Part shown: piece by piece, positions 1 through 64,000 of the stretch | Layout: the number at the start of each line of letters is the position of its first letter | Position numbering within the stretch: the stretch's first letter is position 1 | From: Haliotis rubra | Lineage: Eukaryota | DNA: 64,000 bases | Reading direction: 5' to 3' | NCBI RefSeq assembly: GCF_003918875.1 | Contig: NW_025767088.1 | Span: 62,001 to 126,000, forward strand | Notes under the pieces: generated by a model | Told to the model about the DNA's origin: nothing | Seen by the model: the letters and a program-made list of their open reading frames with translations, nothing else | The model's database searches: none | Program-made: the position numbers and the translations under genes

Positions 1-163
1 CGAGAGAGAGTTGACTTAAGGAAGCACTTGCTGGAGGAGGTCTTAGGAACTGAACTAAAGAACATATTGAAATTTCAAAAGTTTAATCAGTCTTCATGAG
101 ATGATTAACCGATGTTTTAATTCATTTACAGGCTGCGATATTGTCCTGTTTATACTCTCAGAT

Positions 164-2507
164 ATGTCAGAAGATGCAAGCGAGTACACACAGAAAGGTA
201 CGCCAGAGAACATAGCCAGAGCTTTCTGCGCCTCTGCTTATCGTGCTGGGCTCACCAAACAGGAAGTAGTGGATTTCTACTCTAATTGGGCCGTGGACGG
301 CAAATATGACCAGGTAGGCTCTATATAACTAGTAAGTATATATATGACACGAAATCGTTTTAATGTTGCTTCTCCGGTGTACTCAACTATTCTCCTTCAT
401 CGAATGGCCTTATATGTTTCAGAATTCGGGCTATGAGCGCTACAAAGGACCAGTCATTGCTGCCAACGCCTTGGCAGAATATTTCAATGAAAGCATACCC
501 AAGACGAAAGTATTAGATGTTGCTGCAGGGACAGGCCTTGTTGGCAAACAGGTACAGCAAAGTGAACCAAATTAATTCAACATATACACTCACTGAAACG
601 GAAAGGTCCTGTAATTACCACATAGTGTACAGAGGATGAATGGTATGCATTTTCTAAAATATTCCTGACAGAAGTTTTTCACAATAGGACCCGTGAAGAT
701 TCGGGCTAGAACTGATCTTCAGTAACCCATGCTTGTCGTAAAATGCGACTAACGGGATCGGGTGGTCAGGCTCGCTGACTTGGTTGACACACATCGTCGT
801 ATTCCAATTGCGTAGATCGATGGTCAGACTGTTGATCACTGGATTGTCTGGTCCAGACTCGATTACTTACAGACCGCTGCCATATAGCTGGAATATTGCT
901 GAGTGTGGCGTAAAACTAAACCCACTCCCTCACTCACTCTTGCTAATCAGCTGATCTGTGTATAAGAGCTGTTTGGTCAATCAGTTTGCCTTATTATACA
1001 CTAAACAGTTGGACAATTCTGTAGCTTCAGGACCGAGGATTTAAGCATCTGGATGCTCTAGAACCTGCTGCAGGGATGTTGGAACAAGCCAGGAAGAAGA
1101 ACATCTACACCAATCTCTACTGTGAGTTCCTGGACGGCAAGCGTCTCCCAATAGATGATGGTAGGTAACATCTGATCTCCACTTGATCCCATAGTAACAC
1201 GCATCCCAGTAAATAGTTATAGCACCTCCTATAAATGAAATGGTATTGTGTCTCTCCACTGTTACATTAAGACAATTTGTCAGTTCTACCAAGCTGTGCT
1301 TAACATAGGTTCTTTCGTATGTTACAGACTCGTACGACTGCTGTGTTATAAGCGGTGGAATGGGAGAAGGACACATTCCATGCCGTGGGTTGAACGAACT
1401 AATTCGATTGACTAAACCAGGTGATTCACCTTACAGAAAACATTTGAACAATACTCGCCTCAATTCAGATATAGCAATTAAACAACTTTCGAAATCGGTC
1501 CGAATGCCAAGACGGAGTATGAAAACACGTAGTTTTTTTAAGTATTGTGAAGTATAGAAAGGTGCACTATTGCAGTAAACCGTCATTCCAGTCATGGTTC
1601 ATAAAAAGCTCATATTCTGAACAATCTATATCAATAACGTTCTGTTAAATTTTTCCTGTCTCATTCTAGATGTAACCTTTTTACAAACTGCTGTCGAAAC
1701 CAGTCGTTTGGACAAAGTTAAGTGTAATGAATTGTGAATCGAAATGACATATTCAAAATACATAATTTACTGTGATAAAATGACGATATATATTCCTAGA
1801 TTTTCTATAGAGCTGTACACTATAAGCACATTAGTTACAAGCGTATATTCTAGAACAACATATAGAAGTTCTAAGGATCGCTTCTCTGTATTTATATCAC
1901 ATGAAACCAACTGTTGAAAACCAGTCACTGAAATTAGGCCTTTGGTTTTCTGGCCTCTGGCCTTATATCCAATAAAATGCTTGTGTGTCTGTCGTTAGTA
2001 TTTCATAAAGGGTTGTTTTTATTCATTGATGCTTCAACGTCTAGAGTGCCCTTAAGTGTGATATCTGTATGCACAGGCAGATAAAATTTATTAATATATA
2101 TTGTTTGGTAAACATTTTAATCCCTCTTTTAAGGGGGGTTCGTATGCATCGTGATGAAGGAATCATATCTCTCACAGTGAGAGACGTAAAACCCAACTCA
2201 CTCTCTTACTCGTCATTGCTCTAAAGTCATGACTGCATATAAGAATATGGTTTACATTTGTGTGTGAATCAAATTGCATGTCATCTTTTGTCCGTAGTAA
2301 ACATTTTAATCCCTCTTTTCAGGGGGTTTAGTATGCATCGTGATGAAGGAATCATATCTCTCACAGTGCAAGGAATACATGGAAGGACTGGAGCAGCTGA
2401 TGAAGGAACTGGAGGATGCTGGGAAATGGAAACGGCTGTCCCGTCACGTTGTGCCAAAATACTCTTATGACGACAATGGTGTTATCTTCAGATTTAGGAT
2501 ATGTTGA
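164..2507 (+). CDS. METTL27-like: METTL27/WBSCR27-like SAM-dependent methyltransferase, copy 1 (5 coding exons, ~230 aa, intact)
   Basis: Exons 164-313, 423-551, 1025-1160, 1328-1420 and 2323-2507 all have AG/GT borders and sum to 693 nt in frame to TGA. Motifs: YSNWA..YDQ, SAM motif I VLDVAAGTGLVG, LDALEPAAGML, YDCCVISGGMGEGHIP, ELIRLTKPGGLVCI. A splice acceptor 2 nt before the ATG implies an upstream 5' UTR exon. Confidence 0.9.
688..939 (+). mobile_element. SINE family A (pseudoknot head, no tRNA boxes seen, LINE-like 3' tail)
   Basis: Consensus-like sequence: gacccgtgaagat.cggg.tagaa.tgatcttc...gcttgtcgtaa.a.gcgactaac...gctggaatattgctgagtg.ggcgtaaaac...(actc)n. About ten further copies occur in the window. 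Confidence 0.85.
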
Positions 2508-3137
2508 GAGAAGATAACTGATAACATGATTCTTGCATCGGTTGTTTAATTGTTACGTATGAGGAATATATGTTAGAGTTTGTTCCAAAAATATACCAAC
2601 ATATCAGTTCATGGTGGAATACGGCAGATAATCAGGATATTGCAATAATGGAATGTCACTAATGTAATCTGTGTCACTGTTTTGAGAACGAAATATTTCC
2701 CTGAACAAAAGTGATTACATTTTAGAAATGAAGGAAGTGTATTGGAATCTAACAAAAGCGCCCAGCACTCGCTTATTAAAGTCTTCTCCGTGTAGTGGTT
2801 GTTCTGGTATATCAATTATATACGATATATGATTGTACAAAAATACAGAAATATGACTTGTAAAGAGTAAGGTTTCAAATAATTTATCATTCACTGTGAA
2901 ATATGTCAAGTGAGTGAGTGAGTTCGGCAAATCGGCAATATTTCAGTCATATAGTGACAAGAACAGTTATGTTAAACGTGATATTAAATATCTATCACAA
3001 AGGACAGTATAATATAAGTAAGATGTTACAAAATTGGAGCATGGAAATTAACCATTTCAAATTCTAAAATACGCTACTCAACACAAATCAATGTCATATT
3101 TAATGCAATTATATACGAGCTATAGACCACCAGCAAC

Positions 3138-3325
3138 NNNNNNNNNNNNNNNNNNNNNNNNNNNNNNNNNNNNNNNNNNNNNNNNNNNNNNNNNNNNNNN
3201 NNNNNNNNNNNNNNNNNNNNNNNNNNNNNNNNNNNNNNNNNNNNNNNNNNNNNNNNNNNNNNNNNNNNNNNNNNNNNNNNNNNNNNNNNNNNNNNNNNNN
3301 NNNNNNNNNNNNNNNNNNNNNNNNN
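3138..3325. other. Assembly gap (188 N)
   Basis: Run of n characters. Confidence 1.
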
Positions 3326-4529
3326 ACTACAGCTTAATAGCCCTGGCACAATCCCTATCGTTTCCGATGCCAATGAACCATATACTGTTTGGTGTCCATG
3401 CAGTTGTTTGTTTTCTTCTCCTTTCACTGACTGTAATGTCAATTAAGTTCACTTCGTTTATTGTATGCTTAGAGATCTTCAGCAGAAATCTGTGTATTGT
3501 GTCCACAGCACACGCATGTAAAGAGACTGCCTCATATGCCTCAAAAACTGGAAGGTCATGCATTCAAAATTCCCATGGACTGCTTTGGAAATTTGATATT
3601 CAATATGCGTCACTTGGATGAGTATCAAGTTTTATACTTTTCTCAAGTCACCTGATCGATGACAGTGTCTAAAGGGTGCATATTGATGCACAGGATGATG
3701 CATCAAACGTTATCATGTGACAGTTTGAAAAACATGTCCCCTCAAACTGACCAAGGACTGGTTGTGATAGTTTGATATGCAAGAGTGAGTGAGTGAGTTT
3801 AGTTTTATGCCGCACTCAGCGATATTCCAGCTATATCGCGAGTCTGTAAATAATCGAGTCTGGACCAGACAATCCAGTGATCGATCTGCGCAATCCGAGG
3901 TTCCATGGCTGATACTAACTACACTATCACTGGTAATTTCTCTAAGCAAATGCATTACAGTATTCACCATGTGTTGCATCAGCTCTTGGGAAACTCTATG
4001 CTTTAATGTCTAGTTTATCCAACAAAAGTTGATTTGTAGCACTGTGGTGTGATGTGTATCACGTGATTGATAAATTTATGCACATAAATTGGCACGCCTA
4101 CAAGGTCAGTAAAACGGAAAATCAATGAATAATAATATTATGCAAATTTCCTCATTCAGACTCTGAGCCATCTAATTCTCCGCGGTTTCAAATTACGAAA
4201 CGATACAATCATTACAACATCTGGTAGATGCATGAACATCACATTCCACATCAGCCTAAAAGTTTTGTATCAGTTGAGGTTTCTAGAAGCTTAGTTGTCC
4301 TACTACAGTCACGTGACACACTGCTGCGCTGTAATATCTGCATATTGATGACGTGGCAAGACATCTCAGGCAATCAGTTTAGCATCATCCCGTGGTTGCC
4401 TGCTTTTGAGGGAAATTGAATACTATTTTGGTTCGAGGGACCAAGCCGTTTAGGTGAGTCGATATTCAATAAGACAAACATAGCTGTTGTTTCCATTAGC
4501 AGTTGCGTAAGAGGCGATTAACGAGATCA

Positions 4530-4618
4530 GGCCTAGATTTTCTGAACGAAGATCAGGGTGCCATTTAACATTAACTTACGACTATCTTAGCGCTAAGAGA
4601 TCTTCGAAAATCTAGGCC
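4530..4618. mobile_element. Palindromic Harbinger-like MITE inserted in a SINE A relic
   Basis: TIRs ggcctagattttc/gaaaatctaggcc; same family as 28068-28174. Confidence 0.75.
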
Positions 4619-4687
4619 CAGGGGTTCAGACCCGCTGACTTGACCTTGACATTGGGACCCATTTCGATTGTTATTTAATTGCAATGT

Positions 4688-4920
4688 GACCTTTGAAGAT
4701 CCGGGTCAGAATTTGTCTTCAGCAACCCATGCTTGTCGAAAGAGGTGATCGGGTTGTCAGACTCGCTTACTTGGTTGGCACATGTCATCGTACCCCAAAT
4801 GCGAAGATCGATGCTCATGCTGTTGATCACTGGATTGTCTGCTCCAAACTCGATTACTTACAGACCGCCGCCATATAGCTCTGCTACTGATGTGTTGCGT
4901 AACACAGCAAACAAACAAAC
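4688..4920 (+). mobile_element. SINE family A copy
   Basis: Same body as 688-939, with an (aaac)n tail. Confidence 0.8.
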
Positions 4921-6325
4921 ATTAGCAATTGCACGAGTTTACAAACTAAGATCCTTGTTGTTGTTCCTCTGGTATTAACGGATGTTTCCCCCAGGATAAC
5001 TACAATCATTGTGACAAACAGCGACTGCAAGTAATAGTGCTATAATAGCATCAAGGCATGTATGAGTCTTTATCAGTACAGACAGCCCTTTGAACGTATG
5101 ACCCAAGCATATAAGAAACTGAGAAATTAATATTAATTAGAGTGATTATCACAGCAATATCACAACAAGGGAAACCAGAAATGCTTCACATATTGTCCCC
5201 ATGTAGGGAATCGAACCCGGGTCTTCGGCGTGACCAGCGAACTCATTTATTACTGAGCTACCCCAACGCCCCAATATTTATCAGAACAATGGCTTGTAAT
5301 TTGGTGGTATTAACCCAATTGCTGGTGTTTCTATATAGGAAAAGTAAGTTTGACATGTGGTCAATATGGACAAGGCCTTCGATGAATGAATATGAAACGT
5401 TAGAAATATGATGATATGTATGTGAGTGAGTGAGTGAGTTTAGTTTTACGCCGCTTTTTAGCAATGAATATGAATATCACGGCGGGAAATACCAGAAATG
5501 GGTTGATATGTATGTAAGAAAATGGAAAGGTTCCCTGAACAAACACCTAAAGGTCCTAGATATGATGGGCCCCGAATTATCTCAAAGATATATAGACCAG
5601 CATGGACTTCTTCTCTTGGGAAAACCACTCAATAACAATCAAATGCTTTCATGGCTTCAAACAGCTACTCATGACAACAGTTTTAATGTACAGTAACAAT
5701 CATTGAAAAGCGGATATGAATTTCCTAATCTTTAATATTCTAAAAGCTTGTCACAAACTATAGTCTTGGCGATTATGTGTATATACTCAGAGGCAAAGGC
5801 GTTGTGACCAGGGTTTTTTCATCGGTAATTATTTTGTGAATGAAGTTTTGGATTTGAACCAGATGAAGAGTGTGATTAAATGGCCGAAGGAACGCAGCCA
5901 AGCAGTTTGCAAAAACATGACAAATTCCCGCAAAATGGCCATTGATGTTCACTTTAAAAGGTAAAAAAGCCAGAGGCATAGCATGTGCCTTGCGGAAACT
6001 GACAGGTGGAGAGCTATAGGTATGTTTTAGTCTAGTACCTTGCAGCGTGACGTTACTCGTTGATTCAACGTCCAAACAAACACCCTTGGCACAAATGGCT
6101 ACGGTTTCAGGAAAACCATCGGTACCGACCCTACGTAAGACGTAATGTTCCAGAAGAATGCAGATGGATTCGAACCACACACCTCCAACAGAGGTGTATC
6201 TGCGAGAAACGTACGACGACGTATACGTGTCTTCGGCATCCGTTCAAGATGCCCAGCACGATGTCCAAGTCTTACGCCAGAACGTCTACGTCGACATATC
6301 CAGTGGAGCAGAACACTTGTAATAG

Positions 6326-6494
6326 GGACCATGTGAGTGGAGAAGAGTTGCCCTCCTTCTTCTCGCCTTCAGGAGACCATGTGAGTGGAGAGGAAGAGTT
6401 GCCCTCCGCCTTCTCCGAGACACGTGTCTACAGGAGACCATGTGAGTGGAGAAGAGTTGCCCTCCTTCTTCTCCGAGACACGTGTCTACAGGAG
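6326..6494. repeat. Three tandem ~48-60-bp repeats (gaccatgtgagtggagaagagttgccctcc...)
   Basis: Directly visible; the repeats keep the frame DHVSGEELPSFFS. Confidence 0.85.
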
Positions 6495-8421
6495 CACAGA
6501 TGAACGCTGCGTGTGTGCTGGAAGGTGAAGGCATGTGCACCACAATGATAAATTACCACAAAAAGGAGCCGCATACCAGAATATCGATATCGCTGACTAG
6601 ATACATCGGTATCAGAGTGAGTGAATAAGGTAATATTTAAGTTGGGCAAAGTTTCAGCCATATCGTGACTAAAACATGTTATACACAAATAATTAAAACT
6701 AAAACAAAGGACTGTAAAGGACAGTAAAATAACTTGATTGTCGCAGACATAGGTCCGGTATCAGAGTGTACGTGTAAGTGTACAGAGGTTAAGGGAACTT
6801 GCAACATTATTTTCTAAAAACTTGCTGATATTACAAGACATGCACAAAGAATCATCTTCTATGGTGTCTGAAGAGTAGCACATTATGATGTTGTTAAGCA
6901 TCGTTTTATGTCATGTCAAATCAAAATCCAAGAAAAACGATCCCCTTTTCAAACAGAATTTGATATTTACTTCCTGTTAATCTATGTACGCCCCTTTTAG
7001 CAATATTCCAGCATATGGGCGGGGTACACCAGAAATGGGCTTCAAACACTGTGCCCATATGGGGAATCGAACCCGGGTCTTCGGCGTGCCGAACGAACGC
7101 TTTACCACTGGGCTACCCCACCGCCCCATGTTGATTGGTACACCTACTTTGTGTGAAACAAGTCTAGATCTCTATGTTTCATGGAAGCAGATGACACCGT
7201 ATGTTCCAAACAAATCTGGGCGTTATACCAATGTAGGTATACTACTACTGCTGATTTCCAATCGGCTCTTGTGATGTAATACCCTTACATAATATACTGT
7301 AATTTACATATCATGAAGGAAATAAAAAATACTATCCATCTGTATTCATGCTACGAACAAATGTTCATATGAATAAAAGTGCGGAATCCATTTCCATATT
7401 CATAAGACATATAAGCTAAGTCAGAATCAATTGTAGGATGTCGACTAAATACGTGTTTAGGAATCGTTATCAAATTGTTATGCACACATGAACGATCGAA
7501 GATGTTAGCATGCTGCCCCACTGGTGACACCATTGTCCACCTCAATGGTCTTTAATTTCTTACAATCTTAGAATATTCATTTAAAGGTAAATCCTGCTGG
7601 TATTATCTTAACTATTGAACACACTGAATGGCATTTCGAAGAAGAACTGCAATCGTAAAGAAATATTGATGCTGTTGTGTAAAGGCATACATGAATTGAA
7701 AGGCAATAATGGATCCAAATGCATTTTTATCACACTCTTCATGAGAACAAACACAGCCCTTAAAGGCACAATATCACACATTTTCGGGAATATTTTGGCC
7801 TATATTTTATATATTAGGGGCATATGCACTCACTTTAGCTTCCTACTGATGCAATACAACCCTTATCATCCCTTATGACTTGTCTGAAATCGGTAATCGA
7901 AACTTTGAGGCGAACAGCTTCCAAACAGAGAACACTTGCCATATATGGAATGTTAACACTTGCTCCGTACAACTGTCGGTGTTTGTCGAACTGGCCTCAA
8001 TCACGCATTGCCTTATAGGATATTCGTAAAGAGCACTCCAAGGGACACAACTCTATTGGGTTCGCTTGAAATGATGTTCGGCAACTTTGCATTAATCCAT
8101 TCGAACGTTTGTAATTTAAGATTGTGATCTAAATACGTGGGTGTTTTTAAAAATAAATTATATGGTGGCTTCCCTGATAGTTAAAATTATTGAGAGAAAT
8201 GCATTATGCCAACACCAACTTGCACAGGTAAAACACTAAAATACTGAAGTAGCAGATAACAAAATGTATAATATGAATAGGACATATGTCTGTATATCAA
8301 TATGTATGCATTTACTAAATTACTATCCATGACACCATGACACTTGGTACCGTATACACATTCCTCCAAGTGGAGGCTTGGAACTCTTGACTTAACCCCT
8401 CGTCCATGTAAACGTCATTAC

Positions 8422-8431
8422 AGTGTGTGTG

Positions 8432-8463
<32 letters not shown>

Positions 8464-8471
8464 TGCGTGCG
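8422..8471. repeat. (GT)n(GCGT)n microsatellite
   Basis: Directly visible. Confidence 0.95.
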
Positions 8472-8746
8472 CACGGGAGGGGGAGATTATAAGTGTTTGA
8501 AAGAGACAGGACATATAACTGAAGTACTAAAGCATGGGTGATGATGATACGGGCAGTTACAAATTTATTGGATGAGTGGAAATGGAGATGATTAAAGTTG
8601 CCACCATTGAAGAAGAACCCAATTTCATACCTTAGTCCTTATTTGGTGATTGGTAAGTGTTCATTTATAAACTGATGCATGAGTCATAATGAAACCTTTC
8701 ATTTGGTTTCTTACAATGATCAGTGACCCTGTTTTTACTTTTAGAA

Positions 8747-11560
8747 ATGGCAGAAAAAGATGTTAACAAGTGTACACAGAACGGTATGCCGGAGGACACA
8801 CCCACAGCGTTCGCCGCTTTTCCATATCGTGTTGGGCTCACCAAAGAGGAAGTGGTTGGTTTCTACTCTAAATGGGCCGTGAATGGCAAATATGAAAAGG
8901 TATGATTCGTATAATTCATGGGCATCTAACATGAAGTCTTAATACTATTAATTATTCACAACAGTCAAACATTCTTCTTACTCCAGTGATCTCTACGTTT
9001 CAGGACTTGTGTCATGCGAATTTCAAGGGACCAGTCATTGCTGCCAACGCCTTGACAGATTATTTCAGAGGAAGCATATCCCAGACGAAAGTATTAGATG
9101 TGGCCGCAGGAACCGGCCTTGTTGGCAAACAGGTACAGGTACAGCCTAAATACACCCAAATCTATTTCACGTGTACTCTCGCTAAATGGTACATAGTGTA
9201 CAAAATATGGGTGAATGGTGTTTAAGTGTTCACTCATTTTCTCAAAGATTCTCAAATAACGTCGTATGTTGAGTCATAACTTTGTGTGGTTACACCGTGA
9301 ATGGTTCATCTATTTTACAGCTTCAGGACCGAGGATTTAAGTACCTGGATGCTCTAGAACCATGCTGCGGGCATGTTGGAACAATCCAGGAAGAAGAACA
9401 TCTACACCAACTTCTACTGTAAATTCCTGGACGACAACCGTCTCCCAATAGCAGGTCTCTCAAATATGTTCATCTATTTTACAGCTTCAGGACCGAGGAT
9501 TTAAGCATCTGGATGCTCTAGAACCAGCGGCAGGGATGTTGGAACAAGCCAGGAAGAAGAACATCTACACCAACCTCTACTGTGAGTTCCTGGACGGCAA
9601 CCGTCTCCCAATAGATGACGGTAGGTAACACCCGACCTTAGTTGGATGCAAGTAACACGCACCCTAGCACCGTTTTACCTTGAAAATATAATATACATGA
9701 AATGGTCAGGATTTTTCTTTCTACTGGAATATTAGTAAGTACCACCGTATTTTGACGAACATTTGTAACAATTATCGTTACAGACTCGTACGACTGCTGT
9801 GTAATAAGTGGTGGAATGGGAGAAGGACATATTCCATGCTGTGGGTTGCACGAGCTAATTCGACTAACTAAACCAGGTTAGATATTACATTACTGCACAT
9901 CTTGCAGAAGAGCATGGCCCCGATCCAGCAGTGTTCGTAAGGCTACGACATTCGTAAGTCTGTGGTAAACCGTAGAGTTAAGACAGGTCGTAACGTTACG
10001 AATAGTTCGTGGATCGGGACATAGGGCACTACCGTTGGATGGTTCATGTCTGAATTATCTGAAAGGTATTGATGGCAATTAGAAGCTGGTATGATGAAGA
10101 GGACAATTTTATGGATAGATAGCTTGCTTATTGCAATAGATGCGACGTTTCGGTGTAGATGCTGAAACCGTATCACGTCATCACTTTCTTCATAACGGTG
10201 TTAGCATCTAAACCGAAACATCGTATCTATTGCAACAAGAAGACAAAGTCATCAATATTCCCCGCAATGGCAAAATACTCTTCATGATTATGTCTACGAG
10301 TTATGATTGTGTCAAATATTTAGGTGAGTATATAGAAAAGTGGAAGGAGAGTATTGAAAGGTTTTTAAAGTTCTGCTCCTGAAAATAGCACTATCACCAA
10401 TTTCAGTCAAAGTGAAACTTGTTGCCATGGAAACGCCAAAATATTTTATTCAGAATTCCAAAACTACCAAAAGGCACCAGTACACCACCAGATCTATCAA
10501 TGTGCCAAGTTTGGTGAAGAAATAGTGAACGGTTTTAGAGTTCTGCTCCAGAAAAGACGAAAGTGCACGGACGGACGCACGCACGCACGCACGGACGGAG
10601 TCCATTTTAATACCCCCCGCAAAACGCGTTGCGGGGGATAATAAAGAAGTTGTCAATCCATAAAAGGTGTTCCTCTTTATCCTTGAAAGTTGGAAATCAT
10701 TCTTCTCAATTTAGATGTAACAATTATAAAAGCTGTTATCAAAACTGGTCGTTCTGAGAAGGGGGCTTAAAACCCGCCAAATTTCTATTGGGAATCGAAA
10801 GGATAAACTTAAGTTGCAATGAAAATTTATTATGCTCTGGCTTAAGGATAACATATATTTCTAAGTTTCAAAAACGCCGTGCACTATTAGCAAATTAGTC
10901 AACATTTTCAAGAGCAATATCGTGGTGGTTCTGACGACCAGGGTTCTGTATTTTTATGAGTAAACAAGCTGATGATAACACGACACTTGTAAATAAGAAA
11001 TTTGCTCTGAATGTGTAAAACCTGAAGCCCAGAGTGCACATGGGGGCCAGGGTGAGTGAGTTTAATTTTACGCCGCTCTAAGCAATGTCATGGCCCGGGA
11101 CACCAGAAATGGGCTTCACACATTGTATCCATGTTGGGAATCGAACCCGGGTCTTCGGTGTGACGACCGAACACTTTAACCACTGGGCTACCCCACCGCC
11201 CCATCGAGTTTGGAACAGACAGACCAGTGATTGATATCGTGAGCATCAGTCCACGGATAAAATCCACCAGGTGGCTACCCCGACGCACCATGAGTGACAG
11301 GGGTGAATGTATTGGAGAATTGTATGAGATGTTAATACTTGTATTCAGTAACAATTCAAGTTCAATTTTCAGGGGGTTTCGTATGCATCGTGATGTTGGA
11401 AAAATATCTCACTCAGTGCAAGGAATACATGGATGGACTTGAGCAGCTGATGAAGGACCTGGAGGATGCTGGGAAATGGCAACGATTGTCACGTGATGTC
11501 GTACCAGAATACTCACTTGGCAGGAGTGGTGTTACCTTTAAATTTAGGATATGTAAATAG
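8747..11560 (+). CDS. METTL27-like: METTL27-like methyltransferase, copy 2 (~232 aa, intact)
   Basis: Exons 8747-8899, 9004-9132, 9485-9620, 9784-9876 and 11373-11560 sum to 699 nt. Internal exon sizes (129/136/93) and phases match copy 1. A frameshifted extra exon 3 lies at 9321-9454. Confidence 0.9.
9916..10020. mobile_element. Palindromic MITE
   Basis: cccgatcca...ttcgtaa / ttacgaa...tggatcggg, with the same size and layout as the other hairpin MITEs. Confidence 0.7.
10235..10641. mobile_element. Helentron-associated (HINE-like) non-autonomous element
   Basis: It starts aacaaga, contains a (gcac/ggac)n microsatellite at 10565-10598, and has the subterminal hairpin ccccgcaa.aacgcg.ttgcgggg. 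It interrupts a Penelope-like tail (aataaagaagttg resumes at 10640). Confidence 0.55.
11052..11205 (-). mobile_element. tRNA-derived SINE family B copy
   Basis: Reverse complement of the 17864-18023 family, in intron 4 of copy 2. Confidence 0.8.
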
Positions 11561-14289
11561 AAGAATAGTTTGTATTTTTTCAATATCTAAGTTTGTAACT
11601 GTTCTGGATATCGGTGTATAACTTCACTGGTAAAGTCTCGTCAGATACGAGCCCCTTAGAGCACGTTTATATCCCAAGTTACTTCACATAATGAAACAAA
11701 GCAGATAAAGTGTTGTAGTGCATGATTGCTATATCAGATATCAGGCATATCTAAATTTCTTTTCTGGCGCATGCATAAATGCATTTTAAGTCAAGCCAGA
11801 AAATATCTATGCGCAAGGTATCCCTTTTCCATTTTTCTGTAATGAATACAAAATATTTCTGTTAAGAATAATCATTATTGGTCAAGAAACAAAATTTGTG
11901 CTCTTGAAATTATATCTCGTATAAGAGTGTTTATGAACGGGGATCTGCATGAAGAGGCAGTTATCCACATATATCTCATGCGATTCAATTAAGAGTAAAC
12001 CAGTAAATAATTTGCTTTTTTTTTTAATTGACAAGTTTCAAATGACTATTATTTATGGTCATTCACGTGTGATTGTGCAATCTTCAAATAAAAAATACCA
12101 AAGTTGCAAAACAGTATTTGTGCAGTGAATTTAATAAGCGTGAAAAGCTTACGTGATTCAAGACAGGTAACCCAGTTTACCTTTTGGCCTTACAAATATT
12201 TCTAAACTCATCTGAGCACAACAAATCATTATGTCATTGAAAATATATTTCGTGACACGGTAACTCCATATTATAATCAGTATCCGTATAGTGAGATCAG
12301 TTATTCTAATGTCCCCGGTGCGATAAATGTAAACTATAACAGACTTTGAAGTATCATCAAAAAATATAACTATTGACAGAGTCTCATTGTTGATAATGCA
12401 CATGCTTTTCAGTATAAGCACTATAGGATAGTAAGCTAAAATGTGTGCTTCAATTAGCATGCCACAAACTGATATAATGTTGGAGTGCTTTGCTTACATG
12501 GAACAGGAACCGGAATCCTGTATGCAGTGATGTTTTGATGGATTTCACTCAATAAAGCATTTGGTTACTTTTCTCAGGTTTTTGTATATGGGTACATGGA
12601 ATGTAGTATGTGATTGAGTGAGTAACTGAGGCACGGTAATAAAGTTTTATGGCCCAAGTTTCTCAGAAAATCCTAATAACATTCTGCTGTAAAACTGAAA
12701 AGCTGTGGAATGCAAATATAGAAGTAAAAGTTAAAAGAATATCAGTGATCAAACCAGCCACTCACATAATTTGATTTAAATATAAATTTAACCTTTTTTA
12801 GACAAGGAAAGCACCATATCAGCACCCTGCAGATATACCCAATACGACGCTTCCCCATGGGTACAAAAGGCACTTTAGCTTAACTGCAAAAAACAAAGCA
12901 AGTGCTTATCCTGCCGAGTTTGCTAACTGTGTCATTACTATTTGACAGTGTTTCATCAGACACATGCTGTTTTTAGCGCTTTCTTCTCATTCCGGAAATG
13001 TTCTTTGTGGTTTTATATTTGTAAGATTCTCGTTCAGCGAAACTGCCTGGAAAGCAAATCTTGGCTCTCCCATAGTTTCTTAAGATTGCTTACATGTAGC
13101 TTCGCTGACCAGTGTGAGTCCTTCCACAATCATATGCCCTTCAAATGTCTGAACTTTGAGTGTTGACCATTTTGCTCCTTGAGCCAACTGAAAAATGGAG
13201 ATATATATAACGTATCACAAATGAAATGAAGTCCTAAACAGAATCAGCGTGGCCTGGTCACAGCAGTTAATGTATTTTTAGGTGGGTAAATAGTTGTTTT
13301 AAGTTACTCTCCCTCGTGGTTGGAGGAATATACAGATTATATAGCCAGTGAACCTTAAACTAAGTCCTTCGTAGTCCTTTGGCCAGCCCGACAAAAAGCA
13401 CCTCTCCTTCTCGATGAAATCACTAAGATCTTCCTTCTAGCAAGACAGTCATTCCTCTTAAGGTCAAGCCAGCAGTCATAAACTCAGCGTTTTCCTCATA
13501 AAAGGACTTCTTGAAACTGCCACTTGGTCGAGGCTGCGTAAACCTCAGCTTTCCATCTGAGAAGTTTTGACACTGAAGTCACATATTACTAATTGGATTC
13601 TCTTCAATCTTGTTGACGAGGACACAATCTCGATTACAACCTTACACTCTCCCCAAAGGGGTACAATGCCTTTCCACACTTACGTCGACCTAATGATCAA
13701 TATATTCTTCTATTGATTCTACAATCAGTTGCGAATCAGCTTGCTATACATGTATAATATTTATCATTTCTATCTTGTATTTACATTGCACATCTGATAT
13801 GTGTACATGCAATATGTGCAACTTGTTGTCTATTACCATGTTATTCATGTTTACCTGCTGTTTATCACAAACCTTTCAGGTATATATACCTCTCAACATT
13901 TGTTGTAGTCTCTCCAACATGGTAACCGTGAAACTAACTACATCGTCGCTATATTCAGTAAACTAGAAGCTGTGTCCATGAAGTTGTATTCGTATTCATT
14001 CGCCATCGTCGCTGTATTATAAAAACAGAGTCTGTTGTCCATGAAGCTGTTCATTGGCAATCAAACAGTTAATATCACATCGTTTATTGTAATATTTTAT
14101 CTTCAGCATAAATCAGACAAATTGTGTCATCTCTGCACAACATGTAAACCTACAGAAACGATATCAAATGCATCAAATGTTATAGTTAGAGAAAACGGAA
14201 GGTCTGTCCTCAAAATTACCATGGACTGCTTCTGACAATTTCATATTCAATATGCGTCACTTGGATGAGTATCGACTGCAGATGAACTG

Positions 14290-14900
14290 AAACAGTCGAA
14301 CTGTAACAAAGTAGATCAAACATTTTTGTGAGCAGGTGACTGTACCAACTGGATCAAACATTTCAGTGAGAAAGTGACTGTAACCCATTGAATCAAACAT
14401 TTCAGTGAGGTGACTTACCAACTGAATCAAACATTTCAGGAAGAAGGTGACTGTAACCAACTGAATCAAACATTTCAGTGAGGTGACTGTAACCAACTGA
14501 ATCAAACATTTCAATGACATGACAGTAACCAACTGAATCAAACACTTCAATGACATGACAGTAACCAACTGAATCAAACATTTCAGTGAGGTGACTGTCA
14601 CTAACTGAATCAAACATTTCATTGAGAAAGTGATTGTAACCAACTGAATCAAACATTTCATTGAGAAAGAGACTAACCAACTGAATCAAACATTTCATTG
14701 AGAAAGTGACTGTAACCAACTGAATCACACATTTCATTGAGAAGGTGACTGTAACCAACTGAATCAAACATTTCAGTGAGGTGACTGTAACCAACTGAAT
14801 TAAACATTTCAGTGAGAAGGCGACTGTAACCAACTAAATCAAACATTTCGTTTAGAAAGTGACTGTAACCAACTGAATCAAACATTTCAGTGAGAAGGTA
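14290..14900. repeat. Minisatellite with 33/36-bp unit (gtgactgtaaccaactgaatcaaacatttcagtgag[aa])
   Basis: About 17 directly visible tandem copies. Confidence 0.95.
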
Positions 14901-15439
14901 CAGGCTGTTTGGGTCAAAATGATACCTATGAATCACAATCTAACTCCAAATCAGTACATGGTCAGACATTCATTTCAACGCAGATTGTAATGAAAACATT
15001 AGACCAACTCTGGAAAAGAGTTTCATAACGTTTGTCTCCAAAATAATAAAGTTACTTAACAAAGTATTATCAGTTTGATTTGATTTTCTTTGTGAAGTTT
15101 ACGAGGGTAAAGTAACTGTAGCACTGTTGCCGGAACCACATGCAATTGTGACGTCACAATTAGCCAATAGATTTATTGACAGGGTACATGAGACAGTGAA
15201 ATTCATCTCTGACATCAAGTCCATTATTTCCAAAGTTTACGATTTTTTAAAGGCGAAAGTGAAATGAATTACCGTAAATATGTCCTAGGTAAATTTGTTA
15301 ATCGCACTGCATGTGCGAGCGAACCTGAACGTTTGCTGTTATATTGGCCTCAAATGGTGATTTTTTCACGCCTTATGCACATGAATTTCACTACAGAATC
15401 ATAAGATACAGACGAACATTATATGTTTCCCTTCGGGCT

Positions 15440-15750
15440 CAGGGAACATGAACAAACATCGAGGGTACATCAGCCCATGACCAATGAACAACGTATTTAT
15501 CATACCGAACACCTCAATGGTAATTTGCAACTGTTTGAAGCACGGGTATCGGATCACCAGACAAATTTAGAGTTATCTCCCTTCCATCGATTTGCATTCG
15601 CAAAACATCGGTAATTTCCGTATATCATACGTGATTCAATATTATTCGAGATAAAGAATTACTACTACGAAGTACCAAATGAGTTCTTCATTCCTAACGG
15701 GGTATATAGAAAATGTTACTCGCTTGTAAGCGGGCTACATTGAAAATAAT
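15440..15750 (+). repeat. Unclassified interspersed repeat, second copy at ~41092-41510
   Basis: Shared sequence: atttatc.taccgaacacctcaatg...ccatcgatttgcattcgcaaaa.atcggtaatttccg...attattcgagataaagaattact...cttgtaagcggg.tacattg. Confidence 0.75.
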
Positions 15751-17863
15751 ATATAAAATAAAAAGTTATTCCTTAGACTGTAATTTATATTTTCTGCAAT
15801 TCGGTATTTGCCAAAGAGGTCAGCATCGCCGGGCGTGGATTATTACTCATGAATTGAAACAATAACCCATGACCAATTCAGCTACTGCGATTACAGGGAT
15901 TCCAAATGGCACAACCAAACATACATTGCTATAACTTTTAATTATTTATTGATCCCAGATGGAGGTTTACTAAATACATAATTGAGTTCTGAAAATTTCT
16001 CGATGAAGCTTCGCGTTTCACCTTGCTTTTTAAAGCAAAGGTAATGCGTATATACTCAAACATTTCTGTTATATGTTTTTTTTGCAATAGTCCGATTGTA
16101 CAGTGTCTATGTTTGGAAATATGAAAACATTTGGGAGTCATGACGAAACAATGCTCAGTTTGTTTACTACAATCTCATTTCCTAACCCAGTCATACACTA
16201 TTCTCTTGACCGTTTCAAATTACCGAACGAGGGCATCACCACAACATCTGGTCGCTGTATGCACAGTATCTTCCCCGTCAGTGTTGACCACCGTATTTCT
16301 ATACCAGACTTTTACTGGAAGGTATGTTCTCCTCCTATCAGGTGCCACACCGCTGTGTTGGAACATCTGCATCTTTAAGACGTGGCGCTATACATGCACT
16401 CCAATTCATCTCAATTCAACAATCCTGTGGATGCTTTTAAAGTGAATTAGAGTAAGGTGGTGTCAAGGGACCAGGCAGTTTAGTAAGTTGCTTTTCACTT
16501 ATTGAGACACACCGTTAGTTCTAGGTCAAAAGTATTGGAACACGTTTGCAAGTGTTTTGCTGGTAAACACTGTTTGCGCAGCTATTCACGGCAAGAAAAT
16601 GTTCTGGTTTGCAATAAACTAAACATAATAAAAGTGATGTTGAAAATCACTCAAATATCAGTCAAAATATCACATTTAAGGGCATTTAGCCCTATCCAGA
16701 AGAAGACATCGCTTTAAACGGTGTCGATTGTATGAATATTTATTAAATAGTACTGATGCAAGTATTAACAAAAAGGTGAGCGTACCATGTAACATCCGTC
16801 ACAAATACATGCACAGGCATGTCAATTGTTCACATGAAACATATGTCTATCATATAACTTTCTGTACGTTTTGTATTGAATGTTGCAGCCTTGATAAAAA
16901 AAAATGTTGGAGTAAACGTCGTATTGCACTCTTTCCGATTGTCACAAATGTGGATCAACATATTATTGTTCGTACCTTGGGTTGTCGATCGGGACGTGGT
17001 GAGGTCGGTTTGTGACGGTGATGTGTTGGCTGCAGGCGGTTTGCTCGTGACTATTTGACTAGAGCTGTCCTTACAAAGTCGGACCTTTGTGGTAAAGAGC
17101 TCACTGTCAGACATGTTGCTCGACTGAGTGGACTTTGCAGTTGCAATAAAGCAATAAAGCCGAAAGAAATCTTTACGCGTGTGAGCTGTAATCTCACACT
17201 AAAATGCTTCTCAAACTAGAAAATGTCGCTAATAATAAAACTCCAAGAATTGCTTTATTTTATGACGCTTTGGTCTGGAATACAACTCTGTGACAATAAT
17301 CAGTACGTAACCTTCCTTTGGTGGACTTTAGTCCTTCATTTACATTAAAGCAAATTCTTAATGATATAGACATAACCAGTAGACGCTTACCATATTCTGA
17401 CAGTTCTACAATGTTCTTGTAACCTTCAGCATTGCCAGTATCATCACATTTCAACTGCCTTGAAGTACAAAGACAACCACACCAAATATTAACACAGGAA
17501 GAACCATTTTGAGAAAGAAATTATATAATAGTCAAACAAATATGTCAAACTAAACACATTGGGTATCAAATGTATTTCATTCAATGACAAAATGTCTGTT
17601 ACAAATTGTTATGCTTTAATGCGTATCGACTGGAAAAAAGACAGATTTTTACATTCGCTGCATTTTCGATCCTTCATTCAAGGTAAAACTTGATGTAAAT
17701 GCATTGTATTAATGTTTACGATCTCCATAAGAACCAGCATGCCTGTATCTACAACTTCGTTGCAGGACGTTTGATATATATCCTAGATAGGCTATTTGAT
17801 GCTGTTTATACATGTGTTTAAAATCAATTACTTTTGAGAAGGTTATCAGTTATAAACCTAACC

Positions 17864-18023
17864 GGGGCGATGGGGTAGCCTAGTGGTCAAAGCGTTGGCT
17901 CGTAACGCCGAAGACCCGGGTTCAACTCCCCACATGGGTACAATGTGTGAAGCCCATTTCTGGTGTCCCCCGCCGTGATGTTGCTGGAATATTGCTAAAA
18001 GCGGCGTAAAACCAAACTCAGTC
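17864..18023 (+). mobile_element. Short tRNA-derived SINE family B (~155 bp)
   Basis: A-box tagcctagtgg and B-box ggttcaactcc, then gaagcccatttctggtgtccc and the shared gctggaatattgct tail. Other copies lie at ~5140-5270, 6985-7127, 11052-11205, 20274-20432, 26831-26965, 31410-31555, 43290-43400, 48268-48352, 56315-56410, 57315-57460 and 58088-58167. Confidence 0.85.
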
Positions 18024-18780
18024 AGTATAAACCTAACCATGACATTTTCCAACACTAAGTTGCAGAGGACCACATATGAAACAGTTATGCACAAAGGCAT
18101 GATAATAGGTGGTAGAATATGCATTAGGAACATATGTTTGCATATTTACATGTATGCATATACTAAACATAATATATACTTGTATATGCTGGTTGTTACT
18201 TTCATACACCATGCAACTGGGGACTGTGAATGAAATAGCATCATTTGACTGAACTACATACTTTTCCATTAGAAAAGAGGGCAAGATAAGGTATGTGCTG
18301 TTTAGTTATATAGAAATTAACTGTGGGACTTTGAAAAACTGGTCATCAAGGAGCCAAAAACTCGTGAAACGGTCACATCAACCAAACTCACAAACTGGTA
18401 TGAAGAGATACTTTGTGTTATGGGTGGGGCAGAATACACTCACATTTTCGCGAACATCTTGACTCATTACTGTGTTGACAGTGATTCATAAATAATAGCT
18501 CATGAAATGGTCTAAATTGTACATCGATTCTGCTTTTATGATGTGGAAAGAGTTCATCACAGTTTTGCACCAGAACTGAAAGTGTTTGAGTGAAGGATTA
18601 TAATGTCTTTCAGATGGCCATTTGGACGATGTAGTATCAGTTAAGACGAAGGCGTGGATTTACGTGCCTGATAAACAGGGAAAACAAGCTAAATCCATAT
18701 CCCAAATCAGATTTTATGGATTGGTTAGGAGGCAAGTTAGCTGCGACTGTAGGAATATTGCAGGCTTTGTAATTTCAGAA

Positions 18781-20744
18781 ATGTCAGACGAGGGGGTAAC
18801 TACGAATTCACAGAATTATGTACAAGAGGACACAGCAAGGGCGTTTACAGCCGAGTGCCATCGTGTTGGGATCACCACAGAGGAAGTCGTTGATTTCTAT
18901 ACCAAATGGGCCATGAATGGCAAATACGACCAGGTAGGTTTTATTAAATTACTGGGTATATGGTATGACGTCTTGTTAATGGTATCTATTCGCTGTACTC
19001 AGATATTCACCTTCATCTTATGATTTCCATGTTTCAGGATTTGCGTTTTGAGCAGTATGAGGGACCAGTCATTGCAGCAAACGCAGTGGCAGAGTACTTC
19101 AGGGATGATATACCCCAGACTAAAGTATTAGATGTTGCCGCAGGAACAGGCCTTGTAGGCGAACAGGTACAGCTTCATGATCCAACTTCACATGTATGCT
19201 CGTAAATGCTAACATCTTGCACACATGGCGTACGAAAGATGGGTGAATGATGTGTAATTTTTTAAAAGATTATCACACTTATTGGTTGTTTATCAATGTA
19301 AATGTATATTGAATCATAACTTTGCTCTTTATTAAATCATAAACAGCTGAGTCATGTTTCAGCTTCAGGACCACGGATTTAAGCACCTGGATGCTCTAGA
19401 ACCAGCTTCAGGGATGTTGGAACAAGCCAGGAAGAAGAACATCTACACCAAAATCTATTGCGAGTTCCTGAACAGTAAACCCCTCCCAATAGATGACGGT
19501 AGGTAACTTTTGACCTTGATTTGATCATGTACTAGTGAGCATTCCACCACCTATGTTTAGCAAATACTGCTATATATAAAATAGAAAAATTTGTTTTCTT
19601 TCTGATGTCCATTTTCGAAAATCTGCATATGCCAACATTTGTGATGAACAGGCATTGCAATCATCTTTCAGGATCGTACGACTGCAGTGTATCATGTGGT
19701 GGTATGGGAGAAGGACACATTCCACTGCACGGGTTCTACGAACTAATTCGAGTGACCAAACCAGGTGAGTTGGATTTAGATCTACATCTTACAGAAGATC
19801 AGAATGGAGCAACAAAAACTAAATTGTGTATATATATAACTGAAAAAGGTCGAAATTGCAACAGTCCTGGTAGTCCCAAAATTATTCAGACAAATGTTTG
19901 GTTTATAAACATTTTAGGACACTTCTCTCAGTCTGAAGGTAACTAATTTCTGCTATCACAAGACATTCGAAAGTTCTTTTGTCTCAAATTTGCCGTCGAC
20001 ACTGATCTCGCCCATGTTCAAAATGAATAATTTACACTTTGGTGAGAGGACTATATATATTTCGAAAATAAATCTAACCAACAAAATGGAAGTTCTAAGG
20101 ACCTATTTTTATATACACTAAGTAAACAAACTGTTGAAAACCAGCCGTTCGAAATTAAGAAATTTTCTTTGCATGCATTTTCGGCCTGGGGTGTTTTTTT
20201 CAATTAATGTCTGTATGGTCTTCTGCCTGTCTCTACTCAGATTTATTGACTATTGTTTCTTTCATTGTTGGGCTGGGGCGGTGGGGTATCCGAGTGGTTA
20301 AAGTGTTCGCTCATGACGACAAAGGCCCGGGTTCGATTCCCCACATGGCTTGAAATTGCGAAGCACGTTTCAGGTGTCCCCTATTGTGATATTGTTTGAA
20401 TACTTAAAGAGACGTAAAACCCAACTCACTCTCTTACTCGTCATTGCCCTTAAGTCATGACTGCATATGGGAATATGGTTTACACGTGTGTGTGAATCAA
20501 ATTGCATTTCATCTTTTGTCCGTAGTAAACATTTTAATCCCTCTTTTCAGGGGGTTTAGTCTGCATCGTGATGAAGGAATCATATCTCTCACAGTGCAAG
20601 GAATACAAGGACGGACTGGAGCAGCTGATGAAGGAACTGGAGGATGCTGGGAAATGGGAAAGATTGTCACGTGATGTCGTGCCAAAATACGCATTTGGCG
20701 AAAATGGTGTTATGTTCAGATTCAGGATATGTAATAGAAACTAA
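18781..20744 (+). CDS. METTL27-like: METTL27-like methyltransferase, copy 3 (~234 aa, intact)
   Basis: Exons 18781-18933, 19038-19166, 19363-19498, 19672-19764 and 20551-20744 sum to 705 nt with canonical splice sites. Motifs VLDVAAGTGLVG and GGMGEGHIP are present. Confidence 0.9.
20274..20432 (+). mobile_element. tRNA-derived SINE family B copy
   Basis: A and B boxes plus tail, in intron 4 of copy 3. Confidence 0.8.
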
Positions 20745-21674
20745 TTGGTTGAAGGAATATTCATACCTTGGTGGTATACTTGCTCCGGATATCGGTAAAT
20801 TATTTCAATACAGTGAATCCACCAGTGTCCTCTTATCAGACATTGACTTAAGGTGTGCTAAGAGAAAATAACTTGTTAAGGAAATATTTATACCTCGGTT
20901 CCCTCTTGTCAGACAACAGCTCCTTCACACAAGTTAATGCCCGAAATTGAGTTGAAACGTAACAAGCGTATGATGACCATCTGGTACTGAGACGAGGAAC
21001 ATATGTCAGAAATGGTCGATCCAAGAACCTGCTGAGACCAATGTGATAAAAGGTAGCTGATACATTTCGATAATAAAATGTCGATAGTAAAATGAAGTAT
21101 CTTTTTCATGAACCAAGGTCGTGACTTTGTAGGAAATAAACGGAGTGTTTCTGGAAGTTTCAGTCTATAAATAACACAAAGAACTCAGGATTGTTTAACT
21201 GTTCTATATTTAGTCCATAATCTCGTATGCTTCAAGAGATCAGTAGTTGCTATTTTCACATATTATTTATACGATTCTCTTGACAGTATAACAGTAAATA
21301 AATTTGGTTTTGGGAAGCTCGAAGTTCAAATCATTATGTTATGCCACCTGCTAAAAACTAATGATGTATTAACACGAAAAAACTGGACAAAGTTTTACCA
21401 ATATATTTATGTTAAACTAAATGACATAAGCTCAAGTTCACATTAACAACGTTATCGTAAGTTTTATCTGTAAACGCGATTATCTGCGATAGATAGAAAA
21501 ACTATGTAACACGGACAACAGTCACAAATCATTGGGTGGGTGTCTTGTAAATTCACCCGGGTATGTAACTTTACTATCTTCTACTTTGACAAATATTTAC
21601 TATTGCTATTCTCTATTAACTTTAATCTACTGGACGTCTCTTTACTATTTGTTATTCTTAGCACTTCCCTCAGG

Positions 21675-22035
21675 GTGAGGTGAGGTGAAATTGGGTTTAA
21701 CGTCGTGCTTGAGAATATTTCGCTCATATGACGATGTGCATGCGTGTGTATGTGTATCTGTATGTGCGGCTGCTTGTACTAGCACAGACTGAAGCTGGTT
21801 TTATAGTGCTATCCCACTGAGATACCATGCCGCAGTGAAGCATGAATACCCCACTCAGACACATAATACTGACTCCGAGCCGACCAGTCCTTGTTGTACC
21901 CATTAATGCCGAGCGCCAGGCAGGGTCCAACAAGTACCATATTTTAACTTCTTTTGGTATGACGCGGTCGGGGATCGAACCCGCGACCTTCCGCTCTCCG
22001 GGCGTACGCTCTAGCCACTACACCACGGTGGCCGT
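21675..22035 (-). mobile_element. tRNA-derived SINE family C with a MetaSINE-like central domain
   Basis: Minus strand: GGTGTAGTGG (A box) and GGTTCGATCCCC (B box), then GTCATACCAAAAGAAGTTAAAATATGGTAC...GGCGCTCGGCATTAA and a (TCACC)n tail. It is flanked by the direct repeat ctcagg. The Meta domain assignment is from memory. Confidence 0.7.
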
Positions 22036-22989
22036 CTCTCAGGTTGATGGTGAACGAGGCAGCCTTTATTATATTTCTCATATATTCTGCATTACTGTTT
22101 AGGATTGTTTATTTAATACTGATTAACACTACACTGTTTTGTGACTATTATAGAATGTATATAGTGTGTCGGATAATATAACTGTTGCATTACGTTGTGA
22201 ACACTATGCTGTTTTGTGACTGTTACAGAATGTAGATTGTATAAACGCCAACTAGGGTGATGTGAAGAGTACTGAACAATTGCATTACGTTTTATACTTT
22301 CCAATGTGTAGTATGGAATGTAGTATGTGTAACGAATCTATATGTTATATTTATGTCCTTTGATGGCTGATTGCATTGTGAATATACTGTAATAATTAAT
22401 TGTAAACCATTCTATTATTGCCTGATCATGTAACATGCATGTTCAGTGACTGTTGTGTGATAAACTCCTCCTTTATTTACTCAGGTGTTGTGTTGTGTGT
22501 GGGTTGGTATTGTCATACCTCTTGCCAAGCGAGCTGATTCCCCAACACTCGCGTTTTAATAGGTTTTAATATATGTGAATACAACTGATGAAGATGTCTT
22601 TGATGGCGCCGTGAAAGTATGACGTGTTTTACGGTTTACCCAGTTAGCTTTGGCCTTAAATGACATTTTTATAATCATATCAGAATTGGCATAAACACAA
22701 AGAACTTAATTTAGCACCCTATGTATTTTTGCAATGATAGATTTTCAACAAGTACATAAAACTTCTCGTGGTGACCACGATGGAAAAACATGAGTTTTCT
22801 GACCCGTATGATCCTTTGACTCCTAAAAAACGACAAAATGATTGGAATCCACGATAATTGCTCTATTAGAAACAACAACGCTGATTTTCAAACAAATACA
22901 AGTATGGCCCTGGATTGTTTAATGTTGAATTTATTGGTGAATGGGAACATTCCAAATATCATTTTGCGTGTCTAACACGATTCAAGCTC

Positions 22990-23200
22990 AATACCGAGTG
23001 TAACCTCCATGTGACTGTATGGCAGCCCTCTCCTCCTCATACGCCTGTCAGCCTCCTGATCCTCTGAAGGGACGATCTACGCCATTCCTCGTCTAACGCA
23101 GCTTCCAATCGGGCCAGGTTCGGTACAGGAGGGTCCCTTTGTTGCACACGACGACCAGTCATGTCCCGGATATGCTCCAAAGGTTTAAGATCGGGGCTCA
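22990..23200 (-). mobile_element. Tc1/mariner transposase C-terminal relic
   Basis: The minus strand reads SPDLKPLEH...RRVQQRDPPVPNLARLEAALDEEW, matching the Tc1 SPDLNPIEH motif. Confidence 0.7.
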
Positions 23201-23829
23201 TGCAATCGTGAGATATATCAGGGGGTGCTTAACTATGTTATTTGTGAATATGTTTTATGATACAGTTAAATATCAATATCATTGACATCAATATAGGAAG
23301 AAAGTTGTTTGTTCTTTCCAGGCTATTTCAATTCCAACAACTGAGTAATGGTAAAATGGGTTGTTCAGTGAGGTCGTTCCAGTGTTCATTTGATAGTTAT
23401 TTCACTGTACTGAGGCTTTGCTTCTTTTAATGTTTTAGGCTGTACTGCATAATGCATTTTATCCTTAGAGTTGGATTACATAGCTCAGTACAACTGTGGA
23501 TATCATTTACGAATAGCATGTATGTAAATATTGATTGCATGAGGCATTCTATTCAACTTTCATTGCGAAGATTCCCTGGAACAGCTGTTGTCAAACACTT
23601 TACTACAATGAATGGGATCTTGGGATACACTCATCATATGGTATCTGAAGTGGAGCGCCTAGAGTCTCAATTATCCGCCAAACAGAAATATTGAGAAGTG
23701 ATCAAAGCATTCCTGATACCATAATCCACTCACACCATTTGTAGAAAGAAGTTATGACTTTATGCATCACCCAAGTTGATGTTATCTTTGTTATTGTGAC
23801 AGCACAGCCATGCTGGTAAGGTTTTTCAT

Positions 23830-25050
23830 CACCTCAGGGACCTTGCCCCATCTACACGCAGCTCAGACAGCGAATGCGACTTCTCCCAGGAAACGCTGCC
23901 AAGTCGAACCCACCAAGAACTTTCTGAAGAATACTAGTATGTAGACTCCCCAACACTGCAGCCTTCTGCATTACCCAGAGTGTCAGAAGGGCTGTGCTCC
24001 CGGTGGAGAACCTGGGCCCTCTCCTGATCAGGAAGTACCAAACCAAGGGCACCGAAAACAATGGGGAGCCTGACGACAGTGTACTTGAGATGCAAGCGAG
24101 ACATTTCAAAGGCATGCTTTTCTTGAATCTTGCTAATCACGTTGTTGTCAAAAGGGACAGAAAATCCAATGATATAAATAAATTCGTTGCCTTTATCAAA
24201 AAGGGCAAGAATAGGTTCGTTGGGAGGAATTCTTCTGAGGTTGTAGATGGGCCTATTTCAAAGAAGTATAAAAGGATCATTTTCCACGAGACCCTGGACA
24301 TGTTCAGGGTCGTACCATGGATGGACCTCGGAGTCAAGGCGAAGACGATAGTAGAAGCAACGAGCCATGACATCATGTCGTTTAAGGTATGCCTTTTGTG
24401 CCAAGAAAGAGCATCCACTGACAAGGTGCTGGGCAGTCTCTGAAAATTCATTGCAAAGTCGACATTTCATATTGACATTTTGTTTAAGAATCACATTTTG
24501 GCGATTGCGAGTGGGAAGTGACTGGTCCTGGGCAGGGATTATTATTAGTATTAAAATAAAAGAAAAAACATACTTCACCACCCATCACATATACACAATA
24601 TGGCACCATATCACATTGTTCGCCTCCATGGCAGTTAGAAACTTCTATGTCACCATCCCCGCCTCCTCCCTTCCCATATTTGCACTTCAATTAATTTGCA
24701 AATGAGGGAATTAAAGATGAAAACAGGTCAAAGATGGAAATTGTATTTTTATTTACTGGGTGTAGAGGGGACAGCATCAATGTCAGTTTTATGTTCAGGG
24801 TATTTCCAAATCTCATCAGTTTCGGAAGGTGTCTTCATCTTCACCATCTGAGCAGACTTCTGGAAAGTGTCATCAAATATTTCGGTTGCTCAATCCTCAC
24901 AGATCTCTCTGGGAAGTGTTCAGAGATAGTGCGCCCTAAACTTACAGATTTGCCTGCCCAATGTATTCATTTCAGTCTTGTTCATTATAGTACTATTTTA
25001 TCCTCACATTCATCTCTAAAGGGCGTCATTATGGAGATCTGACCAGCAAT
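23830..25050 (-). mobile_element. Decayed R4/Dong-like non-LTR retrotransposon fragment (CCHC plus restriction-like endonuclease end)
   Basis: KCRLCNEFSETAQHLVSGCSFLAQKAYLKRHD, then LPIVFGALG and MQKAAVLGS across frameshifts. These are typical C-terminal motifs of REL-encoding LINEs. The 24700-25050 part is assigned only by proximity. Confidence 0.7.
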
Positions 25051-26038
25051 TCACACTTCTATCAATTTCTGAATTCGTTTCCACTAAGCTTGTTACAACC
25101 TTTAATACTTCTTGGTAAGCTGGCGTATTTAAATTGACTGTGTGCTTCTTGTTGAACACGTTTGTTTGTTAATGTTTATCTTATGGAACATCATATCTTC
25201 CGGAGAAATAATCTAGAACGATGTATTATGAATACTGAACATACTGAAACGGTTTCAGATGCATAAACAGATACATAAATCGGATTACTTGGGTCAATAT
25301 CACAACCAGAAAGTGATGTTTAAGCGTTGCTTATTAGCGCAGTTCGAGGCATAGTGTTTTCTGTTCAAATATATATTGCTGTAGTTTTCACCATTTTCGT
25401 TAATAAATTACTTTATCCAGTACATTCTGAATCCGTGGAATTTAACCACAATGAATAGGTAGTAGGTAGTGATATCAAGGATTCTGTAAAGCAATCAGTC
25501 CACATGTTACAATTATTTAAATTAACTAAGCTAGTCTATAAATTATGCGAATTTAACACATGACGGTAATATATGTATGTATGCACATCACATAACATTT
25601 TTGCTGGTTTTCATTGTGTTGATATGTGCACGCAAGTGATTATTATGATTATGAGTGAAACTATGTGCTGCGAATATCTTGTGTAATGACTGGTTTCCTG
25701 GTTTCCAAAAGACAGATCAAACGATTGTTCTATAACTGTTCTCACTCTCACGTTTAATGCTGTCAAGGAACAGTTAAGATAAAAATAGTTCTGGTTCACC
25801 TGTAGATTTAACTACACTAAATTAATATTTTAAAGTTTACGTCCTGTGCGTTCGAATCCATTTTCGGTTTGACCTGGTGGCGGTAGCACTCCATTGTATC
25901 CACAATACATTTGGGTCACAGGTGAATAGTTTTTCATGTGAATCACAGGTGTTCATGAACGAGATATTTCCAATCACCATTTTCACTAATGTGAATGGAT
26001 ATTTCAGTGTCTTTCATACAGCCACTTACCGTGTGTGA

Positions 26039-26566
26039 GACCCATGAAGATCCGGTTTAGAATTGATCTTCAGTAACCCATGCTTGTCGTAAAAGGCGAC
26101 TAACGGGATCGGGTGGTCAGGCTCGCTGACTTGGTTGACACATGTAATCGTATCCCAATTGCGTAGATCGATGTTCATGCTATAGATCACTCGCTTTTCT
26201 TGTCCAGTCTCGATTATTTACAGACCGCCGCCATATAGCTGGAAAATTGGTGAGTGTGGCATTTTTGAAGTTGGGAAGTACAATAGAGACAAATTTACAT
26301 TCAGTTGTTACTCACTGTCTTGGTTGACGCCTAACACCTGGATCGATGCTCATGATGTTGGTCTCTGGATTCTCTGGTCCAGACTCAATTGTATACAGAC
26401 CGCTGTCATATGGCTGGATTGTTGCTGGGAGTACAGACAATCCAGTGATCAAAAGCATGAGCTGACACGGGTCAACAAAGCGAGCCTGACCACCCGATCC
26501 CGTTAGTCGCCTCCTACGACAAGCATGGGCTACTGAAGACTAATTCTAACCCGGATCTTCCCGGGT
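26039..26566. mobile_element. Cluster of SINE family A copies in opposite orientations
   Basis: Copies at 26039-26260 (+), ~26320-26430 (partial, +) and 26430-26566 (-). Confidence 0.8.
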
Positions 26567-27887
26567 GGCACTGCTTAGAAGGCTGTCTGTTCCTATAAAC
26601 GCAAGATGAAGGCGATTCGAAGCCTCCTTCCACAACTAATAGTCTTGCACAGTACAGACAGGATACCCATCTGGACATATCGACGACCCGCCACAGCTTG
26701 AAGCTCCTTGATTGAAGATCGGAACACCTGCCTCACTCGTCTGTGACACATTTTGGACATTTCTGATAACACCGAGTTGTTAACATTTCGACATATTGTA
26801 TTGCTTTTCATTATCGTAAAGCTGATCTCTTGGGGCGGTGAGGTAGCCTAGTTGTCAAAGCATTAGCTGTTTCTAACGTGGGAACAGTGTGTGAAGCCCA
26901 TTTCTGGTGTCTCCCGATGTGGTATTTCTAGAATATTGCTAAAAGCGATGTAAAATCCAATTCACTTGTTCTTTGTCTCTTAATTAACATTCTAAATTTA
27001 TTATTTGATCCGAAATGGATACATGATTACATGATACTGATTTCACCATTCTGTTCTGTAAGTACCTATTTCTTTGTTAACCTTCGCGTTTCAACTTTAG
27101 AACATTGAAAGATCAGTGCTTATATGTACATTGCAGTAATGTTTATCATATATTAGTTATGTTAGTAATAGTCCCGCTGAATGAAATTTCCATTTGAAAA
27201 CATGGAGAATATTTGAGGGAATCGATACGTAACATGAAGTTTGTTTATTTCAAATTCATGTCCTCACCCACACATCTAGCCATTTTAGCTTCCTCTGGCT
27301 CTTTAACACTATTTAAATTACACACCATTAACATTAAATCCAGTACAACATCTGGTCCCGATATGACAGGTCATTCGCATCAGTATCTAAATTCCCATAA
27401 ATCGGTTCATTGTTCCTAGCAGGTAGGTTATCACACAATCAAGCGACACGCTGCTGTGACAAGACGTAGCATAGTGAGGCTGCAAGCGTTATGATTCATT
27501 CCGCTTTTAAAATACCCCGTGGCAGTGTCTATGGCATGGAAGAAAGAAATTTTGTACAATACATGCACAGAAATAGGAGCGACAAAACCCTTTCCACATT
27601 CATAAGAAATCTCTGCTAAAAACATGTAATTAACCGTTTAACGGACACCTGTTGTTATCGTGGATTTAGAGAGGTCAATTCTTACAATTGTCATCGCTCT
27701 TTTGCCAAGTATGTCCTGTTTGGAATCTGTTTCAGCAGATATTCACAACTATTTCTTGGCACTGACGATTTCAGTTCAATTCTTTTGAAAATTAATATAG
27801 CGTGCCCTTTCCGTTTCCGAAAATATCGTTTTAATGCCACTCAAACAAGTTGAAACGTTTACGAATAAATGTCAATATTTTCTGTTC

Positions 27888-28067
27888 ATTAACACATCTT
27901 AGATTTAAAAAAACTCCATTGAGGTTAAAGCAGTATAGGCGTACGACATCACGTGATAGTTGCTTCCATTTACCATCATCTTCTAGTTTCTTGATCAGCT
28001 TCTCCAGCACGTCCTTGTCCTCCAACACATCGTCCAGGTAGTTTTCGCCCATCACTACACAGACCAG
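27888..28067 (-). pseudogene. Orphan exon 5 of a METTL27-like copy (copy 4 relic)
   Basis: The minus strand reads LVCVVMGENYLDDVLEDKDVLEKLIKKLEDDGKWKQLSRDVVRLYCFNLNGV. There is a 1-nt deletion near the ancestral stop relative to copy 5, and the 5' end is cut by MITEs at 28068. The downstream ~27625-27890 resembles the copy-5 3' region 30596-30860. Confidence 0.8.
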
Positions 28068-28284
28068 GGCCCAGATTTTCGAAGCTCTCTTAGCGCTAAG
28101 ATAGTCGTAAGTTAATGTTAATAAATGGCACTTACGACTATCTTAGCGCTAAGAGAGCTTCGAAAATCTAGGCCCTAGGACCCGTTTCACAAAGCGATCG
28201 TAGCGCTACGACTGTCGTAAGACTATGTTAAAGTATGGGTGTTACGATCACCTTAGAGCTATGATCGCTTTGTGAAATGGGGCC
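28068..28284. mobile_element. Two tandem ~107-bp palindromic MITEs (PIF/Harbinger-like)
   Basis: 28068-28174: ggcccagattttcgaagctctcttagcgctaagatagtcgtaag with a near-perfect inverse. 28178-28284: cccgtttcacaaagcgatc / gatcgctttgtgaaatggg. Confidence 0.85.
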
Positions 28285-30264
28285 CTTCAGACTTCAACAC
28301 TTTAACCAGCCCTAAGGATACGTACATCATATGGTGTGCACTGTGACAGAATACTGACAAGATCAGTTTGCATGTGTTTCAAATAATATTAGATTAGATA
28401 TTCTGAATATAAGAACTATCGCATGATAATTCTGGAAACCCCAAAGTCCAGAAACCATCTGTGGCCCGTTTCTGACAAAGTATCAAATTTATGTCCTCAC
28501 TCTCCCATCTAGCCTTTTTAGTTTCCTCGGCGCTTTAGCTCGTTTTACATTTAACACCATTAACATTACAACCAGTACAACATCTTGTCCCTATATTAAC
28601 AGTTCATTCAGTATCTAAATTCCTACAAATCGGCTCATTGTTCCTAGCAGGTAAGCTATCATACCACAATCAAGCGACACGTTGCTGTTCTGGAACATCT
28701 GCACACACAAGACACAGTGGCACAGTGAGACTGCGTTCACTAAGCTGTCGTCGGAGAGAATACGAATAACGTTGTATCGAAGGACCAGGCTGTGTGGGTA
28801 AGTGGATATTTTGTATATATTTGACATACACACGACTGGCCATTGCATCAGTTTGACTTACAGGAATAAATGGCATACTCGGTTGAATATGTTTCTTGAA
28901 ATAGGCTGCAGATTGTTAATATGCTTCAGATGTCTATATATAATATTTTATTTGCACTGAGAAGGCCACAGGCCTATAGTACATAAAGTTATGTTACATT
29001 TGAGAGGAATTTAGATCGGGTAATCATAGCATAGTAAATAAACATTGAAATATTTAGTAGAAGAACTGGATTTTTACTACTTAACAGTGAGGAGAGTTTT
29101 ATCACATTTGGATGGACATAGTAATATCTTTCATTATATTTTGTTCGCAACCGGTCATAAAATGGACATATTAGGAGAAAATGTAATTCATCTTCTATTT
29201 CGTTAAAATTACAAAGTGTACATATTCTATTTTCTCTTCAGATGTACTAGACCCGTTGTGACAAACGGCGGTGTGGTATATCTGCCTAAATACTATAAGT
29301 CAATGCTAGGAATTAACCGTAACCCAATATCCATCTGAGAAACTCTCGAAACAGAAGTATTATTTTATCGCCAAATTCGCACATAATAAAACTGGTCTTG
29401 AAATAAGAACATTTAAGTCACTGTGTTTAAATCGCACGGAGGTGTGTAGATATTGTCTCCAATTTCAAGTATTTCCTGCAATATGAAATACTCGTGAATG
29501 CTGTGAATATGTGGCTCTATGTTTCAATACCTAGAAATCTTTTCGTTTTTTTATTCCCCACAAATAGACATTTATGCTTTGACTGCGTACTTTCGTGTAG
29601 GGTACAGGCGCTCTTTTTTCTCGAAATCTTGTATCATCGAATTTACATCAATTTTTGGTTCCTTACGTATCTTTCTTTAATTTACCTGAACGTTAAATAT
29701 ATAATCATATTGTCCTCTAAGTAGTCGTGAATATGTTTGGGGTATGTTTTAGAAGCTATGTCAGTGATGTACTGAGGTTATTTGAACCACAAGAGAAGGA
29801 GATCCCCGTTATTTTCATTACCCACGACTACAGACCAGAGAAGCCCCCAATGTACCCTCCTTTTAGCAACCGGTAGTGCAGGACCAGCTTTCGCGAACAC
29901 CTGGTGTCATCAGTAATTTTCAATGGTCTGTTCAAATGATGTTCACAGCTATTTTGCCAAAATGAAAGCTGTTTTTCAGGATAGTCGAGACTGTGAATTC
30001 TTCTGCTCCGAAGCTGGACATCAACCCACAGTTACTGTATCTGTAACTAAATATGGCTTTAGATTGAAGTGTAGAGTAAATGTTTGGGATGTGATATGAG
30101 TATTTAATGTGACATGAGATGATGGGTTCCCTCCTTCGTCAGAATCATGCTCACGCCTCAGACTGTTTCAGAGTTTTATTTCTACCTAAGCATGTATGCC
30201 TTACCAGTAAATGAAACCACAGTTGCGACGGGAGGTTCTGAAAGAACAATTTACGCTACTGATT

Positions 30265-30485
30265 GATTGACTGAGTTTACTTTTACGTCGCACTCAGCAA
30301 GTTATATGGTAGTAGTCTGTAAATAATCGAGTCTGGGACAGACAATGCAGTGATCAACAGCATTAACATCGATCTACACAAGTGGGATACGACGACAAGT
30401 GTCAACCAAGTCACCAAGTACCCAGTCCCGTTAGTCGCCCCTTACGACAAGCATTAGTTACAGAAGGGCAATTCTAACCCGGATC
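30265..30485 (-). mobile_element. SINE family A copy
   Basis: Reverse complement of the family consensus. Confidence 0.75.
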
Positions 30486-31731
30486 TAGTTAAGTTACTGT
30501 GTAAAGTTACTTTTGAAGAACACGATTCACAGGTAGCATGCGTGTTTAGTATGGTTACATACTGCATCAAGTAAGGAAATTTGTAAAATACATGCATGTA
30601 ATTAAACTTTTAACGAACACCTGATATCTTTATTGATTTAGAGACATCATTTCGTGTAATCTTCACCGCCCTTTTACCATCTATGCCTTGTTTGAACCTC
30701 TTTCAGCAATGGTCAGGATTATTTTCTGGCACTGACTTTTTCAGTTCAATTCATATATAAACCAATGTAGCAACCTCTTTCCTTCTCCGAAGAAAATGTT
30801 TTTATTTCCATAAAACAAGTTGAAACGTTTTCGAATGAACGTCAACATTTTCTGTTGTATTAGCATATCTTAAAATTAAAAATAACTCCGTTGTGGTTAA
30901 AACAGTATTGACGCACGACATCACGTGAGAGTTTCTTCCATTTCCCATCATCCTCTAGTTTCTGCATCAGCTTTTCCAGCCTGCCCCTGTACTCCGTGAC
31001 ATCGTACAGGTAGTCCTCACACATCACTATACAGATCAGACCTCCTGCCAACAATCACAGACAAAGATGCATCAAACATTCAATGTTGAATATGACTGAA
31101 TACTTCTCCATAGATGTACATTTACTTAATTCATCACTCTGCAGTGCCGAGCGGTTTCTGCAATGTCAGCATCAGACTTAAATACAGATAAGTATCAAGC
31201 TCCTCGCCCATGGGCATGGATGATAATATCTACTTTTGCTCATACTTCATGTTTTGGAGGAGTATATTGATAAGTATCATGGCACAAAATTCAACTCCTT
31301 TTAACTTTATTCGGGTAATTTAGAGTCTTATTAAACTATATCGCCCGGACATAACGTTCAGAGAAATGGACAAATTCAATGGAGGAAGTGTCATGGTAAC
31401 TTTCTATGATAGTGAATGAGTGAGTTTAGTTTTACACCGTTTTCAGCAATATTCAAGCAACATCACAGCGGGGGACACCAGAAATGGTTTCACACATGTG
31501 GGGAATCGAAACCGGGTCTTCGACGTGACGAACAACTATGTTACCCCACGACCCTTTCCTGTGATAGACGAGGACGTCAAGTGAGTCAGGGCAACAAAAT
31601 CTGCAGGAATTACGTCAAAATTGGATACCATTCCTCAATGTGTCATGTGGACAAGACGTACAGTACATGTTATAACAGACACGGTACAAAGCTTCACGAA
31701 TGCCGTATTGGGAATAGTGACGTAGCTGTCA

Positions 31732-31922
31732 TAGGGCTGTAACGATGAATCGAACTATCGATGGAATGCAATTGCTGAGTCTCCAATAGCAATTAATCCA
31801 TGGAAGAAACGAAATACTATCGATGCATTAATAGTATGTGTGACTATCGATTGTTAGCAATTGACTTCCGTTGATAAATGCGCATATAGATAGTATCAGA
31901 TTTTTTCACTTTAATTTAGAGT

Positions 31923-31992
<70 letters not shown>

Positions 31993-32206
31993 TACCTCTT
32001 GGAATAGGCTTCACGTTTCTTGATAAAAGAAAGTGAAACTACTTCAGCGTGTCTATATTTCACATAAATTATATATTCATTTGGGAAATGACTTCAAATG
32101 AGTCATTTCAAGGAGAGAAAAAATATATTGCTATAGTATTGTAATAGTTGGTCGCAATAGACTATCGCTATCGCAATAGCTGCTTCCCCCTCAATAGTCA
32201 CCCCTA
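31732..32206. mobile_element. hAT-type MITE carrying a (CA)n tract
   Basis: Termini taggg...cccta, an 8-bp TSD agctgtca/agctggca (one mismatch), and (CA)n at ~31925-31991. Confidence 0.65.
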
Positions 32207-32916
32207 AGCTGGCACATGTATAGTCGTCTCCTTATAGTTGATGAACTATGTGACTCGTTGCAATCTTCCAAACCCACAAATGTAACATGCAACACCTTTA
32301 AAGCCTGGCAGAAGTCACAAACAGTCACCACATGGTTTTTGTTTAGTAGAAAGTATATACTTCAAACGTGACAATGGCATACTAATCGTTTACCTTTATA
32401 CCATCGCTTGCCATTCCGTATAACACTATTATTATACAGAGAATTTCACTAGATATACTATATTTGATCTAAAATTAAGTCCCTTAATGTATAATGTATT
32501 CAGCCTAGGTGGCAGAGTGATCAGCGACATATTGCTTATCACATGCTTAGAGCACGTTTTGGATGATAAATACTATTATTTCAAAATGAGGACGAAATTC
32601 AACTTACCTTGTTCGGTTATTCTAATGAGTTCGTGTAACCCATCACATGGGATGTGTCCTTCTCCCATACCACCGGATATTACACAGCAATCGTACATAT
32701 CTGCGGAAACATCTTCATGAGGTCAATACAAGAAGTCATACTTGCATCATATGATTATATTTTCATATTACAATCCACTATATAATGCTATTTAATTGGC
32801 ACCAAACCTATATATCGGGATACTTTTTTTGTCCAGGACCTCACAGTAGATGCTGTGTAGATGTTCTTCTTACTGGCTTGCTCCAACATCCCTGCAGCAG
32901 GTTCTAGACCATCCAG

Positions 32917-33014
32917 GCTAGCTATTCGTGAAACGTTCCAGCCCATTCTTAACACATTGGCTACAATCAAAGTTAAGAATTCCTAGGGCTACGAACGTTT
33001 TGAGAATAAGGGCC
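32917..33014. mobile_element. Palindromic Harbinger-like MITE inside the old exon 3 of copy 5
   Basis: It is flanked by a 3-bp CAG duplication (32914-16 and 33015-17). Removing it restores the codons ...CAC CTG GAT... Confidence 0.8.
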
Positions 33015-34611
33015 CAGGTGCTTAAATCCTCGGTCCTGAAACTGTGACATACCTCAGCTAGATACTTAGGTCAGATGTTACCTACCGTCATCTATTGGGA
33101 GACGGTTGCCGTCCAGGAACTCACAGTAGAGATTGGTGTAAATGTTCTTCTTCCTGGCTTGTTCCAACATCCCTGCCGCTGGTTCTAGAGCATCCAGATG
33201 CTTAAATCTTCGGTCCTGAAGCTGGAAAGTGCATGACATTATTATTGTTTCTACAGTAATATGGTAAAGTCAAAATCATCCATCCTCTTTCTGAAGTGTG
33301 AACTGCAATATATTTGAAATTAACTGATGAAATTTAAATGAGCTTAAAGGCTGTACCTGCTCGCCTAAAAGACCCGTTCCCGCGGCAACGTCGAGGATAT
33401 TCACATGAGAGACGTTGTGACGGAAGTATTCAGCCACGACATCTGCAGCAATGCTTGGTCCCTTGTACCACTCGGGACATAAATCCTGAAGCCAAACACG
33501 TCATTGAGCCATGACAAATATACTCTCTCAAAACAGAAACGCATAACGAAAATGTCATTTTGATGTACTTCAACAACTCGCACATGCACTAGAGGCAGAG
33601 TGGACTACGATGCAGCAACATCAGATTCAGAGACTAATTCGTTCCATGCTGAGACGATGTCACGCAGTTCTGAACGCCAATGGTGGTCGCACAAGGTGAC
33701 TTCAAACGTCTATATGTGACCCACTAACTGACTTTTCTCGAGCTCTTATCAAACAGTGATACTGTGACATTTCCCATGTGAGATATCTTTGAATTTCATT
33801 TGCTATTAAATTCCATACGATGTAACAGAATAAAGAGTAAATTGTATTTAAAATTAATATATTCTATTTCAATGTCAAATATGTTCTCGTCACGATATGG
33901 CTGAGATATTGCCGATGTGACGTTAAATATTAACTCACTCACTCACTAAAATTAATATATGCCTTTCTTTTTTTTAGAGAGTATACATGAGTAAATATAT
34001 TGCGAACATTGCACAATTACTTTATCGGAAGCTCATTATGTGTATGTACGTAAATTCGAAAAAGGTATGACTCCTACCTGTTCATATTTCCCGTCATGCG
34101 ACCATTTAGAGTAGTACTCAACAACCTCATCAGTGCTAATCCCGACACGATGAGCTCCAGCATTAACGGTACGAGCTGGCGTGTACTATGGTTCGCTGGT
34201 ATTTCTACTTCCATTTTCCTTGGAAGTTCTCTTTTTCCATTTCTGAAACAACTTAAAATCAGAGGAGAGAAATGAAAGAACAGAATCCAAGTTACAATAC
34301 GTTTCCTATTATTCGATCGTTCGCTGTTGCGTGAACCAGCATGGACTGTTCGATTCGGTCTGTACTCCCTGGGTTTTCATTTTCCATTTCTGAAAATTTC
34401 CTATTATTAACTCGTTCACTGTTGCGTGAAAATATATCTATTTCAAAGCAAAATAATCGATATTCATTAACATTATGGGTACTTAAATGACAAAATAATT
34501 ACAATAGATGTTCGGTTTTTATTGACAAGGTACGATTATGCACAATGAAGAATTGCTATCATTTACTCAGCGTGAATTGTTGATTTATTGTGCATTTATG
34601 ATGGTAAATAT

Positions 34612-34948
34612 TTGTTTGTATGTTTGTTTGTTGTTTAACGCAGCAATATTACAGCTATATACCGGCGGTCTGTATATAATTCAGTCGGGGACCAGACCAG
34701 ACAATCCAGTGATCAACAGCATGAACATCGATCTACGCAATTGGTATATGATGATAAATGTCAATCAGTTCAGCGAGCCTGGCCACCGGATCGTCTCTTA
34801 CGGGGTTCTGAAGATTAATTCTTACCCTGATTTTCACGGGTGTATCAGGAAATGGTCAGCGCGCCTGACCACCCGATCTCGTTAGTCGCCTCTGACGTCA
34901 TGCATGCTTTTTTCTGAAGATCTATTCTAACCCGGATCCTCACGGGTC
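34612..34948 (-). mobile_element. Two adjacent SINE family A copies
   Basis: Copies at ~34612-34842 and ~34855-34948; both heads end at cacggg on the plus strand. Confidence 0.75.
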
Positions 34949-35799
34949 GGTTATGGGGCAAGTTTCTTTCTTTCGTCACTCCCAGCCGTGATATCATCAG
35001 ACAGACAGAGTTTATATTTCAGTCTCATCACACAAAAGAATCTGGCACATTGTAATGCCTCAACCCAACAGACAGTCATCTTTCGTTCTGTTTTGTAATG
35101 CTGGCAACGTGGCAATGTAACGATAAATTTCCATACTTACGTGCCTTTCCATTCAGTTGGTTTTCATGGGATTGACAAGAAACTATTTTAGCAAGAAGTG
35201 ACAAATACAGCGATATGTTCACACTCTCCTGGAAAGAAAACGGCGAACTCTCGGTCAACATCAGCGATTGTAAATTTGAGTTATCGCCCTTGTGGAAACA
35301 TGCGCAGTCATGCCTAAAGTTGGGATGGGACATTTTCTAGAGGATTGGCTGTACTTGCATAAGAGTAATAAGATGCCCATTTAACGTCTTTGAAACTGGC
35401 ATTTTATCTACTTGACAATTGTAAATTGGCTAGTTCGGTGCAGTTCCTAACGGCTTGACACCCAGATCGACAAAAACAGCCCTAAACACGATTCTGACAT
35501 TTGTGAGTCCACCAACTCCTCTCCAAGTGATCAAAAGTTGTCATTTTTTGTCTTGCACTTTGAAATCACTTTTGAAAGATGCAACATTCTTTGGAAATAT
35601 TGTTGCAAAGTGTTTCTTATGGTAAATCTCAAAAGGTGAAGACAGCACTATCAGTTCAAATGATGTAAAAGGTTACTTTCAAAGGATATGAGTTGGTACC
35701 TGAGAAAGAGTTGAGGGAAAAGACCGTTGATATTATGTCGATGATGGTCTCTGGGAAACAGTCGAGGGGAAAAACTTAGACTGTTATAGAGATGGTGAT

Positions 35800-36376
35800 A
35801 TGCTGTTGATGTGGAGTTTCCTGGTCAAGAGGATAATACGCTCGAAACATATTTACCTGGCGTCTTGTGTTGGTTACCCAGGCATCTATAGTAACACACT
35901 GGCCGACCAGGCTTTTAAGGCAGCACTCTACGAACCTGTGACATCATTTTTCAGACCATACTCGGAATAGAAAACCTTAATTAGATCTCACATTCATGAT
36001 CTAATGCATAAGAAGTGGGATATCGAATTAAGTATAAATACGTACCATTGAATAGAGCCAAGTATTAGTTACACTATACTTCTTGGGAAGCAAATGTACT
36101 GTAAGTCCCCATGGTCCCTAGTATGGTGATCTACCTTCAGTTGTTGGCAATCTATAGCCGGTTTTCATATTGTATTGTCATTTAAAAGTAACATATTTTA
36201 GATTTAATTACTAGTCCTAAATTTATCACTGTGATAATCTAGTTGTTTTACTGTCCTTCGTCGACAGGTGTTTTATAATGTAATTGTGTTTATTGTTAAT
36301 TTATAACTTTTTAAGTCACAATATGGCTTAAATATTGCCGATGTGACTATAAATTTTAACTCACTTACTCACTCAC
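35800..36376 (+). mobile_element. 5'-truncated copy of the I/Nimb-type LINE 3' end
   Basis: It matches 52520-52630 (RNase H end) and 53307-53590 (3' UTR, tggtgatctaccttcagttg...attgccgatgtgac...actcactc). Smaller 3' tips occur at ~2905-3135 (-), 6615-6745 (-) and 33880-33946 (+). Confidence 0.8.
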
Positions 36377-37084
36377 TCTTCTTGGCCACCGCCATACAGC
36401 TGTAATACTGCGTGATAAACTGCTTGAGTGTATTGACTTCCCATCACAGGGATTAATATTTCAGTAAAACAACAATGAAGGATCCTTTTTAATAATGTTA
36501 ATCGTCATTTAATAATTGTTTGAAAGAAATAGAATTGTTTAAAAATATGAATAATATATTTTGTTAATAGATAAAGGTTTTTTAACTGGTGACTTGTTTG
36601 CAATCTGGCCAAAACATGTCACGTTGCCATTAGTAACGTGCTATCATAAAGCCAATGACTGCGACGAAAACAAAATTATTTGTAATTAAGAGACAATGGG
36701 ATGCGTGTCTAGACTGAACCTAACACAAGCTTAAGGACACTCACGTTGCAGAAACTGCATGTGTTGGTACTTGTCATTTCGAGGGAAAGTATAAATTTAT
36801 GCCTCGAATAGTGATTATGACATTTTATCAACGTTGATAGTATCGTGAACAGGTATGTGAAATTCTATATAATATCACAAATGTATTTAATTTCTGATAT
36901 TATTATGCTAATATGAACTGTTCAGAATGCATATGTCCACGGAAACGTTATACTAATTCTGTCCATTCGAGTTCCCATTACAACAGAGGCTACTTATTGG
37001 CATAACAAACAAAATCAGGGGAAAGTATTTTCATGACTCTACGATATATTGGGTATAAGCAGAAGCAAGTTTGTTCAAGAACAA

Positions 37085-37612
37085 TTTTTATACTTATACT
37101 TATATGATTATATACTTCACACTTTGATCCCACACCTGACACTTTGGTCTCACGATAGGAATTTTGATCCTCACGATACTTTTACTTATTTGATTATATA
37201 CTTCACACTTTGATCCCACACCTGGGGCTTTGGTCTCACGATCGGAATTTTGATTCTCACGATATTTATATTTATATGATTATATACTTCACACTTTGAT
37301 CCCACACCTGGGGCGTTCGTCATAGGAATTTTGATCCCTCACGATACTTATTCTTATATGATTATATACTTTCACACTTTGATCCCACACCTGGGGCTTT
37401 GGTCTCACGATAGGAATTTTGATCCTCACGATACTTATACTTATATGATTATATACTTCACACTTTGATCCCACACCTGGGGTCTTAGGAATTTTGATCC
37501 TCACGATACTTATTCTTATAAGATTATATACTTCACACTTTGATCCCACACCTGGGGCTTTTGGTAATACACTTTGATCATACACATATGACGCACCTGA
37601 CGCTTTGATCAA
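37085..37612. repeat. Satellite with ~80-bp unit built from ~20-bp tttgatc subunits
   Basis: The unit cttcacactttgatcccacacctggggctttggtctcacgataggaattttgatcctcacgatact... occurs about 6 times. Confidence 0.9.
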
Positions 37613-37977
37613 AGAGCGGCATTTTTATTTCCTGTGTTTGTCATCGCCCGACTGACCCTTCTAATTTTATAGCCGACCCTTACCCCCAAAAAAAGAAATA
37701 AATAATAATAATAAAAAAAATTAAAAAATCTTTTTTCATTCCAACACCGATTCAAACCTAAAACTTACCGCCTCGTCATATATTTTTTTAAATTTTTACA
37801 TCAGTTGCTGCCACAAGTCCAAAGAACGCGAGAAATTGTAATAAGAATTACAATAAATGACAATCAAGACGATTATTCAGATAATTTTGTCTTTCATAAG
37901 TTTTCTTTTCCCCCCAACCAACCGACCCATGTTAAGAATTTGGTGGCTACGGGAAACACATTAAAATGATGAACAAA

Positions 37978-38290
37978 GCTTTGATAGTACACTTGAAGCT
38001 TTGATCCCATACTTGTCACTTTGCTCATACACTTGACGTTTTCATCCCACACCTGAAACTTTGATCTCACACCTAACGCTTTGATCTCACACTGACGCTT
38101 TGATCTCACACTGATACTTTGATCACATCTGACGCTTTGATCTCACACCTGACGCTTTGATCATACACCTGACACTTTGATCTCACACCTGAGGCTTTGA
38201 TCTCACACTGATACTTTGATCACACCTGACGCTTTGATCTCACACCTGACGCTTTAGATCATGCACACCTTACGCTTTTGATCATGCACA
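37978..38290. repeat. Minisatellite with ~18-20-bp unit (cacacctgacgctttgatct)
   Basis: About 15 copies, ending ~110 bp upstream of the copy-6 first coding exon. Confidence 0.9.
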
Positions 38291-38404
38291 TCAACTGTGT
38301 TTAAATTCAATAAAATTCAGCAAGTTCTTTTATCTGTATATATCCATCCGAACTGGTGGCAATATGTGTGAAGTATACATGTAATTCTCTTTTCGTTTTC
38401 AGAA

Positions 38405-41400
38405 ATGGCAGACGAGGAAACAAAGCAGTACGTTGAAGCCTGTGCTCCGGACGATGCTACAGTTAATTCCAAATGTTTTGAGGTCCATCGTGTCGGGATC
38501 ACCATTCAAGAAAACGTTGAGTACTACTCTAAATGGGCAGACAATGGAATATATGACCAGGTATGCGCGCCGTCATTGAACACATTAAACTACGTTTATT
38601 ACGAAGAATAAGGAAGGATACCAATGTATGGATGAACAACTTCTTTATTGCTGTGAGAGCGACGTTTCAGTGTAGGTTCTAACACCGTTATCAAGCAAGT
38701 GATGAACAGCATAAGGATGAAGGAGCATATATACAAATTTGAGCAGATGTTTGTACAGTACAATGGGGATGAGGCCTGCAAAGTACACAAGGGGAAGTGA
38801 AGCCTGTGGTATACATAAATATGGGATTATAAGGATGATTAATGAGTTGCATACATAAACGGCGGTTTATCGTTGATGAGGATCTTTAATGAGCTGGTAG
38901 TATGCAGGAGGTATCTTGGTAACGGTTGATTGATGGCTGGAGTCTCTGGATGTAGATGGCTTCTTGGAGTTTCCTGAGCTTATAGTCTTTGAGGTTGGCT
39001 CTTAGGGTTTGGGTTTTGTCCCACTGGATATTGTGGTCGGGGTTGTCTTTGAAGTGATCTGATAGGGCTGATTTTGAGTCTAGTTGGATACTGAGGTCTG
39101 ATGCTCTTTGATTCGGGTTTTGAGGGGTCTTGATGTTTCACCTACGTAGGTCTGTCCACAATCGCAGGAGACGTGGTCAACTGTTCACTGTGGTTGTTGT
39201 ATCTGGCTGGTTGGTGGCTTGCTAAAAGCCAACCTCAAAGACTATAGCTCAGGAAACTCCAAAAAGCCATCTACATCTAGAGACTCCAGCCATCAATCAA
39301 CCGTGACCAAGGTTACTACATACCTCCTGCATACTACCAGCTCATTAAAGATCCTCATCAACGATAAACCGCCGTTTATGTATACAACTCAGTAATCATC
39401 CTTATAATCCCCTATTTATGTATACTACAGGCTTCACTTCCACTTGCACTTGGCAGGCTTCATTTGTTAACGCTTTCATCTAAGCCCATGCGTTCTTATT
39501 GTGTCTGGCTTCCTAATCCCCATTGTATCTGTACAAACATCTGCTCAAACTTGAATACATGCTCCTTCATACTTATGCTGTTCATCACTTGCTTGATAAT
39601 GGTGTTAGAACCTACACCGAAACGTCGCTCTCACAGCAATAAAGAAATTGTTCAACCATATATTGTTATCCTTCCTTACTGCTCTTACTTCTAAATGCCT
39701 TTCAAAGAAGAATCTTATGACGAACTGACTAATATAACGAACTGATATTTCGGTTCCAGTCATTTACTGTAATTTAGTTCAATCTGATGTTTACGAACTA
39801 AAATCAGTGGTCCCTATGAGTTCGTTTTTGCCGTAGGTTATTGTATATACTGAGCACTGTCTTATTGTACACTGTATCTAGCCAGCAGCTATGATACTGA
39901 TCTAGTATTACTTGAAGCGTTTAAATCTTCACTCACTGTATTCACTCACATTAAGTAAATAGCCTCCCTTGACTTCAGTTATGTAAAAGCCACCATCACC
40001 CGATAACGACATCCTCACTTCCTCTCCTTAGCACCGCCACTGCCACCCGACCCTCCAAGCCCTCTTTCCCACCCCTCTCCAATCCCACCCCAACCCCACC
40101 TCTTTGAAAAAAGCTCTTCAGTATGCTAAAAGCCTGTTCGTCGTAAACGTTGTTTACTGAAGTCGAAAAACACCAACATATTGTCACAGAATTATATACA
40201 TGTGTGCCATGCCACGGTATTCTATAAATAGAATTAACTACTGTGTGTGAATGAGGCATTTGGTTTTAACCACGCTTTCAGCATCATTTCAGTTAGATCA
40301 CAACTTGTCAGCTTCACGTGGAATGAACACACGGAATAATGCTAGTATCAAACACTTGCCACATTCAGGATTACGAGCACGATGATAGTTCTGGCGAACC
40401 CACAAAAATAACTGAAGCTAATCGGGGTTCCACCATGCGAAACAGGTTTCAGGCAACCCGTTACAGCGGTAACCTCCCCAAACCCCTACAGCTTATAACA
40501 ACAAAGTTCATGGTCCAATGCACTGCTAATCTCCTGCCTGTTACCTATTTCATACAATGGACCAGCCCAAACAATTAGAAGTTAAAAAAATGATTTTAAT
40601 GACCAAGAGAATGAGAGAATAGTTTTAATGGATGATAACCAAAATATTTATAGCTTCTAACGATTCAAATACGGGTAGTCCCGGAGAGTCTCCCTAATAG
40701 GTTTATTTCAAAGAGTAGACAAACCGGGAGTGATCAGCTATACAGGTACAGTGCATTATTAAGTATATAGGTGCTCCATTTTATATGTTTATATCCATGA
40801 GTAGACAAAAGGGGAGCAGTCATATTTGGAGTAGTCATAATGGGAAGATACCAATCTCACACTGTATACTCTACCCCAATAATAATAATAATCTCTTCTT
40901 GGGGTCAGTGCATTATGCCAGACAGGTAAATGCCACGTGTTGTTTGAACTAATTGTAGGGGTACTGGGCTGTAGGGGGTTGGGGAGACAACCGTCACAGC
41001 TAATTGCGGCGCCTTAGCTGATTTCGGGTGCCTTCCGCGCCCTGTTACTCTACTGCAACAGTTGACAAATGTAAGATGTTTACTAGTCACGAGGGGAACA
41101 TGGGTTGATGTACCCTCTTGTTTATAGAGGGTGCATCAACCCATTGGCCCCAAGGGACCAGTCACCAACATATTTATCTTACCGAACACCTCAATGATAA
41201 TTTTGATCTGTTTGAAGCACGGATATCGGATCGTAATAAGGAGTACCAGAGTTAGGCAATTAGCTAATACAAGATTTTTAGATGACATAGAATCTAGCAG
41301 ACGACAAGAAAAATAAATTTAGAGTTATTTCAAGTCCATCGATTTGCATTCGCAAAATATCGGTAATTTCCGCACATCATACGTGACTGAATTATTCGAG

Positions 41401-44400
41401 ATAAAGAATTACTAACACAAAGTACCGAATGAATTCCCACAGTTCGGCCTTTCCATCGGGTAACATAGAAAATGTTACAAGCTTGTAAGCGGGGTACATT
41501 GGAAATAGTACAAAAGCGCTCAGCCAGTCCGAAAAACGACATTTATGTGTAACGTAAGATAATCGTGAATGGACAGTGCATTGATGATATCATTATTACT
41601 CTGACACGTATGTTGCTGCAAAGTTAGCATGTACTGAATCATCACTGTCTGGGTAAATATATTGTTTCTGTGTATTTTTCAGGACTTGTGTTCGGAACGT
41701 TACCAGGGACCAGTCATTGCTGCAAATGTTCTAACGGAGCATTTCAATGACAACATCACAGAGACGAAAATATTAGACGTTGCGGCTGGAACCGGCTCAG
41801 TAGGGAAAGAGGTAGACATTCATGCGCATGCCCTCCACCCAATACACGCGTGGAGGGGTACCGGTGCTAGTGCATGAGTTCCCCTATATTTTGTCATTAG
41901 TGTGTACCTGGGATATTGCTGAATGCTGCTTAAAACAACCAGTTTAAATATACAGGGAATGTGTTTCGTTTACTGAGTATATATATGTTCCCTCAGAAAT
42001 GTCTAACATATAAACAAAGTCAGAACTTTCACGATCATCACTTTAGTATTTTATGAGAAAGCATCATAATTATTATAAGCGTATTATCGTTGCGATTTTT
42101 ACAGCGCCAATTCGCAGAGAATCAATCACAATGGTTATGACGAAGCAATGATTGGGGAAATTACACACGGGTATATGTTCATACAGAATTAGTTGTTTCT
42201 AGCTTCAGGATCGAGGTTTCTCCAGAACAAGCTGCAGGGATGTTGGAACAATCCAGGAAGAAGAACATCTACACCAACTTCTACTGTAAATTCCTGGACG
42301 ACAACCGTCTCCCAATAGCAGGTCTCTCAAATATGTTTATCTCTTTTACAGCTTCAGGACCGAGGATTTAAGCATCTGGATGCTCTAGAACCAGCGGCAG
42401 GGATGTTGGAACAAGCCAGGAAGAAGAACATCTACACCAACTTCTACTGTGAGGTTCTGGACGGCAACCGCCTCCCAATAGATGATGGTGAGTAACATTC
42501 TGGGTTGGTTTGTAAATGTTCCATACGTTTTATCAATTCATCCGAAACAATACTCATAACTTGCCTGTTAAAGCGACATTCCTTTTAATAGGCTTGTTTC
42601 TCATAATAAAGAAGTTGATATCTGTAAAATTCTCTACTCTTGTGCATCGCTTCCACATGCCATTATAAGATTTCCTGAGGCTCTGTATTGAACATATATA
42701 TGTTTTCCATGGCAACAATATTATAGGTTTGTTTGTTTGTTTGTTGTTTAAAACCGCACTCAGCAGTATTCCAGCTATATGGCGGCGGTCTGTAAATAAT
42801 CGAGTCTGGGACAGCCAGTCCGCGGATCAAGAGCATGAACATCGATCTGCGCAATTGGGATACGATAACACGTGTCAACCAAGTCAGCGATTCTTATCAC
42901 CCGCTAGTCGCCTTTTACTACCAGCATGGGTTGCTGAAGACCAATTCTAACCTGTATCTTCACGGTTGCTTTGGGACTGGGAACCTGTTCGACCCCTGGT
43001 GATATGGAACAACATCGCAACAGGACGAGAACGTCATATTTTCATTGGGAAAAGAATTCCGTTTATTCACCCTCCTTGTTTTGTTATTTTAAAGAATATT
43101 CTTCATTTGCAGACACATACGACTGCTGTGTTATATCGGGGGGTATGGGTGAAGGGCAGATTCCATGCCACGGGCTATACGAGCTGATTAGAGTAACTAA
43201 ATCAGGTGAGTTGTATTGGAAGCAAATGATTCATCCACGTCACAGGTTACAAATAAGAGTCAAAACAGTAACTGTATGGTTTTGCACCACTTTTAGCAGA
43301 AATAGAAATAGGCTTCACACAATGTCCCCACGTGGGGAATCGAACTCGGGTCTTCGGCGTGACGAACGGGCGTTTTAACCACAAGGCTACCCAACCGCTC
43401 CTCAAGCAACACATGTACAATGAGCGGATCGAAGGGAGTACGTTTCCAACTGGAACTGGAACGTGTAATGCATTTTTCAAATAGATCTTTATCAGCTCCA
43501 TGTAAGCATGATCTCATTAATTGATTTTAGTTCTAACAGCTATTATATCAAACTTTTTTTTTTTCTTTTTTTATCATAACATATACATTTGATCATAATA
43601 TATATATGATAGAAGTAACACTATACTCTTTGAGAAGGCTTATAATGTGGATCAGTTATGCCAAGGCCATCCTTTAATCTTAACTCGATGTGTCAAAACA
43701 AACTGACATACACTCAAAACATATTGATACCGATATGGTCAGTGCATGGTCAGATCATTCATGGGACAGGGTCACTCTTGAGTGAAACTTAAGGGAAGTG
43801 ATTTAATCCTGCCACAATGATAAGTGGGGACTACGGGTTTGCTTTTTGGCTCCCATCCATCTATGCTTGTCGTAAGTGGCGTCAATATGAATTGATCTAG
43901 AAGCCAGACCCCCAAAATGGTAAACAAATGTGGTGCAGTTCGGGCGACCAAACGGGATGTGATTTTTCACACAATCAGGAATGATTTAGCTTTGATTGCC
44001 AGCCGGTTGTCATCAGTTACCGTGCCTGACTACCGTGCAGGGGCCCTTTTAAGGTGAAACATGTCATGTCAGTTGTGGCAATATTTTAACCGATAGCTGG
44101 ATGGTTTAAGTTAATAACTCTGCTTTGGATTGACCGAGTTTCATAAAAATAGTAGTTTTGGAATGCTCAGTTAATGATTTATAATTGTGGACAATAATAT
44201 TACGTATATGCTAATCGCAACAAAAAAATTAGTAAGGTTAAAGGTCAATTTTATTAGAAAGGCCATTTGATGGGAAAATATGAGTTGAACTTTACAAATT
44301 AAAGGTACTTTTTCCAAAATGATGTTTTTTTGTGATGCAGATATATCATTTGAGGATCATATATACCTTTGGTTGTCACTGTATGCATGAAAACACATTA

Positions 44401-47400
44401 AAAGGTAACAAAGGTTGGTACTTTGTATTTAGATCAGCAAAATATTACATAATGTCTGTTCAACTGTAACAGTTCCATGCTTTACATAGTATCAAAGGTG
44501 TAATGTGTGGAGCCCATTTCTGGTGTCCCCCGCCGTGATGTTGCTGGAATATTGCTAAAGGCGGCATAAAACCATAAGTGCCTACTTTTATGGAAAGCCC
44601 AAAGATATCCCTAGACAATATTCATATAAACATTTTGCTTCTACTGTAACGTTCATAAAAATATGCAGGCCTCAGTTTTTTGAAGCTACAACTTCCTGTA
44701 CATATGCACAGATATGAAGTTGAAGAAGGTCCACAGAAACGATTTAGTTTTAACTTATTTGCAACTTTATCAAATTTACAAATTTAAGGTAATTTTACCA
44801 AAAAATATGTTTTTCTAATTCAGCTATATCATTTGAAGATCATACATACCTTTGTTTGGCAACAAACGTTGTTACTTTGTATTTTGATCAGCAAAATATA
44901 AGATAATTTCAGCTCCATGCTTTATAAAGTAGCAACAATACTAAATATTTCGAAGATACTGTTGAACTATCATACAAATTTCCGTTTATTGACATTCTGG
45001 CAGAAACAACAATTCAGGTGATGTTAGAAGGAGATATGTTTTGATAAATGTCAGTATTGTTTATAGTTGTGTCACTTCACGCTCCAGCTGCACTGCACTG
45101 TACTGACATGCCGTGAAACCCTTAAAGCTGATGGATAATAATATGACATCTTAATGGAAGGTTTGCAAGTGACATTATGGTGTGCCATTTTTCTGTTTAC
45201 AATTTGAAATATTACGACTTTGGTTTTCTTGACATATTTTACACCGGCAATCATTAATACATTGTAAAAGATATGACACACTAATCAAAGAGGCATTATG
45301 GTAGCTTACCACCAAATATACACATCCCTCATATACCTCTGAAATACATAGTATTTTCATTACATTCCTGTTGATTGTAATAGGTGGTGTAATTTCCGAC
45401 CCTTTTCTAAGTTTCTTGGGTTCGAAATATAAATATTTCCTTAGGTGGAGAAACATTTGTAAATTTGTAAATTTGTAAATGTTTTCATGGCTTAAAACCT
45501 TGTGTATCATTCCGGATATCAAGGGTATGTATTTGAACACTTTTATATGTTCATGTCACCAGTACTAAAACAAAATGGTCACAGAAAAACTGGGTTCACA
45601 TTGTTATGCAAGCGGACAGGTTTCTATTACGTCGCCAACTTAATCATTTCGCTTCACCCACTGTCAGTTCTTTAGGCAAATGTGAGTGGGAGAAAAGGGC
45701 TACAGATGTTACACATTGAGATTTGATAGTTGTTTAGGCTATGCAATATGTTATTACTCTCTCCTGGTTTATTGGTTGTTAACTGACAACAACATTACAA
45801 TTTGCGATATGTTTCGCATCCATGCATTATACAATGCAGTCCTTGATTCATGATTCATGCACTCAATCATTAACATAACATCTGTGAAAATACTTGTGAT
45901 CGGAACCTGCTTAAAGCGGCATTGCTCACAGGTACTTTAACACAGTGTTGTTTTAGTTTTCAAAGTCCGTTAAGGTAACCTTGTTTTGAAATGTATTGAT
46001 TTAATATTTTAAGCAACACTGCAGGTTATCTGGAGGTCTGGACGTATCAGCGCATTAACGCCTTGAACAGATACCTCCCATCTTTCCTCTATTTCCACTA
46101 CCCCCTGGATAATTGGAGAAAATAATCATCCTAATTAAAAGATCGCACAAGGCATCATATATACAATGTACTTGGATTAGCCTTTTCATATTCCATAAAA
46201 TCAAGCAGATATTCAATATCATAAATGCACGACGTTTCTGGGCTACTTCTTGTCCATGCATCAGGTGAAAGGGCAAGAAGCAGCCCAGAAACATCGTGTT
46301 TTAAATAATAAAGAAGTTATAAATCCATACCATACGTTGTTATGTTACCTTCCAACTTCTAATGCCCATTAGGCATCTTCATGTTGATCGGTTTACAGTG
46401 CAAACATTATGAAAATTTTCCCATGATTAAATATAGCGGTTAGGATGTAGTTGTGTGGCATGTCATCAATATGGACAACAAGATCAAGGAGACACCCATC
46501 TTCATTTGAAGTGTGTTTGCGGAAAGGGTTAGCACATTTTGCCCTACCTTCAGTACACGCACACGCACACACCATAATTACAGGATCCTGGCACGTTAAA
46601 CAAAGCGTAAGCCTCGGAAAATAGGAACTTTTGATTGCAGTGTACAACTCCGTACATACTGCATTAGCCCCAGTGAGCACGGAGATTCAGAACCAGTGGG
46701 GTTCTAGACTGGCTTCATCTTGGACTATTTGCATTACAGAAGGGGTTTCGGCCGAAAGTTTGGAGCATGAAACAGACTACTGACATGTGTAAGGTTCCAG
46801 CGATACAGGGCGCATGTGGTTCTTACAAGGAGAGAAACACATTTTAAAAACCTAATCTCCTATTAGCATTCGTATTTCAGAAAATAAATATATAGATCTG
46901 GGCAAGCAGAAGATGTCCTTCATTTGAAACACGCTCTGCTGATCACAGCTTGTGGCTTCATAATGTCTGTTGTTGGAACAATGCTGTTGTCTACTGCCGA
47001 CTCGGTAGTGTTCATCTGGTTGAGGTCTGTCAGTGTTTCAGAACTGACGCTGTATTGTCGACGTTCATAAGCTGATGAAGATAATGATTCACATGAGCCA
47101 ATTCCATGATGCGATAACTATTGTCAATTCATTCACTCTCTGTTTCAAGGACAACGTAGTCATGCGACATACTGAAATGGGGAAATGAAACACAGTTGGT
47201 CTTTTAGCATCCATCTAGACGAGGTCACCCGCTGCTGTTAAAATGTATAGACGATTTCAAGGTTTTCCACGCAAAATCTAAAGCATCTGTCAACGTATAT
47301 ACCAACTTCTGTAGGTGTATTGAATAGCTGATAGTAATCATATGCAACTTGACAGTTGGTTCTCTGGGGTACGACTTATGCAGAGACCAGTTGATATTGG

Positions 47401-50400
47401 AGACATACATCGTGTTGTCTATAATAGCATTGGGAATGATCTACAATCCATATCATGAGACTGACTATGCATTTATTCAATAACCTATCTCACAGGTTCA
47501 CAAATATGTTGGGCAAAAATTGATGTTCAGCAACCCATGTTGTCGTAAGAGGTAAATAATCTGATCAGGTGGTCGTTCTCACTTACTTGTTTGATGCATG
47601 CCATCGTATCCCCCTTACGAAGATCGATGCTCATAGTGTCATGACCATGTTATGTGTAACTCTTTGTGTATATCATTACATGTTACTAAAACTGAGACCT
47701 GCATATTTTTATTAACGTTACAGTAGAAGCAAGCTGTTTATATGAATATTATCTAGGAATATATTTGGGCTGTCTATAAAAAGTAGGCACTTATTGTTTT
47801 GTATTTAAAGCAATACGTTTCTGTCGTAATAGATTTTCATCAAATATTCCTGTGTGATAAAGTTGCAAATAAGGTACGACTAAATCGTTTCGGTGGACCT
47901 TCTTCAACTTCATATCTGTGCATGTAAACGTCAATGGAAGGTGTAGCTGCAAGCGGTTGAACCTGTTGTGTACTTCAGCGTGTGGATGTGGACTTGAAAC
48001 ATGTTCCCGTGATCTTGACATTGTTGATACTGACTAACATGTCAACTGGGAATACACAATGACTATTAAGAACAATAAATACAAATTGATATGAAGGAAA
48101 TGTTGCTTGAGTTATGATAAAATGACTGACTCACCATTCTTTGATGAGCAAAGAAAGAAATTTGGAATAATAGAATTATACATTTAAGACCTTTCTGTTA
48201 TGTTCTGTGATTTTAATGATAGTCTAACAGTATCTTCGACATATTTGGTATCGTTGATACTATGTGAGTGAGTATGTTTTACGTCGCGTTTAGCAATATT
48301 CCAGCAACATCACGGCGGGGGACACCATAAATGGGCTTCACACATTGCACCCTTGATACTATGTGAAGCATAGAACTGTTACAGTTGAACAGACATTATG
48401 TAACATTTGGCTGATCTAAATACAAAGTACCAACCTTTGTTATCTTGTAATGGTTTTTCATGGATACATATGTATGATCTTCAAATGATATAGCTGAATC
48501 AGAAAAAAACATCTGTTTGGAAAAATTACCTTTAATTTGTAAAGTTCAACTCATATTTTCTCATCAAATGGCCTTTATATTAAAATTTATCTTTGACCTT
48601 ACCATTTTTGTTGCTGCGATTAGCATATATGTAATATTATTGTCCACAACTTTAAATCGTGATCTAAGCATTCCAAAACTACTATTTTGATGAAAATCGG
48701 TCAATCCAAACCAGAGTTATTACACTGCACCACATTTTCACCATTTTGGGGCACCCGTGAAGAGCCACCTCCTCGTGGTAGGTGCTGGGTAACGCTAAGC
48801 GCTCTTCAACCCCCGTGTGGACCCGGGGGTATATTTGGTCCACCAACCCGTTTGCCGTGGGTTGCGCCCCTGTGTCGGTTGAGGACGGGAGCCTGGTGGT
48901 TGAGGGCACTGGTTCCAGGAATAGCGTTCCTTTGCCCAACACACCACTTCGCCCCTTACTTCACCTAGACGGGTGGTTGAATGGGCCCGGTTCAACCAAT
49001 CGGCTGGTCATGCCGAGCCCTGAGCACTAAACTTTTATTGCTCTGTTATTATTTGGCTTGGTTTTGTGATACATTTTGGAACTATTTTGTTATTTGTATG
49101 TATATAATATATGATACATGGATTTTCAAATTGAGAAAAATGCCTAGATGCTGGTGCCAGAAGGCAATGGCTCATGGGCCAAACTGGTAAGTCTTTCTAC
49201 TGGTGTATATCATCCCTATATCCCTAGTATCTGTCTGTTGGACATCCACAGGTAATAAGATACTGCCTCTCTTGGCACTCGGTGGCGGGTGGGTAGTAGG
49301 GATGACGAAACTTTATTTATACAATCATGGCGTTTCAAACCCCCCTTAAAAATCAAAGCGAACACTTGAAAACGATTCTGAGACTGATGATGTTTCTCTC
49401 AATTCGAAATCAGTGGAGTACTGGCCTAGATTCCTGGTGCTGGAAACACCCGATAAGACCCCAATTAAACTGAACCCTTTTGCTGTTGCTACGGGCATTC
49501 AAGGGATAGCGGGTGATGTAAAAAACAGGATCAATCCTTATTGAATGTGTTAAAAGACAACAAGCCACAAACTTGCTGTCAATTGATGAACTTGTTGGAG
49601 TCCCTGTTTATGTTTCTCCACACAGATCTCTCAATACCAACAGAGGGATCATAAGAGATCGGGACACACTCTTGGAAGATATGACAGAACTGGATATTGT
49701 TTATGAAATGAAAGAACAGGGAGTAACCTTTGTGAAAAGGTTTACCAGACGTCAAGGTACAGAAACAATTCCAACAAATACGTACCTTTTTTCATTTTCA
49801 TCCCCAGCAGCACCCAGATGAGTCAAAGCAGGTTATTGTAAAATTGATGTTGAAATCTATATCCCAAAGCCATTGAGATGTTTTAAATGTCACAATTTCG
49901 GCCATGGTGTAAATTCCTGCAAAAATAATATCATATGTGCGCACTGTAGTGAAACTACTCATGTCACTGAAGATTGTAAGAGTGATTTCAAAAGGTGTAA
50001 GAACTGAACTCTTTCTCAATAAATCGTGTCCAGTCTTGAAAAGAGAAATGGAAATCAACAAACTAAAATGCACAAGAAACATCACTTATATGGAAGCAAA
50101 GAAACTTGTGCCAAGTAATGAACAGACTGAGACGTATGCATCTGTGACCAAAACAATGTCAGACAGATTTGACATGGGTGAATTCCATTAACCCAAAGCC
50201 AATCGTACCATCTGATTCTGCTACCCAGACCGCTGTTCAAATTCCAGACACTGATTCTTCACCTTCTATGACAACTAAACCACCCTCTGTGGCAACTAAA
50301 CCACCTTCCGTGGCACATAAAACACCTTCACGGTCAGACTTAAATCATCAACCGTCACCAAAAGCACCGGTACCTTCTGGAAAAGGACAAACTGTTAAAA

Positions 50401-53400
50401 CAAGGTATAAAACAGATTCAACAATTTCGCGTTCAAGTCAACATGGTAGACAAGTTAAAGGATCAGATGATCCAATCAAACTGTATAACAAGTTTGGATC
50501 ACTTGAAGAGATGGATGTCTCTGAAAACATCCATTGTAGAACTGCTAGTTTGTCGCCTAAAAAATGGGCGAGGGAGATGTCCGGTTAATCCGCCAAAAAG
50601 ATGAATAGTTCTCAACCTTTGATTCAGTGGAATTGTAGATGATTTAAAGCAAATTTTAATGATTCACAATTATTTGTCCAAGACTATAAACCACCAGCAT
50701 TCTGTCTGCAGGAAACATATTTAAAGCAGACAGACCAAATTAACTTACGTCAGTACAACTCATATCATTATCAACTGTTAAAACATTTACCAGATACTTG
50801 TCTTGAAGTGCTATTATGTATCTTTGACAATATATGGACTACTGGGAATTTCCCTTCTTCATGGCGGAATGCTGTCGTCATTCCTATACCTAAACCTGGC
50901 CGGGATCATACAGATCTCTTACCAGCTGTTTATGTAAGACCATGGAGAGAATGGTCAATAACCGACTGATATGGTACTTGGAAACAAATAATCTTCTAAC
51001 AAATATTCAGTGTGGTTTTAGAAAAAATAGAAGAACCATAGATCATTTTGTTAGATTGGAAACGTTCGCAAAGGATGCTATCATCAAGAAACAACATGCT
51101 GTATCAATATTTTTCGATTTAGAATAAGCGTATAATACGACCTGGAAGTATGGAATTTTAAAAGAGCTTCATGAAATGGGATTAAGAGGCATTTTGTCTC
51201 AATTTATATCTCAGTTTTTAACAGATCGGCAGTTCCAGGTACGTGTGGGTTCCACCATGTCTGATATGTATGATCAAGACCAAGGTGTACCACAAGGTAG
51301 CATATATCTGTAACGTTATTCAGTATAAAAATAAACAGCTTATCTAAAGTTTTAAATGAATCCATTGATGGTTCATTATTTGTTGATGATTTTAATGTGT
51401 CATGTCGAGGTAAAAATGTACACACGATTGAGAGACAATTGCAATTATGCCTCAATAAAATTAATGATTGGTCAGAACGAAATGGTTTTAAGTTTTCAAA
51501 AACTAAAACTAATTGCATTCATTTCTGTCGGAACTATAAGCCGCACAGAGACCCAGAATTAACATTAAAATTGTAAAGGAAGCTAAATTTCTGGGAATAA
51601 TATTTGACCATAATCTTACTTTCTTACCACATATTAAATCTCTGAGAGCTAAATGTCTGAAGGCACTTGATTTATTAAAGGTTGTTTCAAACTCCAAGTG
51701 GGGAGGGGACCAGTCAACCCTCCTTCACTTATACAGATCACTCGTCCGTTCTAAACTCGTTATGGATCCATCATTTATGGTGGAGCCTGCAAGTGCAATC
51801 CTGAATTATAAGATTCTGTTCATCACCAAGGTCTCAGACTTTGTGTTGGATCTTTCCGAACTTCTCCTATTGACAGTCTTTCTGTAGAGGCTGATGAGCC
51901 ATCACTCAAACAACGCCGTATAAAATTATCGTTACAATATGTCACAAAACTATATTCTAGTGAGTCTAACCCTGCATATAACTGTGTTTTTAATCCTCTT
52001 TATGAGGATCTGTACAATAAAAAGTCTTCTCTTGTTCCGCCTCATGGGCTCAGAATTAAACCATTCATTTCTGCTGCCGGCATTGAGCTGCAAAACATAT
52101 CTCCTTAGCGTCTTCTTTCTTCTCCTCCTTGGCAACTGGTGAGGCCTGAAGTTGACCTAACTATGACAAATTTTAAGAAATCAGAAACGAATGAATTACA
52201 ATATAAACAGGAATATAATCAATTAAAAATTAAATATAATACATACAAGTCCTTATTTACAGATGGGTCCAACGATGGTGGCGCAGTAGCTTGTGCCACT
52301 GTTATTGGATCAAAAATAATATCTTCTAGATTACCTGGCAACAGCTCTATTTTCACAGCGGAAGCTAATGCCATACTCACAGTTCTTAAATATATTAATA
52401 AAAAACCTAAATATAAACAATACATAATATTTTCAGATTCTCTTTCTTGCCTTCAGGTGATTGAAAAAACATCCACTTTTAATTGAAATCGTTGAATTAT
52501 ATAATGATCTTGCTACTGGCCAATGCGACATCGTCTTTTGTTGGTTACCCAGCCATGTGGGAGAATCTCTGGTACCACAATGGCGGATTTCGCTGCTAAG
52601 GCAGCACTCAATAAATCTGTGACCCCACTTCTTATCCCATATTCTAATTATAAAGCCGTGATTAGATCATATATCCGAGATCTAATGCAAAAGAAGTAGG
52701 ACGACCAAGTAGGTATCAATAAATTACACGAAATTAAATCGGTTACACCTACTTGGGTTGTCAGTCCAGGTTTGAGGAGGTCATCATGCGACGATGTCGC
52801 ATTGGCCAGACAAGATATACACATGAATATTTATTGAAAGGTGAAGATCCTCCATTCTGTATCCCTTGTGATGAAAGAATCACGGTCAAGCGTGTCCTGC
52901 TTAACTGCATTGATTTTTCCATCACAAGGGATAAATATTTCAGTGTCAAAACACTGAAGGATCTTTTTTGTACTGTAAATTATCATTTAATACATGTTTT
53001 TTTTAAAGAAATATAATTCTTGCATAAATTAAATCTTGAATAATATGTTTGGTATATATTTAAATGGTATTTTAAGCATGGTAGTATGAATTAGCAACTG
53101 CGATTGTTAGTGGCTGTATCCTCAAAGGGGGTTAAAGTATTGTCCTCCTGAAAGGGTACGTACGTCCCAAATACTTTCAAAGTCAATTTCGCACAACCAT
53201 ACTTTTTAATCGTAGTATTTGTGTTATTTTAAAACTTTCGGCTAAATCTTCTTACATCACCAACATCTGAAGGGATGATGTAAATCCAGCTAGGGTCCAT
53301 GCAGGTAGCAAAAGTAATGTAAGTCCCCATGTTCCTTGTATGGTGATCTACCTTCAGTTGTTAGCGATCTATAGCCCGTGTTTTATATTGTATTGTCTTC

Positions 53401-54246
53401 TTTAATTAAAATCTTTTAGTTTAACATGCTAGTTTTATGTTCAGATATGTGATATTCTAGTATTTTTACTGTCCATCGTCGACAGGTTTTACTCTCCAAA
53501 ATGTTTTCATTTTTATTGTCTAAATTGTTTTCGTCACTATATGGCTGAGATATTGCCGATGTGACGTTAAATATTAATTCACTCACTCACCATTTTGGGG
53601 GTCTGGCTTCTAGACCAAATTCCTTGGTCAGCATCAATGACGATCCAGTAGATGTCACCACAAAGGAAAGTGGCCTGATACTTGGATTATTTGATCAAGA
53701 CAGATCACCGGTTTGAGAGTGACTTTGCGTATATGTGTAAATTTGATCTCGTCGCTGGTTGGCTGAAATAATGCCGACGCAAGGTGAGACTTTGACTCAG
53801 AGTCAGATATGTCCTAGTGCGGTTCTAGCCAACAAACACGCTTACGAACATATGTCAGAATGTTCGTTACTTACAGCGTATGGCTCTGTGCATGAACTGA
53901 GAATTTGATAAGGGATGGAGAATTATAACGACTAAACGTATACCGTTTTGGACGTCGGTTGGATCTTTCACAGGTGCAATCTGCTGAAGGTGAATATGAT
54001 GCAATTCCTGAAACGTGTAACACATGATGTCTGTAGTATATGGACAATTTGTACCTGACAGGGGGTCTTGTCTGCATCGTAATGAGGGAGGAATATCTGA
54101 CCAGTGTCAAGGAGTACCGCGATAGACTGGAACCGCTGATGAAGAAACTGGAGGAGGATGGGAAACTGAAACAACTGTCTCGTGATGTTGTGTCTCGGTA
54201 TTCCTTTGACAATAACGGAGTTGTCTATGAATTACTAGTTTGTTAA
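38405..54246 (+). CDS. METTL27-like: METTL27-like methyltransferase, copy 6 (~232 aa, intact ORF, TE-expanded introns)
   Basis: Exons 38405-38560, 41683-41811, 42352-42487, 43113-43205 and 54062-54246 sum to 699 nt. Intron 1 is ~3.1 kb and intron 4 is ~10.9 kb. A frameshifted extra exon 3 lies at ~42203-42321. Confidence 0.85.
38659..38696 (-). ncRNA. Minimal type I hammerhead ribozyme motif (U3-A8 variant) in the Penelope pLTR
   Basis: The minus strand reads GC-TTGATAA-CGGTGT-TAGAACCT-ACACTG-AAACGTC-GC, giving a UUGANAA/GAAA core, stem II, a palindromic ACGT stem III and a GUC cleavage triplet. Confidence 0.65.
39591..39628 (+). ncRNA. Minimal type I hammerhead ribozyme motif, second (inverted) copy
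   Basis: Sequence: GC-TTGATAA-TGGTGT-TAGAACCT-ACACCG-AAACGTC-GC. Confidence 0.65.
42728..42965 (-). mobile_element. SINE family A copy in intron 3 of copy 6
   Basis: A (gttt)n tail plus the family body. Confidence 0.8.
48750..48807 (+). ncRNA. HDV-like self-cleaving ribozyme fold at the LINE 5' terminus
   Basis: Sequence: GGCACCC-GT-GAAGAGCC-ACC-TCCTCGT-GGT-AGGTGCT-GG-GTAAC-GCTAA-GCGCTCTTC. P1 is GGCACC/GGTGCT with a G1.U wobble; P2 is GAAGAGC/GCTCTTC; P3 is ACC/GGT; L3 is UCCUCGU; P1.1 is CC/GG; J4/2 is GCUAA with the catalytic C. G1 coincides with the TSD-defined start of the element. Confidence 0.85.
48809..48843 (+). ncRNA. H-type pseudoknot in the LINE 5' UTR
   Basis: S1 is ACCCCCG/CGGGGGT (7 bp), L1 is T, S2 is GTGGACC/GGTCCAC (7 bp), and L3 is ATATTT. 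It is followed by the hairpin CAACCC/GGGTTG. Confidence 0.65.
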
Positions 54247-54647
54247 TGAAAATAGTATTACAGTTTGGTACTACTGACCGAACTTGTTTTAACCTCGGTG
54301 CCTACTTCATCCTGAAAATCTTCTCCCTATCCTGAAGCTATAATTATGTAGCCGGTTTATACTTTCATGTCCTCTTGCGATGTATATTCAAATGAATTTA
54401 CAGTGAACATCAAGTGTGCTGTTATGAAGCCATATAAACCTTTCTGAAATGGTATGTGTGTCATCGATCTCTGTACAGAGCTTGAAATAAAGACAAATAT
54501 AGTCAGGTCATGTCTCAGCTTTTTTGTTCAAGTAATTCAGTGCGAATGATGATGAAGTATTGACGATCTCCTGCTGAGTAAACGCTTTGCACATTCTGGA
54601 CAATATCAGTGCTAAATGAAAGACTACCGACTGTTTCAGCTGACAGA

Positions 54648-54898
54648 GACCCGTAAAGTTCCGTGTTAGAATTGATCTTCAGCAACCCATGCTTGTCGTA
54701 AGAGGCGAATACGGGATCGGGTGGTCAGGCTCGCTGACTTGCTTCACACATGTCATCAATCCAAATTGTGTAGATCGATATTCATGCTATTGATCACTGG
54801 ATTGTTTGGTGTAGACTCGATTATTTACAGACCGCCGCCATATAGCTGGAATATTGCTAAGTGCGGCTATAAGTAAAACTAAAGTCACTCACTCACTC
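54648..54898 (+). mobile_element. SINE family A copy
   Basis: Full length, with an (actc)n tail. Confidence 0.85.
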
Positions 54899-55437
54899 AT
54901 GTAGAAAATATTCCAATATCACAGCAGCAACTACAGTTAAATTGCTGTCTTGGTTGGTTAATTGAACTGACTGAATGTTCAGGTGAGCTAGAATGAAGAA
55001 TGAAGCCTAATAGTAATCACCAGATGGCTGAGGAAGACAAAGGCGTTGGCTCTGTCGGTCGTGTTATATTTCCCCAAACAAACGAGTTGACAAACAATCA
55101 ACAATCAGTCAGTTAACAGGGTCTGAATGTTCACTCAGGCACATCAGACAATGGTTGTTTCTGGTGTTAACAAGACCTCATTTACATGTAACTCTTTGAG
55201 AGGCATTCAAGAAGTTTTAAGTAATAGGGAGACAAGACTTTATGGAGGATCAACGTTTTTATTGTACAATAGCGACGTTTCGGCATAGATACTTACACCG
55301 TTTCAGCAAATTGATACTCATAGAAAGGAATAAGGGAACACATGAAAGTACAAGTCTTCCTTTAATTATTTCCAGAATTTCACTCACAGTGCAATACATA
55401 CCTTGTAAAGAAACCTGGAAAGTTTCCGAACTCGGTA

Positions 55438-56120
55438 TACTACGTTTATAACGAACACGGATACTACGTTGATAATGAACACGAGATACTGCGTATATAA
55501 CGAACACGGTATTCTACGTTGATAACGAACACGAGATACTACGTTTATAACGAACACGGTATACTACGTTTATAACGAACACGGGATACTACGTTTATAA
55601 CGAACACGAGATACTACGTTTATAACGAACATGGTATACTACGTTTATAACGAACACGGTATACTACGTTTATAACGAACACGAGATATACTACGTTTAT
55701 AACGAACACGGGGTATACTACGTTTATAACGAACACGAGATACTACGTTTATAACGAACACGGTATACGTTTACGTTTATAACGAACATGGTATACTACG
55801 TTTATAACGAACGTGGTATTCTACGTTTATAACGAACACGGTATACTACGTTTATAACGAACACGATACTACGTTTATAACGAACACGGTACTACGTTTA
55901 TAACGTACTATATAACGAACACGGTATACGTTTATAACGAACACGGTATACTACGTTTATAACGAACACGGCATACGGTATACTACGTTTATAACGAACA
56001 TGGTATACTATGTTTATAACGAACACGGTATACGTTTATAACGTTTATATAACGAACACGAACACGTTTATAACGAACACGGGGTACTACTACGAACACG
56101 GGATTTTTATAACGAACACG
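55438..56120. repeat. Minisatellite with ~25-bp unit (tactacgtttataacgaacacggta)
   Basis: More than 20 copies, degenerating at the 3' end. It probably lies inside a MITE that ends at ttactgta (~56228). Confidence 0.95.
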
Positions 56121-57119
56121 CTTATGCTACAGATATCATGAATTGTTTGGGGTTAAAACGACAAGCTACGGTTAAAACGGACTAAAATAGTTGTCCCTTT
56201 AAGTTTGATATAGCCGTAGTTTACTGTATATTGCAGGTGTTCGTTTGCGAACGACTATGAATTAGTAGGGGCTATCAGGTTTTTGCGAAAATGTCACCGT
56301 AGGGTTGGGAAGGGTGCCGAGGCAGACAAGTGGTTAACGTGTCACGCCGCAGGCCCGTGTTCGATTCCCCGAGTGGGTACAATATGTGAGGCCCATTTCT
56401 GGTTGCCCTGATCTTGCTGAAAAATTCCATACTCTTTTTTTTTTTAGTTCTGGAGGGTAACCAGTGGAATTAAATGTTCTACTTGATTGTTTAATGAAAG
56501 ATCGGTATCGATATCGCTAAAACTTCAGTTCCAGTTCAGTGATGTGATGCAAATCTACAGTGTAATGATCACAATCACTCGGGGTTACACATACCTGACT
56601 TTTCAAAACGCATTTAATCGATGGACTCTCTTGTTAACAGAAAATTGTTTTCTGCTTGTTTGGTCAATGAATGTAAAGCACTTAAGCAGACATGACGGTT
56701 AATGTTTTTTTCTTAAATTAATTGGAAAATTTTCAAAGTATTAGCAGAGAATGAGATTGCTTGGGATAAAATCAATTGCTGATCTCATACAACGATGATT
56801 GTCAATCTAAAACCATACATATTTCATGTACCATTGGACTATTGTCAGACGGCGTTATCTGAATTGTAAAAGGTTATTGCAAGAAATACCCCATTTATCT
56901 CTCGTGTTGATTGTGGTCTTGGCAAGTATCCTTGTGTACAATACAAATATTCAATCATCTCACATCAAGCTCTGATATGCCATTGTGTACGAATGTAGTC
57001 AGAATGTCTTTGTCTGTATGGATATTCCATCCCTTAAGTATGAAGTTTAGGAAATTTAAGGAACGTTGCAGACTCATTTGATCAGAGAGCTGATAAACTT
57101 TCCGAGTGTTTCTTTCAAA

Positions 57120-60100
57120 ATGGCCTGGATGTGTTATTCTAGGACATTAAGGAAGAATGTAAATGTGGCATGGCTAGTTCTTCTGGTTACGATACAACTG
57201 ATGTTTGGTAAGTGTTCAGATTTCCACTTTGTCATTCCTGTCTTGTTGTAGATACCCATCTATCATTGTAGTTTGTCGTCAATGGATGCAAAACGGAGAA
57301 TGATTCTCCTTTCAAGAGTGAGTGAATATGGTTTCACACCGCTTTTAGCAATATCAGAGAGGGGGACACCAGAAATGTTCTTCATACATTGTACCAATAT
57401 AAGGGAATCGAATCTAGGTCGTCGTCGTGACCACTGAACGCCTTAACCACTAGGCTATCCCGCAGACACTCCTATCCATAATAACTACAGCTAATATATT
57501 AAATGTTTATAGTTGGTGTGACAATTAAACAGCAAATGTGAGATAAGATGAATTAGTGAATATGATAAGTACAAAATGTGTTTTTCAAATGCCGATGACG
57601 TAGGTTGAACACCCGGATGTACCTATCCTGAGCAGGGGTGGTCACTCGTGGTCGTCCACTTCTTAGGCGATCTCGCGTCGAATTGAATGCTGTATAACGG
57701 GCCCACAGACGAGATATTGTGCTTTGGTGGACGTTATAATGACGTGCAACGTCGTTCATTCCTCATCAATATTTGTGATACAATGGAGTAAATGTATCGG
57801 GCTTTTATAGTCATTGTCTCTACTGATGAATTCCACTCATTTCACGTGCATTGTGATCAACATGTGCGTTTTCATGCATTTTCTTCACAATTGCTAACAA
57901 CGGTAACATGAAGTTGTTTTGGTTGTGTTGCGCGACATAACCATTAAAAATCACATACATCACATCATTCAAACATAAACATAGTCTTAATCATAGATTG
58001 CCGATATGAAAATGCAATAGAAAATCTCAATCCCCTGTGCGTTTCTTTTTTTGAAGACTGTATATAACTGAAGCTGTCATTTTTTAAGTGTGAAGCCCAT
58101 TTCTGGTGTCCCCCGCCGTGATATTGCTGGAATATTGCTAAAATCGGCATAAAACTTAACTCACTCAATGGTTATAATTATGTTTGTCTAGAGTTGCATG
58201 TGTTCCTAAACTACTTCTTTCATCTATCTTCTATCCTTAGCTAACACCGTCACATCTACTTCTGCCGGCGCCACTACAACTTCAAATGGAGCTGACATCA
58301 CCACGAGTTCCACAGTGGTTGATCCATTAACAACAGTCACGGACACGGCTGCTGACGTCACTACTGTTTCATTTCCAACAACCACAAGTTATCCAATCAC
58401 ATCCACTACCACATCAACTACCACATCTACTACCACAGTTGGTGCCAATACATCTACTACCACAGCTGACGCCATCACATCTACTACCGCAGTTGGTGCC
58501 AATACATCTACTACCACAGTTGACTCCATCACATCTACTACCACAGCTGACGCCATCACACCTACTACCGCAGCTGACGCTATAACTACCACCACAGCTG
58601 ACGTCATCACATCTACCGCCACAGCTGGCACCATTACATCTACTACCAAACCTGGCACCATCACTTCTACTACTACAGCTGACGCTACAACTACTACCAC
58701 ACCTGGCACCATCACTTCTACTAATACAGCTGACGCTACAACTACTACCACACCTGACGCTACAACTACTACCACAGCTGACGGTACAACTACTACCACA
58801 GCCGACGCTACAACTACTACCACCCCTGACACCATCACTTCTACTACTACAGCAGACGCTACAACTACTACCACAGTTGACTCCATCACATCTACTACCA
58901 CAGCTGACCCCATCACATTTACTATCGCAGCTGACGCTACAACTACTACCACAGCTGACGTCATCACATCTACCGCCACAGCTAGCACCAAAACATGACT
59001 CCATCACATCTTTCTACTACCACAACTGACGCCAACTATACACACCTGGACCATCACTTCGCAGCTGCCGACGCTACAACTACTACCACAGCTGACGTCT
59101 CACAACTACCGCCACAGCTAGCACCAAAACATCTACTACCACACCCGACACCATCATTTCTACTACTACAGCTGACGCTACAACTACTACCACACCTGAC
59201 GCCATCACTTCTACTACAGCCTGACGCTACAACTACTACTACAACTGACGCTACAACTACTACCACACCTGACACCATCACTTTTCCTACTACAGCTGAC
59301 GCATACACTTCTACTACCACACCTGACACCATCACTTCTACAACTACAGTGACGCTACAACTACTACCACACCTGACACCATCACTTCTACTACTACAGC
59401 TGACGCTACAACTACTACCACACCTGGCACCATCACTTCTACTACTACAGCCGACGCTACAACTACTACCACACCTGGCACCATCACTTCTACAACTACA
59501 GCCGACGCTACAACTACTACCACACCTGGCACCATCACTTCTACTACTACAGCCGACGCTACAACTACTACCACACCTGGCACCATTACTTACTACTACC
59601 ACTGACGCCGACTACTACCAACACCATACTACCACACCGACGCTACAACTACTACCATCACTTCTACTACTATAGCTGACGCTACAACTACTACCACAGC
59701 CGACGCTACAACTACTACCACACCTGGCACCATCACTTCTACTACTATAGCTGACGCTAAAACTACTACTACAGCTGACGCTAAAACTACTACCACTCCT
59801 GGCACCATCACTTCTACTACTACAGCTGACGCTACAACTACTACCACAGCTGACGCCTGGCAACATCACTTCCACTACCAGGCTGACCATCAATTCTACT
59901 ACTACAGCTGACGCTACAACTACTACCACAGCTGACGCTACAACTACTACCACAGCTGACGCTACAACTACTACCACACCCGACATCATCACTTCTACTA
60001 CTACAGCTGACGCTACAACTACTACCACAGCTGACGCTACAACTACTACCACACCTGACATCACCACTTCTACTACTACAGCTGACGCTACAACTACTAC

Positions 60101-63100
60101 CACACCTGACACCATCACTTCTACTACTACAGCTGACGCTACAACTACTACCACAGCCGTCCCTACAACTATTACCACACCTGACACCATCACTTCTACT
60201 ATTACAGCTGACGCTACAACTACTACAACAGCTGACGCTACAACTACTACCACAGCCGACGCTACAACTACTACCACACCTGACACCACCACTTCTACTA
60301 CTACAGCTGACGCTACAACTACTACCACAGCTGACGCTACAACTACTACCACACCTGGTACCATCACTTCTACTACTACAGCCGACGCTACAACTACTAC
60401 CACACCTGACACCATCACTTCTACTACCACAGCTGACGCTACAACTACTACCAAACCTGACACCATCACTTCTACTACTACAGCCGACGCTACAACTACT
60501 ACCACAGCTGACGCTACAACTACTACCACACCTGACATCACCACTTCTACTACTACAGCCGACGCTACAACTACTACCACACCTGGTACCATCACTTCTA
60601 CTACTACAGCTGACGCTACAACTACTACCACACCTGACACCATCACTTCTACTACTACAGCTGACGCTACAACTACTACCACACCTGACGCCATCACATC
60701 TACTAACACAGGTGATGCCATCACATCTAATGCCACAGCTGACGCCAACACATCTACTACCACAGCTGATGCTACAACTACTACCACACCTGACACCATC
60801 ACTTCTACCACTACAACTGACGCTACAACTACTACCACAGCCGACGCTACAACTTCTACCACACCTGATACCATCTCTTCTACCACTACAACTGACGCTA
60901 CAACTACTACCGCACCTGACGCCATTACATCTACCGCCACAGCTGACGCCATCACATCTACTAACTCAGGTGACGCCATGAAATCTACCGCAACAGCTGA
61001 CGCCATCACTTCTACTACCACAGCCTACGCTACAACTACTACTACACCTGCCACCATCACATCTACTACTACAGCTGACGCCAGCACAGCTGATGCCATC
61101 ACATCTACTACCACCGTTGATTCTATCATATTAACAACTACAGCTGAAGTGGCAACTACTACCACAGCTGACGTTATAACTACTACCACAGCTGACGTCA
61201 TCACATCTACTACCACAGCTGACGTCATCACATCTAATACTACAGCTAATGCTATCACATCTACTGCAAAAGCTCACGCTACAACATCTACTACCATAAC
61301 TCCGGCCTCCACATCTACAACCTCACCTGATACCATCACGACTCCTATCACAGCTGATGCCATCACATCCGCTACAACTACTACCACACCTGACACCATC
61401 ACTTCTACTTCTACAGCCGACGCTACAACTACTACCACACCTGACACCATCACTTCTACTACTACAGCTGACGCTAAAACTACTACCACACCTGACGCCA
61501 TCACATCTACTAACACAGGTGACGCCATCACATCTAATGCCACAGCTGACGCCAACACATCTACTACCACAGCTGATGCTACAACTACTACCACACCTGA
61601 CACCATCACTTCTACCACTACAACTGACGCTACAACTACTACCACACCTGGCACCATCACTTCTACTACTACAGCTGACGCTACAACTACTACCACACCT
61701 GGCACCATCACGTCTACAACTACAGCCGACGCTACAACTACTACCACACCTGGCACCATTACTTCTACTACCACAGCCGACGCTACAACTACTACCACAC
61801 CTTGCACCATCACTTCTACTACTATAGCTGACGCTACAACTACTACCACAGCCGACGCTACAACTACTACCACACCTGGCACCATCACTTCTACTACTAT
61901 AGCTGACGCTACAACTACTACTACAGCTGACGCTAAAACTACTACCACTCCTGGCACCATCACTTCTACTACTACAGCTGACGCTACAACTACTACCACA
62001 GCTGACGCTACAACTACTACCACTCCTGGCACCATCACTTCTACTACCACAGTTGACGCTACAACTACTACCACAGCTGACGCTACAACTACTACCACAG
62101 CTGACGCTACAACTACTACCACACCCTACATCATCACTTCTACTACTACAGCTGACGCTACAACTACTACCACAGCTGACGCTACAACTACTACCACACC
62201 TGACATCACCACTTCTACTACTACAGCTGACGCTACAACTACTACCACACCTGACACCATCACTTCTACTACTACAGCTGACGCTACAACTACTACCACA
62301 GCCGTCCCTACAACTATTACCACACCTGACACCATCACTTCTACTACTACAGCTGACGCTACAACTACTACTACAGCTGACGCTAAAACTACTACCACAC
62401 CTGACGCTACAACTACTACCACACCTGACCCTACAACTACTACCACACCTGACGCCATCACTTCTTCTACTACAGCTGACGGTACAACTACTACCACACC
62501 TGGCACCATCACTTTTACTTCTACAGCTGACGCTACAACTACTACCACACCTGACACCATCACTTCTACTACTACAGCTGACGCTACAACTACTACTACA
62601 CCTGACACCATCACTTCTACAACTACAGCTGACGCTACAACTACTACCACAGCCGTCGCTACAACTACAACCACACCTGGCACCATCACTTCTACTACTA
62701 CAGCTGACGCTACAACTACTACCACAGCTGACGCTTCAACTACTACCACACCTGGCACCATCACATCTACCACCACAGCTGACGCCATCACATCTACCAA
62801 CACAGGTGACGCCATCACATCCACCGCAACAGCTGACGCCATCACATCTACTACCAAAGCCTACGCTACAACTATTAACACACCTGCCACCATCACATCT
62901 ACTAATACAGCCGACGCCAGCACAGCTGATGCCATCACATCTACTACCACCGTTGATTCTATCATATTAACAACTACAGCTGAAGCGGCAACTACTACCA
63001 CAGCTGACGTTACAACTACTACCACAGCTGACGTCATCACATCTAATACTACAGCTAATGCTATCACATCTACTGCAAAAGCTCACGCTACAACATCTAC

Positions 63101-64000
63101 TACCATAACTCCGGCCTCCACATCTACAACCACACCTGATACCATCACGACTCCTATCACAGCTGACGTCAGCACATCTGCTACCACAGCTGACACGGCA
63201 ACTACTACCACAGCTGACGCCATCACAACCACTACAACAGCTGACGTCATCACATCTACTACCACAGCTGACACGGCAACTACTACCACAGCTGACGCCA
63301 TCACATCTGCTACCACCGTTGACTCTATCACATCTACTACCACAGCTGACACGGCAACTACTAACAGAGCTGACGCCATCACGACTAATACCACAGCTGA
63401 CGTCATCACATCTACTACCACAGCTGACACAACAACTACAGCTAACTCCACGACTTCTCCTACTGCTGACACCACAACTACAGTTAACACCACGAATACT
63501 CCTCCAGCTGAAACGACACCTACAGCTAATGCCACGACGTATCGTACAGCTGACACCAGTACTACAGCTAACACCATACCTACAGCTGACACCAGTACTA
63601 CAACTAACGCCACGACTCCTACAGCTCACACAAGTACTACAGGTAACGCCATGACTTATTCAACTGCTGACACCACAACAACAGCTAACGCCATGACTTC
63701 TGCTACAGCTGACACTACAACTACAGCTAACGCCACGACGTCTCCAACTGCTGACACAACAACAACAGCTAACGCCATGACTTCTGCTACAGCTGACACT
63801 ACAACTACAGCTAACGTCACGACGTCTCCTACAGCTGACACCACAACAACAGCTAACGCCATGACTTCTGCTACAGCTGACACTCCAACTACAGGTAACG
63901 CCACGACGTCTCCAACTGCTGACACCACAACTACAGCTAACTGTACGACGACAGCTACAGCTGAAACCAGTACTACAAATAATGCCACGACGTCTCCTAC
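57120..64000 (+). CDS. Secreted Thr-rich mucin-like protein (5' part; continues beyond the window)
   Basis: Exon 57120-57207 encodes MAWMCYSRTLRKNVNVAWLVLLVTIQLMF (signal-peptide-like) and ends in phase 1 at G|GTAAG. A phase-compatible acceptor (ctatccttag) opens a huge exon at 58241 of TTTADATTTTTPDTITS repeats. Frame breaks are confined to ~58985-59890; the frame appears open from ~59890 to the window end. Confidence 0.75.
57585..57960 (-). mobile_element. Tc1 transposase N-terminal HTH relic in mucin intron 1
   Basis: DVARHYNVHQSTISRLWARY...DRLRSGRPRVTTPAQDRYIR contains the paired-like HTH and the GRPR motif. Confidence 0.8.
58390..64000 (+). repeat. Coding tandem repeat of the mucin PTS domain (24- and 48-bp units, kb-scale higher-order duplications)
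   Basis: Units are gctgacgctacaactactaccaca and cctgacaccatcacttctactactaca. The distinctive block gttgattctatcatattaacaactacagctgaa occurs near 61115 and near 62953. Confidence 0.95.

Follow-up and report, generated by a model that had tools for sequence, protein, structure and literature searches.

A probable minimal HDV-like ribozyme at the 5′ end of an RNase H-bearing retrotransposon family in abalone

The 59 nucleotides at 48750-48808, on the plus strand of the window (the whole 64-kb stretch of DNA analysed here), are with high probability, judging from sequence comparison, a copy of an authentic self-cleaving ribozyme of the HDV-like class, in a form without the P4 helix. This ribozyme would head a family of RNase H-bearing non-LTR retrotransposons of abalone-like gastropods, and apparently a short element as well. 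The predicted scissile bond lies 5′ of G48750. The copy in the window is itself a decayed insertion: a relic, not an active source.

That LINEs lacking a promoter of their own can set their RNA's 5′ end by means of an HDV-like ribozyme is well established, with R2, R4, R6, SART, Baggins, RTE, and the ingi elements of trypanosomatids as the published cases. Ribozymes of this class cut directly before the first nucleotide of P1 and need nothing upstream of it; their scission depends on divalent ions, leaves a 5′-OH and a 2′,3′-cyclic phosphate, and is lost when the catalytic C becomes U. The P4-less form is already known from phages and metagenomes, and its use at the head of a metazoan LINE appears to be new. 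In the full-text literature, a body of text that leaves most subscription journals outside its coverage, we found no earlier account of such a ribozyme-headed mollusc LINE.

The fold

All helices of the HDV nested double pseudoknot, P4 excepted, are found at 48750-48808, both by direct reading and by script. Position n of the motif is position 48749 + n of the window, so that G1 is G48750 and C46 is C48795. The 5′ strand of P1 (48750-48756, positions 1-7) pairs with 48780-48786 (positions 31-37) through a G48750.T48786 wobble and five Watson-Crick pairs, and ends in a C48756.A48780 (C7.A31) mismatch. P2 joins 48758-48765 to 48801-48808 (positions 9-16 opposite 52-59) in eight Watson-Crick pairs. 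In the pair listing, P3 (ACC/GGT) encloses the loop L3 (TCCTCGT) at 48767-48779, columns that are invariant in the alignment described below, and the 3′ strand of P1 is followed directly by the GG of P1.1 (48780-48788 together), in which C48771 and C48772 (C22, C23) pair with G48787 and G48788 (G38, G39). A linker, GTAACG, stands in place of P4 and leads into J4/2, CTAAGC (48789-48800). With a gap of only these 6 bases between P1.1 and J4/2, and 59 nt in all, the motif fits the ~50-60 nt of the minimal drz ribozymes. The predicted catalytic cytosine is C48795 (C46), the first position of J4/2, which is invariant in 14 of the 14 aligned ribozymes.

The motif had been proposed from the sequence-only reading of this DNA, and every pairing listed there is present. 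For P2, the seven pairs listed stand, and an eighth was missed, which moves the end of the motif to 48808. The sole defect of the fold is the C48756.A48780 mismatch, and it is private to the window copy: in two DNA runs, ~97% of the family's contig depth has G in place of A48780, and with that G the P1 helix is a full 7 bp.

The insertion junction and the 5′ end of the family

The LINE in the window is flanked by a target-site duplication of 12-14 bp, whose 5′ copy, TCACCATTTTGG, occupies 48738-48749 and may extend 1-2 G further into 48750-48751, and whose 3′ copy, TCACCATTTTGG, occupies 53587-53598. The G run blurs the junction of this one copy by 0-2 nt, and it is the family-level data that fix it at 48750. 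The contig depth of the family rises ~30-fold or more at 48750, and upstream of 48749/48750 the contigs of the DNA runs (128 in X1, 122 in X4) diverge into mutually unlike sequence. In 4-5 other LINE copies, including two in L016 and those of L017 and L027, all from other abalone assemblies, homology begins at G1. The copy at L027 5851-12024 is full-length, with both reading frames open and a target-site duplication of its own abutting G1. Full-length copies begin exactly with the ribozyme, and it is kept across the LINE lineage.

The predicted cleavage site coincides with the insertion junction in the window copy and independently in L027, each with its duplication. Mapping the 5′ ends of genomic copies leads to G1 by the depth break, by the starts of homology, and by the L027 duplication. 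Among the copies examined, none reached upstream of G1 without conserving the pairings, a pattern that the sequence-only reading had named as one that would speak against it. In the contigs of the RNA runs, two of X13 cross the junction from unrelated upstream sequence; these are assembled contigs only, blind to processed ends, and what they show is read-through or DNA carry-over, and no processing.

The retrotransposon behind the motif

Downstream of the ribozyme, the head continues as a GC-rich, conserved, and structured stretch at 48809-49026 (plus strand, as are all parts of the element), delimited by contig depth and homology. The ribozyme and this stretch together have a contig depth hundreds of times that of the adjoining 5′ UTR. 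The rest of the 5′ UTR, 49027-49521, is poorly conserved, with a second conserved and abundant block at ~49137-49190. From these depth ratios alone, a far more numerous short element with the same ~280-nt head apparently exists. Within the 64-kb window, BLAST found no second copy of the head; its sole matches were relatives of the LINE 3′ tail at ~33.9 and 36.1-36.6 kb.

The LINE itself is 4.8 kb long and decayed. Its coding region (49522-53013), broken by frameshifts and deletions, retains a piece of ORF1 (49522-49818), then pieces of APE (~50643-50966), RT (50894-51884), and RNase H (52109-52483), and a C-terminal Cys-rich piece (52738-53013). The element ends in a short (TCAC)n tail (53579-53586), of the same type as in L027. 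The copy is dead: its frames are broken, it has internal deletions, and it is ~1.3 kb shorter than the open-frame relative.

Domain searches matched RVT_1 in the window copy, and RNase_H at 22.2 bits, which is below its cutoff. In the open ORF2 of L027 the matches are Exo_endo_phos, RVT_1, and RNase_H at 34.5 bits. The description of the element as an RNase H-bearing LINE is upheld by the window pieces and by the same domains in L027. An ORF2 with APE, RT, and RNase H, as in LINEs of the I and Nimb clades, is present, and the label I/Nimb is the guess of the earlier reader, Ingi, Tad1, LOA, and Outcast being other clades that bear RNase H.

What a single sequence can tell

Rfam at its gathering threshold gives no match anywhere in the window. 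The best match of the motif, obtained in a search of 251 nt, is to RF02682, at 23.5 bits and E = 0.017; the threshold is 44 bits. The L027 ribozyme scores 27.5 bits, also sub-threshold, and the best matches to the Rfam HDV models come from a family of Haliotis asinina, at 34.3 bits (E = 4.6e-05) and 29.7 bits (E = 0.009), both below the gathering threshold. An absent P4 is penalised by the models, and P2 and P1.1 lie outside what they can score. Nested minimum free energy (MFE) folding of the motif is no better than that of shuffled sequences (z = -0.5), and with and without flank, two relatives included, z ranges from -0.4 to -0.7. Because the fold is a pseudoknot, these z-scores are uninformative.

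Loose HDV descriptors were dropped as statistics, since they have many chance matches in AT-rich DNA, including in this same window, and a scan for bacterial promoters and terminators was set aside because the host is a eukaryote. That the motif is more than a chance resemblance does not follow from single-sequence tests; it follows from the comparative evidence and from the exact 5′ end of the family.

Covariation in relatives

Among the abalone LINE copies, the P1 pair C6-G32 changes to U6-A32, a compensatory change. Since most abalone copies are closely related, the covariation within the LINE probably represents few independent events.

More divergent material comes from a LINE of H. asinina (L020/L022 2195-2262), whose ORF1 is 47% identical and which has an HDV-like fold at its own 5′ end. 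Compared with the window, P1 differs at 4 pairs, P2 differs entirely, and a C-G of P1.1 becomes U-A, all in compensatory fashion. This ribozyme is 68 nt long, retains a short P4 of 4 bp, and has GCGAA as its J4/2.

In the alignment of the abalone LINEs with H. asinina, 95% of the cells are paired, compared with 42-57% in slid controls. When two phage examples are included, in an alignment seeded with the window's own core letters, 95.5% of the cells are paired and 8 pairs are altered on both sides. Across alignments there are 5-8 such double-sided changes, in P1, P2, and P1.1, with 35-57% of cells paired in the slid controls. A check for covariation in other copies, as had been suggested, comes out in favor of the fold: P1, P2, and P1.1 all show changes on both sides, and ~95% of cells are paired.

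Not every relative contributes. In ORF1 relatives from Patella, Saccostrea, and three metagenome contigs, among them L023 (Patella), L024, L025 (Saccostrea), and L026, whose 5′ ends are undefined, the covariance model has no match up to 3 kb upstream, a negative of little weight. L018 and L019, with under 460 nt of sequence upstream, are too short to include a head.

Comparison with known HDV-like ribozymes

A close likeness in form is to the minimal drz (drz-Mtgn) and theta ribozymes of Caudoviricetes phages, which have the same P4-less architecture in 51-60 nt (PMC10879173). In this class, cleavage has been demonstrated in vitro, J4/2 opens with the catalytic C, and changing that C to U inactivates the ribozyme. 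Minimal drz were described from metagenomes and ~99% are in phages; their occurrence in eukaryotes was left open, and a search of eukaryotes (human, mouse, and the complete genomes of RefSeq) is not reported to have found any (PMC10879173).

We searched metagenomes with a pattern made only of L3 and the 13-nt stretch from P1.1 to J4/2, GGGTAACGCTAAG. It found 11 loci, 9 of which form a 7-bp P1. A complete P2 of 6-9 bp, with unrelated helix sequences, is present in 8 of those 9, and in the ninth (L003) P2 is cut by the end of the contig. The other loci, L001 and L005, form no P1 and were rejected as ribozymes; they may be degenerate. Several of the loci adjoin phage tRNAs, which assigns the set to the theta/minimal drz class, and L3 (TCCTCGT) and the 13-nt GGGTAACGCTAAG of the window are letter-identical to examples beside phage tRNAs. 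Theta ribozymes, however, process the 3′ trailers of phage tRNAs, whereas the window motif heads a eukaryotic retrotransposon, and there is no tRNA in 47500-50000. The motif is a minimal drz in form, and not a theta ribozyme by context.

With the genomic and antigenomic ribozymes of HDV (Rfam RF00094), the motif shares the nested double pseudoknot, the G1.U wobble, a nearly identical L3, and a CUAA-like J4/2. It differs from them in having no P4 and in falling below the Rfam threshold.

Ribozyme-terminated retrotransposons of the R2, R4, R6, SART, Baggins, and RTE types are known (Eickbush 2010; Ruminski 2011). As in the window LINE, the HDV-like ribozyme of these elements is at the exact 5′ junction, and there cleavage sets the RNA's 5′ end. 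To our knowledge, all of them keep the P4 helix. In contrast with these elements, the window LINE has APE and RNase H, two ORFs, and non-site-specific insertion with a target-site duplication. R2 also has non-autonomous derivatives, the SIDE elements, in which the ribozyme is kept (PMC3414825).

A close parallel in element type is with the L1Tc/ingi LINEs (Pr77/L1TcRz; PMC3185411, PMC4035085, PMC3383444), which are likewise RNase H-bearing and of APE type, with an HDV-like fold in their first ~60-80 nt. Their head is common to far more numerous non-autonomous elements (NARTc, RIME, SIDER), as is apparently the case here, and the role proposed for their ribozyme, release from co-transcripts, is the one we propose for the window family. 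The differences are that the host is a mollusc and not a trypanosomatid, that the window ribozyme is smaller and without P4, and that its head goes on beyond the ribozyme with another domain, conserved and structured. The 77 nt of L1Tc double as promoter and ribozyme (PMC3383444); no promoter activity is known for the window head.

Alternative explanations

Could the likeness to HDV have arisen by chance in a GC-rich 5′ UTR? The sub-threshold Rfam scores, the abundance of chance matches to loose descriptors, and the non-significant MFE z-scores fit such an origin. But six LINE copies, from at least three assemblies, begin exactly with the motif. In a second family every helix has been rewritten in compensatory fashion, and the mismatch peculiar to the window copy is absent from the rest of its family. 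We strongly disfavor chance as extremely improbable.

It is also unlikely, if less drastically so, that the fold is real and selected and yet non-catalytic, a structured 5′ element that binds the element's own protein, serves translation or stability, or acts in the DNA as a promoter like Pr77, with the 5′ end set by initiation at G1. The fusion to a conserved, structured 220-nt domain would suit such a role, the double function of L1Tc's 77 nt is a precedent (PMC3383444), and the RNA-run contigs, blind as they are to processed ends, gave no sign of cleavage. Against this, neither the catalytic C nor any of the L3/J4/2 core varies, and letter for letter they are those of phage ribozymes that cleave; helices that covary around a fixed core are the pattern of a ribozyme and not of a DNA promoter. 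Moreover, all of these roles are compatible with cleavage.

A different matter is whether the window copy is an inert fossil, its LINE dead, its ribozyme disabled by the P1 mismatch, and its locus silent today. We regard this as a serious contender, falling just short of an even chance. Broken frames, the loss of ~1.3 kb relative to the open-frame relative, and an A48780 unlike ~97% of the family speak for it; yet six P1 pairs, P2, P3, P1.1, and the core are all intact, and the RNA may still cut if the locus is read through. It is in any case a statement about the copy and not about the identity of the motif, for which the P4-less HDV-like ribozyme remains our preferred reading.

Mechanism and significance

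Since the fold recurs in the abalone relatives and starts there at precisely the first base, self-trimming of the RNA from longer transcripts is the most likely function. In a scheme whose every step is borrowed by analogy from R2, RTE, and L1Tc, the element would be transcribed inside a longer read-through transcript, the nested double pseudoknot would fold, and C48795 would catalyse scission 5′ of G48750. The freed RNA would carry a 5′-OH and begin exactly at G1, and its target-primed reverse transcription, carried to the end of the template, would yield full-length insertions that start at G1, right after the target-site duplication.

A bolder proposal, which we hold to be possible but doubtful, is that the ribozyme and its ~220-nt structured domain form a portable head module that defines metazoan non-autonomous retroelements: these would ride read-through transcripts, free themselves by cutting at G1, and rely on the LINE for copying, with no need of a Pol III promoter. 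If this were true, thousands of heads in abalone transcripts would place RNA cleavage sites inside host genes, and the phage-identical core would reflect either extreme convergence on a minimal solution or an old exchange of mobile elements.

For the ribozyme itself, the finding would widen the host and element range of the mechanism to a group of RNase H-bearing LINEs in molluscs, and would give the minimal form a definite place in eukaryotes and a definite predicted job. For structure-function work, a single genus offers two diverged natural versions, one of 59 nt that lacks P4 and one of 68 nt whose P4 has 4 bp. And the short element with the same head, apparently very abundant, could affect transcript processing in abalone genomes.

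A ribozyme-like fold at the head of a LINE

Direct reading of the sequence and a scripted listing of pairs give an HDV-type pairing at 48750-48808 on the + strand, in which ribozyme position 1 is G48750. P1 joins positions 1-7 with 31-37 by a G1.U37 wobble, five Watson-Crick pairs, and a C7.A31 mismatch; P2 joins positions 9-16 with 52-59; P3 (ACC/GGT) joins positions 18-20 with 28-30; L3 is TCCTCGT; and P1.1 pairs C22 and C23 with G38 and G39. Six unpaired bases stand in place of P4, and J4/2 starts at C46 (C48795). The pair listing upholds the helix-by-helix description of the sequence-only reading, except that P2, rightly placed there, has eight Watson-Crick pairs, one more than it had counted.

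Behind the motif, the stop-free + strand frames contain a gag-like ORF1 piece (49522-49818), an APE piece (~50643-50966), RT pieces that match RVT_1 at E = 1e-06 to 4e-08, a piece of RNase H (E = 1.8e-04, under the Pfam cutoff), and a C-terminal Cys-rich piece, all from a LINE whose reading frames are repeatedly broken. The LINE ends 3′ in a short (TCAC)n tail (53579-53586) and is flanked by a target-site duplication, TCACCATTTTGG, at 48738-48749 and 53587-53598. In the window copy alone, the 5′ junction is ambiguous by up to 2 nt, owing to a G run.

The surroundings are themselves repetitive. The flank at 48500-48737 has a contig depth of 16,000-116,000 and family-wide substitutions, so the LINE was inserted into another repeat. 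Stretches at 33856-33942, 35861-36040, 36086-36368, and 36420-36585 match the final ~1 kb of the LINE at 70-86% identity, perhaps as truncated copies, perhaps as short elements with the LINE's tail. The long repetitive region at 58200-64000, whose + strand is skewed to C over G and A over T, holds a mucin-like open frame that exceeds 1400 codons and has repeats rich in Thr, Ala, Asp, and Ser.

Rfam at gathering thresholds finds no match anywhere in the window. A permissive scan of 251 nt places RF02682 (HDV-F-prausnitzii) on exactly 48750-48806 with 23.5 bits and E = 0.017, a value that holds for 251 nt and would not be significant when scaled to the whole window; the alignment spans the full model length with P4 deleted, and drz-agam-1 gives a partial match in the same scan. 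Under nested minimum free energy folding shuffled sequences do equally well, as expected since the fold is a pseudoknot, and loose HDV descriptors match many chance sites. Single-sequence statistics are thus weak, and the case for a ribozyme depends on comparative evidence.

The 5′ end of the family

Logan contigs of two DNA and two RNA runs were aligned to 48500-49500. Their summed depth rises ~30-fold or more at 48750 and drops at ~49026. Unrelated upstream sequence precedes 48750 in 92 contigs of one DNA run and 96 of the other, and precedes 48749 in 36 and 26, respectively. Agreement among these upstream sequences is just 0.36-0.42, which means that the flanks differ, and the depth step together with the differing flanks places at 48750 the 5′ end of a repeat with very many copies. 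At position 48780, an A in the window, G accounts for ~97% of the depth in each DNA run. The C7.A31 mismatch therefore belongs to the window copy alone, and P1 is complete at 7 bp in the family. Of the listed differences with the best support, only two more lie within the ribozyme: 48800, an unpaired position (C>A in 14-26%), and 48802, where the change is rare. Two contigs of one RNA run span the junction from unrelated upstream sequence, which fits either read-through transcription or DNA carry-over and has no bearing on cleavage.

Depth over the rest of the LINE 5′ UTR (49214-49500) is hundreds of times lower than over the head, from which we infer that the ~277-nt head is also carried by a far more abundant short element. 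Two blocks, 48750-49026 and 49146-49213, have depths hundreds of times above the adjoining LINE 5′ UTR, and several contigs have joints from 49022/49026 to 49155/49157. This suggests that the two blocks, both from the LINE head, together make up the short element. The nearest analogue is the RNase H-bearing LINE L1Tc, which has a ribozyme head in common with NARTc, its short derivative.

Related LINEs and covariation

Used as a query without a profile, the ORF1 piece returned 208 proteins at E ≤ 1e-10, with named relatives in Haliotis asinina, H. cracherodii, Patella caerulea, and Saccostrea cucullata, which points to an abalone or a related gastropod as the probable host. The loci encoding such relatives were compared with the window. 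In three abalone loci (L016, with two copies, L017, and L027) similarity to the window begins exactly at G48750; the head is 76-78% identical among relatives, and the remaining 5′ UTR is hardly alignable. The H. cracherodii locus L027 holds a copy of 6.2 kb in which both ORF1 (429 aa) and ORF2 (1228 aa) are uninterrupted, the latter with Exo_endo_phos, RVT_1, and RNase_H (34.5 bits) domains. Together with the APE, RT, and RNase H pieces in the window, this bears out the claim that an RNase H-bearing LINE follows the motif. A separate duplication of 13-14 bp adjoins G1 in L027, which scores 27.5 and 24.4 bits with Rfam. The proposal that the predicted cleavage site is the insertion junction agrees with this duplication, with the one abutting the motif in the window, and with the differing contig flanks that end at 48749/48750. 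One L016 copy interrupts the RNase H region of a second LINE from its own group (L016:2048-2333), with the (CTCA)n tail of a further element just upstream, a case of nested insertions.

P1 in the L016, L017, and L027 copies is GGCACTC...GAGTGCT versus GGCACCC...GGGTGCT in the window's family, a compensatory change from C6-G32 to U6-A32. In an alignment of abalone LINEs only, 95% of cells are paired versus 42-57% in slid controls, five pairs have changed on both sides, and none of 500 shuffles reaches the observed covariation. This test of aligned sequences is supportive, not overwhelming, with few independent events or lineages. A second alignment, which includes two phage-type ribozymes, has 95.5% of cells paired versus 35-47% in slid controls, and eight pairs changed on both sides. 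The covariation that the sequence-only reading proposed to look for in other copies is found in P1, P2, and P1.1.

Beyond its training sequences, the covariance model built from this second alignment matched only L020 and L022 (2195-2240 in both, 21.3 bits), two copies of a LINE from H. asinina (GCA_037392515.2) with 47% identity to the window's piece in ORF1. The HDV-like ribozyme there has 68 nt (2195-2262 in both copies). The two copies become alike at 2193-2195, so that the ribozyme match is again at the element's 5′ end. Numbering is the same as in the window up to position 39. The first base is C, not G; P1 is CCCCCAC/GTGGGGG, with seven Watson-Crick pairs; P3 is ACC/GGT; L3 is TCTTCGT; and P1.1 is C-G and U-A, a compensatory change. 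P4 is present, with 4 bp and a UUU loop, followed by J4/2 (GCGAA), and P2 is a perfect 8-bp helix of wholly different sequence from the window's. Independent Rfam models have their best matches on this stretch, each aligned at full length: RF02682 with 34.3 bits (E = 4.6e-05) and RF00094, HDV itself, with 29.7 bits (E = 0.009).

Likeness to phage ribozymes

Metagenome and viral contigs were scanned with a core pattern that fixed only L3 and the 13 nt spanning P1.1 to J4/2 and left the ten bases between them free. Identity in the core is by construction, the pattern being taken from the window, and pairing at the free positions is not. The pattern occurs at 11 metagenome and 3 viral loci, all three of the latter duplicating metagenome ones. 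Nine of the 11 have a 7-bp P1, with completely unrelated helix sequences, and eight of those nine have a complete P2 of 6-9 bp. In the ninth, L003, P2 is cut by the contig end; this locus is 89% identical to the window's ribozyme, and its assembly, GCA_002753775.1, also contains the closest ORF1 relative.

Several loci are linked to tRNA genes. L002 has two minimal HDV-like ribozymes on the - strand (9932-9991 and 10080-10139) among tRNA genes, with a ribozyme beginning 2 nt after a tRNA-Leu; L007 has two more, also on the - strand (957-1010 and 1718-1776), among tRNA genes; and both L007 and L011 are within tRNA arrays of phages. The L002 and L007 contigs are phage or giant virus, a typical theta-ribozyme context, and the L007 tRNAs include a suppressor with a CUA anticodon. 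These tRNA-linked loci are the minimal drz or theta ribozymes of Kienbeck et al. 2024 (PMC10879173), who found that 4 of 4 tested ribozymes cleaved in vitro and that changing the catalytic C to U abolished activity. P4-less HDV-like ribozymes are known, ~99% of them assigned to phages, with a eukaryotic origin left open (PMC10879173).

The conserved domain behind the ribozyme

Directly 3′ of the ribozyme, the GC-rich stretch 48809-49026 is 76-78% conserved among LINE subfamilies, unlike the other 5′ UTR sequence. Its predicted fold is highly structured and has long helices; in a hairpin at ~48974-48998 three adjacent pairs have changed compensatorily, and other subfamilies carry ~34 extra bases near 48843. 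Translation, protein binding, and stability are all candidate roles. A loose HDV descriptor matches ~100 nt downstream of the ribozyme at 48851-48895, with G.U-rich, HDV-reminiscent helices, and in the relatives at L016:2470-2522 and 6347-6391, L017:2458-2502, and L027:5987-6031. Conserved structure in this region may have produced the match as an artefact of the descriptor.

What the ribozyme would do

LINEs with terminal ribozymes are already known, and Ruminski in 2011 reportedly adds to the analogy with the ribozyme-terminated retrotransposons R2, RTE, and L1Tc. In full-text searches of a literature with few subscription journals, we found no account of HDV-like ribozymes in molluscan or I/Nimb LINEs. 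The comparisons made here establish a fold with conservation and covariation, placed at nucleotide 1 of the element and abutted by target-site duplications. By sequence, the window holds a predicted HDV-like ribozyme heading a LINE, in a known class of mechanism. By analogy with R2, RTE, and L1Tc (PMC3774820, PMC3185411, PMC4035085), the element would be read-through transcribed, the RNA would cut itself 5′ of G1 by acid-base catalysis at C46, and target-primed reverse transcription would copy the resulting 5′-OH RNA through to its end.

Follow-up and report, generated by a model that had tools for sequence, protein, structure and literature searches.

The window, that is, the whole stretch of 64,000 nucleotides of Haliotis rubra DNA analysed here, carries a degenerate LINE inserted on the forward strand between two identical copies of a 10-base target-site duplication, and an uninterrupted paralogue of the target site is present at 43870-43950 on the reverse strand. 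The features of the insertion are the following:

48740-48749, forward strand: 5' target-site duplication ACCATTTTGG, with the identical 10 bases at 53589-53598
48750-48808, forward strand: predicted compact P4-less HDV-like ribozyme at the exact LINE 5' end, a sub-threshold match to RF02682
48809-48815, forward strand: pseudoknot stem 1, 5' strand ACCCCCG, pairing with 48824-48830
48816, forward strand: loop 1, one U, as in nearly all homologues
48817-48823, forward strand: pseudoknot stem 2, 5' strand GTGGACC, pairing with 48837-48843; the covarying helix
48824-48830, forward strand: pseudoknot stem 1, 3' strand CGGGGGT, directly next to stem 2 (L2 = 0)
48831-48836, forward strand: loop 3, ATATTT, drifted from the family consensus (U)UAGAAU(A/U)
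48837-48843, forward strand: pseudoknot stem 2, 3' strand GGTCCAC, pairing with 48817-48823
48844-48864, forward strand: LINE-only hairpin SL3, CAACCC / GTTTGCCGT / GGGTTG, with a covarying stem
48975-48997, forward strand: further covarying 5' UTR hairpin GGTTGAA-TGGGCCCGG-TTCAACC, whose stem varies among relatives
49300-53013, forward strand: degenerate LINE coding region, recognised from reading frames and Pfam RVT_1 and RNase_H
53535-53588, forward strand: 3' end of the LINE, (CACT)n-tailed and homologous to the tail of SINE A
53589-53598, forward strand: 3' target-site duplication ACCATTTTGG, matching 48740-48749

Read from the letters of the window, the LINE pseudoknot is ACCCCCG-T-GTGGACC-CGGGGGT-ATATTT-GGTCCAC (48809-48843), an H-type fold of 7+7 base pairs, all of them Watson-Crick, with L1 = 1 U, L2 = 0 and L3 = 6 nt, and both the string and the geometry are those given by a previous sequence-only reading of this DNA. 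Directly 3' of it, at 48844-48864, lies CAACCC-GTTTGCCGT-GGGTTG, the hairpin SL3, whose stem reads CAACC/GGTTG here, CGGCC/GGCTG in the relative L127 and CCATA/TATGG in L131. In intact relatives another hairpin, SL2, sits between the pseudoknot and SL3; the corresponding approximately 40 nt are deleted in the window LINE, which is thus a degenerate copy that has lost SL2 and whose L3 has drifted from the conserved AGAAU. The hairpin at 48975-48997 is found with seven different stem sequences, between conserved flanks, in gastropod and bivalve LINE copies. The coding region (49300-53013) is frameshifted and internally deleted, and comprises ORF1 (RRM and CCHC), an endonuclease stub, RT and RNase H; in LINE relatives, Exo_endo_phos follows ORF1. 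A word-based protein search with the ORF1 piece matched a single fragment, and the contigs from three ORF1 look-ups stop short of the 5' UTR. Downstream, window positions 52700-53590 align contiguously with H. rufescens L124:642-1539.

The ribozyme directly upstream of the window pseudoknot is real as a predicted fold: at 48750-48808 all helices of a nested double pseudoknot, C-rich in L3 and with a G1·U, can be drawn, from P1 GGCACC/GGTGCT (with the G1·U), P2 GAAGAGC/GCTCTTC, P3 CAC/GTG, L3 CTCCTC and J4/2 GCTAAG, with Rfam scores below the gathering score of 44. The RF02682 scores are 23.5 bits in the window, 27 bits at L125:1822-1878 and 34.3 bits (E 0.0024) at L127:1195-1261, and all three matches sit at a repeat 5' boundary. 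Furthermore, P1 covaries (CACCC/GGTG in the window, CACTC/GAGTG in H. rufescens), the target-site duplication of the window copy flanks G1 of the ribozyme, and three LINE lineages begin exactly at HDV-like folds (G1). The sequence-only reading had placed the pseudoknot directly behind the ribozyme, which holds for the window and for H. rufescens (0 nt between them), but not for H. asinina, in which they lie about 140 nt apart and young LINE copies, 99.9% identical, retain both ribozyme and spacer upstream, nor for other LINEs and SINEs, where no ribozyme adjoins it.

Besides the LINE, the window contains several copies of a non-autonomous element, SINE A:

688-925, forward strand: SINE A (LP-SINE type) copy, head at 688-720, 80 bits
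4688-4900, forward strand: SINE A copy, 49 bits
26039-26260, forward strand: SINE A copy, 86 bits
26479-26567, reverse strand: SINE A head fragment, 84 bits
30300-30496, reverse strand: SINE A copy with decayed head, from the covariance model
34638-34948, reverse strand: two SINE A heads in succession (34948, 34843) and body, from alignment and the covariance model
42754-42968, reverse strand: SINE A copy, from the covariance model
54648-54885, forward strand: SINE A copy, 70 bits

Their heads lie at 688, 4688, 26039 and 54648 on the forward strand and at 26567, 34948, 34843, 42968 and 30496 on the reverse strand, with a fragment at 47496, and a 26-nt pattern of the head has 7 matches against 0 expected. 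Aligning the copies yields the consensus GACCCG-T-GAAGATC-CGGGTT-AGAATT-GATCTTC-AGTAACCC-ATGCTTGTCGT, which agrees with the one first written and has the same pseudoknot geometry as the LINE, as its very first bases. Between the two elements stem 2 differs at positions 2, 3 and 6 with all pairs kept (T-A to A-T, G-C to A-T and C-G to T-A), as had been claimed. The pairwise alignment of the SINE head with the LINE 5' UTR is significant (p < 0.001), and a covariance model gives 47-86 bits for SINE heads and 76-86 bits for the LINE 5' UTRs of H. rufescens and H. asinina. The likeness extends to the other end: SINE A tails are (CACT)n or (AAAC)n, with ACTAAA just before, and the LINE 3' end aligns to them with local scores of 40-46 (shuffle maximum 29-33). 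LINE and SINE A, as compared by alignment, thus have both head and 3' tail in common, which appears to be a new point, and this LINE is a likely autonomous partner for the Haliotis LP-SINE. Target-site duplications of SINE A, looked for by eye, gave a possible AATTGCA at copy 4688 and none that is clear elsewhere. A tRNA or Pol III-type head was considered, since GGTTAGAAT resembles a B box/T loop, and was rejected: an A box is absent, no 3' strand matches the stem, and the SINE begins only about 14 nt upstream of GGTTAGAAT. ARAGORN finds no tRNA in the window.

Does this common head represent a selected RNA structure? On its own, the geometry in the window says little, because a generic pseudoknot scan allowing G-U gives about 10 chance matches per window, and therefore the support comes from homologues elsewhere. 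These define a conserved and horizontally mobile RNA module of approximately 75 nt, an H-type pseudoknot followed by the two-tier hairpin SL2. The abalone LINE whose 5' UTR contains it is of the Nimb/I type, with RNase H. In the consensus, stem 1 has the core CCCG/CGGG (4-7 bp), L1 is one U, stem 2 has 7 bp of free sequence, L2 is absent and L3 contains AGAAU, while SL2 has the upper stem (G/A)UCGU...GCGA(C/U) and the pentaloop ARRAG. The strongest signal is in stem 2, whose pairing is retained through more than 15 different sequences in 32-33 homologues from LINEs, SINEs and viruses. Its positions are 86.8% paired among 32 distinct homologues, with double changes at 5 of 6 pairs, and its covariation score (0.344, as compared with 0.159 in shuffles) is reached by none of 500 shuffles; RNAalifold also predicts this helix on its own. 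When the 3' strand was left unspecified, the homologues had a median of 7/7 paired positions and chance matches at most 6/7 (p = 1.5e-4), and a rigid parse anchored on AGAAU recovers 4-5 of 5 pairs in stem 1 and 6-7 of 7 in stem 2. Moreover, G·U pairs exceed A·C in stem 2 (28 and 12, respectively), so that selection points to the sense RNA. The near-invariant core of stem 1 (CCCG/CGGG in 25-27 of the 32 homologues) means that this stem is supported mostly by conservation and geometry, plus one doubly compensated variant, CGCCC/GGGCG, with two swapped core pairs in a tetra-like virus; the fifth pair is A-U in 12 homologues, C-G in 5 and unpaired in 14, and single copies, in IIV-6 and a tombus-like virus, form only 3-4 pairs. 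The loops (L1 = 1, L2 = 0, L3 = 6-9 nt) fit coaxial stacking in nearly all copies, and both loop 3 and the loop of SL2 are rich in purines and do not vary. SL2 folds alike in nine lineages with differing lower stems (e.g., GAUCGU/ACGAUC, z = -5.2). Minimum free energy folding without pseudoknots recovers one of the two stems at a time, at weak z-scores, and says nothing about the pseudoknot. The idea that the G run of stem 1 pairs instead with the SL2 C run was discarded, as in L012 and L127 that C run changes together with the strand it pairs with.

The pseudoknot observation is hence confirmed, and the earlier idea of a selected RNA module common to an autonomous LINE and its non-autonomous partner is borne out by the strong covariation of stem 2, by the G·U excess and by the common 3' tail. 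The opposite reading, that shared ancestry and neutral drift left a functionless sequence with compensations by chance, could appeal to the age of the in-window SINE copies, which decay at random (mismatches, A·C pairs), and to the frequency with which the generic geometry arises by chance; nonetheless, with stem 2 paired through all those sequences in LINEs, SINEs and viruses, and with homologues at 30-86 bits where chance pattern matches reach at most 24 bits, its probability is close to negligible.

The distribution of the module goes well beyond abalone. In toti-, tombus- and tetra-like RNA viruses, probably of invertebrates, it lies just 3' of a stop codon; the score is 57-72 bits, the distance from the stop codon of the RdRp or capsid ORF is 11-100 nt, and one virus has a tandem pair. 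These viral sequences are contigs of metagenomes or metatranscriptomes. Another copy lies between genes of Invertebrate iridescent virus 6 (IIV-6), identified by exact protein matches, and two LINE copies with different flanks (L018, L019) have the module first. A scan of bacterial and archaeal genomes returned 86 matching stretches, and among the 80 listed the sole real match is the 5' UTR of a LINE; its scaffold bears the label Solemya velum gill symbiont and probably contains host DNA. With a less strict viral pattern (AGAAT...TCGTARRAGGCGA) at least 117 stretches matched, and none of the 76 newly fetched passes the covariance model. Given the spacing in H. asinina, the LINEs and SINEs with no ribozyme, the 3' UTRs of RNA viruses and the iridovirus, the module is not tied to a ribozyme or to LINE proteins, and it looks like a travelling RNA device.

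Part of this system is known. LP-SINEs have been described in Haliotis and other molluscs, with an approximately 70-bp head from the 5' ends of Nimb-type LINEs that was proposed as a promoter; they were presented as the only SINEs whose head derives from a LINE and not from a small-RNA gene, the block was also found at the head of the Repbase LINEs Nimb-17_LMi, I-3_DR and RTE-9_CPB, and the partner LINE was termed unidentified (Matetovici et al. 2016, PMC4758252). The head of SINE A is almost certainly this block, likened by description, since the published consensus is given only as a figure: SINE A has no tRNA, 5S or 7SL head, its first ~70 bp are homologous to a Nimb-type LINE 5' UTR, tandem repeats follow ACTAAA at its 3' end, and its tail is shared with tRNA-headed SINEs. 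Unlike the present analysis, that paper (PMC4758252) gives a putative promoter and no RNA structure, covariation or ribozyme; added here are the fold, a partner LINE with both ends in common and the viral copies. In the literature, no account was found of an RNA structure, an upstream ribozyme or a partner LINE for the LP-SINE head, and searches of papers for motif strings returned chance primer matches only. The suggestion of an undescribed system therefore needs qualifying, as the LINE-derived SINE head was published in 2016, Haliotis included, but only as a block of sequence with a supposed promoter role. Rfam names no family that would explain the SINE head: the window gives no match at the gathering threshold, and there is none in Rfam 15 (s2m, xrRNA, twister, hatchet, pistol and others) at E <= 1 on eight intact modules or at E <= 10 on the window region. 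Two further points, judged from sequence, are apparently new: abalone LINE copies begin exactly at predicted HDV-like ribozymes, from which the module is separated by 0 or ~140 nt, and the module lies just past the stop codon in the toti-, tombus- and tetra-like RNA viruses and is also present in IIV-6. The role of the LP-SINE head would in this way pass from a "putative promoter" to a concrete question at the RNA level.

What, then, could the module do? A DNA-level internal promoter, in which the first ~70 bp recruit a polymerase with the start site at base 1 and the RNA fold is secondary, has a precedent in Pr77 of trypanosomatid LINEs, which is promoter and ribozyme in one segment, and SINEs do require some transcription route. 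It also fits the first position of the module in SINE A, in the L018 and L019 LINEs and in the three Repbase LINEs (PMC4758252). This role is nevertheless unlikely: it needs neither covarying pairs nor a G·U bias on one strand, and RNA viruses keep the module in their 3' UTRs with no DNA stage. Besides, in the abalone LINEs the ribozyme at which the RNA begins lies 59 or ~205 nt 5' of the module, and a retrotransposed RNA with that start must come from transcription begun upstream of the module, which disfavours a pure promoter role.

A second possibility, doubtful yet to be taken seriously, is a protein-binding platform, either for the ORF1p/ORF2p of the LINE (a packaging or 5'-junction signal, cf. 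the R2 5' RNA) or for host translation factors (cf. 3' CITEs). The SINE retains both LINE ends, ORF1 contains CCHC knuckles, the two loops are invariant and rich in purines, the remainder of the LINE 5' UTR is likewise covarying structure, and the ribozyme-cut LINE RNA is uncapped, as are many toti- and tombus-like viral RNAs. Nonetheless, a site for LINE proteins leaves unexplained the copies in a DNA virus and in viruses with unrelated replicases, and a translation element would be useless to a non-coding SINE and would not account for elements starting exactly at the module edge. An ORF1p/ORF2p site or an RT stop, both suggested by the sequence-only reading, are thus less likely than a host-directed RNA function.

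The module could also be a relative of the ribozyme, either a stripped HDV-type fold (the P1/P2 pseudoknot minus P3/L3) or a new motif that self-cleaves at its own 5' edge. Its topology is identical to that of HDV P1/P2, the base of stem 1 in SINE A is a G1·U pair, and the SINE head aligns to the ribozymes of the window and H. rufescens with one gap of ~20 nt over P3/L3 (p <= 0.001); moreover, toti- and tombus-like viruses reportedly carry small ribozymes, single or in tandem, in their UTRs (PMC13725137). Against it, the module has no P3/L3, P1.1 or C at J4/2, its loop 3 is C-less in most copies, no known Rfam ribozyme family matches even at E = 1-10, and the H. asinina ribozyme shows no similarity to it. 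Since the young, nearly identical H. asinina LINEs keep ribozyme and spacer upstream, the module did not cut there. A reading with stem 2 as P1 was rejected, as it leaves no space for P3. Altogether, this kinship with the ribozyme is highly improbable as an explanation.

The function preferred here, tentatively and at somewhat less than even confidence, is that of a folded 5' block that would stall 5'-to-3' exonucleases and so define the RNA's 5' end. Because the carriers use unrelated polymerases and selection acts on the sense RNA, a host route is most likely, and not LINE proteins. The fold would arrest 5'-to-3' exonucleases in the manner of an xrRNA, while a polymerase arriving from the 3' side would pass; the protected uncapped RNAs might be ribozyme-cut LINE RNA, SINE RNA and viral 3' fragments, each with its 5' end fixed at the module's own edge, which would be why SINEs and some LINEs begin exactly there. 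However, the module is a plain H-type pseudoknot and does not have the ring topology seen in solved xrRNAs, transcription initiation could account just as well for the fixed 5' ends of SINEs, and the window LINE copy has no SL2 and no AGAAU loop. A wider proposal, more speculative and on balance doubtful, is a new class of exonuclease-stalling, 5'-end-defining RNA moving among RNA viruses, an iridovirus and retrotransposons, of which a duplicate in the abalone LINE lineage may have become an HDV-like ribozyme via a ~20-nt insertion. On this proposal, promoter-less SINEs and uncapped LINE RNAs could be carved from any host transcript.

Several known systems resemble parts of this one. The strand order of the module, S1a-S2a-S1b-S2b, equals the P1-P2-P1'-P2' of HDV-like ribozymes, SINE A shares their G1·U, and the abalone ribozyme resembles a module copy with a ~20-nt insert, although P3/L3, P1.1, P4 and the catalytic C are absent from the module; the likeness hints that an HDV-like ribozyme and a non-catalytic pseudoknot may be interconvertible. 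In the Pr77/L1TcRz system of trypanosomatids (L1Tc, NARTc, ingi, RIME and SIDER), Pr77 is itself both HDV-like ribozyme and promoter, whereas in abalone the ribozyme stands apart from the common module, and only the latter, which is non-catalytic, is taken up by the SINE. The 5' RNA of R2, an HDV-like ribozyme and a pseudoknotted protein-binding region, offers the same order of 5' ribozyme and structured RNA, and the non-autonomous R2 SIDEs retain LINE ends; unlike LP-SINEs, however, these keep the ribozyme, and the R2 structures are specific to the R2 protein and absent from viruses. The xrRNAs of flaviviruses and plant viruses, likened to the module by position, are pseudoknotted, stand at the start of the 3' UTR, sometimes in tandem, yield RNA 5' ends at the 5' edge of the structure and must be passed by a polymerase from the 3' side, but the module has no sequence or Rfam similarity to them. 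Finally, s2m, a mobile stem-loop in the 3' UTRs of astro-, corona-, picorna- and caliciviruses that has also been reported from insect genomes, is short and strongly conserved and moves between unrelated viruses and host genomes, and its function is unsettled. Like s2m, the module is a structured RNA in the 3' UTRs of unrelated viruses and in host genomes; it differs in sequence and fold (Rfam s2m is unmatched) and in being also a working retrotransposon head, and it would be the second example, after s2m, of a structured RNA common to viruses and animal genomes.

The sequence-only reading had claimed that the pseudoknot in the LINE 5' UTR recurs, with three compensatory pair changes, as the head of SINE family A (SINE A), and both sequences and their geometry agree with it. 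In the LINE, which is of Nimb/I type, the pseudoknot has the H-type order, with seven Watson-Crick pairs in each stem and L1 = 1, L2 = 0 and L3 = 6 nt. The module of about 75 nt discussed here is such a pseudoknot followed by a two-tier hairpin, SL2, which this copy has lost; the window LINE shows:

48809-48843, + strand: LINE pseudoknot, ACCCCCG-U-GUGGACC-CGGGGGU-AUAUUU-GGUCCAC
48844-48864, + strand: hairpin after the pseudoknot (SL3), CAACCC/GUUUGCCGU/GGGUUG
53588, + strand: LINE 3' end, (CACT)n tail

The first bases of the SINE A consensus (eight copies) read GACCCG-U-GAAGAUC-CGGGUU-AGAAUU-GAUCUUC, so that the three stem 2 pairs that differ from the LINE are all compensated (3/3), and a 26-nt pattern of this head has seven matches in the window against 0 expected. 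The geometry, however, is common by chance (about ten matches per window in a scan allowing G-U pairs), and the case therefore stands on the comparison with other sequences. A weak module-like match (16.8 bits) at 43818-43904 (+), with stem 1 and loop 3 diverged, adjoins a repeat that took the LINE insertion at another site, and may be the head of a different, older family.

For that comparison, metagenome contigs were scanned with a pattern fixing stem 1 and loop 3 and leaving stem 2 free. About 14 of the 35 matching stretches carry homologues; here the 3' strand of stem 2, left open in the pattern, is complementary to the 5' strand at a median of 7/7 positions, against at most 6/7 in chance matches (p = 1.5e-4). 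A covariance model then found 33 module instances, with chance pattern matches at 24 bits or less, and on their alignment stem 2 is 86.8% paired, with double changes at 5 of 6 pairs and one column pair taking AU, GC, UA, GU and CG. Its covariation score of 0.344 was reached by none of 500 shuffles (0.159), a shift of the partner strand by 1-3 columns makes the pairing collapse, RNAalifold predicts the stem independently, and the excess of G·U over A·C (28 versus 12) points to the sense RNA. As for stem 1, its CCCG/CGGG core is nearly invariant, with A-U / C-G alternation at the fifth pair, and the tetra-like virus copy has two pairs swapped (CGCCC/GGGCG). SL2 keeps a two-tier fold in nine lineages with differing lower stems, a conservation that removes the only serious competing partner of the stem 1 G run. 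These alignments show that the module is kept by selection as a folded RNA of the sense strand, which upholds the earlier proposal of a selected module common to LINE and SINE; that the pairing is due to chance, frequent as the bare geometry may be, is hardly credible given the covariation.

The window LINE opens with a P4-less HDV-like ribozyme fold at 48750-48808 (Rfam RF02682: E 0.027; its 23.5 bits stay under the gathering score), and frameshifted remnants of ORF1, RT and RNase H lie 3' of ribozyme and module. A clean 10-bp target-site duplication, ACCATTTTGG, occupies both flanks (48740-48749 and 53589-53598), and the window holds a target paralogue without the insertion (43870-43950, -), which together place the LINE at 48750-53588, its first base being G1 of the ribozyme. 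A representative search by ORF1 piece, followed by contig look-ups, led to LINE copies in the genomes of two abalones, Haliotis rufescens (L124, L125; assembly: PMC9709998) and H. asinina (L127-L129; assembly: PMC11393055). Three H. rufescens copies begin at the same ribozyme, whose P1 covaries with that of the window copy, and continue directly with the module, SL2 and the LINE-only hairpin SL3, whereas the H. asinina 5' end carries an HDV-like ribozyme distinct from this one (34.3 bits, E 0.0024) and a spacer of ~140 nt before the module; ribozyme and module are therefore separable. Since LINE copies begin at ribozymes, the retrotransposed RNA started upstream of the module, and in abalone LINEs the RNA start is not set by it. 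A promoter role, proposed for the head of LP-SINEs, the published type with a LINE-derived head (PMC4758252), is regarded here as unlikely.

Another hairpin of the LINE 5' UTR (window 48964-49010; L125:2071-2132, L127:1597-1658, L131:218-279, L114:7119-7180) conserves its loop, UGGGCCCGG, and flanks over seven different covarying stems among gastropod and bivalve copies, and the entire 5' UTR, ~260 nt, looks like a single large structured RNA. The mollusc-type LINE 5' UTR at L114, 6905-7180, on a scaffold labelled as the bacterial Solemya velum gill symbiont, probably comes from host DNA included in the assembly. Elsewhere, window 58000-64000 (47-49% GC) is strongly asymmetric between its strands, with a GC skew of about -0.5. 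Both strands carry long overlapping ORFs, the translations are rich in Thr and Ser, and the block resembles a repetitive coding array of mucin-like type.

The LINE 3' end, contiguously alignable with a H. rufescens copy, is homologous to the SINE A tail (alignment scores 40-46 versus a shuffle maximum of 29-33), and with head and tail shared, SINE A bears both ends of this LINE family. A single gap of ~20 nt, over P3/L3, also suffices to align its head with the ribozymes of the window and of H. rufescens (p <= 0.001), and P1/J/P2 of the window ribozyme (48750-48808), CACCCGTGAAGAGC...GCTCTTC, resembles the head of SINE A (e.g. 688-728), GACCCGTGAAGATC...GATCTTC, more closely than the LINE's own module does; with the H. 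asinina ribozyme the SINE head gave no alignment. By this alignment ribozyme and module resemble paralogues in one lineage, and may be such, while a ribozyme relative is an improbable explanation of the module.

A scan of IMG/VR, with a pattern fixing SL2 only and then the covariance model, found the module in five places:

L138, toti-like contig of 6.9 kb: module 23 nt past the RdRp stop codon, 69 bits
L142, tombus-like contig: module past the RdRp ORF, at the contig end, 57 bits
L135 and L141, two independent samples: module 11 nt past a tetravirus-type capsid ORF
L034:5979-6158, same sequence as L147, contig with S-domain coat protein: tandem modules past the last ORF
L137:1076-1159, Invertebrate iridescent virus 6: module between 206R and 209R, 60 bits

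The viral copies add three stem 2 variants, all fully paired, and the tandem modules, 3'-terminal in their virus-like contig and 106 nt apart, differ in stem 2 (GTGATGG versus GTGGTGG). L137 was identified by exact protein matches; this dsDNA insect virus has one module, in an AT-rich intergenic stretch, on the same strand as 209R and ~135 nt ahead of its start codon. The toti-like 3' UTR (L138:6790-6891) has CCUUACUUCAC and CACCUAGA in common with the LINE 5' UTR and, past the module, CCTTACTTCAC and CACCTAGA, and on this resemblance the exchange between virus and LINE may have exceeded the 75-nt module.

The module thus moves between replicators with unrelated polymerases, and we infer that it acts via the host or via an intrinsic property of the RNA. 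Our tentative preference, held at somewhat less than even confidence, is a 5' block at which an exonuclease would stall on the 5' side of the RNA, while polymerases arriving from the 3' side must still pass through. This reading draws on SINE and some LINE copies beginning at the module edge, on the uncapped ribozyme-cut RNA bearing the module, and on the viral modules opening the 3' UTR, in one case as a tandem pair; it would cover most of the facts. A platform for a protein or translation factor is possible, but we give it limited credence beside the exonuclease block.

The earlier idea of an undescribed system stands in part. The SINE head is already known as a sequence block, matching the description of LP-SINEs from Haliotis, Ostrea, Saccostrea, Littorina and scallops (Matetovici et al. 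2016, PMC4758252), whose head of ~70 bp shows homology to Nimb-17_LMi, I-3_DR and RTE-9_CPB at their 5' ends; that study called the partner LINE unidentified and makes no mention of RNA structure. Fold, covariation, ribozyme context, partner LINE and viral distribution appear to be new. No Rfam family matches the module, and in the literature searched neither its motif strings nor any later use of the term LP-SINE was found. Seemingly tRNA-headed elements (GGGGTAGCCTAGTGGTCAAAGCG..., GGTTCGATTCCC) at window ~17860-18050 (+), 20269-20433 (+) and 11020-11240 end in the SINE A tail, GCTGGAATATTGCTAAAAGCGGCGTAAAAC, in agreement with the published sharing of tails between LP-SINEs and tRNA-derived SINEs. 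Like the published LP-SINEs, SINE A is devoid of a small-RNA head, carries ACTAAA before tandem repeats and has its tail in common with tRNA-headed SINEs.
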